From the NCBI RefSeq assembly GCF_006345805.1, contig NC_043005.1, positions 40,734,001-40,798,000 on the forward strand: 64,000 bases of DNA, in the 5' to 3' direction. The notes beneath the pieces were generated by a model, which worked only from the letters and a program-made list of their open reading frames with translations, ran no database searches and was not told the origin of the DNA. This stretch comes from Octopus sinensis. Lineage: Eukaryota. Below, one piece after another: positions 1-64,000 of this stretch; within the stretch, counting starts at the first letter, position 1, and each line of letters starts with the position of its first letter. The position numbers and the translations under genes are program-made.

Positions 1-1159
1 ATGAACAGTGGGATTGCCAATGGTGTAGTTTGCAGTGTCTGTGTTTCCCCTGTACAATTTGGGACAGAACATTTTTCTTGGTTATTTTCAATACAGCTGG
101 AAAGCCACCTCATGCGTATGATGTGACAATGTAAGATCTTTATGAATAAAGGTTGTTTCTGCTCTGTAGACAGGGAATTTAAGGTGTTAGTCTAGGCCAC
201 AAGAATGAAGCTGTCTCCATATTGATAAGAGTAGAAGTAAGGTGTGGTGGTGGGGGGTATACTAGCTAGACATTTGTAAATAACCTGTAGTAATTAAATT
301 GATATAGCATTAATAAACATATCAAAAATTATTATCATGGTAACATAATTATAATAATTATCTATAATAATAAATGTGAAATTCTGTCTGTCTGGGACCC
401 CTGTATTTCAGTCTATATCTGCTCTACATAGACATATACCTTTTTGGAATCAAGATCATCCTGGGATTAAAAATCTGTCCTTCATTTGGTTCTTGAACAT
501 CCTGCATTAAGATCTGATTTAAAAGCATTTGCGTTGCTATTTCTAGCAGGTAAGGCTTGGCTGATTCACGCCATCTTGGTTGGTGTTTGTCTGATGATGT
601 CAGAGATCAAGTGGAGAGATAAATGACATTTACTTCGTTAATTTTATGTCAAGACAAGTACTTTGGGACATATTGACCAACAGTTGGAATTCAACTTGGG
701 TCTAATGATTGCATTACAGAATTAATTCTCATTTGTCCTTAACCTCTGATCAAACCCCACCAGGGCATATAGTCATTGTAAATGTATTATAGTCATGCTG
801 TTTGGCACTCTTTAGTTTTGGGCCACAGGCCCAATTAGCCCTCCTCAGTAGCTACTTAAAAATCCGCATGTGGAGTGTGGCTTTTAAGCTAGTTTGTAAT
901 AAATGAATATGACACTAATACCAGTAATATACTGAGCTGAAATTCAATTCACAAAGACCAAACATAAACAGTAGAGTTGATACAGTGTGTAAAATGCTGA
1001 GCCAAATAATTTACAGTGATTTGTTTTCTCAATCTCATTTAAAAATTTAGTTATATAAGTAATAGACTTGATTAAATTACTACAATGCCCCCATTCTGAT
1101 GTTGCTCAAGGGAAAATAAATATTCTTTTAATTATTTAATTTGTTTTTCCATTCATTAG

Positions 1160-1329
1160 GTGCCCAGATTATTGACCTTATGATTTTGGTTGTTGACATC
1201 ACTAAAGGAATTCAAACTCAAACTGCTGAGTGTCTTGTTGTTGGAGAGATTGCCTGTGAGAAAATGGTGGTTGTACTTAATAAGACAGATTTGTTGCCAC
1301 CGGCTAAAAAGGCTGCTACAATTGAAAAA
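1160..1329 (+). CDS. EEFSEC: eEFSec coding exon (first in window; N-terminal G-domain exon(s) lie upstream)
   Basis: ttcattag|GT GCC CAG ... GAA AAA|gtaagt. Encodes GAQIIDLMILVVDITKGIQTQTAECLVVGEIACEKMVVVLNKTDLL, matching the recalled human eEFSec GAQIIDLMMLVIDVTKGMQTQSAECL...NKIDL, including the NKxD GTPase motif. Confidence 0.95.
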
Positions 1330-1811
1330 GTAAGTTTCATTTCAGACCATCATAAGCGAAGGTCATAAACAAACTTCCTTACATCTTAATTTTTCCCTCT
1401 TAGCTTCATGTGTTCATTATTTTATTTTACTCTCTCCTTTGATGATTCTAAATATTCCACTCCACAAGGATGTTCTGACTCATAAGGGCTGGTTTTCCCA
1501 GTTTCCTTGGTGTATAAATTCCTGACCTGGATGGGACACCAGACCGTCGCAGGATTACTCATTTTTGCCAGCTGAGTGAAATGGAGCAACGTGAAATAAT
1601 GTGTTTTGCTTAAGAAAACAATGCGTTGAATGGTTCAGGAATCAAAACCACAATCTTGCAATCATGAGTTCAAGACCCTAACCACTAAGCCATGCACCTC
1701 CATGCTCACTCCAATGATTGATACTTAAAAGTAAGTGATGGTATATTTTATATAATAGGACTGCTTTATCCGATTTACTACTCTAAAATTTGAAATGTTT
1801 AATATTTACAG

Positions 1812-1901
1812 ATGACAAAGCGATTACTGAAAACCTTGGAGCCTACAAAGTTTGCTAAAGCTCCAGTAATTGCGGTATCTGCTAATCCAGGAGGAACTGA
1901 G
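1812..1901 (+). CDS. EEFSEC: eEFSec coding exon (90 nt)
   Basis: tttacag|ATG ACA AAG...ACT GAG|gttggt. Encodes MTKRLLKTLEPTKFAKAPVIAVSANPGGTE, similar to human MTKKMQKTLENTKFRGAPIIPVAAKPGGPE. Not in the ORF track; frame joins both neighbours. Confidence 0.93.
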
Positions 1902-2393
1902 GTTGGTACCATTATTCATACTTTTGCATTCTGACATTTGTTTGGATTAGCTGAGTTAGTGTTTGTTTGAGTTCTTAGCAGATCTCTTTATAACCATTAT
2001 GCTATTTTGTCAACTTAAGTTACTATTTTCTTTCTTTTTATTTTTTGCTTGCTCCATCTTCCTTTTATTTTATCCTTAGTTTATGTTCAGGAAGTTTGTC
2101 AAAATCCACTGGGCTTCTCCATCCTTGGTTAGAATTTTTTTTCTGTCATTAAACTGCTCCCTTTTTAGACTTCAAGGCCTAACTACTATTAAAAGAAGCT
2201 TTGAAAAGGAAATAAGTGCTAATGCTAGGGTTGTCATAGACGCATCCAAAATCTGAGTCGTTAATAGTACAACATGATCTAATATCAGAATGCTATCTGT
2301 ATTAGGCGAAGGATACAGCAGTTATTTTACTGGTCTATAACAAAATTATAACTGTTTCTAATTTTAAGCACAAAGCTAGCCATAACAATTATA

Positions 2394-3506
2394 TTGGGTC
2401 ATCCCATAAATAATGTGATATTTTCAATTGCATGAACTAAAAGTCGTAGGGGGATGGTATAAACTGCCTGCATCAACTTGCTATAAAAGCAGGTAGTAAT
2501 TTTACCTTGTACTTATTCTTTGTGCAAGTTTTGAAAAGTGCTGCTTGATTTTTAAGTTATTTTTTCAAAGCTATAATGGAAATGACAAAGGTGCATATTC
2601 AGCATATTTTGCTTTATGAGTTCAATAAAGGCAACAACACAATGGAAAGTGCGAAGAATATTAGTGCCGTATATGGGGATTGGACAATAAGTGTAAGCCA
2701 GTGTCAGTGGTGGTTCCAGAAATCCCAAGCTGGCAACTACAGCCTAGAAGATGAGCCTCATCTCGGAAGATCTGTAGAGCTCGATGAGGACATCCTGCAA
2801 ACCCTGGTGAAACAAAATCTTATTGTAACTATTGAGGAACTAGCAGAGAAGCTTGGATTTGGTCATTCAACCATTCATCGACACCTGCATGTAGTGGGTT
2901 CCTCACAAACTTTCTGAGTCTAATCGCGTGCTGAGAGTGAATGTGTGCTCTTCTTTGCTGTCATGTCATATGAATGAACCTTTTTTTGGACTAAAGGCAG
3001 AGGTAAGGAAAGGAGAAACATTGGCTCTCCAAGCTAAAGAAAGTCTTCACTCATGTAAGGCATTACCTGTTTGGTAATACCTTACATGCTGTGAGCAGCT
3101 TGGGCAGCTTCAGTCAACGCTAGAAGAAAAACAACTGTCTTTGGTTTCAAGACAAAAGGTGTTCTTCCATCAGGCCACATACAGCGAGGATGACATTCCA
3201 AAGGCTGGAACAATTTGAATGGGAAACAATGTCCTGCTCACCATATCGCTGGACACTGCCCCATCTGATTATCATTTATTCTGCAGTCTTCAAAATCATT
3301 TGGATGGAAAAAAATAGGAATTCTGTAGACGAGATGAGAAGAGTACTGGAGGAGTATTTTTCATCATGGACTGGTGAATCTTGGAGGAGGAGCCTTGTAA
3401 AAAATGAAGGAGAGTATATTTTAGATGAAAAAAGAACTTTGTTTATCTTAATTTTGAAAAATAAAAGAAGTATAAAAAAAATCGCATTATTTATGGGATG
3501 ACTCAA
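2394..3506 (+). mobile_element. decayed mariner transposon with both TIRs
   Basis: About 31-bp TIRs (ttgggtcatcccataaataatg / cattatttatgggatgactcaa) flanked by TA. ORF 2576-2917 is a mariner N-terminal HTH region; an APSDYHLF-like remnant lies near 3255-3280. Frameshifted and shortened. Confidence 0.9.
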
Positions 3507-3998
3507 TAACATTGGTTTCAAATTTTGACACAAAGTCAACAATTTTAGTAGGCGGGGTTGATCCCTGATACTTATTTTATCAACCCCGAAAGCATGAAAA
3601 GCAAAGTTAATTTTGATGGAATTGGATCTTGGAATGTAAAGACATATGAAATGCCATTAAGCATTTTGCCCAGCATGCTAATGATTCTATCAGCCTACAA
3701 CAGAATAATAATATTAGTAAAATTTTGCCTGCTTATAATTGTTCAGTAGAAGTACCATAACATTATTTGACTTTTAGGTGGCCTAAATTTACTATAGAAG
3801 TTCAGTACTAAGTTCTTTCACTTCACTATTTATCGGATATGTAATGAAGTGACAATGAGCTATGGTCACACTGTATGAAGGCAGGTTTTGGTAGTGAGTG
3901 GCTCCACAGCACATTATATTATATTTTATTTTCTGTTCATAGTGACTTAATTAGGGATACACAGCATTGCTTCCTTAGAAATGAATTAACATATGTTA

Positions 3999-4392
3999 GG
4001 AACAGGTGTGGCTCTGTGGTAAGAAGTTTGCTTCCCCAGCACTTGGTTCCAGGTTCAATCCCACTGCATGGCACTTTGGGCAAGTGTCTTCTGCCTCAGG
4101 CTGACCAAAGCCTTGTAAGTGGATTTGGTAGATGGAAACTAAAAGAAGCCCATCTTATATGTGTCTGTGTGTGCCTTTGTATTTGTGTTTGTCCCTCACA
4201 CTGATTGACAAGCAGTGATGGTGTATTTACTTCCTCATAACTTAGAAGTTTGGACAGAGAGACTGATAGAATAAGTACCAGGCTGAAAAAGAAAATAAGT
4301 ACTGTTGTCGATTTGTTTGACAAAAATCCTTCAAGGCAGTGTCTCAGCATGGCTGTAGTCTAATGATTGAAACAAGTAAAAGATAAAAGATA
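3999..4392 (+). mobile_element. tRNA-derived SINE with CORE-like segment
   Basis: A box (tggctctgtggtaag), B box (ggttcaatccc), gcactttgggcaagtgtctt, central (TG)n, 3' end gaaacaagtaaaagataaaag. Confidence 0.8.
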
Positions 4393-4523
4393 GAAATCAG
4401 TAAAAAAGCTTAGATGTTGTTGCTCATCTTCCTAGAAATAGCAAGCAACTTCTGAAAATACATACTTGTTTCTTGGTAAAAGTAAGGACCGACTGGACAG
4501 TATACTTTATATATATATATATG

Positions 4524-4554
<31 letters not shown>

Positions 4555-4662
4555 CTCAATAAAGTGATATTCTTGAATGAAAATATATGTAAACTTGGAA
4601 GAAAACAAGCAAGAAGATTGATTATTTGTTGAATTTGTGTCCCTTTTTTTTTAACCCATCAG

Positions 4663-4848
4663 ACTGGAGATACTTCAAAATCAGAGGGAATTGTAGAGTT
4701 GCTGGAAACCCTAAAGAAATACACTTATATACCAGAACGAAATCTTACTGGACCCTTTATTTTTTCTGTTGACCATTGCTTTTCAATTCGAGGACAAGGA
4801 ACTGTGATGACTGGTACAGTACTTAACGGCAGTGTCTCAATCAATGAG
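4663..4848 (+). CDS. EEFSEC: eEFSec coding exon (186 nt)
   Basis: cccatcag|ACT GGA...AAT GAG|gttagt. Encodes ...GPFIFSVDHCFSIRGQGTVMTGT..., the EF-Tu/SelB domain II signature. Confidence 0.95.
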
Positions 4849-5802
4849 GTTAGTACATAATATTTTTATCATGAGAAAGTCCTCACACGTTAGGAATTTG
4901 AGGAGTTGTTATTATATGGCTTGTGAAGTTATATTCATTATATCAATATAATATGTGTATTGTCTGTGTCTGAGGAAGTACATTTTACTGGAACATAATT
5001 TATCGAGTCTGGAGACCACTGAATCTTGCAACTGCATCAATTGTAAGTTGACATTATCTCCCTTATCCTTCTGAGCAGCATGTTTCTTTCTCTGTTGCTC
5101 TATCATGTGTATACAGGAAATAAAGTGGATATGGGTAACTGGAATAATTGCTGGAATAGTGTGGAATATTTATATGTTGCTTTTTCTGTGGTGGTGGGAA
5201 GTGTTTTGCAATATATGAAGATAAAATAAATGTAGTTATGTTGATGGTGGGTAGGAAATGAATGAAAACTTTTTGCAAGTGAAGAACTTAATTAGCACAT
5301 TTCATAGCTAGCTTTTAGAAAATATAGAGAGGGTAAATCTATTTGACCATATGTTTCTTTGTAGATGTTTCTTTTGATAATAATATAGCTAGGGTACAAT
5401 AATCATTTACACTTTGTTAACAGCAGTTGTAGCTTGAGCTGTAATTACTTACACCTTTTTACCATTCAAGATATACAACAGGAATACCTTAAACTACATT
5501 GTATACCCAACTTTCTTGGTGCCTTTTGATCTGGTGAATACCTCTAACCTCTGAAGTTCAAGAAATTGATTTATATTTGATAATATAATCATTTCTAGGA
5601 TTTTGTTAGTTATATTATATTTCAAATATTTTATTTTTGTTTCAGGTTTGCGTGTTATATGATGGGAATTGCAACCACTATGTTAAACCTTTGCTTTAAC
5701 TGAGGAAGGTTTATATGGTGGATGCAATTTCCTATTTTGTATTACACAAATCTGAAACATACTTATTGAATGATTTTCAAAATATCACTATTTGGTTTGA
5801 CT

Positions 5803-6115
5803 TGGCATGTAAAAAGCACCATCCGAATCGTGGCCGAAGCCAGTGCCGCCTCGACTGGCTTCCGTGCAGGTGGCACGTAAAATGCACCAATCAGACCGTG
5901 GCCGATGCCAGCTTCGCCTGGCACCAGTGCAGGTGGCACGTAAAAAGCACCCACTACACTCACGGAGTGGTTGGCGTTAGGAAGGGCATCCAGCTGTAGA
6001 AACATTGCCAGATAAGACCGGAGCCTGGTGCAGCCTTCTGGCTTCCCAGATCCCCGGTCGAACCGTCCAACCCATGCTAGCATGGAGAACGGACGTTAAA
6101 CGTTGATGATGATGA
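5803..6115 (+). mobile_element. short RTE-tail element with internal tandem units
   Basis: GGCACGTAAAAAGCACC-type units, then GGCGTTAGGAAGGGCATCCAGCTGTAG, the CCATGCTAGCATGG palindrome and a (GAT)n tail. Confidence 0.8.
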
Positions 6116-6357
6116 ATATAATGATCTGAATAATTATATTTCTTAACTGCCATATTGATTCCTGTATCTTGAGGGTACACTCGAACATGTCTTGATCATC
6201 ACTCTCTTTTCCCAACGTAGAAACCATGTATATCCCTTAGAGCAGTAGTTCTCAGCCATAGTGGTTAATATAAGATTTTCTTCTTAAAATTTGTGTACAA
6301 GAAATTGGTTATACTTCTACAATACACAACATATTTTAGCAGTTTTTTTAGTACAAT

Positions 6358-6788
6358 TCATCATCATCATCATCGTTTAGCGTCCGTTTTCCATGCTAGC
6401 ATGGGTTGGACGGGTCAACTGGGGTCTGTGAAGCTGGAAGGCTTCGTCAGGCCCAGTCAGATCTGGCAGTGTTTCTACGGCTGGATGCCCTTCCTAACGC
6501 CAACCACTCCGCGAGTGTAGTGGGTGTTTTTTACGTGCCACCTGCACAGGTGCCAGACAGAGCTGGCGAACGGCCACGAACGGATGGTGCTTTTATGTGT
6601 CACCGGCACGGGGCCAGGCGATGCTGGCAACGGACACGAACGGATGGTGCTTTTACGTGCCACCGACATGGGGCCAGACAGAGCTGGCAACCGGCCACGA
6701 ACGGACGGTGCTTTTACATGTCACCGGCACGGGGATCAGCCGAGGCTGGCAACAGACGCGAACGGATGGTGCTTTTTACGTGCCACCC
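6358..6788 (-). mobile_element. short RTE-tail element with tandem units (inverted relative to 5803-6115)
   Basis: (CAT)n, then the reverse complement of the same tail, then several ~60-bp units. Confidence 0.8.
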
Positions 6789-6998
6789 TAATAATATTTG
6801 ATTATAAAATCATGAGATTTTCTTTTAAGCATCAATCTTGTATGGGTGTCCAGTAGAGTAAAACAAGAATCAAAGGGGTCCACAGGCAAAAAATGGTTGA
6901 GAACCACTGCCCTAGAGTAAGACGCTTGTTACTGTCCCTCTCTCAGACTTTAATTGTTCATCTCCTGGCATTAAACCACTAACCTCACTTCTCTATGT

Positions 6999-7250
6999 GG
7001 AGGTGCATGGCTTAGTGGTTAGGGTATTGAACTCCTGACCGTAAGATGGTGGTTTTGATTCCTAGACCGGGCAACACATTGTGTTCTTGAGCAAAACATT
7101 TCATTTCATGCTGCTCCAGTCCACTCAGGTGGCAAAAATGAGTAATCTCATGATGCACTAGTGTCCTGTCCAGGTGGGGAATATATATACCATGAAGCCA
7201 GGATACTGGCCCTTATTAGTCGGTATGACTCAAGAAGGTAACTTTTTGAT
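6999..7250 (+). mobile_element. second tRNA-derived SINE family (V-SINE-like body, inferred)
   Basis: Head ggaggtgcatggcttagtggttagg...ggttttgattcc, body tgtgttcttgagcaaaaca. An inverted copy lies at about 1470-1701(-). Confidence 0.72.
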
Positions 7251-8260
7251 TTTTGCCCTCACAACCCTCAGTTGAGGAGTCTTGTCTTGTGAGTTACTTG
7301 GTGACCTCATTGGTGCTGGTGCCATATAAAAAGCACCCAATACACTGTAAAGTGGTTGGCATTAGGAAGGACACCCAACCCTAGAAACGATATCAAAGTA
7401 GATAAAGGAGTTTGTTTCAATCCTCTGACTCACAAGCTCCTCTCAAATCTTCCAGCCCTTACCTGCATGCAAAACAGACATTAAATGGTGATGGTTATAA
7501 TTGTGGGACCCTCAATGTTGCAATACATTTTGAAGTGACAAAGTTATTTCAGTTTGAACTAACTTGATCTTTGAATCTTCAGTGGAGTACTTAGTCATTA
7601 GCTCTGTTTCCTTGGGCAAATTTGGTTGAGTAATTTGCATTACATTTGTAACAGAATTCTATGTTGATAACGGTGAGACTTAATGATTTGTGCAAGATAT
7701 TCCATTCAGAAATGAAAGACTAGTCTCCATGTCCTCCACAATAAAGAAATTCATATCCATATCATGCTTAGCTGTTAAATGCAGATATGCCCTGATACTG
7801 GCTACATTTGTGATTTCTGTAGTGCCTTTATTGTGTATTTCTCATATTTAGACAAAACGCTGCAGTTGGCTGTATCTCTAAAGTAATATGTAAAATGTAT
7901 GCAGAGACTGCACACAAACAAACATGCACACCATCAGGTTTATTTTATTACTACTTGTATCAGTTTAATTTTGTGTACTGTAGTTTATTTCACTTACTAT
8001 CTTCCTCCTTTTTTGCAAATAGGGTGCCTATACCAGAAGAATCATGTATATATCAACATGCATTGGTCCAAAAAACCAGACATTGTAAATGTGTTCTGTT
8101 TATTTAGATCACCTTTGATAGAGAGTAAAAATAAAATAGAAAAGCTTAGACTATAAATATATGCAACAGCTGATATGATGATCTAAATGCATCTACTTTC
8201 ATCTTGAGGAATTGAATATCTAATTCTATGTTTGCAATCTTCCTATTTGTATATTTTCAG

Positions 8261-8344
8261 ACCATTGAAATCCCATCTCTGAAAGTGACCAAGAATGTTA
8301 AATCTATGCAAATGTTTCGTTTACCTGTTGAGAAAGTTGTTCAG
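8261..8344 (+). CDS. EEFSEC: eEFSec coding exon (84 nt, phase 0-0)
   Basis: attttcag|ACC ATT...GTT CAG|gtcagt. Encodes TIEIPSLKVTKNVKSMQMFRLPVEKVVQ, similar to human SVEIPALKVVKKVKSMQMFHMP. Confidence 0.94.
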
Positions 8345-8677
8345 GTCAGTGAAGAATAAATGTATCTATGTTATTTAATCCTCATTGAGTACACCTATAA
8401 TGAAAGGCATTCACACTCAACAATCTCACCATCTTTTTGTATGTCTAATATGTTCTTTAAGATGTTTGTGTCACATCTCTCCCATGTTTCTCACTGTAAG
8501 GGTTTATGTCATAGTAATTCCTTGGTTGTTCCAAACTGATCAGTTTCTACTTCCACATTTTGTTTAATTGGAATTTTCATTCTTTTTCCATTTTCTTTGC
8601 TTCATTTTTCTTCCTTTTTATCTTTGTCAACGGAATTCACTGTTTTATACACACAAAACACACACACTATATATATA

Positions 8678-8719
<42 letters not shown>

Positions 8720-8720
8720 T

Positions 8721-9165
8721 GTGCCGTTTGCCAGCCTCATAAAAACACCATCGAGCGTGGCCGTCTGCCAGCCTCGTTCTGGCACCTGTGTCGGTGGCAC
8801 ATAAAAAACACCATCCGAGCGTGGCCGTCTGCCAGCCTCGTCTGGCACCTGTGTCGGTGGCACATAAAAAACACCATCCGAGCGTGGCCGTCTGCCAGCC
8901 TCGTCTGGCACCTGTGTCGGTGGCACATAAAAAACACCATCCGAGCGTGGCCGTTTGCCAGCCTCGTCTGGCACCTGTGTCGGTGGCACATAAAATCACC
9001 CACTACACTCTCGGAGTGGTTGGCGTTAGGAAGGCATCCAGCTGTAGAACACTGCCAGATCTGACTGGACTGGTGCAGCTTTCGGGCTCCCCAGACCCCA
9101 GTTGAACCGTCCAACCCATGCTAGATGGAAAGCGGACGTTAATTGATGATGATGATGATGATGAT
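8721..9165 (+). mobile_element. young RTE-tail element with a 63-bp VNTR
   Basis: Near-identical 63-bp units start at 8781, 8844 and 8907, and a fourth (8970) runs into the shared tail and (GAT)n. Confidence 0.85.
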
Positions 9166-9341
9166 ATTGAAATGTATGAAAAGCCAAGGGCTTTATGGAT
9201 GCAAAACCCTGGGTAACCCAATGAACCAGCCATAACTCTTTCTCTAAATATATATATATATTCAACTTTTTTGTTATTTCCTTGTTAAGTTTTCTTACCA
9301 CTTTTGCTTTCTTAGTTATTCCCCCACCCCACTCTTGTCCA

Positions 9342-9463
9342 ACCAATGATGACTAAACTCTGCGCAAATATGAAGTATGTCCTTCAAGTGTGTCTGGCTC
9401 CAATGATAATCCTTTGTTGAGCCAACAGCTTGAACATACACTGTTTTAAGAGTGTTCTGAGGT
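9342..9463 (+). ncRNA. intronic box C/D snoRNA/scaRNA-like RNA, copy 1
   Basis: Box C ATGATGA at 9346-9352, box D CTGA at 9457-9460, terminal acc/ggt stem and a putative D' ATGA. Has an internal hairpin; 40 nt are identical to copy 2. Confidence 0.75.
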
Positions 9464-10498
9464 AATATGCTAATCCTATCAATATTAATAAGTTTTTAAA
9501 AAAATGTTAAATGTTACACTGAAGCCACAATGGATTTTGCCACAATTGTCATGATTTTTAGTTAGCAACTTCAGAAGAAATATAAGGAATGACATCAGGA
9601 CTGTTTGTGAAACTGTTAAAGGTATTGAACATTGTATACAGAGAACGTGCTGAGTGTTCAACAATGGTTATTCACTCAAATTTAGGAAACTTTGTTAGAT
9701 CATGAAAAAGATGATAGCCCAAGTTGTTTTTGGAGGGTAGCCATCTGGGCCTTTTGGGCTCATGTTGACAACTGCACTGTTTAATACCTTCCTCATCTGT
9801 GCGACCATGCTGCTGTACATATGATGGAAATGGAGGTGACTCGAAGTGAACCTTTTCAACGTCAGAGAAATGCAAGGTACCAACAAGTTAACAACTGAAT
9901 AGTTCATTGAACTACATTAGTCTGATGATAGTGTTTTCAGTGTTCACACTTCAGAAGCACTATAAGCCACCATAGCAACCATTACATTTTATGGAAAAAA
10001 TGGGCCTGATAGTTAACTTCCACAAGCAGACCATTTGTGAATGGTACACTGTATCCCCCCAACACACCTGCTTATTCACTTTCTCAATACAACAGCAAGA
10101 AGCTATATCTTCCTTTCTAATTCCCATACTTGAACATTATCATTTCTAGTGAATGCTTAACTACTATCTACTGGACAGTCTGTATTTCCACTCTTCTGTC
10201 TAGGTGTTAGTCATGGACTTCATACAGCTGATACATTGAAACAGTGGAAATCTTTTACATCCAATGTCTGTTGAAGATCTTTTTACTCACCTGTTTAAAA
10301 AAAGAATTATGTACATGCAAATCTAACACCAGCAGCATTGAATCCACCCTAAATCATCTTCTATAATCAACTGTCTCTTCTACTTATTCAACTGAATTGT
10401 GCAATTTGTTTTTCTAATTTACTCTTTCAATCACTTTCTTTCCTTTGGAAGTTTTCTTACCTCTTTGCCTCTCTTAGTTTTTTTCCCCTCTTATTGCA

Positions 10499-10606
10499 AC
10501 CAATGATGACTAAACTCTGCGCAAATATGAAGTATGCTCATCAACTATGTCTGGCTTCAATGAGCCAACAGCTGGGGCATACAGTGTCTTGAGAGTGCTC
10601 TGAGGT
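10499..10606 (+). ncRNA. intronic box C/D snoRNA/scaRNA-like RNA, copy 2
   Basis: Box C ATGATGA at 10503-10509, box D CTGA at 10600-10603, terminal acc/ggt stem. Same guide segment as copy 1, and a hairpin with a compensatory change relative to it. Confidence 0.75.
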
Positions 10607-11089
10607 AATGCTGCAACATATTCCCTATACTTTTACCAAAGGAGATACAATGCTATTATTTCTTAGTGAGCCTATTAGAAAAGATAATAGTTCTGGTTTA
10701 TCTTTTCAGTATTTTGTATTGCAGCACAATATCAAGTGTGTATTTGTGTGTGTGATAAGTGAATGAACAATTTTCCACTACTACTCTTGTTCTTTAAATC
10801 AAATTTCTCTGTTAAAAATTGTATTGTAAATAGTTGTTTACTCAAATATATTTTCTTTCTTTTTACATTTCCTCATTAATTGGTTCTGACCAGTTTGCAG
10901 CAGTATTGTCACAAAAACAAATTGACTCTAGTAAAGTTGAGTCAGTTTTTTGTTTTTTTTATATTTTTGAAGAGAATCAAGATGTTGTTAGAGAGAAGCA
11001 TGTATTGAATGATATTAATGCATTTACCCTCATGGGTTCCACAATGGAAATGAGATGTTCATTGAAGAGAACATGCAAAAAGATCAAGG

Positions 11090-11253
11090 TCCAATCTGAT
11101 CTGGCAGAGTTTCTACAGCTGTATGCCCTTCCTAATGCCAACCACTCTGAGAGTGTAGTGGGTGCTTATACATGCCACTGGCACGAGGGCCAGTCAGGCG
11201 GTACTGGCAATGGCCACGCTCAAATGGTGTTTTTTATGTGCCACCTGCACAGG
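11090..11253 (-). mobile_element. fragment of the same RTE-tail family
   Basis: ctacagctgtatgcccttcctaatgccaaccactctgagagtgtagtgggtgc, the reverse complement of the family core. Confidence 0.75.
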
Positions 11254-11688
11254 AGATAATTTTGTTAATTAGCTAACCTAACCTAATTAACTGGCAGTGA
11301 GTGTTCTGAAAGCATAGTTGCAAGAATAAAAACTGAGTGGAAAATGTGTTTAGAGTTATTCTGCTGCAAAAATTAAAAAGTACAAATGATCCCTCTAGGT
11401 TAGCAGTAATTCCCAATAACAACTGACTCAGACTCTGGTGACTCACCCAACCTTTGACAGCATGGAAAAGCAGATTTAAAATGATGATGATGGCAATGGA
11501 AAGTATTAAGAAATAGTTAAAAGGCTAAAATCCTGTTATCTTTAATTTATTCCTCTCTTGATCTGACTTTGTAAGCTTATTGCTGCTGCCTAAGACCATG
11601 GAAATTTTAGCTGTAATAAGCAATTAATGTTTTGTAACTCTTGAAATTTTGTATTGCCTATATTTTAATATTTCATCTTATTTTGTAG

Positions 11689-12373
11689 GGTGACCGGGCT
11701 GGTATTTGTGTGACACAGTTTGATCCTAAACAGCTTGAGCGTGGCCTTGTGTGTTCTCCAGGTTCCCTACCTACTATTTATGCTGGAATAATCTTTGTAA
11801 AGAAGATCCCTTACTACAAAGGAACTGTATCCACTAATGCCAAGTTCCATATAACAATGGGTCATGAAACTATCATGGCCCATGTCACATTTTTTGGCAC
11901 TGAAAGTGCTTCTGAACAAGATAATACTTTAGATCTTTCAAAAGAATATAATTACCAAGAAGAATTATTAGAAAAGCAACCTCAACAGCCTAATCTCTGC
12001 CAATATGCTCTCTTGGAATTTGAAAAGCCCATTACTTGTTTGGCATCCTGTCTAGTGATTGGCTCCAAACTTGACAGTGATATCAATGCCAATGTGTGCC
12101 GGATTGCATTCCATGGACAACTATTAACTTATTACACTGACTCAAAGTACAAAGAGAGTAAACTATCAGAACTGAAGATATTTAAAATCAAGTCCAGGGA
12201 AGGTAGGATCGAACGAGTTACTGATGCTCATTCACTAATTGGCAAGGATTTATTCAAGAAAGAAACAAATATACAAGCCTTTGCCAACCTCAAAGTAACA
12301 TTATCAAGTGGCGAGAATGGAATTATTGAGGGCAGTTTTGGTCAAAGTGGCAAAGTAAAAATCCGTATTCCAA
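11689..12373 (+). CDS. EEFSEC: eEFSec coding exon (685 nt)
   Basis: ttttgtag|GGT GAC CGG...CCA A|gtaagt. Encodes GDRAGICVTQFDPKQLERG...KFHITMGHET...LFKKETNIQ...FGQSGKVKIRIP; largely coincides with ORF 11710-12381. Confidence 0.96.
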
Positions 12374-13332
12374 GTAAGTAAACCTTTTTTTCTTAAATAT
12401 ATTCTTTACAATGACAGCTTCATATTTCCAAATATCACCAACACATTTCTTAAGACTAATTAAGGACAAAGGAATTGTTTATACCATTTTTCTAAAATTA
12501 TTGAACAGATAAAGATAAAATGGTTGAGAGTACAAAGCAAATAGTGAAAGGCAACTAGTCTGAGGGATTTATATTATTTTACTGTCAGCTCTACTGTCTT
12601 TAAAAATATGGCTACTTGTATTTTTAATGTACTGTACAATTTAGTAGATATAACACAAGGGCTAAGCTCAGCATTCATTTATTGAGATTTAAGCACCAAA
12701 GTATATCTCACTTTTATTGAATTATCTTCTTTCTCTTCTACTTATGTTATTATTTCACTGTAATTAAGGGAGGAGTGAGTCAGTAGTTTATCAAGGGGAG
12801 CTACAGTGCCAACTCTGCGATACTAGCCCCAATTCCTGAATTAAGAAACTGTCAGTCAATTCATCTTGGCCATCATTGTTTGATGTAAAATATTATCATT
12901 TAATTTTTGTCTTCCCCATACATGCAAGTTGCTGTTCTTCATTGACCCCTTCCCATGCTTTCCTCTGCTACAGGGTCCTTCCAGATGGCACTCCTTTATC
13001 TAATTATCATCCTTCACATTATCACATCTCCATACTCATGTAGAATTATTTCTTTTACATTATAGTTGATTCAAATTAACAAAATTCTGGATATAACAGA
13101 ATTGAAGAAGGGAAAGAGTAATGCTAAAGGTTCATTTAAGATGGTGCAAAAACTCTGAAACAAAATATCATTATTTACAAATCACTTTAGCAAAAGGAAT
13201 GGTAATTCAGGCAATATCTTTTTATATTTCCCCCAGTATATTACTGGTATTGCCATCACATGAATGAAAAGTAAAATCATAATTAAAATTTCAAATCAGT
13301 TTCTCATCTAAGTTTTTTTGTTTTTGAAGATA

Positions 13333-13935
13333 AATCAAAATCAAAATCAAATCAAATCAAAACAAATCAAAATAGATGAACATCTTGTGAAGACCTGTTG
13401 AGGCAAGTGAAAATCAAAATCAAATCAAATCAAATCAAAACAAATCAAAATAGATGAACATCAATGGAATTTGTATCTTTGTGGTACCAGTGCCGGTGGC
13501 ATACAAGAAAACCATCCGAACGTAGCCGTAGCCAGTACCGCATCGACTGGCCTCCATGCTGTGGGCACGTAACAAACACCATCCGATCGTGGCCGTTCGC
13601 CAGCCTCATCTGGCACCTGTGTCGGTGGCACATAAAAACACCATCCGAGCGTGGCCGTCTGCCAGCCTCGTCTGGCACCTGTGTCGGTGGCACATAAAAA
13701 AAAACACCATCCGAGCGTGGCCGTTCGCTAGCCTTGTCTGGCACCTGTGTCGGTGGCACAAAATCACCCACTACACTCTCGGAGTGGTTGGCGTTAGGAA
13801 GGGCATCCAGCTGTAGAAACACTGCCAGATCTGACTGGCCTGGTGCAGCCTTCGGGCTCCCCAGACCCCAGTTGAACCGTCCAGCCCATGCTAGCATGGA
13901 AAGCGGACGTTAAATGATGATGATGATGATGATGA
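13333..13935 (+). mobile_element. young RTE-tail element with (AAATC)n head and ~63-bp units
   Basis: Duplicated AAATC-rich block at 13333-13462, then units nearly identical to 8781-8990, then the shared tail. Confidence 0.85.
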
Positions 13936-15089
13936 AGTTCTAAGAACATTACCAACATAAATTCAGACAAGGAATCGAATTTGGGTTTGCATTTCATTTT
14001 ACTAACAGTTTTAAAAGATTTCATCATTTGCCACATACTTCCATATAAATAATTTCTTACATCAGCACATATTCCTATATTGGAGTAAATAGTGATACTT
14101 AAAGAAAGTAATATAGTTAAGAATAACAAGAATCAATGTGTGAAAATGATTTCTTGATATCTTTTGAAATTCTTACTCAGTATATGTACTTAAGCTGACT
14201 ATATCTGGCCAAAATATTCTACCTGTTTTATGTTCAGACCAGCTAGTTCAGGCCTTTCACAACTACCCTACAAAGTCAATTCCAAAATAAACATTTAATT
14301 GAAAACGATGTGAATAAATAAGCAATACATTATAGTCTGAATGCTAAAGAGTTAAATTCTCAGTTTGTTAATTCTTTCTCTGGGTATTGAATAACAAGCA
14401 AGAATAAAATTTTAGAATTGGATTGTTTAGAAGACCTTCATCTGTGGGATTTGTATCTCTCGTGCCACTTGGTTTTCCAGATGAGAAAAGTGATTAGGGA
14501 GTCATCTTGACTCTTTCATTATTGCTGCTTGTGTTATCTTAGAAAATGTTGGTAGATTTAAAAATCTCATTAAAATTAAGATATTCATTGTCCTGGTGCC
14601 ATGTTAAAAACACTGGTGCCGCATAAAAGGCACCCTGTACACTGTGTGAAGTGTTTGGCATTAGGAAGGGCATCTAGCTATAGAAACTATGCCAGAACAG
14701 ACAATAGAGCTTGATGTGGCCCTCTGGCATTACCAGCTCTGGTCAAATCATCCAACCCATGGCAGCATGGACAACTAATGTTGAATGATGATGATGGTGA
14801 TCTAAATTAAAAATCAATTCCTGGTTGAATGGTAGGTTTGAAATAGCCTCAGTAGGGTTTTTTTTTCTATTAAACCTGAACAATATATTTTACCTGTTGT
14901 CTATCTTTGAATATTCAATGATAAAGGAAGAATAGGAACCATATATGATTTGAGGGAATATGTGATGTAGTGGCTGAAGAGGCTCTCATGCCTAGAATAA
15001 TTTCTAAGCATGGTTCTGACTCATGTTGGCCTCCTTAATACTTCAGAGTAGTGAGAATTATCTCAATGTCATAATCCTGTCAAACTTAC

Positions 15090-16830
15090 TATTCCATGCT
15101 GGCATGGGTTGAACGGTTTGGCAGGGCCCAATGAACTAGAGGACTGTATTCAGCCACAGTGTCTGCTTTGATGTAGTTTCTACGGCTGTATACTCTTCCT
15201 AATATCAACCACTTTATAGAGTGCACTCTTTTTTTTTCTCATGTTACAGAAACTTGTGAGGTCACCAATTTACTTAAAAGGCATGGAATTTGAAAGAAAG
15301 TGATTGCACGGGAGAGGGGAGGTAACTCCTAGCATTAAGGTGGTGTTGAAATATGAAAAAATTCTGCTCTCGTGATTACAGTAGCTGAATAGTGCCATAG
15401 AGGAATGGAAGGATGCATGCTAGGAAGATGAGAGGTGATAATGGGTGAGGGATAAGCTTGGAGGGATCAGATCAAGCGCAGAGACGGGACCTAGTGAGTA
15501 CATAGATATACGCTATTCTTTTAGGACTTTCAATGTGTCAAATGGGTCTTCTTGAGCACAGTGAGTCATCAATCATCTTCGTCCTTTGTCATCTTCTCTA
15601 AGAGACTCAGTCTGAAGATCAGCCGTCTCTGCTTCATCCCGTGTCTTCCTGGGTTTCCCTCTCTCTTCTGCAAGTTCAATTCACATTTAAGCAATCAACA
15701 GTTCTTTATACAGCTGCTTTTATCCATACACATTACATGACCATACCGCTTATGCCCAATATTTCTCTCAACACATTTGCAGTTTGTCATACATTGCACT
15801 TCCTACAGGGCATAATAGTTTCATTACTTCCTGGTCTTCACATATCCTCTGCATTCAAGGCTCACATCTCATTACCATGTATGTAACATTGCTGTTTGTA
15901 TACAAGCATCATACAATCTACTTTTCACTCTGACCAGAGAGTCCTTTTGTAACCAACAGAGGTAATAACTCTCAAGACTTTCTCCATCCTGTTCTTATTT
16001 TAGTTACCATATACTATCTCCAGGAAACCATCTGGGCTTTTGAGAAAATCTATTTCCTGTGTGTTCTTAGTGTTTATTGCTTTTATGCATCTGCCACATA
16101 CAAAGTCTACTTTCTCCTTTAATCTTCTCATGATTTCACTGCACTTCTTGTGGGTCCCTAGCTTGCACTGGGTACACTGTGGAATTTCTAACCACTTCTT
16201 TCCTTCACTTCAACCAGAGCTATTTTCATGAAAGGATAGTGGTTTGTCTGCTCTCTTAAGCTTAAAACCCTTTGATTCCAGGTTTTGCTTCTACTCTTCG
16301 AATTTCATTTCTAATTCTACTACACAGTCTGCTATACGATCAAAGTTCTTAGGATATAGTAGTTCCCAAGGGCAACTAGTATTAAATTCCTTCTGTTATA
16401 GCCTGGAGGATTATGACTGAGAGAGGATTGTAAACTGAATCCTGGTGTACTCCTGAATGCACATTATAATCATTGTTGTACTTGTTAACTCTTACATTAC
16501 TGATGTACCCCTGTACATGGCTTGTAGGGCTCTCAGAAGACATTTAATCTTCTCCTAACTTCCTCAGAGACCACCACATCACTAGATTCTGTGAAAGGCT
16601 TGGCTTATTTTTAACTAAATACTTCTGCAGTTAATCTTATTAGAAAGAGGGTAGCAGTAACACTCTGGCATAAAATCAAACTGCATCTCATCTAATCTAA
16701 TTCTCTTCTTAATTAATTGGGCTATAACTTTTCTGTAACTTTCATGACTTGGCCCAGTAGCTTGATATCTTTGTAATTCTCTCTTAGACATCCTTATCCT
16801 TGTAACACTTGACTACCATCAGTTGTTGGG
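15090..16830 (-). mobile_element. 5'-truncated RTE-clade LINE
   Basis: The minus strand carries decayed RT segments (NYKDIKLLGQVMKVTEK; PWELLY-like near 16365) followed by the family 3' tail (..GGAAG.GTATACAGCCGTAG..CCATGCCAGCATGG). Confidence 0.8.
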
Positions 16831-17612
16831 GTATGTGTGCTAGTTTATCATCTTATCCTATGTTTGTGTCGACAACTAGAATTAATCATTTGGTTGCACA
16901 GAAATAGCAATAAGTCTATAAAAAAAGTATCTGGCTCCTCAATACATGAATTAAAAGTATATATATATATATGAGTTATTATATACATATATATAATAGT
17001 ATATATGAATCATGATTTGTCTTTAAAAGAATTTCTGAATTTTAACATGAAGAGAGAAAATGCTGATTTGGCAACCAAAAAAGATTGTGATGTCAAATTT
17101 TTTATTAATTCTAGATATTTATGGATGTAGAATTAATCTGATTTATAGAACTTGCCTACTTCTTACCAGTCAGAAGCTAAATGAAATCTAACTTTTTGTA
17201 GTCCTTTGGGTGTCTTCAAACAAATTATTTTGAAGTCACACAAATACATGCACAGTACCTAGATATATTGTAACCTTTTGGTTGTGGCCATGCTGGGGCA
17301 CTGCCATTGATTGATGGGTGGCTCCCATATAGTCAACCCACCTAAGTATTAACAAGGCTCAATGTTACATAACTTCAATGATCAGAGAAAAATCAGTGTT
17401 TTCTTTGTGAAGAGATCAATTACTGTGTAACAAGCTTTCTTTTATTTTCATAGTCTAAAAAGTACCTTTATCTTGACATTTTGCTCTCACCTGGATGATG
17501 CTCTATAAAATGACCTCAGTAATCACTTCAGACATTTAGTTGATTTGTTTTCTTTTATATATGTATGTGTATGTGTATATACATATATTTATTTGTTTAC
17601 ATATTATTGCAG

Positions 17613-17773
17613 ATGGTTTGAGTGAGGAAGTCCTTCAGAGATATTCCGGTTCAAAGAAGAAGGGAAAAACTGCTGAGGCTGCTTCACCTGGAGCAGATCA
17701 AGAACCAGTGAAGATCATTTTATCATTTAAACGATATATTTTTGATCCAAAGAAAAAAATGATACAGTCATGA
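17613..17773 (+). CDS. EEFSEC: eEFSec terminal coding exon
   Basis: attgcag|AT GGT TTG... ends LSFKRYIFDPKKKMIQS-TGA, similar to human LTFKRYVFDTHKRMVQSP. The phase-1 junction with the previous exon is in frame. Confidence 0.95.
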
Positions 17774-18628
17774 CACGAAGGATAAAGTGTCTTCTAGAGA
17801 GATTTGTTTATGTTTGTGTGAATTTTCTCCAGCAAATGCTTTTGCATCTATTTTTAAAAATATGTTAGGCACTATTCCTCAACCTCACACTCAATGTTCA
17901 CTTTGAATTTTTGCTGAGAAATGAGAAAATGAGGTTGTAATGGGGTCTAGTGTCAGAAATAATGGTTCAGTTATTGTATTTTTTTGGTGAAGCAGTAAAG
18001 AATAACGATGGCTGTGGAATTGATATATATTTGCTAGTTGAGAAGAGCAAGAACTATGTTAACAACAGTAAAAGAGATGGGAAGATGATGATACTGTTGT
18101 TGTTTTTTGTTTGCGTGTATGTGTGTATGTTTTGACCGGTGTATAATGTATATTTGCAATGTTGCTGCTTTGTTTCAAATAGAATGCAATATGCCGATGC
18201 AATTGAACTTTGTTGAAGGTGAGCACTTGATTATAGCCAGAATATTTTCTGTTACTAGAGAGGAATCTTTGTCTTTAAGATGCAGTTTTTTAACTATGTT
18301 ATTGATTTGTAGTTGTTGTGAGAGATAATCAAGTTGAAAATGTTTGTTATGGTTTTTAGTTGAGGATTTGAGAAAGTCTAGTTTTATATTTCTTTTAGCT
18401 GTCTATTGATGATGTTAGAGGACAGTAAGATGCAAAGTTCCTATCTGAAAGATGTTTGCAAGGCTTTTATTCATGGGGCAGTGAATTTAGTTTTTATATG
18501 GATGATGTATGTTCAAAAGGCTTTTGAGGAGTGAAATGAGGGGTTTGTCACAATATGAATATGTTTAACTGGAGATAATGCTGATTGATCTTAAAAGATA
18601 CTACTAATGTGATAGAGGGTAGGATTGA

Positions 18629-18859
18629 GGGTGGCGACCTGGCAGAAATGATAGCATGCCGGGTGAAATGCTTAGTGGTATTTCATCTGCTGTTACATTC
18701 TGAATTCAAATTCTGCCATGGTCGACTTTTCCTTTCATCCTTTTGGGGTCAATAAATTAAGTACCAGTTACACACTGGGGTCAATGTAATCGACTTAATC
18801 CCTTTGTCTGTCCTTGTTTGTCCCCTCTATGTTTAGCCCCTTGTGGGCAATAAAGAAAT
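18629..18859 (+). mobile_element. third tRNA-derived SINE family
   Basis: Head gtggcgacctggcagaa, B-box-like gaattcaaattc, body cctttcatccttttggggtcaataaattaagtacc. Other copies: about 3512-3695(-), 26751-26939(-), 42000-42200(-), 54260-54470(+), 56140-56350(-). Confidence 0.8.
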
Positions 18860-19811
18860 GAGAGGGTAGGATTCTGGTTGATTTGACTCTACACAGAACA
18901 TACATACATCTATTTTGTCCACTGCCTGCAGTAGCCTTATCACACACTTCTTCATTAAACCTTGCTTCTGTTGCCATGTACACATTCTTGGTCTCAGCAT
19001 CATTTCACATCATTTTCATATATAATTCTATCCTTTAATGTTCTCATGTTACTTCAACAATTCATTATTTTCTTCATCCGAGTGTCTTACGTGCTGCAAC
19101 ATTCACCCCATCAATAACAAACAGGATTACCTGAGGCTCTTTATTTGTATCTTCTTTACCACTTCAATCCAGAACTTTCCTTGTTTGGCAGTCTTAATAT
19201 TGAGCTTAAAGATTTCTTGGAAACAAAACCCACAAATTCTGTTGATCCATCCATCCAGTCTCTGATTCTGTTCATACTTCTGATACCCATTATATGCTGC
19301 TGCTATAATCATTCTGAGGAATGAATCTTTCTCAAACTCGGAGCAAACCAGGCTTGGGCTTTGTCTCCTTCGCAGGAAGACTAATTTCAAGGTACACATC
19401 AACACCAAATGTTTCCTTTGTCAGAACTATCTGAAAGCTTTCATCCACAGCAGGAAAACTGGAATGCCTGACAGGACAACTTTACTGACAAATTTTCACT
19501 TTCCTCATATCTTTGTTAACCAGTCAATATCCGTATGTAAAAAAATGCTATAGCAATCTGAATTTGTTCAATTTCAAAAAAGTATTTTCAATGTTCACAC
19601 ATCTGAAATTGCTGCACCCTGCAGCTGAGATAATATTGGCCTCAAAAAAGCAATATAAATGGTACTATGCTGGTCTGGCAAATTGACCTACAGGAAAGAA
19701 GCCTTACATTACATTCACAACCTATTCTATTTAGAATTATCTAGGATTCAGCCAGAAGCTAATATTGGGATTTTTTTCTATTTGGTTGCACCTGTGGAAA
19801 TTTCAAAGATT

Positions 19812-20198
19812 ACTCTTTTACATTTCAGTCATTTGACTGTGACCATGCTGGAGCACTGCCTTTAGCCGAGCAAATTGACCCCAGGATTTATTCTTTGTAA
19901 GCCTAGTATTTATTCTATCGGTCTCTTTTGCCAAACCGGTAAGTTACGGGGACGTAAACACACCAGCATCGGTTGTCAAGCGATGTTGGGGGGACAAACA
20001 CAGACACAAAAACATACACACACACACACACACATATATATATACACGACGGGCTTCTTTCAGTTTCGGTCTACCAAATCCACTCACAAGGCTTTGGTTG
20101 GCCCGAGGCTATAGTAGAAGACACTTGCCCAAGGTGCCATGCAGTGGGACTGAACCCGGAACCATGTGGTTTGCAAGCAAGCTACTTACCACACAGCC
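19812..20198 (-). mobile_element. tRNA-derived SINE, same family, well preserved
   Basis: Reverse complement has A box gtggctgtgtggtaag, B box gggttcagtccc and gcaccttgggcaagtgtctt. Other copies: about 25180-25520(-), 32563-32750(+), 34240-34625(-), 55620-55925(-), 61760-61975(-). Confidence 0.82.
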
Positions 20199-23100
20199 AC
20201 TCCTACACCTATTAAAAATTTGGTGTATTGATGTAATTTTCCATGCTGAATCTCAGGAGATATTTCAATTTTTCCAGAAAATTTATAAAAAAAATTATAG
20301 ATGTTTAAAGTTTGATCATTTTTACCCAGTTAGAAAAAAGGATTTGGAAACTGTCATTTTGTGAGTTGTCAACTGTAAACAAATGAAATATTGGCAGAAT
20401 TTTGCTTTATGCACACTATGTAACCCCTTATAACTTATTTTTTGGAATTTTCAGAAAATTTTTGTGAATTTGTATCCTACACATGGGGTTTCATACAATT
20501 ATACAAAAACAAAAAAAAATTGGAGGTGTGTAATTTAAGGCCTGTTCAGTTGTTATTTTTTGTACATCTCATGACCACTTCAATGCGTAGAATATATTTG
20601 TCAACACATGTACTTCCTTGCAGACAAGAGTTCATGCTTGGCTCATTACTATGGAAACAGGCATGAATGTGTCTGTGGCATACTGGCTAAAGTTACCCAA
20701 AACTTGCAAACTTTAAAAGCTATTAACTCTTTATTTACTGATTTGTGATGAAAATGAATTTTATGACAATGATTAGCATACAAAACAACACCATTACACC
20801 AAATATAAAGTCAATGGGAACAGAAACTGTAAAGTGGCAGCCAAACAGAAAAGATCCAATATCGTAACAGTTTGAAATGTAACCTCTTCAGATCTGCTTC
20901 CACTATGCAATCTAAAGTAAATCCTTGGTCATCTCTCCATAATAAAATCCAGTCTTGTTGACTTATATAGTTAAACTGATCCTAAATTGCTTCCTCTTTC
21001 ATTACTTGTACCATTAGAATCACTACAGATACCAAGCTGGAGTCCAGTTATGTTAATCTTTTTGCAAGCTATACTGACATACAGATTTTCACCTTGTTCA
21101 CTGTGTTGGCACTATTTCACTTACCTCAGTTAAACTGAAGTGCTTTATCTCATCTGTCAACACTTCATGCATTAGAATTCATTTCCTACTCTATCCAGTA
21201 CTTCTATCAACAATATCCACTTCCAGCTACTAATGCCATTGTTATTTCCCTTCTCTGTATCTACACAGAATACATTTATTAAAGATACACTGCACCTTAT
21301 GTAGCTAAAAGTTAACATTCTGCAACATCTATTAGTAGCTTTCTCAGCATTGTTTACACCACAGTTCATATTATAACAATCACTGCAAATAACATAGCCA
21401 CACTGCAACTAAGTGCTCTAGTTGACTATTTCTCAAAATTGAGCCTCCAAAAACCACACAAAATATGCACCTTCTACTTTCACCATGATTTTCATTGCTT
21501 CTTTCCATCATTGGTGATGTCCTTGTCAGAGCCAAATGCACACACAGCACTCTTAAAACTTGATTCCAGATGTTTTTTGAACCCGTTTGTGAAGCAATTT
21601 AATTTCAATGATGTTAGAGAGCAAACTCTAAAAGGGTCCTTTTAGCACTTTTTCTCACATTTCTTTCTGGGATCTTTGGATGACTAGTCAGTCTTTACTA
21701 TTAAGGCTAGTGACTAAAGGTAATTCAAAATGATTTCCTGTTGATGATAGGAAAATATCTAATTTGGTGCAATGCAGTTTTATTTCAAGTGTTGTTACCA
21801 ACTCTAAGAGTATATGTTTTACCAATGAAATATTGTTTTCAGCTTGTAAAATCAAATTCCAGTTTGATATCTATGAAAATATCAGTTAACATATTTAAAC
21901 AATATTGAAAAAAGTTGCTCTCTATCCCTTCTATGAACCTGTCCAGAGACAGAAGAGTTGCAATGACTGAGCAAACCAAGTGATATGAATCTGTGATCAC
22001 TGTGGTACTGTACTGATCCCTACACACTGAAGCTTCCCTACCACCATTTGATTGAGATTAATAGAGAATAGGTTAAGATGGAGCTCCAAACTAACTAGAT
22101 AATAATTTGGTTTGTTTGTTTCAGTGCTGAAATCAAATTCTCTCGTACAAAGAAATATACTCAAAACATAGGCATAATCATATTTTACACAATATTTATC
22201 TATATTTTCAAATGGTTTTTCATTGTAAATTTATAAGGAAAAAATATCTTTATATAATGCTTTATTTACAAGTTTTACATACTCTCTCAAATATTTCAAA
22301 GTCAATCAATTAGAAATTTCAAACAAAATACTTTCTTACATATTTTGGGGAAAGGAAATAGGGAATTAGTGATGTCAATGCCTGTTCTATTAACTGGAAA
22401 TAAAAATAATTGCAACAAAACTCTTTACACTGAAAACTTAACACTGCATCAAGGCAGCAGTCTTTGATTTAGAAGGGTCCTAAAACATTTTTATTCAGTA
22501 TTACTTTCCCTTCTTATTTAAGATTACATTCCATAAAACCTTAATGGCTATAGCATTACTTCACAGGTGTTAAAAGTAAAACAGTTAAACACTGGAAGAA
22601 CAGATTTGTCTGGTGAAATAAAGTGGGGTTGGGTTACATTCCTTTTTTTTAAGGAATCCCTGCTGGTTTAAATACTCTTTGTATTTCTTTGTTTCTACAT
22701 TCCTACAAATTTTATATGATTTTTGAGTTTTCAAAGAAAAATAAATCTTAATTAAAAAACAAATCTTTGTAATGACTTTGCATTCCATTCTTCTTTCCCA
22801 AATATTCTACAGAAATTTTGTTTTAAACTACGAAATATTTGACACCAGATTTGAACATAGTTAAAGTAAGAATGACAATATCTAAATAAGTCAGTTTTTC
22901 ATTTTCAAATCGAGTCAGCTCATAGAGCTGGTGAGGAGGCAATTTTCATGCCTTTTTTCCCAAAGGCATCTTGTAAAATAACCATAAATGTTCACTCTAT
23001 ACACATTCACAGTGAATATCGAAGTAAAAAAAAAAACATCAATAAACAAACAAACAAATCCTATTTTAATATTAACATTCCTGCAACATCTAAATCCAAT

Positions 23101-25891
23101 ACTCCAGACTTTACCCCAGTCACTTAACTCAAACAAATCACAGCTATGGATATCAACAATTCAGTTAGCAACAAAAAAAATTTAGAAGTGTTACTATTAG
23201 TAATAAATTCTAAACAAATTCAAGGTACAATGTTAGAATTTCAATGTCATTTTCACTAAAATAAATCATAATCCAAGGTTTATTTCCACAAAGCATTTTT
23301 GATAATAAATTTCAAAGTAAAGACCAAGTCAACTTAAATGTTATTTAAACTCTTCTGACTAATCATAAAAACAAAATAAACTTTCCTAATCCAATGAATC
23401 TACATAAAAATAGGGACAAATTCTTCATAAATTTCTAAATACTGGTCTTTATATTTGGAAATATTTTATACATATAGAGCAGACATAAAATTGATTGTTT
23501 CCTTTTATCATCATCCAAGAGAATGTACAAATGATTCCTTCTTCAGTATCCTGATAATCCCAACAATCTTTTGATTATACTAGAAAATACAATTTACACT
23601 GTATTACAGCTTGTATCAATTCACTAACTTTATAACAGCTCAGTAACCTAGTTGTAAATAGATGCCATTTATAATCAAGACTGGAACCTTGAATAAATTG
23701 GTATATTGAGAGCAATGATCTTTGTAGAGCTGTATTTGCCTTAGTTAGGCTGTATAATTACAGAAAAGTATTGTTTCCTTACAACTCTAGTGTTACTTGT
23801 ATATATTGCATTCACCAAAAATATCTTCAGTGATCCTGGAACACAGAACCACAAACTGCCAATAGTTATTCTGAATGTAGCCCTTTTACATTAGAGCTTC
23901 ATTCTGTTACAAAAATGGTTGTGACAAAACAACCCTGTGCTTAGTTCTTAAAGGAAAACAATTATTTGCAACTTTTCCTGAGAAAATCCAGACAGGTTGA
24001 TGAAAAAGAGTGTTGTTTTAAGCATTCCTAAAATTATTATGTAATAAGAGGATGATGAATTTAATTTTACTCAAAACTAACTATTCCACATAACAATGGT
24101 AATAAGAAATTGGATAGTGTAGTTCCACTCCAGAGCAGACCTATGATCAAAACATTACAGTTATAATCAGTGTTATTTTTTAACTATTTTCTATGTGTTT
24201 AACTTCTAAAGATAAGGCGTGGGGAATGGCTACTATTTCTATCAGGTGAAGCAACCACATAGAAATCTCAATTGGTCCAGATTTAGATAATGTTCCTCTA
24301 AAACTATGCACATCAACCAGGTTAATTTGCAGGGAGACATCAATTGTTCCTATCTCTGAACTTATTCATCAATTGTTTACATAACAAAAAATTGTCACCC
24401 TAGAAGGTTAGTTTATATTGAATAACTCGAACCTTGAACATGATTCTATCTCATTAAAACCAAATCTTAATGAGCAAATGAACTAGAAGGACCATGGTAC
24501 TACACTTGAATGGTTTATAAAATCAGATATTTGTAGAAACTATCCAAACATTAGATGGCAGACTAATCATCATTATTTAACATCTACCTTCTGTGAGACA
24601 AATATATAAATATTCTTGAAGCAATAGTGTCACTGATGACAGTTTAGTGGGGTTGTTGTTTAGTCTTGATTAAAAACATTTAAAGTTAGGGCTATTCAGC
24701 AATAGCAAACCCTGGACTACATAGTCCTTTTTTTAACACAATAACAGTTTGAGGAAGAACTGGAGCAGGTCACACCACTGTTTAGGAGTTCAGTGGGTCA
24801 ATTAGTGTATTGTACTTCGCTTAAAGAAAATCTTTTTAATTAACCAGAAAAAGAAACAGCATCCGTCAGTAGTCTGAATGCCATCACACTTAAATACACT
24901 TATGTGTATGAAAATGATTTTTTATGAATAGCAATACAAGAAATAAGTTTATTTTAATGTAAAATATATATGCAACATTGCCAGTAAAGATTTCTTAGAA
25001 GTTTCTCTCTCATTCAAGTAATGTTTACAAATATGAAGTTATATGGGTTTTGGGAAAAAGCAATGGAGATACCTAAACTGTAACTTGAAAATCACATCTT
25101 GAGCTCTAACTGCTTCTTGAAAAATAAGCAAAGCTATTTTGATTTTTAAAAGAAAATTGCAAATTGTATATATGCTTTCTTTTGATTCATTCATTGGACT
25201 ATGGTCATGCTGGGACACCAGCTTGAAGGATTTTAGTCAATCATATAGCCCCCAGTACTTTATTTTAATTTGGTACTTATTCTAATGGGCTGTTTTTGCT
25301 GAACCACAAAGTTGTGGGGATGTAAACAAACCAACATTGGTTGTTGGGATCTGAGACACAAATATACATATTATATATTTACAATGGGCTTTCACAGGAT
25401 TTCTGTTTACCAAATTCACTCAGAAGGCATTAACTGGCTCAGGGCTGTAAGTAGAAGACACCCACACAATGGGACTGAGCCAAAACAAGTTACAAAACAA
25501 ACTTATCAATCGCACAACCAAGCCTGCACCTATGCTGTTTATTCTCTTCACACATCAATGCATTTGACTGTCAAGATGTGCCTAACAGATGAAATGGCTT
25601 AAGATCGAGAAGAGAAGCGATATGTAGTACTGAAGAGCAGTCCAATTCATACAAGCATAGAAAAAAATGGACATTAAAATAATCATTTTGGGTTGCATTT
25701 TGTAAACGATATGTAGAATTGATAATATATGTGTAAGTAAATAATTTAATCCATACCATGTTTCCACAAATATATCCAAGTAGATATTCTCATCAGCAGA
25801 TGTGAATCTTTTATTTCTACTTTGCATCTATTGAAGATCAGTAAGAGTAGCCGAAATATTTATAAGGGTAAGATACAATGGTATGGTTTAA

Positions 25892-26112
25892 CCTTTTAGC
25901 ATTTAAACTGGCCATATCTGGCCCAAATAGTCTATGTTCACATTCATACTGGCCATCCAAGCCTCTTGTATCTACCCTACACTGACATTCTAAGAATAAA
26001 CAACTACATCACTGAAACTTCAAAGCTATAAGATAATGCATGATTAATTTTAAACATTTTCAATTAAAAAGAAAAACATTACATTTGACAGAAAAATGTG
26101 AATGCTAAAGGT
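25892..26112. mobile_element. TTAA-flanked MITE (piggyBac-like ends), family A
   Basis: ttaa|ccttttagcatt ... aatgctaaaggt|ttaa. Homologous copies at 32180-32397 and (partial) about 14180-14351. Confidence 0.8.
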
Positions 26113-28683
26113 TTAACTAAATTTAAATGTACATAAAATCTCATGCTTAGAATTGAGTTCATAAAATTTCATATTTATAAACTTAATTTCATTTGTCCTA
26201 TCAGCTGAAAGAAAGAGTAAGCTTGGGGGGGAGGGGGCACAGCTGTCTCAGAATAAGTTGGAAATGAAAAGAAATGCTGTTTCATAACTGTTTTAAGAGA
26301 AAATAATGGTAGACAACTGAAACATCTTCAGATTTTACATTGCTTGATATCATTACAACTGAAAAATATATATTAGTCAATTATTTTCTCTTCTATGATT
26401 CAAAGGAGTTAAAATCAGAATGCAGTTTTGTATTGATGTGGAACTTCTACCACAGAGAAGTTCTTACACAAACATGAATGAAACCCAACTTTTTTTTTAA
26501 TATTTTTCTTTTAAAAAAAAGTAGAGTAAAAGGAGATGGTGGAATTGAAAATGATGACATTCATAACTAATCCTAAGAGGATCAGAAACATCAGTAAAAT
26601 TAAGTAGCTCCAGACAAGGAATTGAAACCCTCACTGACTGATTACTCTGTCAAATGTAATGCTTATTTCTTCACATTGATATGAACTAGTCATGCAATAT
26701 CTCAAAGCTTAGAGATTTCAATGACATGATTGTTTATTTGTAGAATATTTATTTCTTTATTGCCCACAGGGGGCTAAACATAGAGGAGGCAAAGGGATTA
26801 AGTTGATTACATCAACCCCAGTGCGTAACTGGTACCTATTTAATCAACCCCGAAAGGATGAAAGGCAAAGTTGACCTTGGTGGAATTTGAACTCAGGATG
26901 TAACGGCAGACGAAATACCGCTAAGCATTTCGCCAGGCCAGTCAGAAGATAAAACAGGTAGATTATTTTGGCTGGATATGGCCAGTTTAAATGCTAAAGG
27001 GTTAACTCATCACCTAACTGTGATACTCACCAATAGTTAATTATAAAGACGATGGTGACATGTATTTTTCGTTTTTAATGAACTCAAGGTTTAGTTTTGT
27101 AAAGAAGGAATGAAATCAAGTGAGTCCACTTAAGTGTATTACTGACGAGGGATGCTAGCACAAATTGTCCAGCAGGATATGAAAATTTAGAATAACAAGA
27201 GACAAACTAAAGCTTATGATCCATTCAGCCTTACCATGTATTTTTTTTTTTTTCCATTACTGATAGCAATGATTTCTTTAAGTACTCAAAGCTATTCATC
27301 GTCATCACTATTACCATGTGTATTAAGAAGGGAGCAGGGATACAATAACAACAAAAACAATAAGAAATCAAAGTTTCATTCAGTCTATAATTCATTCGAA
27401 ATTTAAAATTCAATAAAACAAATTAATCGGGGTTGGTTTTTACATATTAAAAACAAGAATAAACAAAAACAAAAGCAATAATAAAAGATACTACTTTCAG
27501 TCTTTCTTCTTCTGAAGGTATGTTGCATAATTTATTATTTTCTTTTCTTTCTCAAACAAATTGAACTAACCAATCAGATTTACATTGGAACATGTCTATA
27601 GCTTTAGTAAATGGTTTCATTTACTTTGTTGGTATTTTTTTTTTTTTTCAAGTATTATAGTTTTTATATTTAAGTGTTTGAAAGTAAAATTTAACAGAAA
27701 AGAGAAAGATGATTAATGATGGTGATGATGAAAATTATGATTAAACTAAAATAGTTAAATTAGAAACAAGTCTTTTGGAAACTGCAAATATTTCACATAT
27801 GTTTGTGTTTGTACATGTGTATCGATACATGACACCATGCATGTATGTGTGTATGTGTGTATGTGTGTGCAGAAAATCTAAGGATGTTTGTAATGAAGAG
27901 TAAATAATAGGCCCCAAGACATACAAAGTTTTTGTTAGCTTAATTAGTACGTTGATAAGTGTTTTATTTTCTGTTTTTCGTTTTTTTTCCCTCCTTTCAC
28001 TTTATACCGACCAGTGTCTTTGAGATTAAAAGAAGAACCAAAAATCAATAATAATAATGGTATTAATAAAATATAAACAAAACCAAATTTTGTCTGTTTG
28101 ATTTATAAATCTGTTTACAAGAGATTCACATTGGACCATAACAGGTGCTGGAATGTTGCAGGCCACACTTCAATCTTCTAGATCAGCCAACATTTTCAGC
28201 TTCCAGACTTCTGAACTTCTGAAAGTCCTCGAAGAATGGACAGCAGTGAACAGGCGTCATATCCCAAACACAGACACTAGAACTGAGTGGTGCTTTGTCG
28301 TTTTAGTTACAGAAATGTGAATGTGGGGGGGAGGTATTATCAATGGTTGGGAGTTTCTTCTGCAGCCCAGTGCAGGCAGTGGCTGCGCTACAAATTGTTG
28401 TTGTTACTACTGGTGTTGCTGTTAAAAGTTTAGTGTATTCAGAATATGCATAGAATCACCAAAATCAGGCAGGAACAAATAACCACTTTTTGTGTGTTTA
28501 TTATTTGTCCTTTTTTTTCCATTTTGTTTTTTCTTCTTTTCTTTTCATGTTGATGTTGTTGTTGTAGAGTAGCTCAGACACTTGTTTGATTTCGGCCATA
28601 TACCGACCATTCCTATCCATACCCACCCACCTCAAAAAAAAAAAAAAAAAAAAAACCACAATGCCAGCAACAATCCCACTTCA

Positions 28684-28760
28684 TCAGAGTATAAAAAATA
28701 GAGCTATGATAATCACCATTATAACTATCAACACAACAATTGCACACCATTGGCGTCGGT
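28684..28760 (-). CDS. STX6: syntaxin 6 terminal coding exon (transmembrane anchor)
   Basis: ctttcag|AC CGA CGC CAA TGG...CTC TGA TGA. Encodes [25 protein letters not shown], similar to human [25 protein letters not shown]. Confidence 0.95.
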
Positions 28761-29224
28761 CTGAAAGTAAAATAAAGAAAAAATAATGAGTAAATAAATT
28801 CAAGCATTATGTACAAGGAATAAGGAAGAAAAGCTAATAGTGATGTATGAGAGAATAAGTTATTGAATCTATTCATAGATCCTGTGAACAAATTCATATG
28901 AAGCATATCATTTGCTTTTGAAACAGGACATTTTCTTCTATATCACCTTAGTTCATTTTAGCTATCGTAAACTAATACCACAAAGGATCATAAAATTGAT
29001 TTTATCACCCCAGTGAAATAAATGAAATACCCTTAATTTAATTCTCAGATATTGTGATACAGTCAAGAGCAACGTACGTCAGTCGATGCTGCATAAATAA
29101 TTCCACTTTAAATTACATCTCTAATCCACTACAATGGCTCCCCATTGATCCAATCATGATAAATACATCTGTTGCAAGTAATTTCACTGATCATTCACAT
29201 GGTAAAAAATCATGTTCATCAAAT

Positions 29225-30570
29225 GCACATCACTAAATCATCATCATCATCATTTAAGATCCATTCTCCATGCTGGCATGGGTTGCATGGATTAACAGGA
29301 GCTGGTCAGCTAGGGAGCTGTTTGGGCTTCATTTGTCAGTTTTGGCACGGTTTCTACAGCTGGATGCCCTTCCTAACATCAACCATTTTACAGAATGTAC
29401 TGGGTGCTTTAAATGTGGTGCTGGCAGAGGCATTTACATGTCATGGGTGCTTTTATGTGGCACCAGCACCCATGACTTCACAAGACTTGATATGTCGTCT
29501 CAAGCACAGCAAACTGCTATCTGTCATCTTTTCTGTGAGGCCCAATGTCTGAAGATCCTTTCGTATCACTTTGTCCTATGTCTTCCTAAGTCTACCCCTT
29601 CCACACATTTCATCCACAGAGATTGCCACTTGATAACCATACCAGTGCAGTCTTCTATTTTGCACACTACATCTTATGCCTCATATACCCAATTTTTCTC
29701 TCAAATCACACTGCTGTGCATGCACACTGACACTCCCATCCAGCAGATCATGCTGGCTTCATTTCTTTCAAGCCTTTGCATGGCCTCAGTAGTTACAGCC
29801 CATGTCTCATTGCCATGTAGCATAGTTATTTGTACACAAGCATCATACAATCAGCGTTTCACTCTGAGACAGAGGCCCTTTGTTATGAACAAAGGAAGTA
29901 GCTCTCTGAATTTTGACCAGCCCATTCATATTCTAGCAGCTATACTTTCAGAACTATCTCCTCCATTACTAACTTGGTTGCCTAGGTAATGGAAACTATC
30001 TACTACTTCTAAGGATCCACCTGGACATTTGTGAGAGTCTATTTTCTGTACATTCCTGGTGTTTAATGTACCTGCACATCTGCCACATACAATGACTACT
30101 TTCTCTGTTAACCTTCCTGTGATACTGTTGCACCTTCTAGGTGTCAAACAGCTTGCATTGGGTCAACTGTATGGAGTTTCTACCAACACCTTTTCTACAT
30201 ATCAAGTAGGCTCATCTCCTTGGAGGGATCTGTGATTTGTCCATTTTCCTTCTTACTGGGACTTTGGCATTTGCTAAATTAACTCTATGGCCCTTTGATT
30301 CCTGACCTTGCTTCTACACCTGGATTCTGCAATAAGAACAAGGTCATCAGTGTAGAGGAGCTCCCAAGGGCAGACTACCTTAAATTCCTCTGTTATGGTC
30401 TGGAGACTATGATAAACAAGAGGGTACTGAGAACCAATCTTTTGTAACCTCCTGTCTGTACACTAAATTCCTTGCTATACTCATTGCCAACTTTCACCTT
30501 ACTGACAGCATCCCTAAATTCATTGTCACACCTGACAGACACAGTAATGATGCTAGGGGTCAGAATCATT
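29225..30570 (-). mobile_element. 5'-truncated RTE-clade LINE with (GAT)n tail
   Basis: Decayed RT C-terminal region (VCPWELLYTDDLVLI; KCPGGSLEVVDSFHYLG) followed by the shared tail ending in a TGA/GAT microsatellite at about 29237. Confidence 0.85.
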
Positions 30571-30894
30571 GAAAGGAGATAAGTCACAGAAGAATTTATT
30601 GTTATGTCTAAGAGAATTATATTAGAGTATTAGTAATAAAAGATAATTAATAATATTTAGGGAATCATATTGGTTATTTCTCTTTCTGTCTGTGCATAAT
30701 TATTACAATTAATGTTTTCCATGTAGATGGCATCTGAATAATTAAACCTCAGTGATTAATTATTTTAAATATATTTAAAGACACATTTCTTTTCTTCATC
30801 TCATTCTTCTTCAACTGAAAAACTTTACCCAACATAATTTTTTCTTTGTTGTAATGCTCTAAGATACTTCAATTTCCGCAGAGTTAATTTTGCC

Positions 30895-31550
30895 TTCCTA
30901 ATGTCAACCACTCCGTGAGTTGTAGTGGGTGCTTTTTATATGCCACTGGCATCAACCACATTTGGATGGTGCTTTTTTATGTGCTACTGGCACAAGAGCC
31001 AGTGGGGGGGGGAGACTGGCATCGACCATGTTTGAATGGTGCTTTTCACATGTCACCAGCACAGGGAGCCAGTCAGGCAGCACTGGAATCGACCCACGCT
31101 TGAATGGTGCTTATTACGTGCCACCAGCATGAGTGCCAGTCAGGTGGCACTGGCATTGGCCACAACTATAATTTCCATTTTGATTTGCTTTTGATTTTGG
31201 TTTTTGATTTTACTTCACTCAATAGGTCTTTTTATGTGCAGCGTATCGCCTGACGATTCAAGGGTATTTTTAAATGGGCTGGTTATGCAACACTGGTATA
31301 GGCTACAGCTGTGATTTCACTTTACTTGCTGGTTCTTCTCAATCACAACATAGTTAAAAATATAAATCATCAGCATTTAATGTCCATGTTCCATATTGGC
31401 ATGGGTTGGGCAGTATGACAGGATTCAATGGGCTCAAGGACTGCATCATGCTCCAATATCTGCTTCAGCATGGTTCCTGCAGCTGGATGCCCTTCCTAAT
31501 ACCAACCACTTCACAAAGTAGACTAGGTGCTTTTTTTTATGACACTAATA
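30895..31550 (-). mobile_element. two older copies of the RTE-tail family
   Basis: Diverged gtgccac/aaaagcacc units, a (GATTT)n block, and a second tail core at about 31365-31550. Similar old copies lie at about 7280-7495(+), 14590-14802(+), 61321-61640(-) and 62340-62480(+). Confidence 0.7.
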
Positions 31551-31844
31551 CTACCGAGGTTGTTTAAAAGGAAATAATAAATAGATAATTAAAATAAAAT
31601 GTAGGAAGATTCTATTTAAAGGGTGTGAGATTTGACAAAAGAAAGGAATGTAAAAGCAAATATGAAATTTAATAACCTAAAACAGGAGCTTGTAATAAAA
31701 ACAATCCAGTTATGGAAGGCATGATAATCAATGATGTGCAAAGCCAATATCTTAGAAATGGTAAAAGAAATTGTTTATATGATCAGAATGAAATTGATAC
31801 TGAAGAGGAACAGGTAGATGAAGATAAGAAGAAGAAAAACAAAC

Positions 31845-31939
31845 CATTTGACATGTGTAACACTTTTGCCATTTTCTTCATCACACTGTCTAATCTAGAA
31901 TCAGCACTTTCCAAATCTTTGTGAAAGTCTCTTAACATT
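31845..31939 (-). CDS. STX6: syntaxin 6 exon (95 nt, SNARE motif)
   Basis: ttgcag|A ATG TTA...AAT G|gtttgt. Encodes MLRDFHKDLESADSRLDSVMKKMAKVLHMSN, similar to human [31 protein letters not shown]. Confidence 0.95.
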
Positions 31940-32723
31940 CTGCAAAGAAAAACATGTAAATATAGCAACAACAAAGGAACATAGGCACAGCAACACATAC
32001 AACATTATGTACATAGAATAATACTACAAGTATGACAAAGTAAATAATCACTAGAGCTATCAAAATCAGTCATTTCCATTGATAGAGTGTGCCACAGGGG
32101 ACACACATCGAGGACATGCTTACCATGGTAGAAGTGGTTTTCAAAGAAGCACTGATTTTTTTGTTGATTGAGATATTAACCTTTTAGAATTTAAACTGGC
32201 CATATTTGGCCCAAATATTCTACCTGTTTTATGTTCATACTAGCTAGATCCAGCCTCTCACACTTGCTCAACAATGTTATTCTAAAAATAAAGAGTCACA
32301 TCACTGACATCTTGAAGCTATAAGATAATGCATGATTAATTCAAACTTATGTGAATAAATAGGCAGTACATTTGACAGTAATGTGACTGCCAAAGGGTTA
32401 AACAAAACTAGAAGCATTCCTTGGCTGAACAATTCATTACCAATTCCCAAGACCACCACACAAAACAAATTTTGTTAACAAAACAAAATTGACCAGAAGG
32501 CTTCATGTTTTAATCACAATGGGGTCATAATATTTTTTATATAGGCACAGGCATGGCATATAGATGCAGGTGTGGTTGTGTGGTAAGAAGTTTGCTTCTC
32601 AACCACATGGTTTTGGGTTCAGTTCCACTGCATGGTACGTTGGGCAAGTGTCTTCTATTGTAGCCTCAGGCCAACCAAAGCCTTGTGAACAGATTTGGGA
32701 GATGGAAACTGAAAGAAGTCATA

Positions 32724-32756
<33 letters not shown>

Positions 32757-33296
32757 ACTAACATAAAGACTGAGAAAAATGCTCAAAATAACTTAGATAT
32801 GTACTTGACATAGCAACAACACTTTTAAAAGACAATAATTGATAATTAATAAAAATCAAAATGCCCATATAAACACCAAATTAACAGCATTAGAAATTGG
32901 AACACAAGGCACTACTTCAGTTCTTGGCTATCAACTATCTAAGTGTATCCTAAAAAGTCTAAAGTTTCGCAAACACTTACTCCACAAACATTGTCTGTCT
33001 TCAGTTACTATAAAAACTGTGAATACTGCACAAGAATTAATCAAATGCAAAGGGTCCATAGTGTTAGTTGTATTTCAGAGGCCTACTCAAGTAGAATTAA
33101 CCAGGACTAGTCAACAACATCAGCATGGCTTAAAGCTGTATAAAAATACCAGCAACAATGCATCATACAGAGATATATTTAAAATGTCTTTCTATGACAG
33201 GGACATAGCCATTACATAATTTCAGCAAAAGTAATAATGTCAGAGGGACAGATGCAAAATACAGATATAAACTATATTGTATTTTTGAAAACTTAC

Positions 33297-33403
33297 ACAT
33301 TTTGGTCATCCAGTTCATTGCCGATTTGGTGACTCATATTTTTCAGAACGCCGACACTGGCACCTATCATGTCCAGTTGGTCATCTTGATTGTTAATCAA
33401 CAT
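33297..33403 (-). CDS. STX6: syntaxin 6 exon (107 nt, SNARE motif)
   Basis: ttatag|ATG TTG...AAT GT|gtaagt. Encodes MLINNQDDQLDMIGASVGVLKNMSHQIGNELDDQN, part of the Qc-SNARE motif. Confidence 0.95.
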
Positions 33404-33589
33404 CTATAAAGAGGAAAATACAATTTTACAACTGATGTAAAACAAAGTAACTGAGATAAATCATTCTAAATTATCAAAAATAATGCGTATAAGAAGACTT
33501 CATCTGATCAATATCTTGTAGCTGGTATCACATATAGTATAATCCACCATGTACTATCACCTTCAGCTTCTCAGATAACCAGCCAAATA

Positions 33590-33740
33590 TCTCTAAATTA
33601 CAACTTCCTTTAAAAAAGAAAAGACACATTGGATAATGCAGGAAACTATACATAAAAAATACAACATGGTCATGTTGCAATGTCAATGATCATAGGTTAA
33701 AGGTTAACTTGATAAAGACTGGCATGGAGTTAAACAAAAA
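33590..33740 (+). repeat. old interspersed repeat family (gacacattggataatg... core)
   Basis: Related diverged segments at about 41360-41550(+), 42480-42680(-), 43660-43850(+) and 54660-54790(+). Confidence 0.55.
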
Positions 33741-34849
33741 CAGCCAGAAAATTTCAAAAAATTACTGAAGAAAGCAGCAGAACTTACTGAAACTCTGAGA
33801 GCAAATCTTGATGAGAAATGTGAGTGGATGACAAAGAAATGGTAATAATATTTTGCCATGTTTGTCTTTAAAACTGGCTTTTAAAATATGTTATGTGTTG
33901 CAATTTCACTAGTTTTATACTATTTAGATCAATGTGAATGTATGTCTATGTGGGTTTATGGTGGAGATTTTGCACCCACTTCTGAGCAAGTCTGGATTTG
34001 CATGTGTAGTAGTTGCATGTGTACTCATGTATGCACAAAAGTAAATGTTTTTTATATTCTTTAATGATGATCTTAATCAGAGGAGGAGGGGTAGTACCCT
34101 CAATTCTTTTCAAGGCTCCTGAACTTGGTTGGAGAAAGGGAGGAAGTTATCCAAAAGCCAAAGATCTGATCTGAATGTTTGTCACAGAGTCGACTCCATA
34201 AAGGCACTCAAATGCCAAGTGGTAGTGTTATCTTTTTGATCTTCCATCTTTTACGTGTTTCAGTCATTAAACTGTGGCCATGCTGGGACACTGCCTCGAA
34301 GAATTTTAGTTGAGCAAATCAATCCCAGTACTTTTTTTTTTTAAGCCTGGTACTGATTCTATTGGCTGTATTTTTGGTGCACAGCTAAGTTATGGGGACA
34401 TAAACACTCCAACACCAGTTGTCAAGCAGTGGTGAGGGACACACACAGACACAAAGAAACACACACACACACACACACATATATATGAAGGGTTTCTTTC
34501 AATTTTACAAGGCTTTGCTCAGCCTGTGGCTCTAGTAAAATACACTTTCCTGGGTGCCGTGCTGTGAGACTGAACCTGGAACTATGTGCTTGAGAAGCAA
34601 ACTTCTTACAACACAGCCATACTTGTGTTAAACCTATTCACAAATTAAATCTCTCACAGATGAAGAATGGTGTGTGGGATGGGCTTCCACGCAGTTTTCC
34701 CTCTCCCAAATTTCACTCAAAAAGTTTTACTCTATGGTAGTTGAGGACCCTTTTCCAGTTTGCTTTTCAATGGAGTTTAGCCCACAACCAAAGACTTGCA
34801 AAAGGAATTTCTTAAATCAACTTGCCATACTGGTGTGAGCATCTGTATG

Positions 34850-36100
34850 AGCAGCTCCTGCAAGTGTGTATCTATGTACATGCATACTTTATTTACATGC
34901 ATTATGTATGTGCTTGTGTATATATACAGGTGATTTACACGTGGGTGTAGAACCTTGCATACATATCTGTGCTTGGTTACACTTGAATGAACATGTCTAT
35001 GCATATTTGCACGAATGCTTCTATACAGCTATTTCTGAGTCTGTCTATGCACACTCATACAAGTACATCTGTTGACACTTGGCTGTATGTCTCCAAGTAC
35101 ATCATCTCTATGCACATTTGTCCATGTACATTTGTTTACATTTCTCTGCTTGCAAGTAAGTACTTGAGTTGGTATGTGTGACTGCAACAGTAAGCATATG
35201 TGTTGCCAGTGCAGTGAGCTGATATACCACTTCAGCATTCTGAGTAACTTGTTCAGAGTGTGTGAATATGTGCTTACATGTGCACATGTGAATTTTCTTT
35301 GGTCGATAATAGCTTCTTTAAAAACACATTATAATCCTAAAATGCAATCATCATTACCAGATTTTCATCACTATCAACTGCAGCTTCAAGCTATTCTTAT
35401 TACTATAATCATCATCATCATTCTCTCCACCATCACCTCCAGCATAAAAAGTAGCACACAATTTGTCGGTTAGATAACTAACCATCAGCCCCTACAATGT
35501 TGCAATAGAAACTATTTGTGTAATATCTCAACTTCTGTAATATGTGTGTATGTTGTATTATATATGGTTAGGAACATGGAAGTATAACTGAAAGTGTGTG
35601 TGTGTGTGTGTGTAACTTGCATGAATGTATCTGTGTACATGTGTATATTGTAAGTATGAATGGAGTTGCATGCCTGCATATACACAACTGTGTGTACACG
35701 TGCATAAGTGCATACATGTGTGTCTGTAACTGAGCACATGTATGTGTGTAGTGGTGGGCATGCATGTATTTGGGTATGGGTAGGTAGGTACAAGTTTCTA
35801 GTTGTGCAAGAGTGTGTAAATATATGCATGTGTATAGTTTATGTATGATGTGTAGTTATGTGCATGCATAATTGGGCATGTGTGTAGGTGTGTTTGTGCA
35901 TATGTAAGAGTATGTCTGCTTGTATGAAACTTTGTACATGTAGGAAACTGGGTGCATACATGTAGTTTTGTATGTGCATCTATGTATATATGTAGTTGCC
36001 TCTCAAACAATTACACATGTATACATGTGAATACATTTGTGTCAGAGTATAGGTGGTTGCATGAATGTGTATATAATTGCATGAGTGTGTATGTTGCCTA
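34850..36100. repeat. degenerate TG/TA-rich low-complexity tract
   Basis: Long runs of atgt/gtgt/gcat words; the source of many spurious H/T/C/V/Y-rich ORFs. Confidence 0.8.
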
Positions 36101-36640
36101 TCTGGGAGCCTTATTTCATATCAAGCCTTCTCTGACACAGTAGATGTCAAAGAAAATTTGATCCAGATCTGTTAAAAACTGGTTTTTGCAGACAAAATGA
36201 CGGAATGTTAAAAACTTATGAAAATCATGCAAGTATGGAACAGTGGACATTGAGAAAATAGATTGTATGCATGCATATATATCTTTTGATAAGTACAAGC
36301 GAATATTTACACACACAAACTCATACACAGTTTACGTATACCAGAAATGGATGTTAAATGATGATGATAGTGGTGGTGGTGATGATGATGATGATGATAC
36401 TGGTCCCAGAGCAGATTTTATGTAACATCCATGTATAAAGGTATGTATTCAAGAGATTCACACAAGCACAGTTTCACAACATGTTGAAACTTTGAAAAGG
36501 TCTGTATATTCAGGTAACATTTAAGGTTATTTTGTAACTTTTTCATCATCCAAAACTCTTATAAAAATCGAAAACTGAACAGTTATTTTTCTGAAATACC
36601 CCCACTTTTAACCAGAAGACATTCAATTTAAAGTTATAAC

Positions 36641-36760
36641 CTGTTGTTGTTGTTCATTATCATCAATAAATCTTTGGTTACTTCTTTCCATCTCTGTATC
36701 AAGTCTTGAATATCGGGTATCCATTCTGTTAGTGCTTGGTCCGTTAGTAGTTAATAATGC
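36641..36760 (-). CDS. STX6: syntaxin 6 exon (120 nt)
   Basis: tttcag|GCA TTA...CAA CAG|gttata. Encodes ALLTTNGPSTNRMDTRYSRLDTEMERSNQRFIDDNEQQQQ, similar to human ALLG...[25 protein letters not shown]. Confidence 0.92.
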
Positions 36761-38857
36761 CTGAAAGAATAGTTGGATTTAATTGTTAATATTTTCAGTA
36801 TACAAATTTTCTATTTCTTTTTCTTAACCTTTTCTATTCAGGTTTTCTATATATGCAGGTTGTTTCATGTGGACAGATGTACAGTTTTTTCCAAGGGACC
36901 TCAACACACTAATTCTTCTAAACAAACATTGAGACATGTCTTAACTCCAACATACCAAACAGTTCTATAACAATGACTTCAAACTTTTCACTGTAAGAAA
37001 AACATAAGCACAAAAAATTTTCAGTGAAACAAACTAATTTAACTAAATATTTTCATTAAATTTCTTCTAGAAGAAATAACAACACATCAGAGATGGTGGC
37101 AGATGTCTGAAAACAGTTAATCATGGAAAGAACATTTTCTGCTACTTTGCCAAGAAGATCATGTGATTAACATTTAGAAGACTTCACAAAACGGTCACTT
37201 GCATAAAGTGTAAGCAAGCTTAATGCTAGTTAATTTCACTGTAATCCATTTAAGAATTTACACAGCAGGTTTAAAATGCATTACTCGATGACAAAATTAA
37301 ACGAGGAATTGAGATTCAAAGAATCCATATAATGTTGAAGTAGAGTGCTCAGTGTAAAACACGGTGAGCTTTAGAGTGACAGATCAATTCCCATGACAAC
37401 AAAAAGGAAACAATTATGTACTTGTTTTGAAGAAACAAAAGGAAAAAAAGCATCAGAAACACTAGAGTGATGGTGATGATTTGCAGATAGCAAACGGAGT
37501 ATTTCAATTATCATAATTAGATTCAATGAGCAGAGAACAAAAACTTTTTCAATAATTAGGGAATCATTTAATGGTATTAATTCTCTGACATTCTGATGCA
37601 TCATGTTGGTTTTGAAACACTTCACCACCCATGTGCTATTGGCATATCAGCAAGTTGTGCTCCTGAAGTTGATTTAATCTTTTAGAACAGACCAAATTCT
37701 CTTTGAAAAAAAAAAAATGAATTTTGTCTAAAATCAAGCAAATGTATATATTCCAGAAAAGTTAATTTTATTCTATAATTTTTGCTTGCATTAAGAAATG
37801 AAAGTGTGTGTGTCTGTGTGTGCACATGAGTGCGTGCTTTGCACTAGCAAAAGTTAAAGAATTTAGCATTTCAAGAATATGCTAAAGCAATGAAATTTTT
37901 AATATTTAAATTTTTGTTCTTTATTTCAAATAGCCACAGCTGTGCACTTAAATTGTTTTGTGTTTAAGTTCTTTGTACAAAACCGTAAGCAAGTGTTTTC
38001 TACTGCAACCTCATATTGATGAGTGTCTTATGAGTGGGATTCAGCAGGATAAAAAGTGCTTAGAAGCCTTTTGTGTGTGCGTGTGTTCACACAAGTTTTG
38101 AGTATATATGTGTGAGAGCATATATATCATTGAATTGCGTCCCTTCATGTAAAAAAGTAACTTAGCTATTAAATGAATAGAAATTAACAAAATAAGCACC
38201 ATACTGAGATAAATATTAAGTTTAATATCATCAACTAGACCCTTGAATGTACTGTCTCAGCATGGTCACAGTTCAATGACTGAAAAACAGTAAAAAATAC
38301 AAATTTAATCTTATTCTCTGATTAACAAAACTTCACTTTTCTTTTTAGAATTTTCCATGTACTTTTTTTGAACTAGCTTTATTTCTGTTTTGTTCTCTAA
38401 GATTGTTTTAAATTTGATTATATGCATAGGATCTGTTATATATTTTTCTAAAGACTCGTCTGATATCTCTTCCAAAACACAACAGTGAAAAACAAATTTA
38501 TTGTCTCAATCAATTTTCAGATGTTTTAAGCATTGTACGTTTCTATTTAAACACAAATTTAACAGAATATTTTTTTAACTAGTGAAAATGTGATTGGTTA
38601 CTGAAAATCTTTTCTTTACAATCATTATAACATTAAATTAGGGCAGAAGATAAGCAGAATCATTAAGTTGTTGGAGGAAATGTCTTGTAGCATTTGTAGA
38701 CTTCAAATTCAGCCAATGTCAAGTCTGCTTTCATTCTTTTGGGGTCATTTCAACTGACTTACTCCTCTTACAAAATTTTTGACCTTATGTCAATATCAGC
38801 AACTATTATAATACTAAATTATAATAGAGAATCGGATCGCAGCTAATCAAGTCTTAA

Positions 38858-39077
38858 CCCTTTTGTTACTAACCCGGCCAAAACTGGCTCTTGCTCTGTG
38901 GTAAAATGTCTTGTTTTCATAAGTTTTGAATTAAAATATTCCACCAATCCTTAGTCAAAATTTATGTTCCTAACACTAGCTGAATGATAACTAAGTTATT
39001 TTACTAAATTCTTTGTTATATTTAAAGTAATTGAAAGAAACACAGAGCATCTCAAAATAAATACAGTAACAAAAGGG
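38858..39077. mobile_element. TTAA-flanked MITE (piggyBac-like ends), family B
   Basis: Perfect 12-bp TIRs CCCTTTTGTTAC / GTAACAAAAGGG with TTAA on both sides; 220 bp. Confidence 0.88.
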
Positions 39078-40897
39078 TTAAAGGCTCAATATTGGGTACT
39101 GTACAGTGTATGCAGTAGAGTTACTAAACTCCAAATAACTCAGTTACCCAAACCGAAGAAAAATAGATACTTACAAACAACATCACCACACAGAATCAGT
39201 AAACTATAAAATAAGTGTTGTTTTGATTGCTAACAGACACTGAGTTTAAAAACCTCCCATGAACAAATACTGTTATGCACTAAGCTATTCCTTATTTAAA
39301 GACATGACAACTGTGAGGTAACTGATTGACAGATAAAAGGAAAACATTAAAAAACATAATTGTTTATATTTCAGGGTGGAATTTTATTAATTTTTTTTTT
39401 CTTTTTCAGAATAAACACACACTCTATATACTTGTTCTTCATTTCAGCTTTACTATTGCTCTCATTTTAGTGTCCTTTGCTTGAATTGTTTCCTGTTTCA
39501 TCCATTCTGACTTTCTGGAAGCCAGAATGGATGAAACAGAACAGAATGAAACACATGGGATGGAAAGTTGCTGAAGAGGTCACAGGATGTGAGGAAAGAT
39601 TTCAGACAAATGACATTAAGATTAAAACAATAATAAAGCTAAAATGAAGAACGGATGTATAGTGCATGTGCTTATTGGAAGAAAAAAAGAAAAGAAAAAG
39701 AAAAGAAAATGACCATCTCAAAACATAACAATATCTGTTTCAACACATGATTTCACATCAGGAATCTTGCAAAACAAAAGACAAACATTTAAAAACATTC
39801 ATAAATGTGATTAAAAAAAAAAACAGGACATAAAGTAGAAATGACTCAGTGATTGAATCAAATTGGGTGTGAAAGAAAATAAAGCAGATGAAAACATTTA
39901 AAGATCCATAACTGATGAAAAGAAAACAAAAACAACCATCTATATTATTGATTAAAATCTATTTTTTTCTGGTGACATATGTTTGCAGTATAGCACCTAA
40001 CGCTCTTCCTGCAATCAACTCATCTATCAAGTTTACAATGTTTGACCTTACATCATCTTCCTGTGTCATCTTGGTCATTTATCTTCTATGAAAGATATCT
40101 TGTGACTTTTTAAAATATATTTAAAAAATTTTTTAATGCTTTCAAAAAAATAGGAGTTGAATAGTTCAGTGATTACTGAAAATGGCATGTATTTCAATCA
40201 AAAGGCCATTTTATAGTACAATGGATTCTATTGTATAAGTAGAACATCTGATCTATTTTCCACTTTGCACTGAACAACCGTCACATGGTTCATAGATTCA
40301 TATCTGCAGAAGACATTTCTTTGTGTCTTCGGGCATTCATTTATTTATCTCTTATTTCTATGCACTTCCTATCACTTATTTCTGGAGGATATATATAAGA
40401 GCAGCTTAGAAAAGATATCTCGACTAGATTAACATTATATCTTAGAAGAGATCTGATTTACATCAGCTTTACTGCAATAAACAAAAAGAATTTAAACAAC
40501 AAAAGTTTAGTTACTGATGGTTAATGGTAAGATTTAAAACAAAAATATGAGTAGAGTACATTAACAATGAAGGATTAGATAACAATTTGGTTATGGAATC
40601 TAGATGCAAGTGGGGAGGAGAGACAAAAACTGACAGACATGGAAGGGTAAACAAAGTAAAATTGGTTAGAATTGGATAGGATCAAGATTTAGAAAAACAG
40701 AGTAGAATATGTTGCAGTAATTATGCTACATGCAATGGTGGGACAAGATTTGAGAGCTTATTCAGTGAACCTTGGCAAGTTTTGTTCCATCAATTCAAAA
40801 GACAAAAACTGACTTTGCAAGTCTCACAAAACTAGCCACTATATCTCCCTGCTTCCTACCAGTCCTTCTGGAAAAAATGGTATATTGTAAGACTTAC

Positions 40898-40960
40898 TTG
40901 TCTAACTTTTGCTTGTTCTTTTGACTTTGTAGCTGGGCTGGCCATATGATCTTTAATTTC
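40898..40960 (-). CDS. STX6: syntaxin 6 exon (63 nt)
   Basis: ttgcag|GAA ATT...AGA CAA|gtaagt. Encodes EIKDHMASPATKSKEQAKVRQ, similar to human [21 protein letters not shown]. Confidence 0.9.
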
Positions 40961-43900
40961 CTGCAAGAAAAGAATTTTGTTTTTATTTTGATTAGGACAA
41001 ATTACATTTAAAAAATTAATTTATAAAATGTAACAAACTTTATTTTGTATGAAAATGAGTTAACAAGAATAACTCAATGTCTAATTATATGTTTTGAATA
41101 ACAATGGAAAATTAAATACTGTAAAAGATAAATTGTTGATATATTGTAATTATCTCTGTTACCAGAGAAGACAGAACAATTGCTTAGTGGCAATTAGGAG
41201 AACTCCAAATGAAAAGGGGAGATTATCTCAAGAATTAGGAATTCTTCAAAAGTGACATACCATCAAAGAATTGAATCAGATTGCCTCCAGACATTCAGAT
41301 TCAATTCTTTATATGTAAATATACAGATACTGAACAAATTCCTCTATGTGGTCTGTTGACAGGCAAGAAATAACAGCCAATTATCTTCATGCAATCTTAA
41401 TCGCATACAACAACGCAATGGCTAATGCAGTCCTAAAACGTTATAGACTATCTCTGAATAAAAGACCAGATGGCCATCGTTGGAATACCTTCAATTATAG
41501 TTATAGGTAGGCCCTTTGCTCAGTCAGGGTTGACTTGTAGTTAAACAATATCAAGAGAAATATCTGACACTAACCAAAACTAAACAATAACAAAATAAAA
41601 ATTAAAAATATGAAAAATGCTGCATCTATTAGTTGTAAATTTGTATCACGATGTCAGGTTAGAACTACAAATTTGTAGCCCCAATTGCATGAAGCCTAGC
41701 AGATGGCTGATATGTATTTTATTGAAACTAGGAAAGGAGAAAGGCTAAGTTGATCAAAAACATGGAGACCAAGTTTATGAAATGAAAGCATTTAGTCCAT
41801 CATTTTGTTATTTCTGTAACTTCACAACCCTGGGGCCTAACTCAATGACAACCAACATCATACTTTAAAAATATACTGAACAAAAAATAATAAAAATGAA
41901 AACATCAATAATAAAGTGAATTTTGTTACTCTTTCTAGGCTTTAATTTACATTTTTTGACTTTTATTCATTTTCCAACTTTTCTGTAATGTTCTCTTGAT
42001 ATTGGTTTCAAATTTTGGCACAAAGCCAGCAGTTTGTGGGGAGGGGCTAAATAGATTAAACTGACCCCAGTGTGCAACTGGTATTTATTCTATTGACCCT
42101 GAAAGGACAAAAGGCAAAGTTGATCTCTGCATGATTTGAACTCAGAACATAAAGACAGATGAAATGATGCAAAGCATTTTACCCAGATCGCTAATCATCT
42201 CTTTATATTACAAAGATGTTATATGCAACAACCATTGAAGAAAGCCACCATCAGATCTAGAATGATGACTGGCAAAATTTATGCATAGCTAGGTTTGTAC
42301 CCACAACCCAATAATCTGTATTATCTTAAAACCCACATAGGCAAATAACTGGTTGGGATTAAATGAATTCTATGCTAATTATTCCTAGCAACAAATATAT
42401 TCTATTTTTGACTGATTTGAGACAAAGTGGATGATCTCCAAAAAGTGTATCCCTCTAAAAACCACTACTTGCATAAGTGGTTGTTTAGCCTTTGGTCAAA
42501 CTGGAGAGAATTGATCAATGACCACAGATATTCCAGCTGTGATCATCATAACTTTTTTATGTGTATATAGGACCACATCACCTAATGTGTCCTTTTCTTA
42601 TTTAAGACAGTATGGTATGATCTGAAGGAAATTTATCTGCTATTTCTAGTGAGACCTGCATTCACATAGAGGTTTCCTCTTTGGGCTTGTGCATAACCAA
42701 ATCTTTCTTTGCAGTCATCAGTCTGCAGGAGTTCAAGTTGAATATTAATTGTATAAACCATATCACACCAATCTGGGTAGGTTTCCCTATGCCATTGGAG
42801 ATACATTATCTCTGACCAATAACACTAACAACATTTCTGCCACCACCATAGTAGTGCATTTACATTTCAACCAAACCAGAAATTAAATGGAGCAAGGTGT
42901 AGCCCTCTAATCTACTTAGCAAGGAAGTAACTCTAAATAAAAAGTGACACATCCAGTCCATGCCACAAAGCAAGTGGACGTTAAGTGGTGATGATAATGA
43001 GCAAGATGAATGGCAACATTACATTTTCAATCTAAATTCCCACAGACATAACAACCACTATTTCCACTAATAACAACAGGTATACATTGTTATGTAGTGC
43101 TTTCAGCATTACATAACAATCAATATTTTAATTTGTGTTTCAAATCCCAATACAGACATTGTGTCTTAGAAAAAAATATTTAATTTTACTGTGTTTTACA
43201 TAATTGTCGTCATTACCATCAAGGTAATTCACATCTGTTGCTATGCCAACAGACATCTCTATCCCACATCTACACTGCACCATATTCGTAACAGAAGGAA
43301 CATCAAAGGCAAGAAAGAACATTAAAATTTATTGTCATGTGCATAAAACAACAAGACAGTTTTATAAAGTTAGCTACCATGAACAATAATTGAAATAAAA
43401 CAATAACAAATAAAATGACAAGTAAATTAAAACAGTAACAGGGACCAGTTCTGTATTACATTCCCATTCTACAAAAACATACTGCCATTAGAGATGGAAC
43501 AAAGACAATTGAGTAACATACTCTGTTCTACATCAACAGAACTGACAAGATACAAACTGACATAATAGACATAAATATAAACTCTAAACATCATTTTATT
43601 CTGTGTACATCAGCACCAATACTATATGTATTGTAAAGCACATTTTGCCATTGCTGAAGGGAGCCACGATGAACTGTTTGATATGCTAAGAAAAGCAGTT
43701 AACTTTCCTTTAACCTTCATCCTAATGTCTTAAAAGAAAGGGCACACTGGATAATGTTGTGTGGAGTACAGAACACCTGAGGAAAAGATGGCATGTTTAT
43801 AGGTAGATTCAATATTTTTGTCCATAGGACAACTTGAGTATGGCTGAAGTGGGGAGTGACAAAATGTGCACTACATCCTTAGCACAATATCACTGGAAAA

Positions 43901-44482
43901 TAATTCTTAGCTTTGCCTCAAACTCACAAACAGAAATAGCTACATCAATAAAACATTTTCGTTTTACTACACAATGCTCATGACCATTTCTAGGGCCACT
44001 GAGACTAGTAAGAGGTAAGAAGGAAGTTCTCAAATTGGTAACCAGGTTTGAATATTTACAACAGAGGGAACTCGAATAAAGGCATCCCTAAGTGTCTTTT
44101 GTGGGGGGTGTTAAAGTGAAAAACAAATTGAGTTTATTGGTGAAGAACTCAATGTGCAATCATTATTATTATTATTATTAGTCATTTATTTGTTAATTGC
44201 TGGCAAGAGTGTTAAGGTAATGACTAACTTAGTAAAAGCAAATACTGCAAAACATCTCATCTGATGCTCTAGAATTCCTGCCAAACCACTGGCCTGGATT
44301 TACGTTTTTTTTCAATCCTGAAAGGATGAAAGAAAGGCAAAGGCGACCTTGGCAAGATTTCAATTTAGATTGCACAGAGCTAGAACAATTAGTGCAAAAC
44401 ATTTTGTCCTACAAATCTCCAATTCACTGTCCTATACTATCCTCCTCCTCCTCGCCCTCTTCTTCTTTCTTTCTTTCTTATT

Positions 44483-45045
44483 ATTGAGTGAGAGAGCAGT
44501 GCATGCCATCAAAGTGACACTGCGGTACAAATATACAAAGCCCAATATACCCATCATGATTGATAAGGGTACGCCAGGTACATACATCACAACTATATGT
44601 GCGTGATGTGGTGATTTCATATCAAGATAAACAACACATAACCTTGCAGGTGGGGCCCAGTTAGTTTTCTTCAGGATGAGTAGCCCATCCTGCTCAAAAG
44701 GTCCTTGAATAAGGGTTGTTTAAGGATGTTGAATGAAACACCAATGTTTCCAGAGGTGAATTATTCAAACCCCACAAAATTCCTCTCAACTCAGAGCTAT
44801 GATGTTCCCCCACTACTCCTACTCATGATCAGAGATATACATATCGTCAGCCACCAAAGGATATGCTCAACTGGTTATGGTCAAACAACTGACATGCAAA
44901 TCTGTGGAATTGAGCAAAATATTTGCTGTAGCCTATCTTTTATACCAAGACAAAACATGTACATGATAAGACTTCCGATCAGTTAAGATCAGAAGCCATG
45001 AGAGCCAGTACCTGCTATTGCATCAGGGCATTTATTATTATCATT
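44483..45045. mobile_element. unclassified interspersed repeat bounded by (TTC/TTA)n and (TTA)n tracts
   Basis: GC-elevated ~560-bp block between simple-repeat tracts. It resembles a repeat recalled from octopus sequence; there is no second copy in the window. Confidence 0.5.
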
Positions 45046-46065
45046 ATTATTATTATTATTATTGGTCATTTATTAGTTAATTGCTGGCAAGAGTGTTAAG
45101 GTAATGACTAACTTAGTAAAAGCAAATGCTTAAAATATTTTTACTTGAAAGAACTGGTTCTTTACTTTTCTCATTGATGGGTATATCTTTCACACATATG
45201 CATATCTATAAGAATCTCTTTTTGCACAGTTTCTCTCTTCCAAATTCCATTCACAGAGCATCGATCAAGTCAAAGCTATGCTAGAAGATACTAGCTTAAG
45301 GTGACATGCAGTAGAATCAAACCTGATACCACATGCCAACAGAGTAAATTCTTAACCATACAGCCATTTTTTTTTTATGGGATAATTCCATATGCAAAAC
45401 AAATCATACAAAATATATATATATAACATCAACTTATTAATCGCAGCCCCAGAAGAATTTTGAAAAAAAAGGTGGCAGTTTATTATCGAGTTTTTGGGGT
45501 GAATATGGTTTATTTATATATGTCTACATGTATATGCATGTGTGTGTGTGTGTATGTGTTTGTGCGCATGCGTGCACACACTGGGGCAAACATGATTATA
45601 AAACAAGAACTGTTATGCTTCAAGTGAGTCTACATTGCCACTTTATCTGTGATCTCAACCAAAACTTATGGTAAAGGATACATATGGGCACACATATTTA
45701 TGTGTGTCTGTGTGTGTGTATTTGCATGTATAGACATTTATAAATATATATATGTGCATATACAAACACACACACACACACAAAATATATGTGCATACAC
45801 ACACACACACATATACAAAATATATGTGCATACACACACACACACATGCATATATATATCAACATCATAATCATCTGCACAAGTGAGATCAATGAAAGGT
45901 CATTCACCAGACTGTAGTGCAATGAAGTGTGGTTATAACAAACAGAGAGGAAGACTGAATAAATGTGACAAGGAAAAGCAAGAGAAAAAAGAGATAGTAA
46001 AAAAAGTAAGTTAGAAACCAAATGAAGTAGACAATAGAATAAGGAAAGGCAAATAAGATACTTAC

Positions 46066-46159
46066 CCTCACCACCTGCTTCGTCTTCTCTATGAAGCCTC
46101 TTCTCTCTCGCAATTCCTCATCAGTGATTTTGAATTTTTTTGGATTCTTCTCCACAATA
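46066..46159 (-). CDS. STX6: syntaxin 6 exon (end of Habc domain); first STX6 exon found in window
   Basis: Encodes IVEKNPKKFKITDEELRERRGFIEKTKQVVR, similar to human [31 protein letters not shown]. Donor AGG|gtaagt; the acceptor is ambiguous by 1 nt (46159 or 46160). Confidence 0.93.
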
Positions 46160-46543
46160 CTTGGAGAAAGGTTAAAGTAAATAACAAATTGAACAGTAGA
46201 TGTGCATCAGGAGGAAAAGAGATGCTATCAGACAAACAAGTGATATAAGTGGAGGAGAAATAATGGTTTAATGAATAAACAGGCAAATGGACAGATGGAC
46301 TGAAGATAGACAAGTAGATGAACTGAAGATAGATAGGCAAACAGACAGACAGATGTTCAGGCAGATTAACTAGCATACTGATGAAGCAAGTAATGGCCAG
46401 AAGGACAGAAAGAGAAAGATGGACAGACTGATAGTTAGGCAGATAACCTAACAGAGGGAACTAATGGACACTCTGAATTACCAACAAACATAAGTGGACA
46501 GCTGAAAAAGGAAGCTGTGTGTGTGTGTGAATATATATATATA

Positions 46544-47392
46544 AGAGAGGGTACCCAAAAGAAACTGGTATTTTGCAGTGTTATTTTATTCACTTAGTTT
46601 TACATGTTGACATTTTTATTGCCTTCAAAGTATTCTCTATTTGAAGCAATGCTTCGGCTCAGATGCATTTACCACTGTTTGAAGCAGTGCTGGAGATCTT
46701 GGAAAGTGATACCTTTTAATGCCGCCATCGTTTTTTTCCTTCACCTCTTCCACATCTGCAAATTCCATAGCACCAGCTTTCATCACCATTGATGACCTTC
46801 GAAAATGCATTTAATCATGACTGCTTTTGATCTTCCATGAGCAAGCAAGGCACAAATTTTGCTACAACTCTTTTCATTCACAATTCCTCACTCAACATTC
46901 ATTAGCAGGAGCTCCAGGACACACCAATCATATCAACAAGTTTGTTTCAGTCCTCCAAGATCAGTTCATGAATTTTCATGATGTTTACATTCATTCAGGA
47001 GATCGCCGGTGACCCTGAACATGGTTGGTCTTCAAGCAACAAGTGACCATTCCTGAAGTGTGAAAACCACTCACAAATTTGTGCTTCGTTCATGGCAGTG
47101 TCCTTGTAATCTGAAATATGACAACTGTCTCGGCCTTCATTTTCTCTAGCAGAAAACAGAATTCCACAGAAGCATGCTGTTCCTTCATTTCAGCCGTCAC
47201 AAAAATTGATGAATAGGAAAGAAGCACTGTAAAACAATGATGCACTATGTAGCAGTATGACCTCACCCGATGCCGCTGGTCGGCAGACTGAAGCCTGAGG
47301 GTTGCATTAAGTGGCTTCTAGCAGTGGAAGCCCAAACTACAATGGGCTTGTCCCACAGAGAATGATTCAAGTTATTTTTGGATACCTCCTCA
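46544..47392 (-). mobile_element. internally deleted mariner-family element
   Basis: Imperfect TIRs (gagagggtacccaaaa / tttttggatacctcctca) inside TA runs. The minus strand gives MKEQHASVEFCFLL...EWFSHFRNG..LEDQPCSG and a C-terminal CFKQW...EYFEG. Confidence 0.8.
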
Positions 47393-48799
47393 TATATATA
47401 TATACATATGTGTGTGTGTGTATAAATTAATGTATGTATTTATACAGACATGCTGATATATATAATAAAAATCTTTTTTTATTTCATTTTCTTTGTTTAT
47501 TCCCAAAATTCTTGTAAAGCCAGCAATTGAATTTGAGACGTATAATTGAAGAAAAGTTGGGTTTCATACAATATATTGCATACTTTTGAAGCAGACAATC
47601 ATTTCAATGTAGTCAGTTAGAAAATTATAGGCAAAGATAGAACAGATTGAATTATCTAGTGAAGGATTATGTATGTGAAGAAGCTATTGTGATCTAATAT
47701 TATAGGACCATTTCTAGTGTGATGCTGATTCTATGATATTTACAGATAAACCTTTGTTGAAAACAATTTTCCACAACTGCTGCCTATTACTAAATTTAGT
47801 AATAACAAGCAGCACACCCACGAGGATTATTCTTGGAAACAACTACCACAACAATAAACTGTCATTAAGGAATAACATTGCACAATCATTCACACAATGA
47901 TACAAACATACACCCACACTCGAGAGAGACTTTGAATATAGTCTCTCTGATGCAATTGTTTGCGATAACAGCATAGATTTCTTCAAACTGAAAGCACTAT
48001 TCAATGGCAAACATCAACACTGCCATACAAACAAGAAAGGGAAGGACAAAAGAGATACAAAATATCAAGTAGCCAAAAATGATATTCCCAATGTTTATTT
48101 AGATAGTAATTGTATCAAGGCACATTACAAACCTTATACAGATGGTTTATCAAAAACCTTACAAACAGAAAAAGTCAATATTATACAGTTCATAGCCTAT
48201 AGTACTTCCAAAGTATTTTGAGAGGGAAAGAGAGATTGTATGTTTGTATGATTTTAATCAAAATTCACTGCACTACAGGTGCTATTCTTATTTGTAAATT
48301 TACAGCATGAGTAAACATCTATTCACTACATTTCAATATTGACCACAACTTGCACTATATTTAGATCTAAAAACTACCCTCTTTCTCTCTCTACATACAC
48401 ACATACATATGCATGTGTTTACACGTACACATCATGTTTAGGTTTAAAAACACAGCCTATATGATACCTAGATAATACCAAATAACCCTAAATTCAAATA
48501 AAAATAAACAATTTTGATAGAGTTCGTTCTAAAACCATGTTAAATGCTGTTTCATGGGCCTCAAACCATGGATATGATCCTTGTCTAATGGTAATCTCCA
48601 CTTGGATAGCTTGGCTATCCTTCAATATTCAACAAAGAATCTTGTTACCAATAAGGACCCCAATAGTCTACTGTCTCACCAACAGTGTAGAGTCTCTTCT
48701 TACAGTGTAATCCTGACTGACAATGGTAACTTTACTTTGTGTATCAAAAAGAGTCTTGTCCTTTTCCTTTGGGTGATTGCTTTAAAATGAACAAAATTT

Positions 48800-49883
48800 G
48801 CCAATGTCATGTTCTCGAATACCTGCAGTAAAAAGGTTTAGCCCCCTAGGACATTCATGCTAACATGGTTGCTACATTAGGGGATGACATTCCAGCTTTA
48901 TCAACAATGTAAAAGTAGGCAATTGAATTTAGGAGGGGAAGAAAGACTCTTGAAGGTGACCCAAGGTCAGGATATCATGCAACTGCCACTACTGAGGAAA
49001 CCATTGATCATGTTCACCACATGATGGCTGACAGACTATCAATCAAATAGCCAATACTATTAGCATATCCTGTGAGAGAGTTAAGAATATTCTGCACAGC
49101 AATCTTGGCATGATGAAGGTTTCTGCTTGGTGGGTGTCATGTTGTCATGTTGACACCTGATCAAAAGTGCACAAGACTGCTCACATCACAGCAGAATCTG
49201 ACATTATCTGAGGCAGATATAGCTGGCTTCCTAACCCAGGATGTTTGTTGGATTCATCACTTTGAGCCAGATGAAAAGACAAAGAGACAATCCATGCAGT
49301 GGAAACACCCCTCTTCACCTGTTCCAAAGAAGGCCATGGTCGTTTCATCTGCAGGGAAGGTGATGGCCTCAGTTTTTTGGAATGTAAAAGGCTTTGTGTT
49401 TATTGACTATTTTCAAAAGGGCCACATCATCAATGGAGAGTACTATGCCAACTTGCTGAGGCACTTATAAAGGCTATTAAGACCAAGTGCCCAGGAAAAC
49501 TGATGAAAGGGGTCTTGTTTCATGAGGACAATGCTCCAGCACAGAAGTTTTTGGTTTCAATGGATGGTGTGTGTGACTGTGGCTTTGAACTGGTTGCTTA
49601 AGCTCCCTATTCTCATGATTTGGCTCCACCTGACTATCATCTGTTCCAGAACGTGAAAAATAAAACTTGGTTGAGAAGCAGTATTGCAATGATAATGATG
49701 TCATATATGCTGATGATGACTTTTTTGACCAACAAGATGAAAACTTCTTCACCAATGGGATCCAAGCACTGCAACACTAATGTAAGAAGTGTGTGAACTG
49801 CAAGGAGGACTATGCTGAAAGCTAAACCACATTTGCTCACATTCCACGAGCGTCTTGGTCAAACTATGTACTTTTCAGCTGAC
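48800..49883 (+). mobile_element. decayed mariner transposase (irritans/Himar-like)
   Basis: Fragments include RLLT, QDVCWIHHFEP, KKAMVVSSAGKVMASVFW, INGEYYANLL, HEDNAPA and SHDLAPPDYHLF; stops and frameshifts throughout. Confidence 0.9.
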
Positions 49884-51992
49884 AAGAAGAAAGAAAAACA
49901 AAAGCAAAATTCCCAAGAACAACCAAGGAAAACTTCAAAATAAAAATAAAAACAAACACCAGGACAAGAAAGACCTCTAATAATGAAGAAACCAGAAATA
50001 GAAGAAGGAAAAAACACACACGGATGTATAAATTTTACCTCAAAGTTGTCTGCTGGCACAGAGACAATGACACAAACTGATTTCATACTTATTTGTATAA
50101 AACACTGCTGCATATCAAGTTCTACATCTTTTATTCCCTATTTACATAATTATTTGTTACTACTAAATACACAAACTAGCCTTCATTGAAAAATCATTCA
50201 GCCCCATCTACTCTTTCTCTTATCACAGAGTCTTCTTAACTTTTGTTGCTTTCCACCAGAACTATTAATTTATCTGGAAGAATGAGGCACATTTTTAAAT
50301 GATTGATTCTGCGTGTGTCTCTAGAAGAAACCAAAGTTCATATGGCACACATCTCTAAATTCCATGAAGTAAAAAAAGAAAAACACAGCAAAATGAAATA
50401 ATGCACCCAGTGGGAAGTATTTCTCAAAGTTTACCAGATACTATATGAAAATGTATTCAGTATTTCTTTCAGGTCAACAAAGGCTGAAAATCATGTCCTC
50501 TTGTTGAAACTTGTAAACAACTGTCAGTCTTTGGCTTCTATCTCAAACAATTACAATGTTATGTGCTTAATAGCAACAAAAACATCAACGAAATACAAGG
50601 AAAAAAAACTTGAAAAACTGAACCAAAAATTGTATTCTTTCAATTGTTGTATACACACTAGTAATTTCTAAATTTTGTTACAGCATGAGTAAATAAGTTT
50701 TCAGATGCAGAATTAATTCACCATTTGCTATATGTTATGGTGAACCTTCAATGTTTTTTGACATTACAGTACATAGTACAAGTGAATTGGGGGGGGGAAG
50801 CTTTACAACTTTTTATTTCCTTCACTATAAATATAAGAGTTTGTGGTTATCTAAGTATGTATGTGTGTGGAGCTTTGTAAAAAGAAGACAAGACATTACA
50901 TCAATATTATCAAGCAAATGTACATTTTTTTTTACACCTAGTTGCTTCTCACTGTTAGTGCATTAATAACGCATGAGAATGTAGAGATTATTAAGAAACA
51001 CATATGTACATATAAGCAAACAATGTCCTACAAACACATATACAATATATACACACACACAAATTTCTGTTTTTTTTTAACCCTGAGGCTATATAATGTG
51101 GTTACTGACCAGATGTTACAACATTTATTCTTTTCCATCACAACCCTCATTAATTTCTCAGTATGCTTTAACCCCAGGCCTCCTCTGACCAAAGCTGGTA
51201 AAAATGTGACCATTGCATCTTATTTTCAAATACAAAAAAATATTCACATTATTCAATGAGTCTATTTTTTGTTTTTTGGACAGTAGGGTATGATTTGAGG
51301 GATGTTTGGTTGTTATTTGTAGTAGGTCAAGCTGCAAAGGAACCTCCCCTTTTGGCTCACTGCAAATCTATATCAACTTCCCTATGGTATAGCACAGTAG
51401 CTCTCAACCTTTCGTAGCTCAGTATCCCCTTTCACGGAATGGTCTTACAAACTCATAACTTATGCTTTGAAAAGAAATTGCAGATTATTTTGATTGATTA
51501 AAAGCAGATTTTGTACAGTAGTTTCTTATCTATATTTTCTTATAGCTTTCTATCAGTATGTGCCTCATTGTAGGTGCTGCAAGGGCTAGTACATCTTATG
51601 GCAATTGTTTTATGGATCTTACTAAAGAAGATAAGAACTTATGTAATAAAATTACGTTGGACCTTGCCACATCAGTCACATTTTTCTGCTCAGTGACATA
51701 ACACAAAGAAAAACATTTAGGAGAAAATGTTTAAAGTATAATTATCATACAGAGCTTAAATGTTGTGTTTCTAAGAAAAATCACGACTCATCTAAACATC
51801 CAGGGCTTCTGTTAAAATTTTCTCCCTCCTTGCGAGCTCACGGTGCCAAGACCCTCTCTGTGCAATGAAGTGATGCTATCCAAGTTATGCATACAGACCA
51901 ATTATGGAAACATCCTTACAATTCAACCAATGATGCATGCATGTATGTACATGTGCATGCACACACACACACAAATATATACATACATTATC

Positions 51993-52840
51993 ATAAAGTT
52001 GGTGCAAAAATAATTGTGCTTTTTGTTAAACTTTGATGCTTATTTTAGAATAAATTTTTATTTGCCTATGCTCAAGTAATATATTATTTTGAAGTGCCTA
52101 TTTTATTCTTTTCTAATGGTTTTGCATTATCTGTTTCCTCTGGTATATTTTAGGCTGTTGAAATTAAAAATACAAAAAAAAAAAAAAAAGCACATTCAAG
52201 CAATTTTATTATACATAAATTCAAAATGGAATCCTAAGCAGTAGAAACTGCTCACAGTACTGGACAAACATTTAGCGAAGGGGACCATCACAAACATAGT
52301 TTAACATTGGTTCCTAAAATTATGTAATGGAGATAAGAGCCTTGGTGGTGAGGAATGTCATAGGCAACCAGCTGCAGTTATAAACAACCAACTGAAGGCC
52401 ACTACTGAAGACTCATGTAAAGCAACTCAACATTGCTATTCAACAAATGGGGAGGAGAAAACTGCAACTATTTAGTCTGCACTTCTTTTGAATAACAATA
52501 ACATGTTACAATGTGACATGTAGTGAAAAATAGATTCTGTGCAACAATCAATGGTATTTCATGCAATAAATGGACTGAGGTGAAGTACCAAAACACTTTT
52601 CCAGACTGATGTTCCATCAAATAAAGTCTATGGTTACTGTTTGGTGGTTTGCCTGTGCAATCATTGTTTAGCATTTCTTGAACTCTGACAAAACTATCAC
52701 AGCAAAAACAATACCAGGAAACCAATAAAATGCACAAAGAACTGCAATATTTATATCGAACATTATTAAATTGAGAAAGCTCAATTTTTTTCCTTGACAA
52801 TATCTGACTATGGCTGACAAATAACTCCTAGAAACTGTAC
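51993..52840 (+). mobile_element. highly decayed mariner (Hsmar1/cecropia-like)
   Basis: Left-end-like aagttggtgcaaaaataattgtg. Remnants IQAILLYKFKM, VTCSEK*IL, MVTVWW and LDN occur in the expected order. Confidence 0.7.
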
Positions 52841-53896
52841 AAACAAGGCTACAAATCTACCTCCATGATCTTACTCTCTACACCTGTCTCTGACCAACTA
52901 CCACATTTCCACATTTGTTTCCTCCCCTAATAACTTCTGGCAAATGAAAGTCTTTGAAAACCAAGTGTCAGTTCAAAACACCTCAAAAATATTCTTCAGC
53001 TCCATTTTATACTACCAAACTAAAAACTGGTTTCTTGTGGGAATGTTATCAAATCTGAACTTCACAAACAGAACAGATGAAAACAAACAATTGAAAAAGA
53101 AACATAGTGACTAAATCTACTGAACAGAAACACCCAAAAATTGAGAATATGATATAGATCTGGTAAACTACCATATAATAACTGTATCACCATTATCATT
53201 AACTCATTGAGAAACATGCTCCTTCATTTGAGACACACATATATTACTTTCCTCTTGAAATTTTTCCCCAGCAGTTGACTTCAAGTCATTCTCAAGAAAC
53301 ATTTGAACATATTTTTGTTGAGCTTCATCAGAATCTCCAAAAATTTGTAATTTCACATCAGTTGTCGACATTCTATGTCTTCTTTCGTAAACAACTGTGT
53401 CAGAAGTATGTAGCTGCAGCAAGCTTCATGAGTGAAAAAAAAAATGGAAATGAAGAAAAATATTCAAAACAACACTTTAAATAGTGCTGTCTGTTAGCAG
53501 ACATTTGTAAATAGCCTAAGAGTAGCCAACCTATTTTTAGTTTGACTGAATTTTTAGCAATGGATTTGACATTCCTACTATATAGGAGGTCTGAAATTAG
53601 TCGTAAAACCTGATATATTCTTAAATATACTCTACTAGCATTTTTACAAGTCTATGTGAGAGTATAAATGAGACACATTGTTGTATGTGTGTAACAGATG
53701 CTTCTAATGATGGATGATACTCTTCAGGGATTCCAAGTCAACCATTTGCATTTGTTACAATGAGAATGGCCTTTTGTCATAGTCTTTCTAACCAAACCAT
53801 ACAACTGGTTGATAACCTTTTAAGTAGTTTGTATATTGTTTTTGGTAATGCACATTAGAAAGAAATCAGTAGTTTACTTCAGTGTAAAAGTGAATG

Positions 53897-53930
<34 letters not shown>

Positions 53931-56639
53931 AGCCAATGTTTTGGTAAATTATAACCTTTCCTCATCGTCTTATCATCGTCATGGTTTTGTTCTCTTCTAT
54001 GTCATTAATATTCTTTCTGAAAATAAGCACATCATCTATGTATTTGCTTAATATGGATTTTGTTATTTATGGTACAGATAACAAGCTGTTTTTATTGTTT
54101 GAGATTTTCATATCTCTAAACTGCAATACTCCAGTACTCATCATGACATGGAATGATATCACTGGAATTCCTTCTGGATAAATAATATATAATCAAGTGT
54201 GGGCTAATGTAATGTAGTGAGCCAAAGCACGTTTTAACTATTAATATTTCATGCACTAGGCAGAATCATTAGCATGCTGGGTAAAATGCTTAGTTGCATT
54301 TCATCCGTCTTTATGCTCTGAATTAAAATTCCGCTGAGATCAACTTTGCCTTTCATCCTTTTAGGCACTCATAAAATAAGTACCAGTTGAGCAAAGGGTT
54401 CAATGTAATCAACTTACCCCTTGCCCTAAAATTGCTGACCTTGTGCCAAAGTTTGAAATGAATATTTCACCTACCTACCAACTTAAGAGAAAACTCATTA
54501 ACTTCTTGTCGAGAAAGACAATGAAAATAACTGACATTCCAAATGTTCCAAATTTAATGAAGAATGGGTATGTAATAGGGAGTAAATCTAATCTTTTGGC
54601 AAGAGCTCCTTAGTGAAGCACAGTCTTACACATACTTAGATCTTAGAATAATTGAGATACTTCATAACTGAGTAGTTAACAACTTGCACAATCTGCTTCA
54701 AATGACAAAGGGTGTGTTGAATAATGTTGTTCTAGATACATTTGTTTCTGAACATAACATAGTCACAGCTGGAATACCATTGATCATTGCTACTTGGGCT
54801 AATGGAGCAATGCAAGGGGCAGATTTCCTCTCCACTTTATGCTCCCCCATTCAATTTTCAGTTACTTTGAATTTCTGAATTGTCTTCCTTGACTTTCTTG
54901 GCAAGAAACCAAGGATTTTTCTCTTCATTAGTTAGAAAAGTAGCTGTACTATTAAGAGTTTAAGCATTTGTTGATTCAGTATGTTAAATAAAAAATATGC
55001 TTAACTATATATTTATTATGCAGAAGACATTCCTGTGAAATGTTCTCATATCATGACAGTATTGTCAGTTTAGAGATATGAAAATATCAGAAGATAAAAG
55101 ATAGCTCTGTATTTATACCATAAATAACAAAACTCACATTAAATATATCCATAGTATTTACTTTAGATAAGAGTAAAGGCATGAGTACAATAGACTTGAC
55201 ATGAATAGAAGAAGAGTACAAAACTATGAGGACGATAAGGAGGTGACATTAGGTTATAATTTACCAAAACAGTGACCATGTCAGTCCAGTAATCTGTGTG
55301 TGTGAGTGTGTGTGTGTGTATGTGTGTGTGCATGCATGCGCAAACATACTTCAAGTCACTTTTGCACTCAAACAACCAAATAATTTCTTTCTAATGTGCA
55401 TAGTTAAAAAAAAATTCAAACTATTAGTTATCAACCAGTTATGTGACCTGGTGAGATAAGCTATAACAAAGGCCATCCACATCATAATAAATCACATAAT
55501 TTTCAGTGAACCAAATCAAAAGAAGTATTGCTTAGGAGCACAATATGATACTTTTATTAAGACTTTGAACTCATATACTTGAGGTATATTGCCCATCCTC
55601 CTTAGTTTAAAGTATCTTTTATTTATTTCAGTCATTAAAATTTGGCCATGTTGGGGCACCACCTTTTAGAATTTTAGTTAAATGAACTGAACCGAGTACT
55701 TTTTTTTTAAGCCTGGTACATATTCTATCAGCCTCTTATGCCAAACTGCTAAATTACAGGGACATAATCACATCAACACCCATTGACAAGTGGTGGTGTG
55801 GAACAAACACAGACAGACAAACAAATAGACACACGCACATATGATGAGCTTCTTTCTGTTTCCATTGACCAAATCCACTCTCAAGGCTTTAGTCGGTCCA
55901 AGGTTATAGTAGAAATTTTAAAGGTACATAGTTTCAAAGATTCAATAACAAATATGCAGTCATGAAAGAAGCCCCATTTTTTATGTTAATAGAGAAAAGT
56001 ATAGGGATCTGTGTCAGTAAGAGTTAACCATTTGTATATCTACCTACAGGTGTGTATGTGTGTGTGCACGTGCATGCATGCCACTTCAGAGTCAGTATGG
56101 TATGGCTTCAGTGCCATTGTGGGTGTTGCTGTCACAATGGTAAGTGCTGAGACAAATAAGACAAAACATCTCATTCAAGGCTCAAACAGTTCCAACAGTC
56201 CACCCCCACCTCATCTAGATTGGTACTTTTTACCCATCCCTGCAAAGTTGAAAAACAAAGTCAGTCTTGGTGGGATTTGAACTGAGAGTATAGTGCATCA
56301 AAACAGATACGACAAAGCATTCTATCCAACACTTTAACACAATTCGGTCAATTTGCTGCCTCCGTATTAAAGTAAATATCAAATAAACAAACCAGATGAC
56401 ATTTTATCAGTAACTTGACATCTTACTTTACACATGTCACACAGCTGTTGCATTCTGACTTATGTCTGTCAAATGGTTGCATTTCACACAGTCTTGCAAT
56501 ATGTAACTCACATTCCATAACTTGCTGTAGATTACTGCATGCAATATACTCTGTCAACCAATACTTATGCAGCACATACTTTATAGCACAAGGTCCTTAT
56601 CCTGTGCCATAAAGTATATACTGCATACTTGTGCTATAA

Positions 56640-56830
56640 AGTATATACTACATACCTCAGTCTTTATGTAGTATATACATTAAATCCCACAGTCCTTACA
56701 CAGTGTATACATTACATATCAGAATCCTTATGTAGCATACACATTACATACCATAGCCTTTATGCAGTAAACATATACCACAAAGTCCGTATGCAGTATA
56801 CACATACTACACAGCATCAATGTAGTATTA
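56640..56830. repeat. degenerate ~30-bp minisatellite
   Basis: Recurring cagtc(c/t)ttatg(t/c)agtatacacattacatacca-like units. Confidence 0.65.
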
Positions 56831-56867
56831 TAGTTAGCTGCTACAAGGGTAAAGGCTTTAGATAGAA

Positions 56868-59342
56868 ATAACTACAGGGGTATCAAGCTGTTACAGAGGT
56901 AACTACAAAGGTATCAAGCCAATCATGAAAATTACAGAAAGAATTATATCTCAACTGATTAGGGATAGAATTAAGCTACATGAGATGCAGTTTGGTTTTG
57001 TTCCAGGGAGAAGTACCACAGATGCCATCTTCATAGTGAGACAATTGCAAGAAAAGTATTTGACCAAAAGTAAACCATTGTACTTAGCCTTCGTTGACTT
57101 AAAGAAAGCTTTTGACAGGGTTCCCCACTCTCTTATTTGGTGGTCTCTAAGGAAGCTAGGAATAGAGGAGTAGCTTATTAGAGCCATTCAAGCCATGTAC
57201 AGTCAGTAAGGTGAGAGTCAGCTTTGAATACAGTGATGAATTTAGCGTACAAGTTGGAGTTCACCAGGGTTCAGTTCTTAGTTCACTCTTATTCATCATA
57301 GTTCTCTAGGCCATATCAGAGAAATTCAAAACTCAATGCCCATGGGAACTACTACATGTTGATGATCTTGCTCTTATTGCAGAATCTGAAGCAGAATTGG
57401 AGAAGTTCAGGGTTTGGAAACAAAACCTGGAATCAAAGGACCTTAAAGTTAATTTAAAGACTAAAGTTGTTAGCAAGAAAACAAATAAAACTCTCCTTCC
57501 ATCAGGTAAATGGCTCTGCTCAATATGTAGGAAATGAGAGGGATGCAATTCCATTTGCTGCACCAAGTATAAGCTATGGATGCCTAAGAGATGTAGTAGA
57601 ATCATAAGTAGGTTAACAGATAGGATCGCTTTCATGTGTCACAGATACACTGGAACAATAAGTACTAAGGGCACGAGGGACTTAAACTCTCTCAAATGCC
57701 CAAGAGGCTCTCTTGAGGTAGCAGATAGTTTCTGCTATCTAGTTGACCAAATTAATATAGGTGGTGGATGCTCTGAAAGTATTGTTTCTAGAATAAGAAT
57801 AGGATGGAAGAAGATCGGATAGCTACTACCTCTGTTGGACATAAGAGGACTCTATCGCAGAGTGAAAGGCAGATTGTATGATGCCTGTGTGAGAGCAGCT
57901 ATACTACATGGAAGTGAGACATGGGCTAGGACTGCAGAGGACATGCATAGACTGGAGAGGAATGAAGGGAGTATACTCTGCTGGATTTGCACAGCAGTGT
58001 TCATGACTGACAAAGCTCAACTGTGTTGAGAAAAAAGTTAGGTGTAAGAGGGATTCAAGGTGGCATGCAGGAGAAGAGCATGCATTGGTTTGGACATGTG
58101 ATGCGTATATGTGAAGACAGCTGTATAAAGAAGTGCTGAGCACTAAAAGTGGATGGTACCTGTAGAAGGGGGAGACCCAGGAAGACATGGGATGAAGTGG
58201 TGAGGACTGATCTTAAGATGCTGGAGCTCACAAAGGAAATGACAATGGACCGAGATGTTTGATGATATGAGGTTCTAGAGAAGACCCACCCATATCAATG
58301 AAACTGAGTGCTAGAAGAGTTGTGTCCCACCCACATGTAACAACAAACTTTTCACACACCCTACTCCAAGAAACCAAACTATATCTTCTCTTCTAAACAG
58401 CATCTCTCTCACATTTCCTTTTCATAAACTATGATTGTCACTGCAATCCCCATTCCCTACCTTCACCTTCTTGGCAACACTTGACCGTGCATATTATGAC
58501 CTTCGTATCTCGCTTTTCTTTACTGTACCATCACATCTATGCTCTAATATTTGCTACTTGTAAATATATCCTGGCACTTCACCACCTCTCTCCTGCTCTC
58601 TCTTACACTTTTGCTGTTTCCTACTCTCCCCCCCCCTTTCCCTTGCTCTTCCCTCTGACTAGGTAGCCATGTATCTCCTTTACAGCAGCACACCTATTTC
58701 TGCTCTCATTCTTGGTTACTCTCTCTCACTGGATAACCATGTACCTCTTCTATAGCAAGACGCCTATTTCTGCTCTCATTCTTGGTTGCTCTCTCTCTCT
58801 CACTGGATAACCATATACCTCCTCTATAGCAAGACACCTATTTCTGCCTTCCTATCTCTCTGTCACACATCATTTGATACTAGATTACCTCCTCTAATAC
58901 CCACTCTGTTATAGCAAGACACCTGTTTCTGCCTCTCTATCTCTTTGTCACCCTATAACTTTTCATCATCTGACACAAGTTCCCCTCCTCCAATGCCCCT
59001 ACTCCTCTCATAATTCCTTGTCTTGCGAGTTACTTGGTGACCCTACCAGTGCTGGTGTCACATAAGAAGCATTCAGTCCCCACTGTAAAGTAGTTGGAAT
59101 TTGAAAGGGCATCCAGCTGTAAAAATCATGCCGAAACTAACCTTGTCTGTGCTAGTGTGATGTAAAAAGTACAGAGTCCACTCTGCTGAGTGGTTGGTGT
59201 TAAGAAGGGCAACTAGCTGTAAAAACTCTGCCAAAATAGACACAGTAGCGTAGGGTAGTTTTTCTTCCTGGCTAGCTTCTGTGAACTATTCTACCCATGC
59301 TTGCATGGAAGATGGATGTTAAACAATGATGATGATGATGAT
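56868..59342 (+). mobile_element. 5'-truncated RTE-clade LINE: RT, long 3' UTR and (GAT)n tail
   Basis: ORF 56925-57173 reads QFGFVPGRSTTDAIFIVRQLQEKY...FVDLKKAFDRVP; GVHQGSVLS and PWELLHVDDL follow. Ends gcatggaagatggatgttaaacaatgatgatgatg. Confidence 0.92.
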
Positions 59343-59799
59343 ATATATGTATTCAGTTATATAATATGTACATTACATGTTACACAATCTTCAAACTGCT
59401 TCTATGAAATGTCACACAGACCTTTAGTGATTGAAACGCATCACTGTATTCAACTGCTGTAAATATGCACTTCATGTCACAAAGCCTGGTGCAGTGTGCA
59501 TCAAATGCATGAGATGTGCCAAGATATGCAAATGAAACCTAAGTTAAAACAGTAAAAATTACAGCAAGTAAAGAAAGGATTGAGTCAATTTTAAATTATA
59601 AAATATAGAATAAATGGATGAAAAAAAATAATGGGAATCTGGGAAAATGGAGGGCAAAGAGGTATGAAAAAAAGAATAGAGAGAAATAAAGAAAGAAATG
59701 ATTTGAAGGAAATAAAGAAATGATTTAGATGGAAATAAATAGAAGGAAATTAGAAAAGAGAAAAAGAACAAAAATTATATAAGAGAAAAGAAAGAAAAA

Positions 59800-60120
59800 C
59801 GAGGCAGCAAGAGTAATAACAAAAGCAGCATCACTAGCAGTAACGGCTGCTGCACCTCCGCTACCACCATCAATAGTTACTGCACCACCACCATCATCAA
59901 CAGTAATGTACCAACACCTCCAACAATACTGTAGTATACCACCACTACCATCAAGAAAACTATTTTACTGCAACCACCACCGACTGCAGTACTGTATTAT
60001 TACAACCACCACCATAAACAGTAACTGTCTTACCACCTCCACCAACACCAGCATCAATTGCATTACAACCAACAATAACTACAATAACAACAACAGCAAC
60101 ACCAATAACAACAGCATTTC
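59800..60120. repeat. degenerate trinucleotide microsatellite (AGC/ACC/AAC)
   Basis: Runs of cagcag, caccac and aacaac directly visible. Confidence 0.85.
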
Positions 60121-62479
60121 AAAACACTATGTCCTTAATAGAATCTCTAATACAGAGTTGTCTAATGCTGAAAAGAATTAAAGAGTCTGATTGCTTGAAA
60201 GTCAAGGGACATTGCATTGATTCCGTAGGGATTTGGTAGTAATATTAAATGGGATGCTGCAGTCTTTCAGCTTAAGAAACTACATTAAAACAGCTACAAT
60301 GCCAATGGAAGTTTACCAGTGACTCAATCTACCAATCATTTTTCAAATAAATTACAAAAAAAAAACAAAAAACAAGATGAAACAAAAGCAAAAGAATACA
60401 TCTGAAAATATTTTGAAACACTTTGAAAAAAAAACAATAAAAGTGATTTCATGGTGAAAAAGGAAAATCAGGTTAAAGAAGAGAATTTTTTTTTTTTTTC
60501 AAAACCTGTCATTATAATAAGATTAAAAGGAATAAATGGAGACGAAAAAATATATAACAAGGAAGATGAAAGATTTAATAAAGAACAAGAACTATTTGCA
60601 ACAACAGTCTTAGTGGGAGACTGTTTTTTTTTTTGCTTTTTAATGAAACTAGCAATATTATAACTAAACAAAGATATAAACCTACAATTTCCTCTCTAGA
60701 AAACAATTCGAAACAGAAATTTCAACAAATATGTATTTTTTTAAATATTCGTTTAAAAAAAAATAATAAATGGTGGTTGAAAAAGATGAGATCTAACAAA
60801 AGCATACATGTAATTTTAAATTGGAGTCTTCACACACTCACATAGAGTAAAATACAACATGCACAAAGCATATGTGTGTTTATATAAATGTGTGTGTGTG
60901 TGTGTGTGTGTGCATGTACAGAATTTCATGAAAGCATCTGCTGAATCATAAGCCACTTTAAGAGTGCTTAATATCAAAAAGGTGTTTAAAGTAGCATGCA
61001 ATTCTGTCTTAGGAGAGAAAAACTTAGCTCGGAATGGTTATTTATCTTGTGAGAAAAAGCCATTATATAAATGTTTCATAATTCACATCCCTGCTATGAA
61101 CGTCAATATAGCTTTCAATATGGAAGCCTACACACACACACACATAATGCAATAGGGTAGGGATTTGGAATTCAGGCAGATGCCTTATTAGCACTCTGAA
61201 ATAATCCAGATTTGGCTAACCAGTTCAAATGATAGGCAACATACAGAATTGTCAAAGATAAACAGTTACATGATACTTCATTAGATTCCATAACTTACTT
61301 ATACATATATATATATATCTCATCATCATCATTGTCATCATCGTTTAACGTCTGACTTCCATGCTGGCATGGGTGGGATGATTTGAGAGGAAGCCGGCCA
61401 GGCAGAAGCCTGCACCAGACACTGTGTCTGTTTTGGCAGGATTTTTACAGCAGGATGCCCTTTCTAACACCAACCACCCAACAGAGCGGACTGAGTGCAT
61501 ATTACATAGCACAAGCACAGGCGAGGTCAGTTTTGGCAAGTTTTTACAGTTGGATGCCCTTTTAAATGTCAACCACTTTGCAGTGTGGACCGAATGCTTT
61601 TTAAGTGGCACCTGCAGGTCACCAAGTAACTTGCAAGACAAAATATCTTTTGAGAGGAGAGGGGGCACTTGTGTCAGATGATGAAAGGTTATAGTGAAAC
61701 AGAGAGAGGTTGTTGTAGAAGAGGTACAAGGTGAGAGAGAGTAATGATGGGGGACAACATAGACACAAAGACACACACACACAGATACAGATAAACACAC
61801 GCACACACACATATACATAATGGGCTTCTTACAGTTTCCATCTACCAAATGCACTCACAAGGCTTTCGTTGGCCTGAGGTTATAGTAGAAAACACTTGCC
61901 CAAGGTGCCACACAGTGGGACTGAACCCAGCACCATGTGGTTAGGAAGCAAGCTTCTTACCAGACAGTCATGCATTCCCTTCTCTTTTGACTCTTGATGG
62001 AGTTAGAGGGATGCAGTTATGTTGTAAACCAGTCTTTTCCATCTTCCGTGACTGGGTGCCAAAGCTTAGGTCTTCTCTCATGATGTGTGTATGTGTATGT
62101 TTGTGTAATTGACTGATGGAGAAATTGGAGCATTGCAATATTTGCACCAGCTAACAGTACTTGATTTTCAAATCCTGCCAAGTCCAACTTTATATTTAAT
62201 CCCTTTTTGAGATCAATAAAATACCAGCCTTTACTAGTGCAGTGCTCTCTTCTTTTGCCAAGTCAAAAGTAGGAGAGTCAAGGGGATGTCTGTGTCTGCT
62301 TGTGACTACCTGTTCCCATAATGCAATTAATGAAAGCCTACCAAGTGGTTAGCATTAGGAGGAGCATGCAGCTGTAAGAAACTGAACCAAACATTCTATG
62401 GAACCTGGTGTGGCCAGTTCCTGTCAAACTTTCCAACCCATGTCAGCATGGAAAATGGACATTAAATGCTGTCGATGAT

Positions 62480-62851
62480 ATATATATCTCACCAAAAAAT
62501 TCAGGACTTCTTTTCTTATCAGAATGATAAGAGTGAGTTTTCCAAGCTGCTGTACCTTCGTAATTACCATTAGACTCATCCAAATCTTCTCAACTTCTCT
62601 GCACTGTCCTCAGATTGATACCCAAAACACTCTGAAATGTTTGTATTGGAGCTTCCAGTGCAAATGCCAAGCAATACAGCATGTTGTTTTCAAATTTCTG
62701 GCAGGGTGAATTGTGTCATGGTGCTGTTTTTCTCACAGATGGTACCCAACTGATCCTACTATACTGTTTAGTCAATAAATCCAAAACAAACTATGTATAT
62801 GCGCGAAATTAAAAATATAAAGTGGCAACAATTTACCCATTGCACCCTCTG
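62480..62851 (-). mobile_element. 5' fragment of a Tc1/mariner-superfamily element
   Basis: TIR-like cagagggtgcaatgggtaaattg, followed by a frameshifted MTQFTLPEI..HAVLLGI..GSSN..SECFGINLRTVQR..LDESNGNYEGTAAWKTHS..SDKKRSPEF N-terminus. Confidence 0.65.
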
Positions 62852-63034
62852 TGTGTGTGGGTGGGTGTATAAAGAAATGATTAAGATTCAGTTGACTTAT
62901 GTACTTAAATTGAGGCATGAAGTCAGTCTAGTATTATCCACAGAGCTCGAACTAAGGTGAATAAAAACCAAATAAGTAACAAGGATGTCAAGGCATTAAG
63001 GTATTAATACCTTGACATCTTTGTCACTTATTTG

Positions 63035-63069
<35 letters not shown>

Positions 63070-63349
63070 CACACACACATATGGTGGAGAAATTGAACAA
63101 AATGTCTAAATGGATGATGAATAAAGCACTGGTACATTTTTGATTACTTGTTGTTATCAGTAGATTTACTGCAGGACTTTGTAGTGGTGGTTGGGAGAGA
63201 TGGAATTTGTATAAGACTTGGATTTATGTCCAGTTATAACAGAAACAATTTTACATTAATCTGAAGGGTTACACAATACTTATGTAAAGAACAAATATAT
63301 TATGCTTAAACAAGGATATTATTGACCGAGACTTTGAAGTTTCAACCAG

Positions 63350-63380
<31 letters not shown>

Positions 63381-64000
63381 TCTGATGAGGATCAAAGAAT
63401 GAGCAGATAGGAACAGCAAGATAATCACCATAAATATGACAAACATCATTAACTGTAACATAATTAAACCCTAGCAAACTAAACCACAAACAGAGACAAA
63501 TCACAAGAATGGAAGATGGTTATGATAACACTGATTGATGGAATTTGTTTCAAAACATGTCTCAAAGACATCAGTTCTAACCAGAGAATACACAACAATA
63601 ACAAAATTACTAAAATAAAAAAAAAATTAAAAATGCCTTCTATTTGTCAAGAAAGTTCACAAGGTTTTCTATAGCACACATATTTAATCTTTTAGGATTC
63701 AGATTTTCAGATTAACCTTCACCAAAGGATTAAAAATAATCTCTTCTAATCTATGGTTGCTAAAAGTAGGTGTGTGTGTGAGTGTGTAAATGTTGCTGAG
63801 AAGTTGTGTGCCATATAGACTGTGAGGCAAACCAGGAAGCATAGCTTGTATTGGAAAATATTATATAACTACTCCTTGCTTATATATGTGATATATATGT
63901 ATATGACATATAATAAATATATATATATATATATACCCTCATCATTCAACCTCTGTGTTCCATGCAAGCAAGGGTGCAACTATACATATATATATATATA

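Follow-up and report, generated by a model that had tools for sequence, protein, structure and literature searches.

Two paralogous candidate box C/D guide RNA genes in an intron of the octopus eEFSec gene

Results

Organization of the locus

The window analyzed here, by which we mean the whole 64-kb stretch of Octopus sinensis DNA (100% identical to CM016867.1), contains the eEFSec gene (protein XP_029640997.1), one intron of which carries two copies of a box C/D unit in sense orientation (Table 1). The original prediction had proposed, from the letters alone, that a duplicated box C/D RNA lies in an eEFSec intron. Its host gene, the coordinates of box C, box D and the acc/ggt closing stem in both copies, and the exact identity of 40 nt between the copies (9340-9379 = 10497-10536) were all recovered. 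For both copies the distance to either splice site of the host intron is about 1 kb, an atypical placement relative to vertebrate intronic C/D snoRNAs, which usually precede the 3' splice site by ~70-80 nt. Additionally, the presence of two units in one intron departs from the usual arrangement of one snoRNA per intron.

Table 1. Features of the eEFSec intron and its two box C/D copies (positions within the window)
Feature	Position	Strand	Remarks
eEFSec exon 5' of host intron	8258-8344	+	ends ...SMQMFRLPVEKVVQ (...VEKVVQ)
eEFSec host intron	8345-11688	+	GT 8345-8346, AG 11687-11688
Co-duplicated upstream flank, copy 1	9274-9341	+	block 9274-9315, linker 9316-9341
Box C/D RNA copy 1 (candidate)	9342-9463	+	122 nt
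Copy 1 closing stem	ACC 9342-9344 / GGU 9461-9463	+	3 bp
Copy 1 box C AUGAUGA	9346-9352	+	perfect match
Copy 1 antisense element CUAAACUCUGCGCAAAU	9353-9369	+	17 nt
Copy 1 U4-complementary core CUGCGCAAA	9360-9368	+	inside antisense element
Copy 1 D'-like AUGA	9370-9373	+	
Copy 1 apical hairpin	9375-9439	+	14-nt insertion relative to copy 2
Copy 1 box D CUGA	9457-9460	+	perfect match
Intronic spacer between copies	9464-10498	+	unique within the window; no second copy
Co-duplicated upstream flank, copy 2	10436-10498	+	block 10436-10477 ends TCTTAG, then linker
Box C/D RNA copy 2 (candidate)	10499-10606	+	108 nt
Copy 2 closing stem	ACC 10499-10501 / GGU 10604-10606	+	3 bp
Copy 2 box C AUGAUGA	10503-10509	+	perfect match
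Copy 2 antisense element	10510-10526	+	core 10517-10525
Copy 2 D'-like AUGA	10527-10530	+	
Copy 2 hairpin	10532-10582	+	
Copy 2 box D CUGA	10600-10603	+	perfect match
eEFSec exon 3' of host intron	11689-about 12375	+	begins GDRAGICVTQFDP... (GDRAGICV)

Box C/D features of the two copies

A generic filter requiring RUGAUGA, a CUGA that follows it by 50-140 nt and no fewer than 3 flanking Watson-Crick pairs returned only three candidates on both strands of the 64 kb, compared with 0.1 in shuffles, and two of the three were copies 1 and 2. The 31-nt core, with up to 3 mismatches allowed, was found at just two sites in the window, which were again the two copies, and at none in shuffles. Model R1 scored copy 1 at 161 bits and copy 2 at 134.6 bits. 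In all six orthologous and paralogous sequences box C and box D are perfect, and the ACC/GGU stem is invariant, its 3 bp being short compared with the usual 4-5 bp. A single unpaired A precedes box C in both copies, as in the RF00283 consensus.

The D'-like AUGA is also invariant in the six sequences. The candidate C' box reads UAAGA, UGAGA or UGUGA, no convincing conserved C' box being found at this site in the six sequences, and an alternative C' (AAUGA) at the hairpin tip is poorly placed. The stretch preceding box D was considered as a second guide and rejected, as the copies differ there at 4 of 19 positions and it shows no meaningful complementarity to U4 or U6; it is also too short to act as a guide if room is left for the C'-like motif. 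A single antisense element is constrained, namely the 17 nt between box C and the D'-like AUGA.

Conservation across Octopus species

Both copies are present at orthologous, syntenic positions in O. vulgaris and O. bimaculoides as well as in O. sinensis, which implies that the duplication predates these three species. The O. vulgaris copies (locus L011, 17943-18069 and 19102-19214) are identical to those of O. sinensis. In O. bimaculoides (locus L010), copy 1 (17360-17486) carries 6 substitutions and copy 2 (19086-19198) carries 2, with the boxes and the antisense element unchanged in both; conservation of the boxes in related species, which had been put forward as a check, was thus found for both copies. 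The 5' 40 nt, comprising the stem, box C, the 17-nt antisense element and the D'-like AUGA, are identical in 6/6 sequences, where ~14 substitutions would be expected under neutrality over the tree and 0 were seen (Poisson P ~9e-7 before correction for the choice of this stretch). Between species, this 5' module shows 0/80 differences against an intron background of 6.2% (P = 0.006). The permutation P for the 40-nt identical run between the paralogues, which differ by 22% (about 20%) over the rest of the duplicated unit, is 0.003. Invariance extends to box D and the 3' stem.

The original claim that both copies are under selection holds for the module formed by box C, the antisense element and D', and for that module only, because copy 1 outside it evolves at the neutral rate (6/85 between species versus 6.2%). 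Copy 1 may be decaying. Copy 2 changes significantly more slowly than the background (2/113, P = 0.025); across the aligned intron, the longest run of identity between O. sinensis and O. bimaculoides, 83 nt at 10494-10576, falls within it. Taken together outside the 40 nt, the two copies differ between species at 8/158 positions. The spacer diverges by 5.9% between O. sinensis and O. bimaculoides, which equals the background, and contains an extra insertion of ~560 nt in the latter. The eEFSec genes of Mytilus coruscus, Haliotis rufescens, Patella vulgata and one further invertebrate yielded no homologue, and a related octopus Logan contig (L001-L003) matches no more of the intron than its final 234 nt. 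A pseudo-ORF protein search with the intron gave no match, exact look-ups of the pseudo-ORFs of the window returned no record, and metagenome pattern scans produced no match.

Duplication and the upstream flank

The pair originated when a segment of ~193 bp, made up of the RNA and the 68 nt of flank preceding it, was duplicated well before the split between O. sinensis/O. vulgaris and O. bimaculoides. Paralogue homology stops 3 nt past the 3' stem of the RNA, and given that neutral paralogue divergence amounts to just ~20%, any longer homology would show. A larger tandem duplication of ~1157 bp was rejected, its diagonal signal being weak (7 shared 7-mers versus a mean of 1.6). A high-copy repeat was also rejected: self-BLAST found the unit only twice in the 64-kb window, and the copies are syntenic in three genomes. 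A SINE-like element occupies 8740-9165 and has inverted partial copies at 11087-11253; it is distinct from the C/D unit and missing at the O. vulgaris site. As originally proposed, neither open reading frames nor the repeats of the window explain the pair.

The upstream flank had been described as visibly diverged, but its divergence is uneven: a 42-nt pyrimidine-rich block is 81% identical between the copies, and the linker after it is 53% identical. In copy 1 this block has a branch-point-like CTTAC with its A at 9297, then a pyrimidine tract, and ends in AG at 9314-9315; it resembles the real 3' splice sites of eEFSec. Between species, the upstream flank differs at 7/84 positions, which is the background rate, and over the tree the block shows 15 differences against ~15 expected under neutrality. 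Pol III or independent snRNA-type transcription from this block was set aside in view of an internal TTTT in copy 1 and the neutrality of the block. A coding micro-exon at 9316-9375, with an open 60-nt frame and a GUAUGU donor-like end, was rejected because indels change the linker length from copy to copy and from species to species, and because a stop interrupts the frame in copy 2.

The apical hairpin

The original prediction regarded the hairpin as structurally conserved, citing a compensatory pair. The change from GUAUGU/ACAUAC in copy 1 to GUAUGC/GCAUAC in copy 2 is a true double change in O. sinensis (U-A versus C-G, alignment columns 41/95), but it carries no statistical weight, as 243/500 shuffles of the two sequences equal it. 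Moreover, the highlighted pair is a C.A mismatch in copy 2 of O. bimaculoides, whose copy 1 contains pair-breaking changes. Across four distinct sequences, covariation is indistinguishable from shuffles (240/500), and folding energies are no better than those of shuffles (z = -1.57 and +0.10), the folding z-scores being about 0. Structural conservation was accordingly not upheld. Hairpin pairs are mostly Watson-Crick, with two adjacent wobbles in O. sinensis copy 1 and zero in copy 2. The hairpin, 50-65 nt long and lying between D' and the 3' part, is a variable spacer with no conserved structure.

Predicted pairing with U4 snRNA

Target pairing was computed with the human U4 sequence standing in for octopus U4. 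Over nt 4-12 of human U4, the antisense element pairs in an uninterrupted Watson-Crick run of 9 bp (-15.2 kcal/mol), a result equalled by 19/2000 shuffles. The best candidate target, though far from assured, is the 5' end of U4 snRNA, in the region of Cm8, an established U4 modification for which scaRNA17/MBII-119 is the guide. Under the D'+5 rule, with AUGA taken as D', the fifth nucleotide pairs with G7 of human U4 and C8 falls at +6, because one extra A precedes the AUGA. The U4 target is tentative because the rule points at G7 while the known site is C8.

Rfam covariance models at gathering thresholds gave no match in the window or in related loci, so the Rfam search suggested alongside the original prediction did not recover the pair as members of a known family. 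The best Rfam match of both copies was RF00283, aligned end to end at 16.9 bits for copy 1 and 18.4 bits for copy 2 against a gathering score of 40; this resemblance is not significant by score, because unrelated families often score 17-23 bits in a control kilobase. Elsewhere in the window, a sub-threshold SCARNA7 match at 37704-37844 corresponds to a (GT)n microsatellite.

RF00283 represents the U4-Cm8 guide (MBII-119, the mgU4-8 domain of vertebrate scaRNA17); its label 'SCARNA18' is misleading, as HGNC SCARNA18/U109 is an H/ACA RNA for U1 psi6. Its consensus CCACUGCGCAAU-CUGA shows complementarity to U4 nt 5-15, with C8 placed at D'+5. The octopus copies have the same C/D architecture, with one functional antisense element predicted 5' of D', the common core CUGCGCAA complementary to the U4 5' end, and a similar 3' part (GUGU..UGAGA..G..CUGAGG). 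They differ in offering 9 contiguous U4 pairs rather than 11, and in having a hairpin of 50-65 nt between D' and the 3' part instead of ~21 nt. The octopus RNA would also be stand-alone and intronic, unlike vertebrate mgU4-8, which is a domain of a composite scaRNA. That vertebrate scaRNA is reportedly capped and independently transcribed. Vertebrate intronic Cajal-body C/D scaRNAs are likewise intronic guides for spliceosomal snRNAs and have a long apical hairpin set between the two pairs of boxes. However, the vertebrate Cajal-body C/D signal is a terminal helix with consecutive G.U/U.G pairs formed from GU/UG repeats, and the octopus hairpin does not have such a wobble stem.

Discussion

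The box motifs, the invariant guide module and its syntenic retention in three species argue that the eEFSec pre-mRNA probably encodes two paralogous intronic box C/D guide RNAs of ~122 and ~108 nt. They are probably lineage-specific and previously unannotated, and would represent an ordinary kind of gene. By analogy with known box C/D RNAs, box C and box D would meet beside the 3-bp ACC/GGU stem and form a kink-turn, which would recruit SNU13, NOP58, NOP56 and fibrillarin, and the resulting snoRNP would shield the RNA during exonucleolytic trimming of the excised intron. After duplication, both copies would have retained the guide module unchanged while the remainder drifted.

There is a small but appreciable chance that the pair is a stretch of intron duplicated neutrally, or consists of two snoRNA pseudogenes, and gives no stable RNA; the boxes and the 40-nt identity would then be leftovers of a once functional gene or products of gene conversion between the adjacent copies. 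Such an origin would be consistent with the near-neutral divergence outside the 40 nt, both between paralogues (~20%) and between species (8/158 versus 6.2%), with the neutral upstream flank, with the absence of thermodynamic and covariation signal in the hairpin, with the atypical intron position and with Rfam matches that all fall below threshold. However, gene conversion explains neither the lack of any difference among 80 positions between species nor invariance over a tree on which ~14 substitutions are expected. Furthermore, the invariant stretch coincides exactly with the C/D guide modules, namely the stem, box C, the antisense element and D'; no change is seen in box D or the 3' stem either, and paralogue homology ends 3 nt beyond the 3' stem of the RNA.

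It is unlikely that the locus does more than yield two guide RNAs, in either or both of two ways: by giving a ~1.27-kb sno-lncRNA, or by a switch in which box D and the stem double as a donor behind a strong 3' splice-site-like flank, and snoRNP assembly decides between skipping, which would give the productive eEFSec mRNA and the snoRNA, and inclusion of an exon that carries a stop. Taken singly, it is improbable that the functional product is a sno-lncRNA of ~1.27 kb (9342-10606) capped at both ends by snoRNPs rather than two small RNAs. The layout of two same-sense C/D units in one intron is kept in three species and is that of known sno-lncRNA loci (the SNORD116 region, and SNORD49A/B in SNHG29); the known mechanism, in which a two-snoRNA intron is trimmed only from its ends, predicts such a product, and the terminal modules, the box C side of copy 1 and the box D side of copy 2, are invariant. 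Nevertheless, the spacer is not conserved above background and tolerates the ~560-nt insertion in O. bimaculoides, and introns holding several snoRNAs are processed by endonucleolytic cleavage in invertebrates and plants. The octopus locus further differs from sno-lncRNA loci in that its host is a protein-coding translation factor gene of a mollusc and the long RNA is a prediction.

A mainly cis-acting role, as cassette 'poison' exons or snoRNP-sensitive splice-site switches, is very improbable. It would use AG 9314-9315 and 10476-10477 as acceptors and box D with the stem as donor (CUGAG|GUAAU, 9461|9462 and 10604|10605), so that inclusion of 9316-9461 or 10478-10604 would introduce a stop codon, and the GU would be hidden once a snoRNP assembles on the C/D motif, as for SNORD86 in NOP56. 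Both pseudo-exons do contain in-frame stops, the 3' splice-site-like flank equals the real sites of the gene, GAG|GUAAU is a plausible but weaker donor, and AGTTTTCTTACC, TCTTAGTT and CTGAGGTAAT are invariant in 6/6 sequences. There is also precedent for intronic C/D snoRNAs controlling host splicing in cis: in SNORD86/NOP56 and SNORD2/EIF4A2, as here, the C/D unit overlaps or adjoins splice-site-like sequence of the host intron. Against this, the upstream block as a whole is neutral, the linker changes length through indels, the donor lacks the +5 G present in every real donor of eEFSec, and CUGA followed by GGU mimics a donor trivially. The resulting truncated isoforms are absent from the protein collection, which is a weak test. 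Unlike in the two precedents, the cryptic octopus sites are candidates from sequence and no obvious feedback logic connects eEFSec with snoRNP supply. If true, a sno-lncRNA would be the first reported outside mammals, and a splice switch would tie the capacity for selenoprotein synthesis to snoRNP supply.

The reading as two intronic guide RNA genes leaves current understanding unchanged and amounts to a useful annotation rather than a surprise. If expressed, they would be unannotated cephalopod guide RNAs that Rfam misses at curated thresholds. The locus also offers a clean natural case of small-segment snoRNA duplication within an intron, in which the guide module is fixed and the rest drifts. 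Should the U4 target hold, the pair would be the octopus counterpart of the vertebrate U4-Cm8 guide, with the modified position perhaps shifted by 1 nt, and, if expressed, a candidate protostome counterpart of that guide. This raises the testable question of whether methylation of the U4 5' end, in U4/U6 stem II, is guided alike across bilaterians or shifted by 1 nt.

The duplicated box C/D RNA pair

The window was 100% identical to a locus on Octopus sinensis chromosome CM016867.1, and its plus strand carries the gene for the selenocysteine-specific elongation factor eEFSec (XP_029640997.1). Residues 1-93 of this protein found no match in the window, and the first coding exon or exons therefore lie upstream of it. 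Both RNA copies are located in sense orientation within eEFSec intron 8345-11688, approximately 1 kb from the splice sites. In each, a 5' ACC and a single unpaired A precede a perfect box C (AUGAUGA), followed by a 17-nt antisense element, CUAAACUCUGCGCAAAU, and AUGA. Next comes an insert that forms a hairpin, 65 nt long in copy 1 and 51 nt in copy 2, and then a short 3' segment that leads to a perfect box D (CUGA) and a GGU that pairs with the 5' ACC as the closing stem. These boxes and stems, along with a 40-nt identity between the copies (9340-9379 and 10497-10536), confirm the duplicated intronic pair described in the original prediction. A generic filter for box C, box D and closing stem yielded three candidates in 64 kb, these copies and one other, versus 0.1 in shuffled sequence. 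The third, at 37473-37588 (+), combines box C, box D and a 3-bp stem (GGTGATGA ... CTGA), has no Rfam support and is probably due to chance.

Coordinates of the eEFSec gene, the box C/D RNAs and related units (window positions unless a locus is named)
Feature	Position	Strand	Basis or remark
eEFSec coding exons (residues 94-551)	approximately 1159-1335, 1809-1907, 4660-4848, 8258-8344, 11689-12375, 17606-17770	+	protein match
Box C/D RNA copy 1	9342-9463	+	boxes and stem read in sequence
Box C/D RNA copy 2	10499-10606	+	boxes and stem read in sequence
Cassette-exon-like unit, copy 1	9316-9461	+	contains stop
Cassette-exon-like unit, copy 2	10478-10604	+	contains stop
O. vulgaris copies (eEFSec locus L011)	17943-18069, 19102-19214		identical to O. 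sinensis
O. bimaculoides copies (eEFSec locus L010)	17360-17486, 19086-19198		covariance model match

Several mobile elements were also observed. The host intron contains a SINE-like element at 8715-9165 (also delimited as 8740-9165) with internal tandem repeats of 63 nt and an (ATG)n tail; it is unrelated to the C/D unit and has many copies in the window, including relatives at 5803-6125, 6358-6787 and 13476-13935. A partial copy in inverted orientation lies at 11087-11253, in the same intron as the C/D units. O. vulgaris lacks the 8740-9165 copy at the orthologous site, which marks that copy as a recent O. sinensis insertion. A Mos1/mariner-type transposase HTH domain (PF17906, E = 2e-16) at 2549-2914 (+), in the intron between exons 1809-1907 and 4660-4848, belongs to a decayed mariner-like element, and reverse-transcriptase ORF fragments (PF00078, E = 1e-11) at 56862-58026 (+), well outside the eEFSec gene, are a LINE-type retroelement remnant.

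Orthologues and origin of the duplication

The 90% protein cluster of O. sinensis eEFSec includes the proteins of O. vulgaris and O. bimaculoides. When the two window copies were used to build a covariance model and this was run on the eEFSec loci of these species, it recovered both copies in the orthologous intron of each. The duplication is therefore older than the split between O. sinensis and O. bimaculoides and, because the flanking intron aligns between species, the copies are syntenic genes rather than recent repeat insertions. The structure of the host intron around the conserved RNAs is fluid: compared with O. sinensis, the O. bimaculoides locus L010 carries lineage-specific insertions at 18393-18957 (~560 nt, between the copies) and 19657-22309 (~2.6 kb, downstream of copy 2). 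The eEFSec genes of Mytilus coruscus, Haliotis rufescens, Patella vulgata and one further invertebrate yielded no homologue; judged from these four and the three Octopus species, the RNA gene appears to be restricted to cephalopods or to octopods. The M. coruscus eEFSec locus (L009) also gave SECIS_1 (RF00031) matches at 3981-4042 and 10159-10223 (34.4 and 32.2 bits, threshold 35); these near-threshold matches sit within the gene of a SECIS-dependent elongation factor and could reflect a repeat family or coincidence.

Detectable homology between the copies extends over 9274-9466 and 10436-10609, ending 3 nt past the 3' stem. The upstream flank and the copy 1 hairpin are neutral between species yet approximately 80% identical between paralogues, which sets neutral paralogue divergence at approximately 20%, about 3.5 times the species divergence. 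Since longer duplicated sequence would still be visible at this divergence, the duplicated segment was only ~193 bp and ended at the RNA 3' end.

Selection on the guide module

Substitutions between O. sinensis and O. bimaculoides, with P relative to the background intron around the copies
Region	Substitutions/sites	Rate	P
Background, intron around copies	94/1509	6.2%	
RNA copy 1	6/125	4.8%	0.33
RNA copy 2	2/113	1.8%	0.025
Both RNAs together	8/238	3.4%	0.04
5' 40 nt, both copies	0/80	0%	0.006
Upstream co-duplicated blocks	7/84	8.3%	0.85 (one-sided; not reduced)

The conservation signal sits mainly in the first 40 nt, which comprise a stem strand, box C, the antisense element, AUGA and the start of the hairpin. 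Paralogues show no differences here versus 22% in the rest of the duplicated unit (permutation P = 0.003 for the run), and across the whole tree these sites carry 0 substitutions against ~14 expected (Poisson ~9e-7, before allowing for post hoc window choice). Gene conversion could have homogenised the paralogues, but it leaves the between-species identity unexplained. Box D and the 3' stem are unchanged in all six sequences (both copies, three species), and the longest run identical between O. sinensis and O. bimaculoides in the aligned 1.9 kb, 83 nt, falls in the 5' part of copy 2; copy 1 outside its 5' 40 nt changes at the background rate (6/85). As read from these alignments, fixed boxes, closing stem and one antisense element amid drifting sequence form the pattern expected of a single-guide box C/D RNA. 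The proposed selection on the copies is thus borne out for the guide module; the pair are probably duplicated box C/D RNA genes within an intron, with purifying selection acting on their guide module, and the original prediction was correct in its core.

Its description of the hairpin as structurally conserved was overstated. Covariation among the four distinct sequences was no better than in shuffles (240 of 500), the RNAalifold covariation term was only -0.5 kcal/mol, and none of the four RNAs folded better than its own shuffles (z -1.57 to +0.39). The compensatory pair at columns 41/95 stands in O. sinensis (U-A in copy 1, C-G in copy 2), whereas O. bimaculoides copy 2 has C.A; parsimony makes C.A the intermediate state and assigns the gain of the G to the O. 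sinensis/vulgaris lineage, giving a single two-step compensation. Two more changes in copy 1 of that lineage (columns 92 and 94) improve pairing. Copy 1 of O. bimaculoides lacks a core G-C pair owing to G57A, and two other changes there interfere with its apical helix. We conclude that the hairpin exists but behaves as a variable spacer, structural selection on it not being demonstrable.

The hairpin starts, after GAA, with a 5' splice-site-like hexamer (GUAUGU, 9375-9380, in copy 1; GUAUGC, 10532-10537, in copy 2) that begins within the invariant 40 nt; in O. sinensis copy 1 only, GUAUGU and an upstream AG would bound an open 60-nt exon. Separately, the 42-nt upstream block reads like a 3' splice site, with a branch-point-like CTTAC lying 18 nt ahead of the AG and then a pyrimidine tract and TCTTAG, and the RNA 3' end reads CUGAG|GUAAU, so that each copy resembles a stop-containing cassette exon. 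Use of these splice sites is a minority possibility: the cores AGTTTTCTTACC, TCTTAGTT and CTGAGGTAAT are unchanged in six of six sequences and SNORD86/NOP56 offers a precedent, but the upstream block overall has as many changes as neutral sequence, the putative donor lacks the +5 G present in all real eEFSec donors, and the predicted truncated proteins were not found in the protein collection.

Candidate target and biogenesis

The copies reached no Rfam family at its threshold. In a permissive search RF00283 was the best match for both, with the whole model aligned and scores of 16.9 and 18.4 bits where the gathering threshold is 40, although sub-threshold matches this strong often occur in control sequence. 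RF00283 is a C/D model; its consensus, CCACUGCGCAAU followed by CUGA, pairs with nt 5-15 of human U4 in perfect complementarity, so that C8 faces the fifth position. U4 Cm8, an established modification, is attributed to scaRNA17/MBII-119. The family is labelled 'SCARNA18' despite being box C/D with a U4 nt 5-15 antisense element, whereas HGNC applies SCARNA18/U109 to an H/ACA scaRNA for U1 psi6, a mismatch that can mislead annotation. The octopus element has CUGCGCAA(A) in common with RF00283 and forms 9 contiguous Watson-Crick pairs with nt 4-12 of human U4, used as a stand-in for octopus U4 (-15.2 kcal/mol; 19/2000 shuffled guides as good). Nine pairs are at the low end for a guide. Unlike RF00283, the octopus RNA has an extra A before AUGA, which puts G7 instead of C8 at the fifth position. 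Provided that the RNAs are functional, their sequence makes U4 targeting possible, with our judgement leaning slightly against it. Between the copies, 4 of 19 positions vary in the segment preceding box D, which shows no target-like complementarity and therefore probably does not guide.

One snoRNA per intron is the usual layout, from which this intron departs with two. Under a known end-trimming mechanism, two-snoRNA introns give rise to sno-lncRNAs with a snoRNP cap at each end; end trimming of the eEFSec intron would likewise yield a sno-lncRNA spanning 9342-10606, capped by both snoRNPs. Internal cleavage might instead free two small RNAs, or the long RNA may accumulate. The spacer between the copies shows 5.9% divergence and is not conserved above background. 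The link to U4 and the two-per-intron layout are the parts that deserve a bench test.

Follow-up and report, generated by a model that had tools for sequence, protein, structure and literature searches.

The 5′ end of human U4 small nuclear RNA (snRNA) carries Cm8, whose guide is scaRNA17 (mgU12-22/U4-8; MBII-119); the modifications known in human U4 are Am1, Gm2, Cm8 and Am65, and Gm7 is not among them (PMC7960923). Human SCARNA17 is transcribed independently by RNA polymerase II (Pol II) and capped; it has a tandem pair of C/D domains and lacks GU repeats (PMC4041459). Its 3′ C/D domain (SCARNA17/U91, with mouse MBII-119) corresponds to Rfam family RF00283, whose consensus guide CCACUGCGCA-AUCUGA (CCACUGCGCAAU followed by CUGA) is the complement of U4 nucleotides 5–15 and places C8 opposite guide position 5. 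Rfam 15 labels this family ‘SCARNA18’, yet its consensus is that of a C/D RNA with a U4 guide; the label is misleading, because SCARNA18 in the HGNC nomenclature is U109, an H/ACA RNA (PMC1687206).

Vertebrate U90 (SCARNA7) and mgU2-47 are intronic guides for the modification of Pol II snRNAs and have a long apical hairpin between D′ and C′; they contain a terminal G·U/U·G wobble stem with four to six or more UG repeats and bind WDR79 (PMC4041459). Among protostomes, Drosophila mgU4-65 is a C/D scaRNA that acts on U4 at a different site, A65, and the source that describes it gives no guide for the U4 5′ end in this organism (PMC3884663).

The sequences described here were found in a stretch of 64,000 nucleotides of Octopus sinensis DNA (the window), in which one intron of EEFSEC holds two copies of a box C/D-type RNA; a third sequence, present as a single copy, was found in L001, a 56-kb ENA contig that also encodes EEFSEC. 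The best Rfam match of all three is RF00283, with scores of 18.4, 16.9 and 16.0 bits. The gathering score is 40, so all three fall far short of it; most of each score comes from the boxes and the guide, a result compatible with homology and convergence alike. The likeness to the U4 Cm8 domain of U91/SCARNA17, which a preliminary description had pointed out, is real in this sense: the family ranks first, though below threshold, for each sequence. An Rfam scan of the window at the gathering threshold returned no RF00283 match, and the family is also absent from the whole-window list at E ≤ 1, so the scores lack significance at the scale of the window. In the cmscan alignment, the guide of the window and L001 RNAs consists of the RF00283 core with one inserted A (CUGCGCAaAU).

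The members of RF00283, like the window RNAs, have a single functional guide before D′. Both share the guide core CUGCGCAA, which is complementary to the part of the U4 5′ end engaged in U4/U6 stem II, and the predicted duplex is about 11 bp in each; the 16–17 nucleotides before the D box are also partly alike (GUGuuCUgAGAACgGA in RF00283 versus GUGUCUUGAGAGUGCU in copy 2). By contrast, the internal hairpin measures 50–75 nucleotides in the window and L001 RNAs versus about 21 in RF00283, and, unlike SCARNA17, these RNAs are single-domain, lie in sense orientation in EEFSEC introns and lack the U12-22 domain, with both window copies being of the U4 type. The window RNAs probably correspond, in cephalopods, to the vertebrate guide for U4 methylation, with a shift of one base.

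With U90 and mgU2-47, the window RNAs share the intronic location, the modification of a Pol II snRNA as their predicted role, and the long apical hairpin between D′ and, in the window RNAs, a putative C′ box. However, the octopus hairpins are mostly Watson–Crick paired, with GUGUGU in one arm only, and no run of at least four UG repeats forming a wobble stem was found in the octopus copies; the L001 hairpin has GU-rich arms without a clear wobble stem. The motif TGAGCC is invariant in the three otherwise divergent hairpins (at ~11667–11672 in L001) and may represent a degenerate form of the C′ box or, alternatively, a CAB-like motif (ugAG). Drosophila mgU4-65 acts on U4, the predicted target of the window RNAs, whereas its site and its guide are different ones (PMC3884663). 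The window RNAs would be scaRNAs by function because their predicted target is a Pol II snRNA, and it is from this target that the name is taken.

Anatomy and setting of the intronic RNAs

The 17-mer CTAAACTCTGCGCAAAT occurs twice in the 64-kb window, on the plus strand in both cases; these remain the only two matches when up to two mismatches are allowed, and the number expected by chance is 0 (100 dinucleotide-preserving shuffles). In both copies it is adjoined by AATGATGA on its 5′ side and by ATGA on its 3′ side (Table 1), which confirms the two copies of guide and ATGA that had been reported, found here at 9353–9373 and 10510–10530. The 15-nucleotide guide core AAACTCTGCGCAAAT is invariant in copy 1, copy 2 and the L001 ortholog, and all three have the boxes that define the class, RUGAUGA towards the 5′ end and CUGA towards the 3′ end; the C box of L001 is the same as in the window, and its D′ box is canonical.

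Table 1. Features of the two window copies, their host intron and the L001 ortholog. Positions refer to the window, except for the last row, which is numbered along the L001 contig.
Feature	Position	Strand	Remarks
Host intron of EEFSEC	8345–11688	+	Between exons ~8258–8344 and ~11689–12381 (tblastn exon map)
Predicted box C/D RNA, copy 1, ~122 nt	9342–9463	+	Ends are the stem ACC (9342–9344)/GGT (9461–9463)
C box ATGATGA, copy 1	9346–9352	+	Same in copy 2 and L001
Putative D′ guide CTAAACTCTGCGCAAAT, copy 1	9353–9369	+	
D′ box ATGA, copy 1	9370–9373	+	CTGA in the L001 ortholog
Internal hairpin, copy 1	9375–9439	+	Base GTATGT/ACATAC; holds C′-like AATGATAA and TGAGCC at 9418–9423; from the predicted fold
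D box CTGA, copy 1	9457–9460	+	
Predicted box C/D RNA, copy 2, ~108 nt	10499–10606	+	
C box ATGATGA, copy 2	10503–10509	+	
Putative D′ guide, copy 2	10510–10526	+	Same sequence as in copy 1
D′ box ATGA, copy 2	10527–10530	+	
Internal hairpin, copy 2	10532–10582	+	Base GTATGC/GCATAC; TGAGCC at 10561–10566
D box CTGA, copy 2	10600–10603	+	
L001 ortholog	11593–11730	+	TGGCC-A-ATGATGA-TAAAACTCTGCGCAAAT-CTGA-T-(hairpin)-17 nt-CTGA-GGCT

In both window copies the internal hairpin begins 1 nucleotide after D′ and ends 17 nucleotides before the D box, and the terminal stem comprises 3 bp (ACC/GGT). The L001 hairpin is unrelated in sequence but occupies the equal place, 1 nucleotide after D′ and 17 before D, and the L001 terminal stem (GGCC/GGCT) has G–C as its third pair where the window has A–U, a compensatory change. 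The two window copies are 1157 nucleotides apart and align from about 55 nucleotides upstream to 6 nucleotides downstream of the RNA, with the remaining intervening DNA being unrelated. They are identical over 40 nucleotides, from the C box through the first bases of the hairpin; at the hairpin base U–A in copy 1 is replaced in a compensatory manner by C–G in copy 2, and the hairpin apex of copy 2 shows a deletion of 14–15 nucleotides relative to copy 1. The copies diverge in the stretch that precedes the D box, so there is a single conserved guide, not two. No convincing C′ box common to copy 1, copy 2 and L001 was found; the candidates are, in the apex of the window hairpins, AATGATAA and AATGAGCC, in L001 the AATGATC that follows the hairpin, and the invariant TGAGCC.

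The folding energies do not stand out (z = −1.9, −0.2 and +0.1 for the three sequences), and the nhmmer match of a three-sequence profile to copy 1 (E = 1.9e-38) is a self-match. Animal introns with two snoRNAs are unusual, which weighs against the reading as guide RNAs. The window copies are very likely to be functional box C/D RNAs.

The EEFSEC exons located by tblastn (~4762–4848, 8258–8344, 11689–12381 and 17606–17770) are all on the plus strand, and both RNAs are therefore sense-oriented within their intron. The open reading frame at 11710–12381 (+) matches Pfam euk_SelB_III and eEFSec_4th, the third and fourth domains of the selenocysteine-specific elongation factor. Whereas the window RNAs lie, in two copies, in the second-to-last EEFSEC intron, the single L001 RNA lies in the last one: the host gene is kept across the lineages and the intron is not, the window intron and L001 10568–12430 being adjacent introns of the gene.

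Both window copies are preceded by a splice-site-like flank (9290–9315 and 10452–10478), a pyrimidine tract ending in TTCTTAG or TCTCTTAG about 25 nucleotides before the RNA and about 30 before the C box. On the downstream side, CTGAG/GTAAT runs on from the D box (9457–9466 and 10600–10609), and further motifs resembling 3′ splice sites are found some 45–85 nucleotides downstream of each copy, near 9548–9553 and 10650–10656. Cryptic exons might separate the two RNAs and so give each an intron of its own. The splice-like flanks of the window copies are absent from L001.

The EEFSEC protein encoded by L001 shares 67% amino-acid identity with that of the window, and in an EEFSEC tree L001 and a further sequence (L128) are sister to the window lineage, apart from bivalve-like and vertebrate sequences; we infer that L001 represents another cephalopod lineage. 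When the 20-kb L001 locus was compared with the 64-kb window by blastn, the matches outside exons were the segment from C box to D′, two short conserved segments and several low-complexity stretches, and the intron around the RNA is unalignable between the two. A 103-nucleotide block with 78% identity lies downstream of EEFSEC in both (window 28684–28786, L001 17831–17932); it probably belongs to the next gene as an exon, which points to conserved synteny.

The EEFSEC exon most similar to that of the window (95% identity) comes from three short Logan contigs (L002–L004); they end about 1.15 kb upstream of this exon, short of the RNA, and L128 and L129 likewise miss the relevant stretch of the intron. 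Pattern searches and nhmmer revealed no such RNA in the EEFSEC loci of four other invertebrate assemblies (L005/L006, L007 from Mytilus, and L008); an nhmmer match in L005/L006 (E = 0.012) lacks a C box and was rejected as chance. Exact-pattern scans of metagenome and viral contigs for the guide RNA also returned nothing.

Elsewhere in the window, a 63-nucleotide tandem repeat of about four copies with 99–100% identity occupies 8752–8995. It lies within an interspersed family, found for example at ~5763–6083, 6406–6856, 10834–11259, 13445–13897 and 29270–29400, that yields spurious open reading frames with the motif LQLDALPNANHSESVVG. Remnants of a Mariner/Mos1-type transposase are present at 2576–2917 (+) and 49147–49470 (+) (HTH_48, E = 1.9e-16; Transposase_1, E = 2.9e-17). 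An inverted-repeat hairpin at 56554–56639 (−) matches mir-15 weakly (28.9 bits; gathering score, 57.3) and is probably a chance or repeat match. An Rfam match to SCARNA7 at 53874–54010 proved to be a (GT)n repeat, and many Rfam miRNA matches in the window are TA/GT microsatellites; these were discarded.

Predicted pairing with U4 and register of the guide

Within the reverse complement of the guide lies TTTGCGCAG/UUUGCGCAG, identical to nucleotides 4–12 of human U4. The human U4 5′ end reads GCTTTGCGCAGTGG as printed in published papers, and the Rfam U4 consensus, which starts AUCuUUGcGCAgGGGc, is compatible with the match; the complementarity to nucleotides 4–12 proposed in the preliminary description thus applies to both. 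With human U4, the guide forms nine contiguous Watson–Crick pairs over this stretch, guide position 5 included. The guide base that faces U4 nucleotide 13 is U, so the duplex stops at 9 bp with human U13, whereas A13, which the preliminary description envisaged, or G13 would extend it to 11 bp (nucleotides 4–14); the Rfam U4 consensus has G13, which gives a G·U pair and 11 bp. The conserved core of 15 nucleotides exceeds the U4-pairable stretch, and the AAA at the 5′ end of the core would lie opposite G15, C16 and A17.

Eight human spliceosomal snRNAs, with sequences entered by hand, were scanned with the guide: the 5′ end of U4 alone gives a 9-bp match that covers D′+5, and the longest run in the others (U1, U2, U5, U6, U12, U4atac and U6atac) is at most 6 bp. 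Among 5000 shuffled guides, 1.4% reached 9 bp.

No U4 gene was found in the window or in the fetched loci, no cephalopod U4 sequence was found printed in the literature searched, and a U4 scan of viral contigs returned nothing. A U4 scan of GTDB gave one eukaryotic U4, with U at nucleotide 13, together with two bacterial chance matches. The eukaryotic U4 gene (L132, positions 808–940 on the minus strand of contig CBDCSF010000001.1; Rfam U4, 108.8 bits) lies on a 20-kb contig that is filed under a Paracoccaceae metagenome-assembled genome and is presumably eukaryotic contamination.

The fifth base upstream of D′ is C9365 in copy 1 and C10522 in copy 2, and guide position 5 faces U4 G7 in both copies and in L001, one base off the vertebrate Cm8. 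The offset is explained by the A that the octopus and L001 guides have in addition to the RF00283 core: through this insertion the duplex slides from U5–G15 to U4–G14, and the nucleotide at D′+5 moves from C8 to G7. A degenerate D′ box does not account for this offset, because the insertion occurs in both lineages and, in L001, stands beside a canonical CUGA. The one-base shift, too, had been part of the preliminary description, and the extra A before D′ in both lineages bears it out. We know of no organism in which U4 G7 is modified. U4 is rather likely to be the target of the guide.

The U6 strand of stem II, ...CCCUGCGCAAGGAUGA..., has the same sense as the guide, pairs with the same U4 nucleotides and has TGCGCAA in common with it. 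This likeness arises because guide and U6 share the U4 partner strand; no Rfam U6 match was found in the guide RNAs, nor anything else that is U6-like.

Proposed mechanism and competing readings

The following pathway is proposed. Each intronic RNA would be released by splicing and exonucleolytic trimming and would assemble with 15.5K/SNU13, NOP56, NOP58 and fibrillarin. Its guide of 15–17 nucleotides, located between the C and D′ boxes, would then pair with the 5′ end of U4, over a stretch (nucleotides 4–12, or to nucleotide 14 with A or G at position 13) that otherwise forms U4/U6 stem II. Fibrillarin would 2′-O-methylate the nucleotide of U4 opposite the fifth base of the guide upstream of D′, predicted to be G7, one base 5′ of the Cm8 that mgU12-22/U4-8 (SCARNA17/U91, MBII-119) makes in vertebrates. 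We consider it reasonably probable, judging from sequence comparison, that the window RNAs are conserved, intron-encoded C/D guides for 2′-O-methylation of the U4 5′ end with a one-base register shift and G7 as the predicted site. That G7 itself is the modified base is a more tentative proposition. Equally tentative is the wider scenario in which coleoids would methylate U4 G7 by means of the vertebrate C8 guide slid by one nucleotide, the register having been kept since the split between octopods and the L001 lineage while the guide RNA moved between adjacent EEFSEC introns.

The targets could instead lie outside the spliceosome. The invariant 15-nucleotide core is longer than the 9–11 nucleotides that can pair with U4, and a U4 match of 9 bp is short, as would be expected if the window RNAs were ordinary nucleolar C/D snoRNAs with rRNA, tRNA or another RNA as their true target and the U4 match were a coincidence. 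However, the guide matches a vertebrate family known to target the same U4 site, and no conserved rRNA site emerged from 119 metazoan-type rDNA loci. This set (484 kb) was collected by scanning metagenomes for a bilaterian 5.8S pattern and contains 18S markers in 29–77 loci, 28S markers in 12–74 and the full unit in 7. None of its sites with at least nine contiguous pairs (G·U allowed) covering position 5 is common to more than five loci, and under a looser rule (10 or more of 12 positions paired) none is common to more than four, whereas shuffled guides often did better (sites in 10–50 loci; median ~5–10 loci, up to 51). A better match to rRNA, which the preliminary description had named as grounds for abandoning the U4 assignment, was thus not found for the conserved rRNA of these 119 loci. 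It is unlikely that the conserved rRNA core holds the target, and the reading as ordinary snoRNAs is improbable as a whole.

Even with the U4 5′ end as the partner, the outcome of pairing might differ from methylation of G7. C8 is the only internal 2′-O-methyl site known at the 5′ end of U4 (PMC7960923), the degenerate C′ box may weaken catalysis directed by D′, and the guide corresponds in sense to the U6 strand of stem II; these points would suit either methylation of C8, through a loose ruler or a double site, or a non-catalytic role in which the RNA mimics U6 and acts as a chaperone of the stem II strand. Such an outcome is nevertheless unlikely: the extra A is kept in both lineages and the canonical CTGA of L001 makes the register clear. 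The fifth-nucleotide rule is, moreover, very regular among box C/D guides.

It is very improbable that there is no functional RNA gene at all and that the copies are a duplicated minus-strand exon, fragments of a transposon or a decaying pair of snoRNA pseudogenes. On the minus strand, copy 1 has an open frame of about 46 codons, splice-site-like flanks accompany both window copies (TTCTTAG and GAG/GTAAT), and interspersed repeats are abundant in the region. Yet the indel of 14–15 nucleotides between the copies breaks the minus-strand frame, so that the conserved stretch would fall in different frames, and a minus-strand coding exon at copy 1 was rejected on this ground; L001, furthermore, has no splice-like flanks. 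Conservation is highest at the C box, the guide and the D′ box, the stems change in a compensatory way, and the element has been kept at a distance of 67% protein identity at which the surrounding intron is unalignable.

Implications for snRNA modification

The U4-type guide pair is not a new kind of system. In the literature searched, guides for snRNA modification are described almost only for vertebrates, Drosophila and yeasts; a U4 5′-end guide in a mollusc, if the assignment is true, would widen the range known for this modification to well outside the vertebrates. The analysis also places two previously unannotated non-coding genes in an EEFSEC intron. Methylation of U4 G7, if true, would exemplify, in nature, a modification site that has drifted along an snRNA helix with the guide–target duplex preserved, and the one-base shift would offer a simple test of whether the exact nucleotide of U4/U6 stem II matters or merely the presence of a 2′-O-methyl group.
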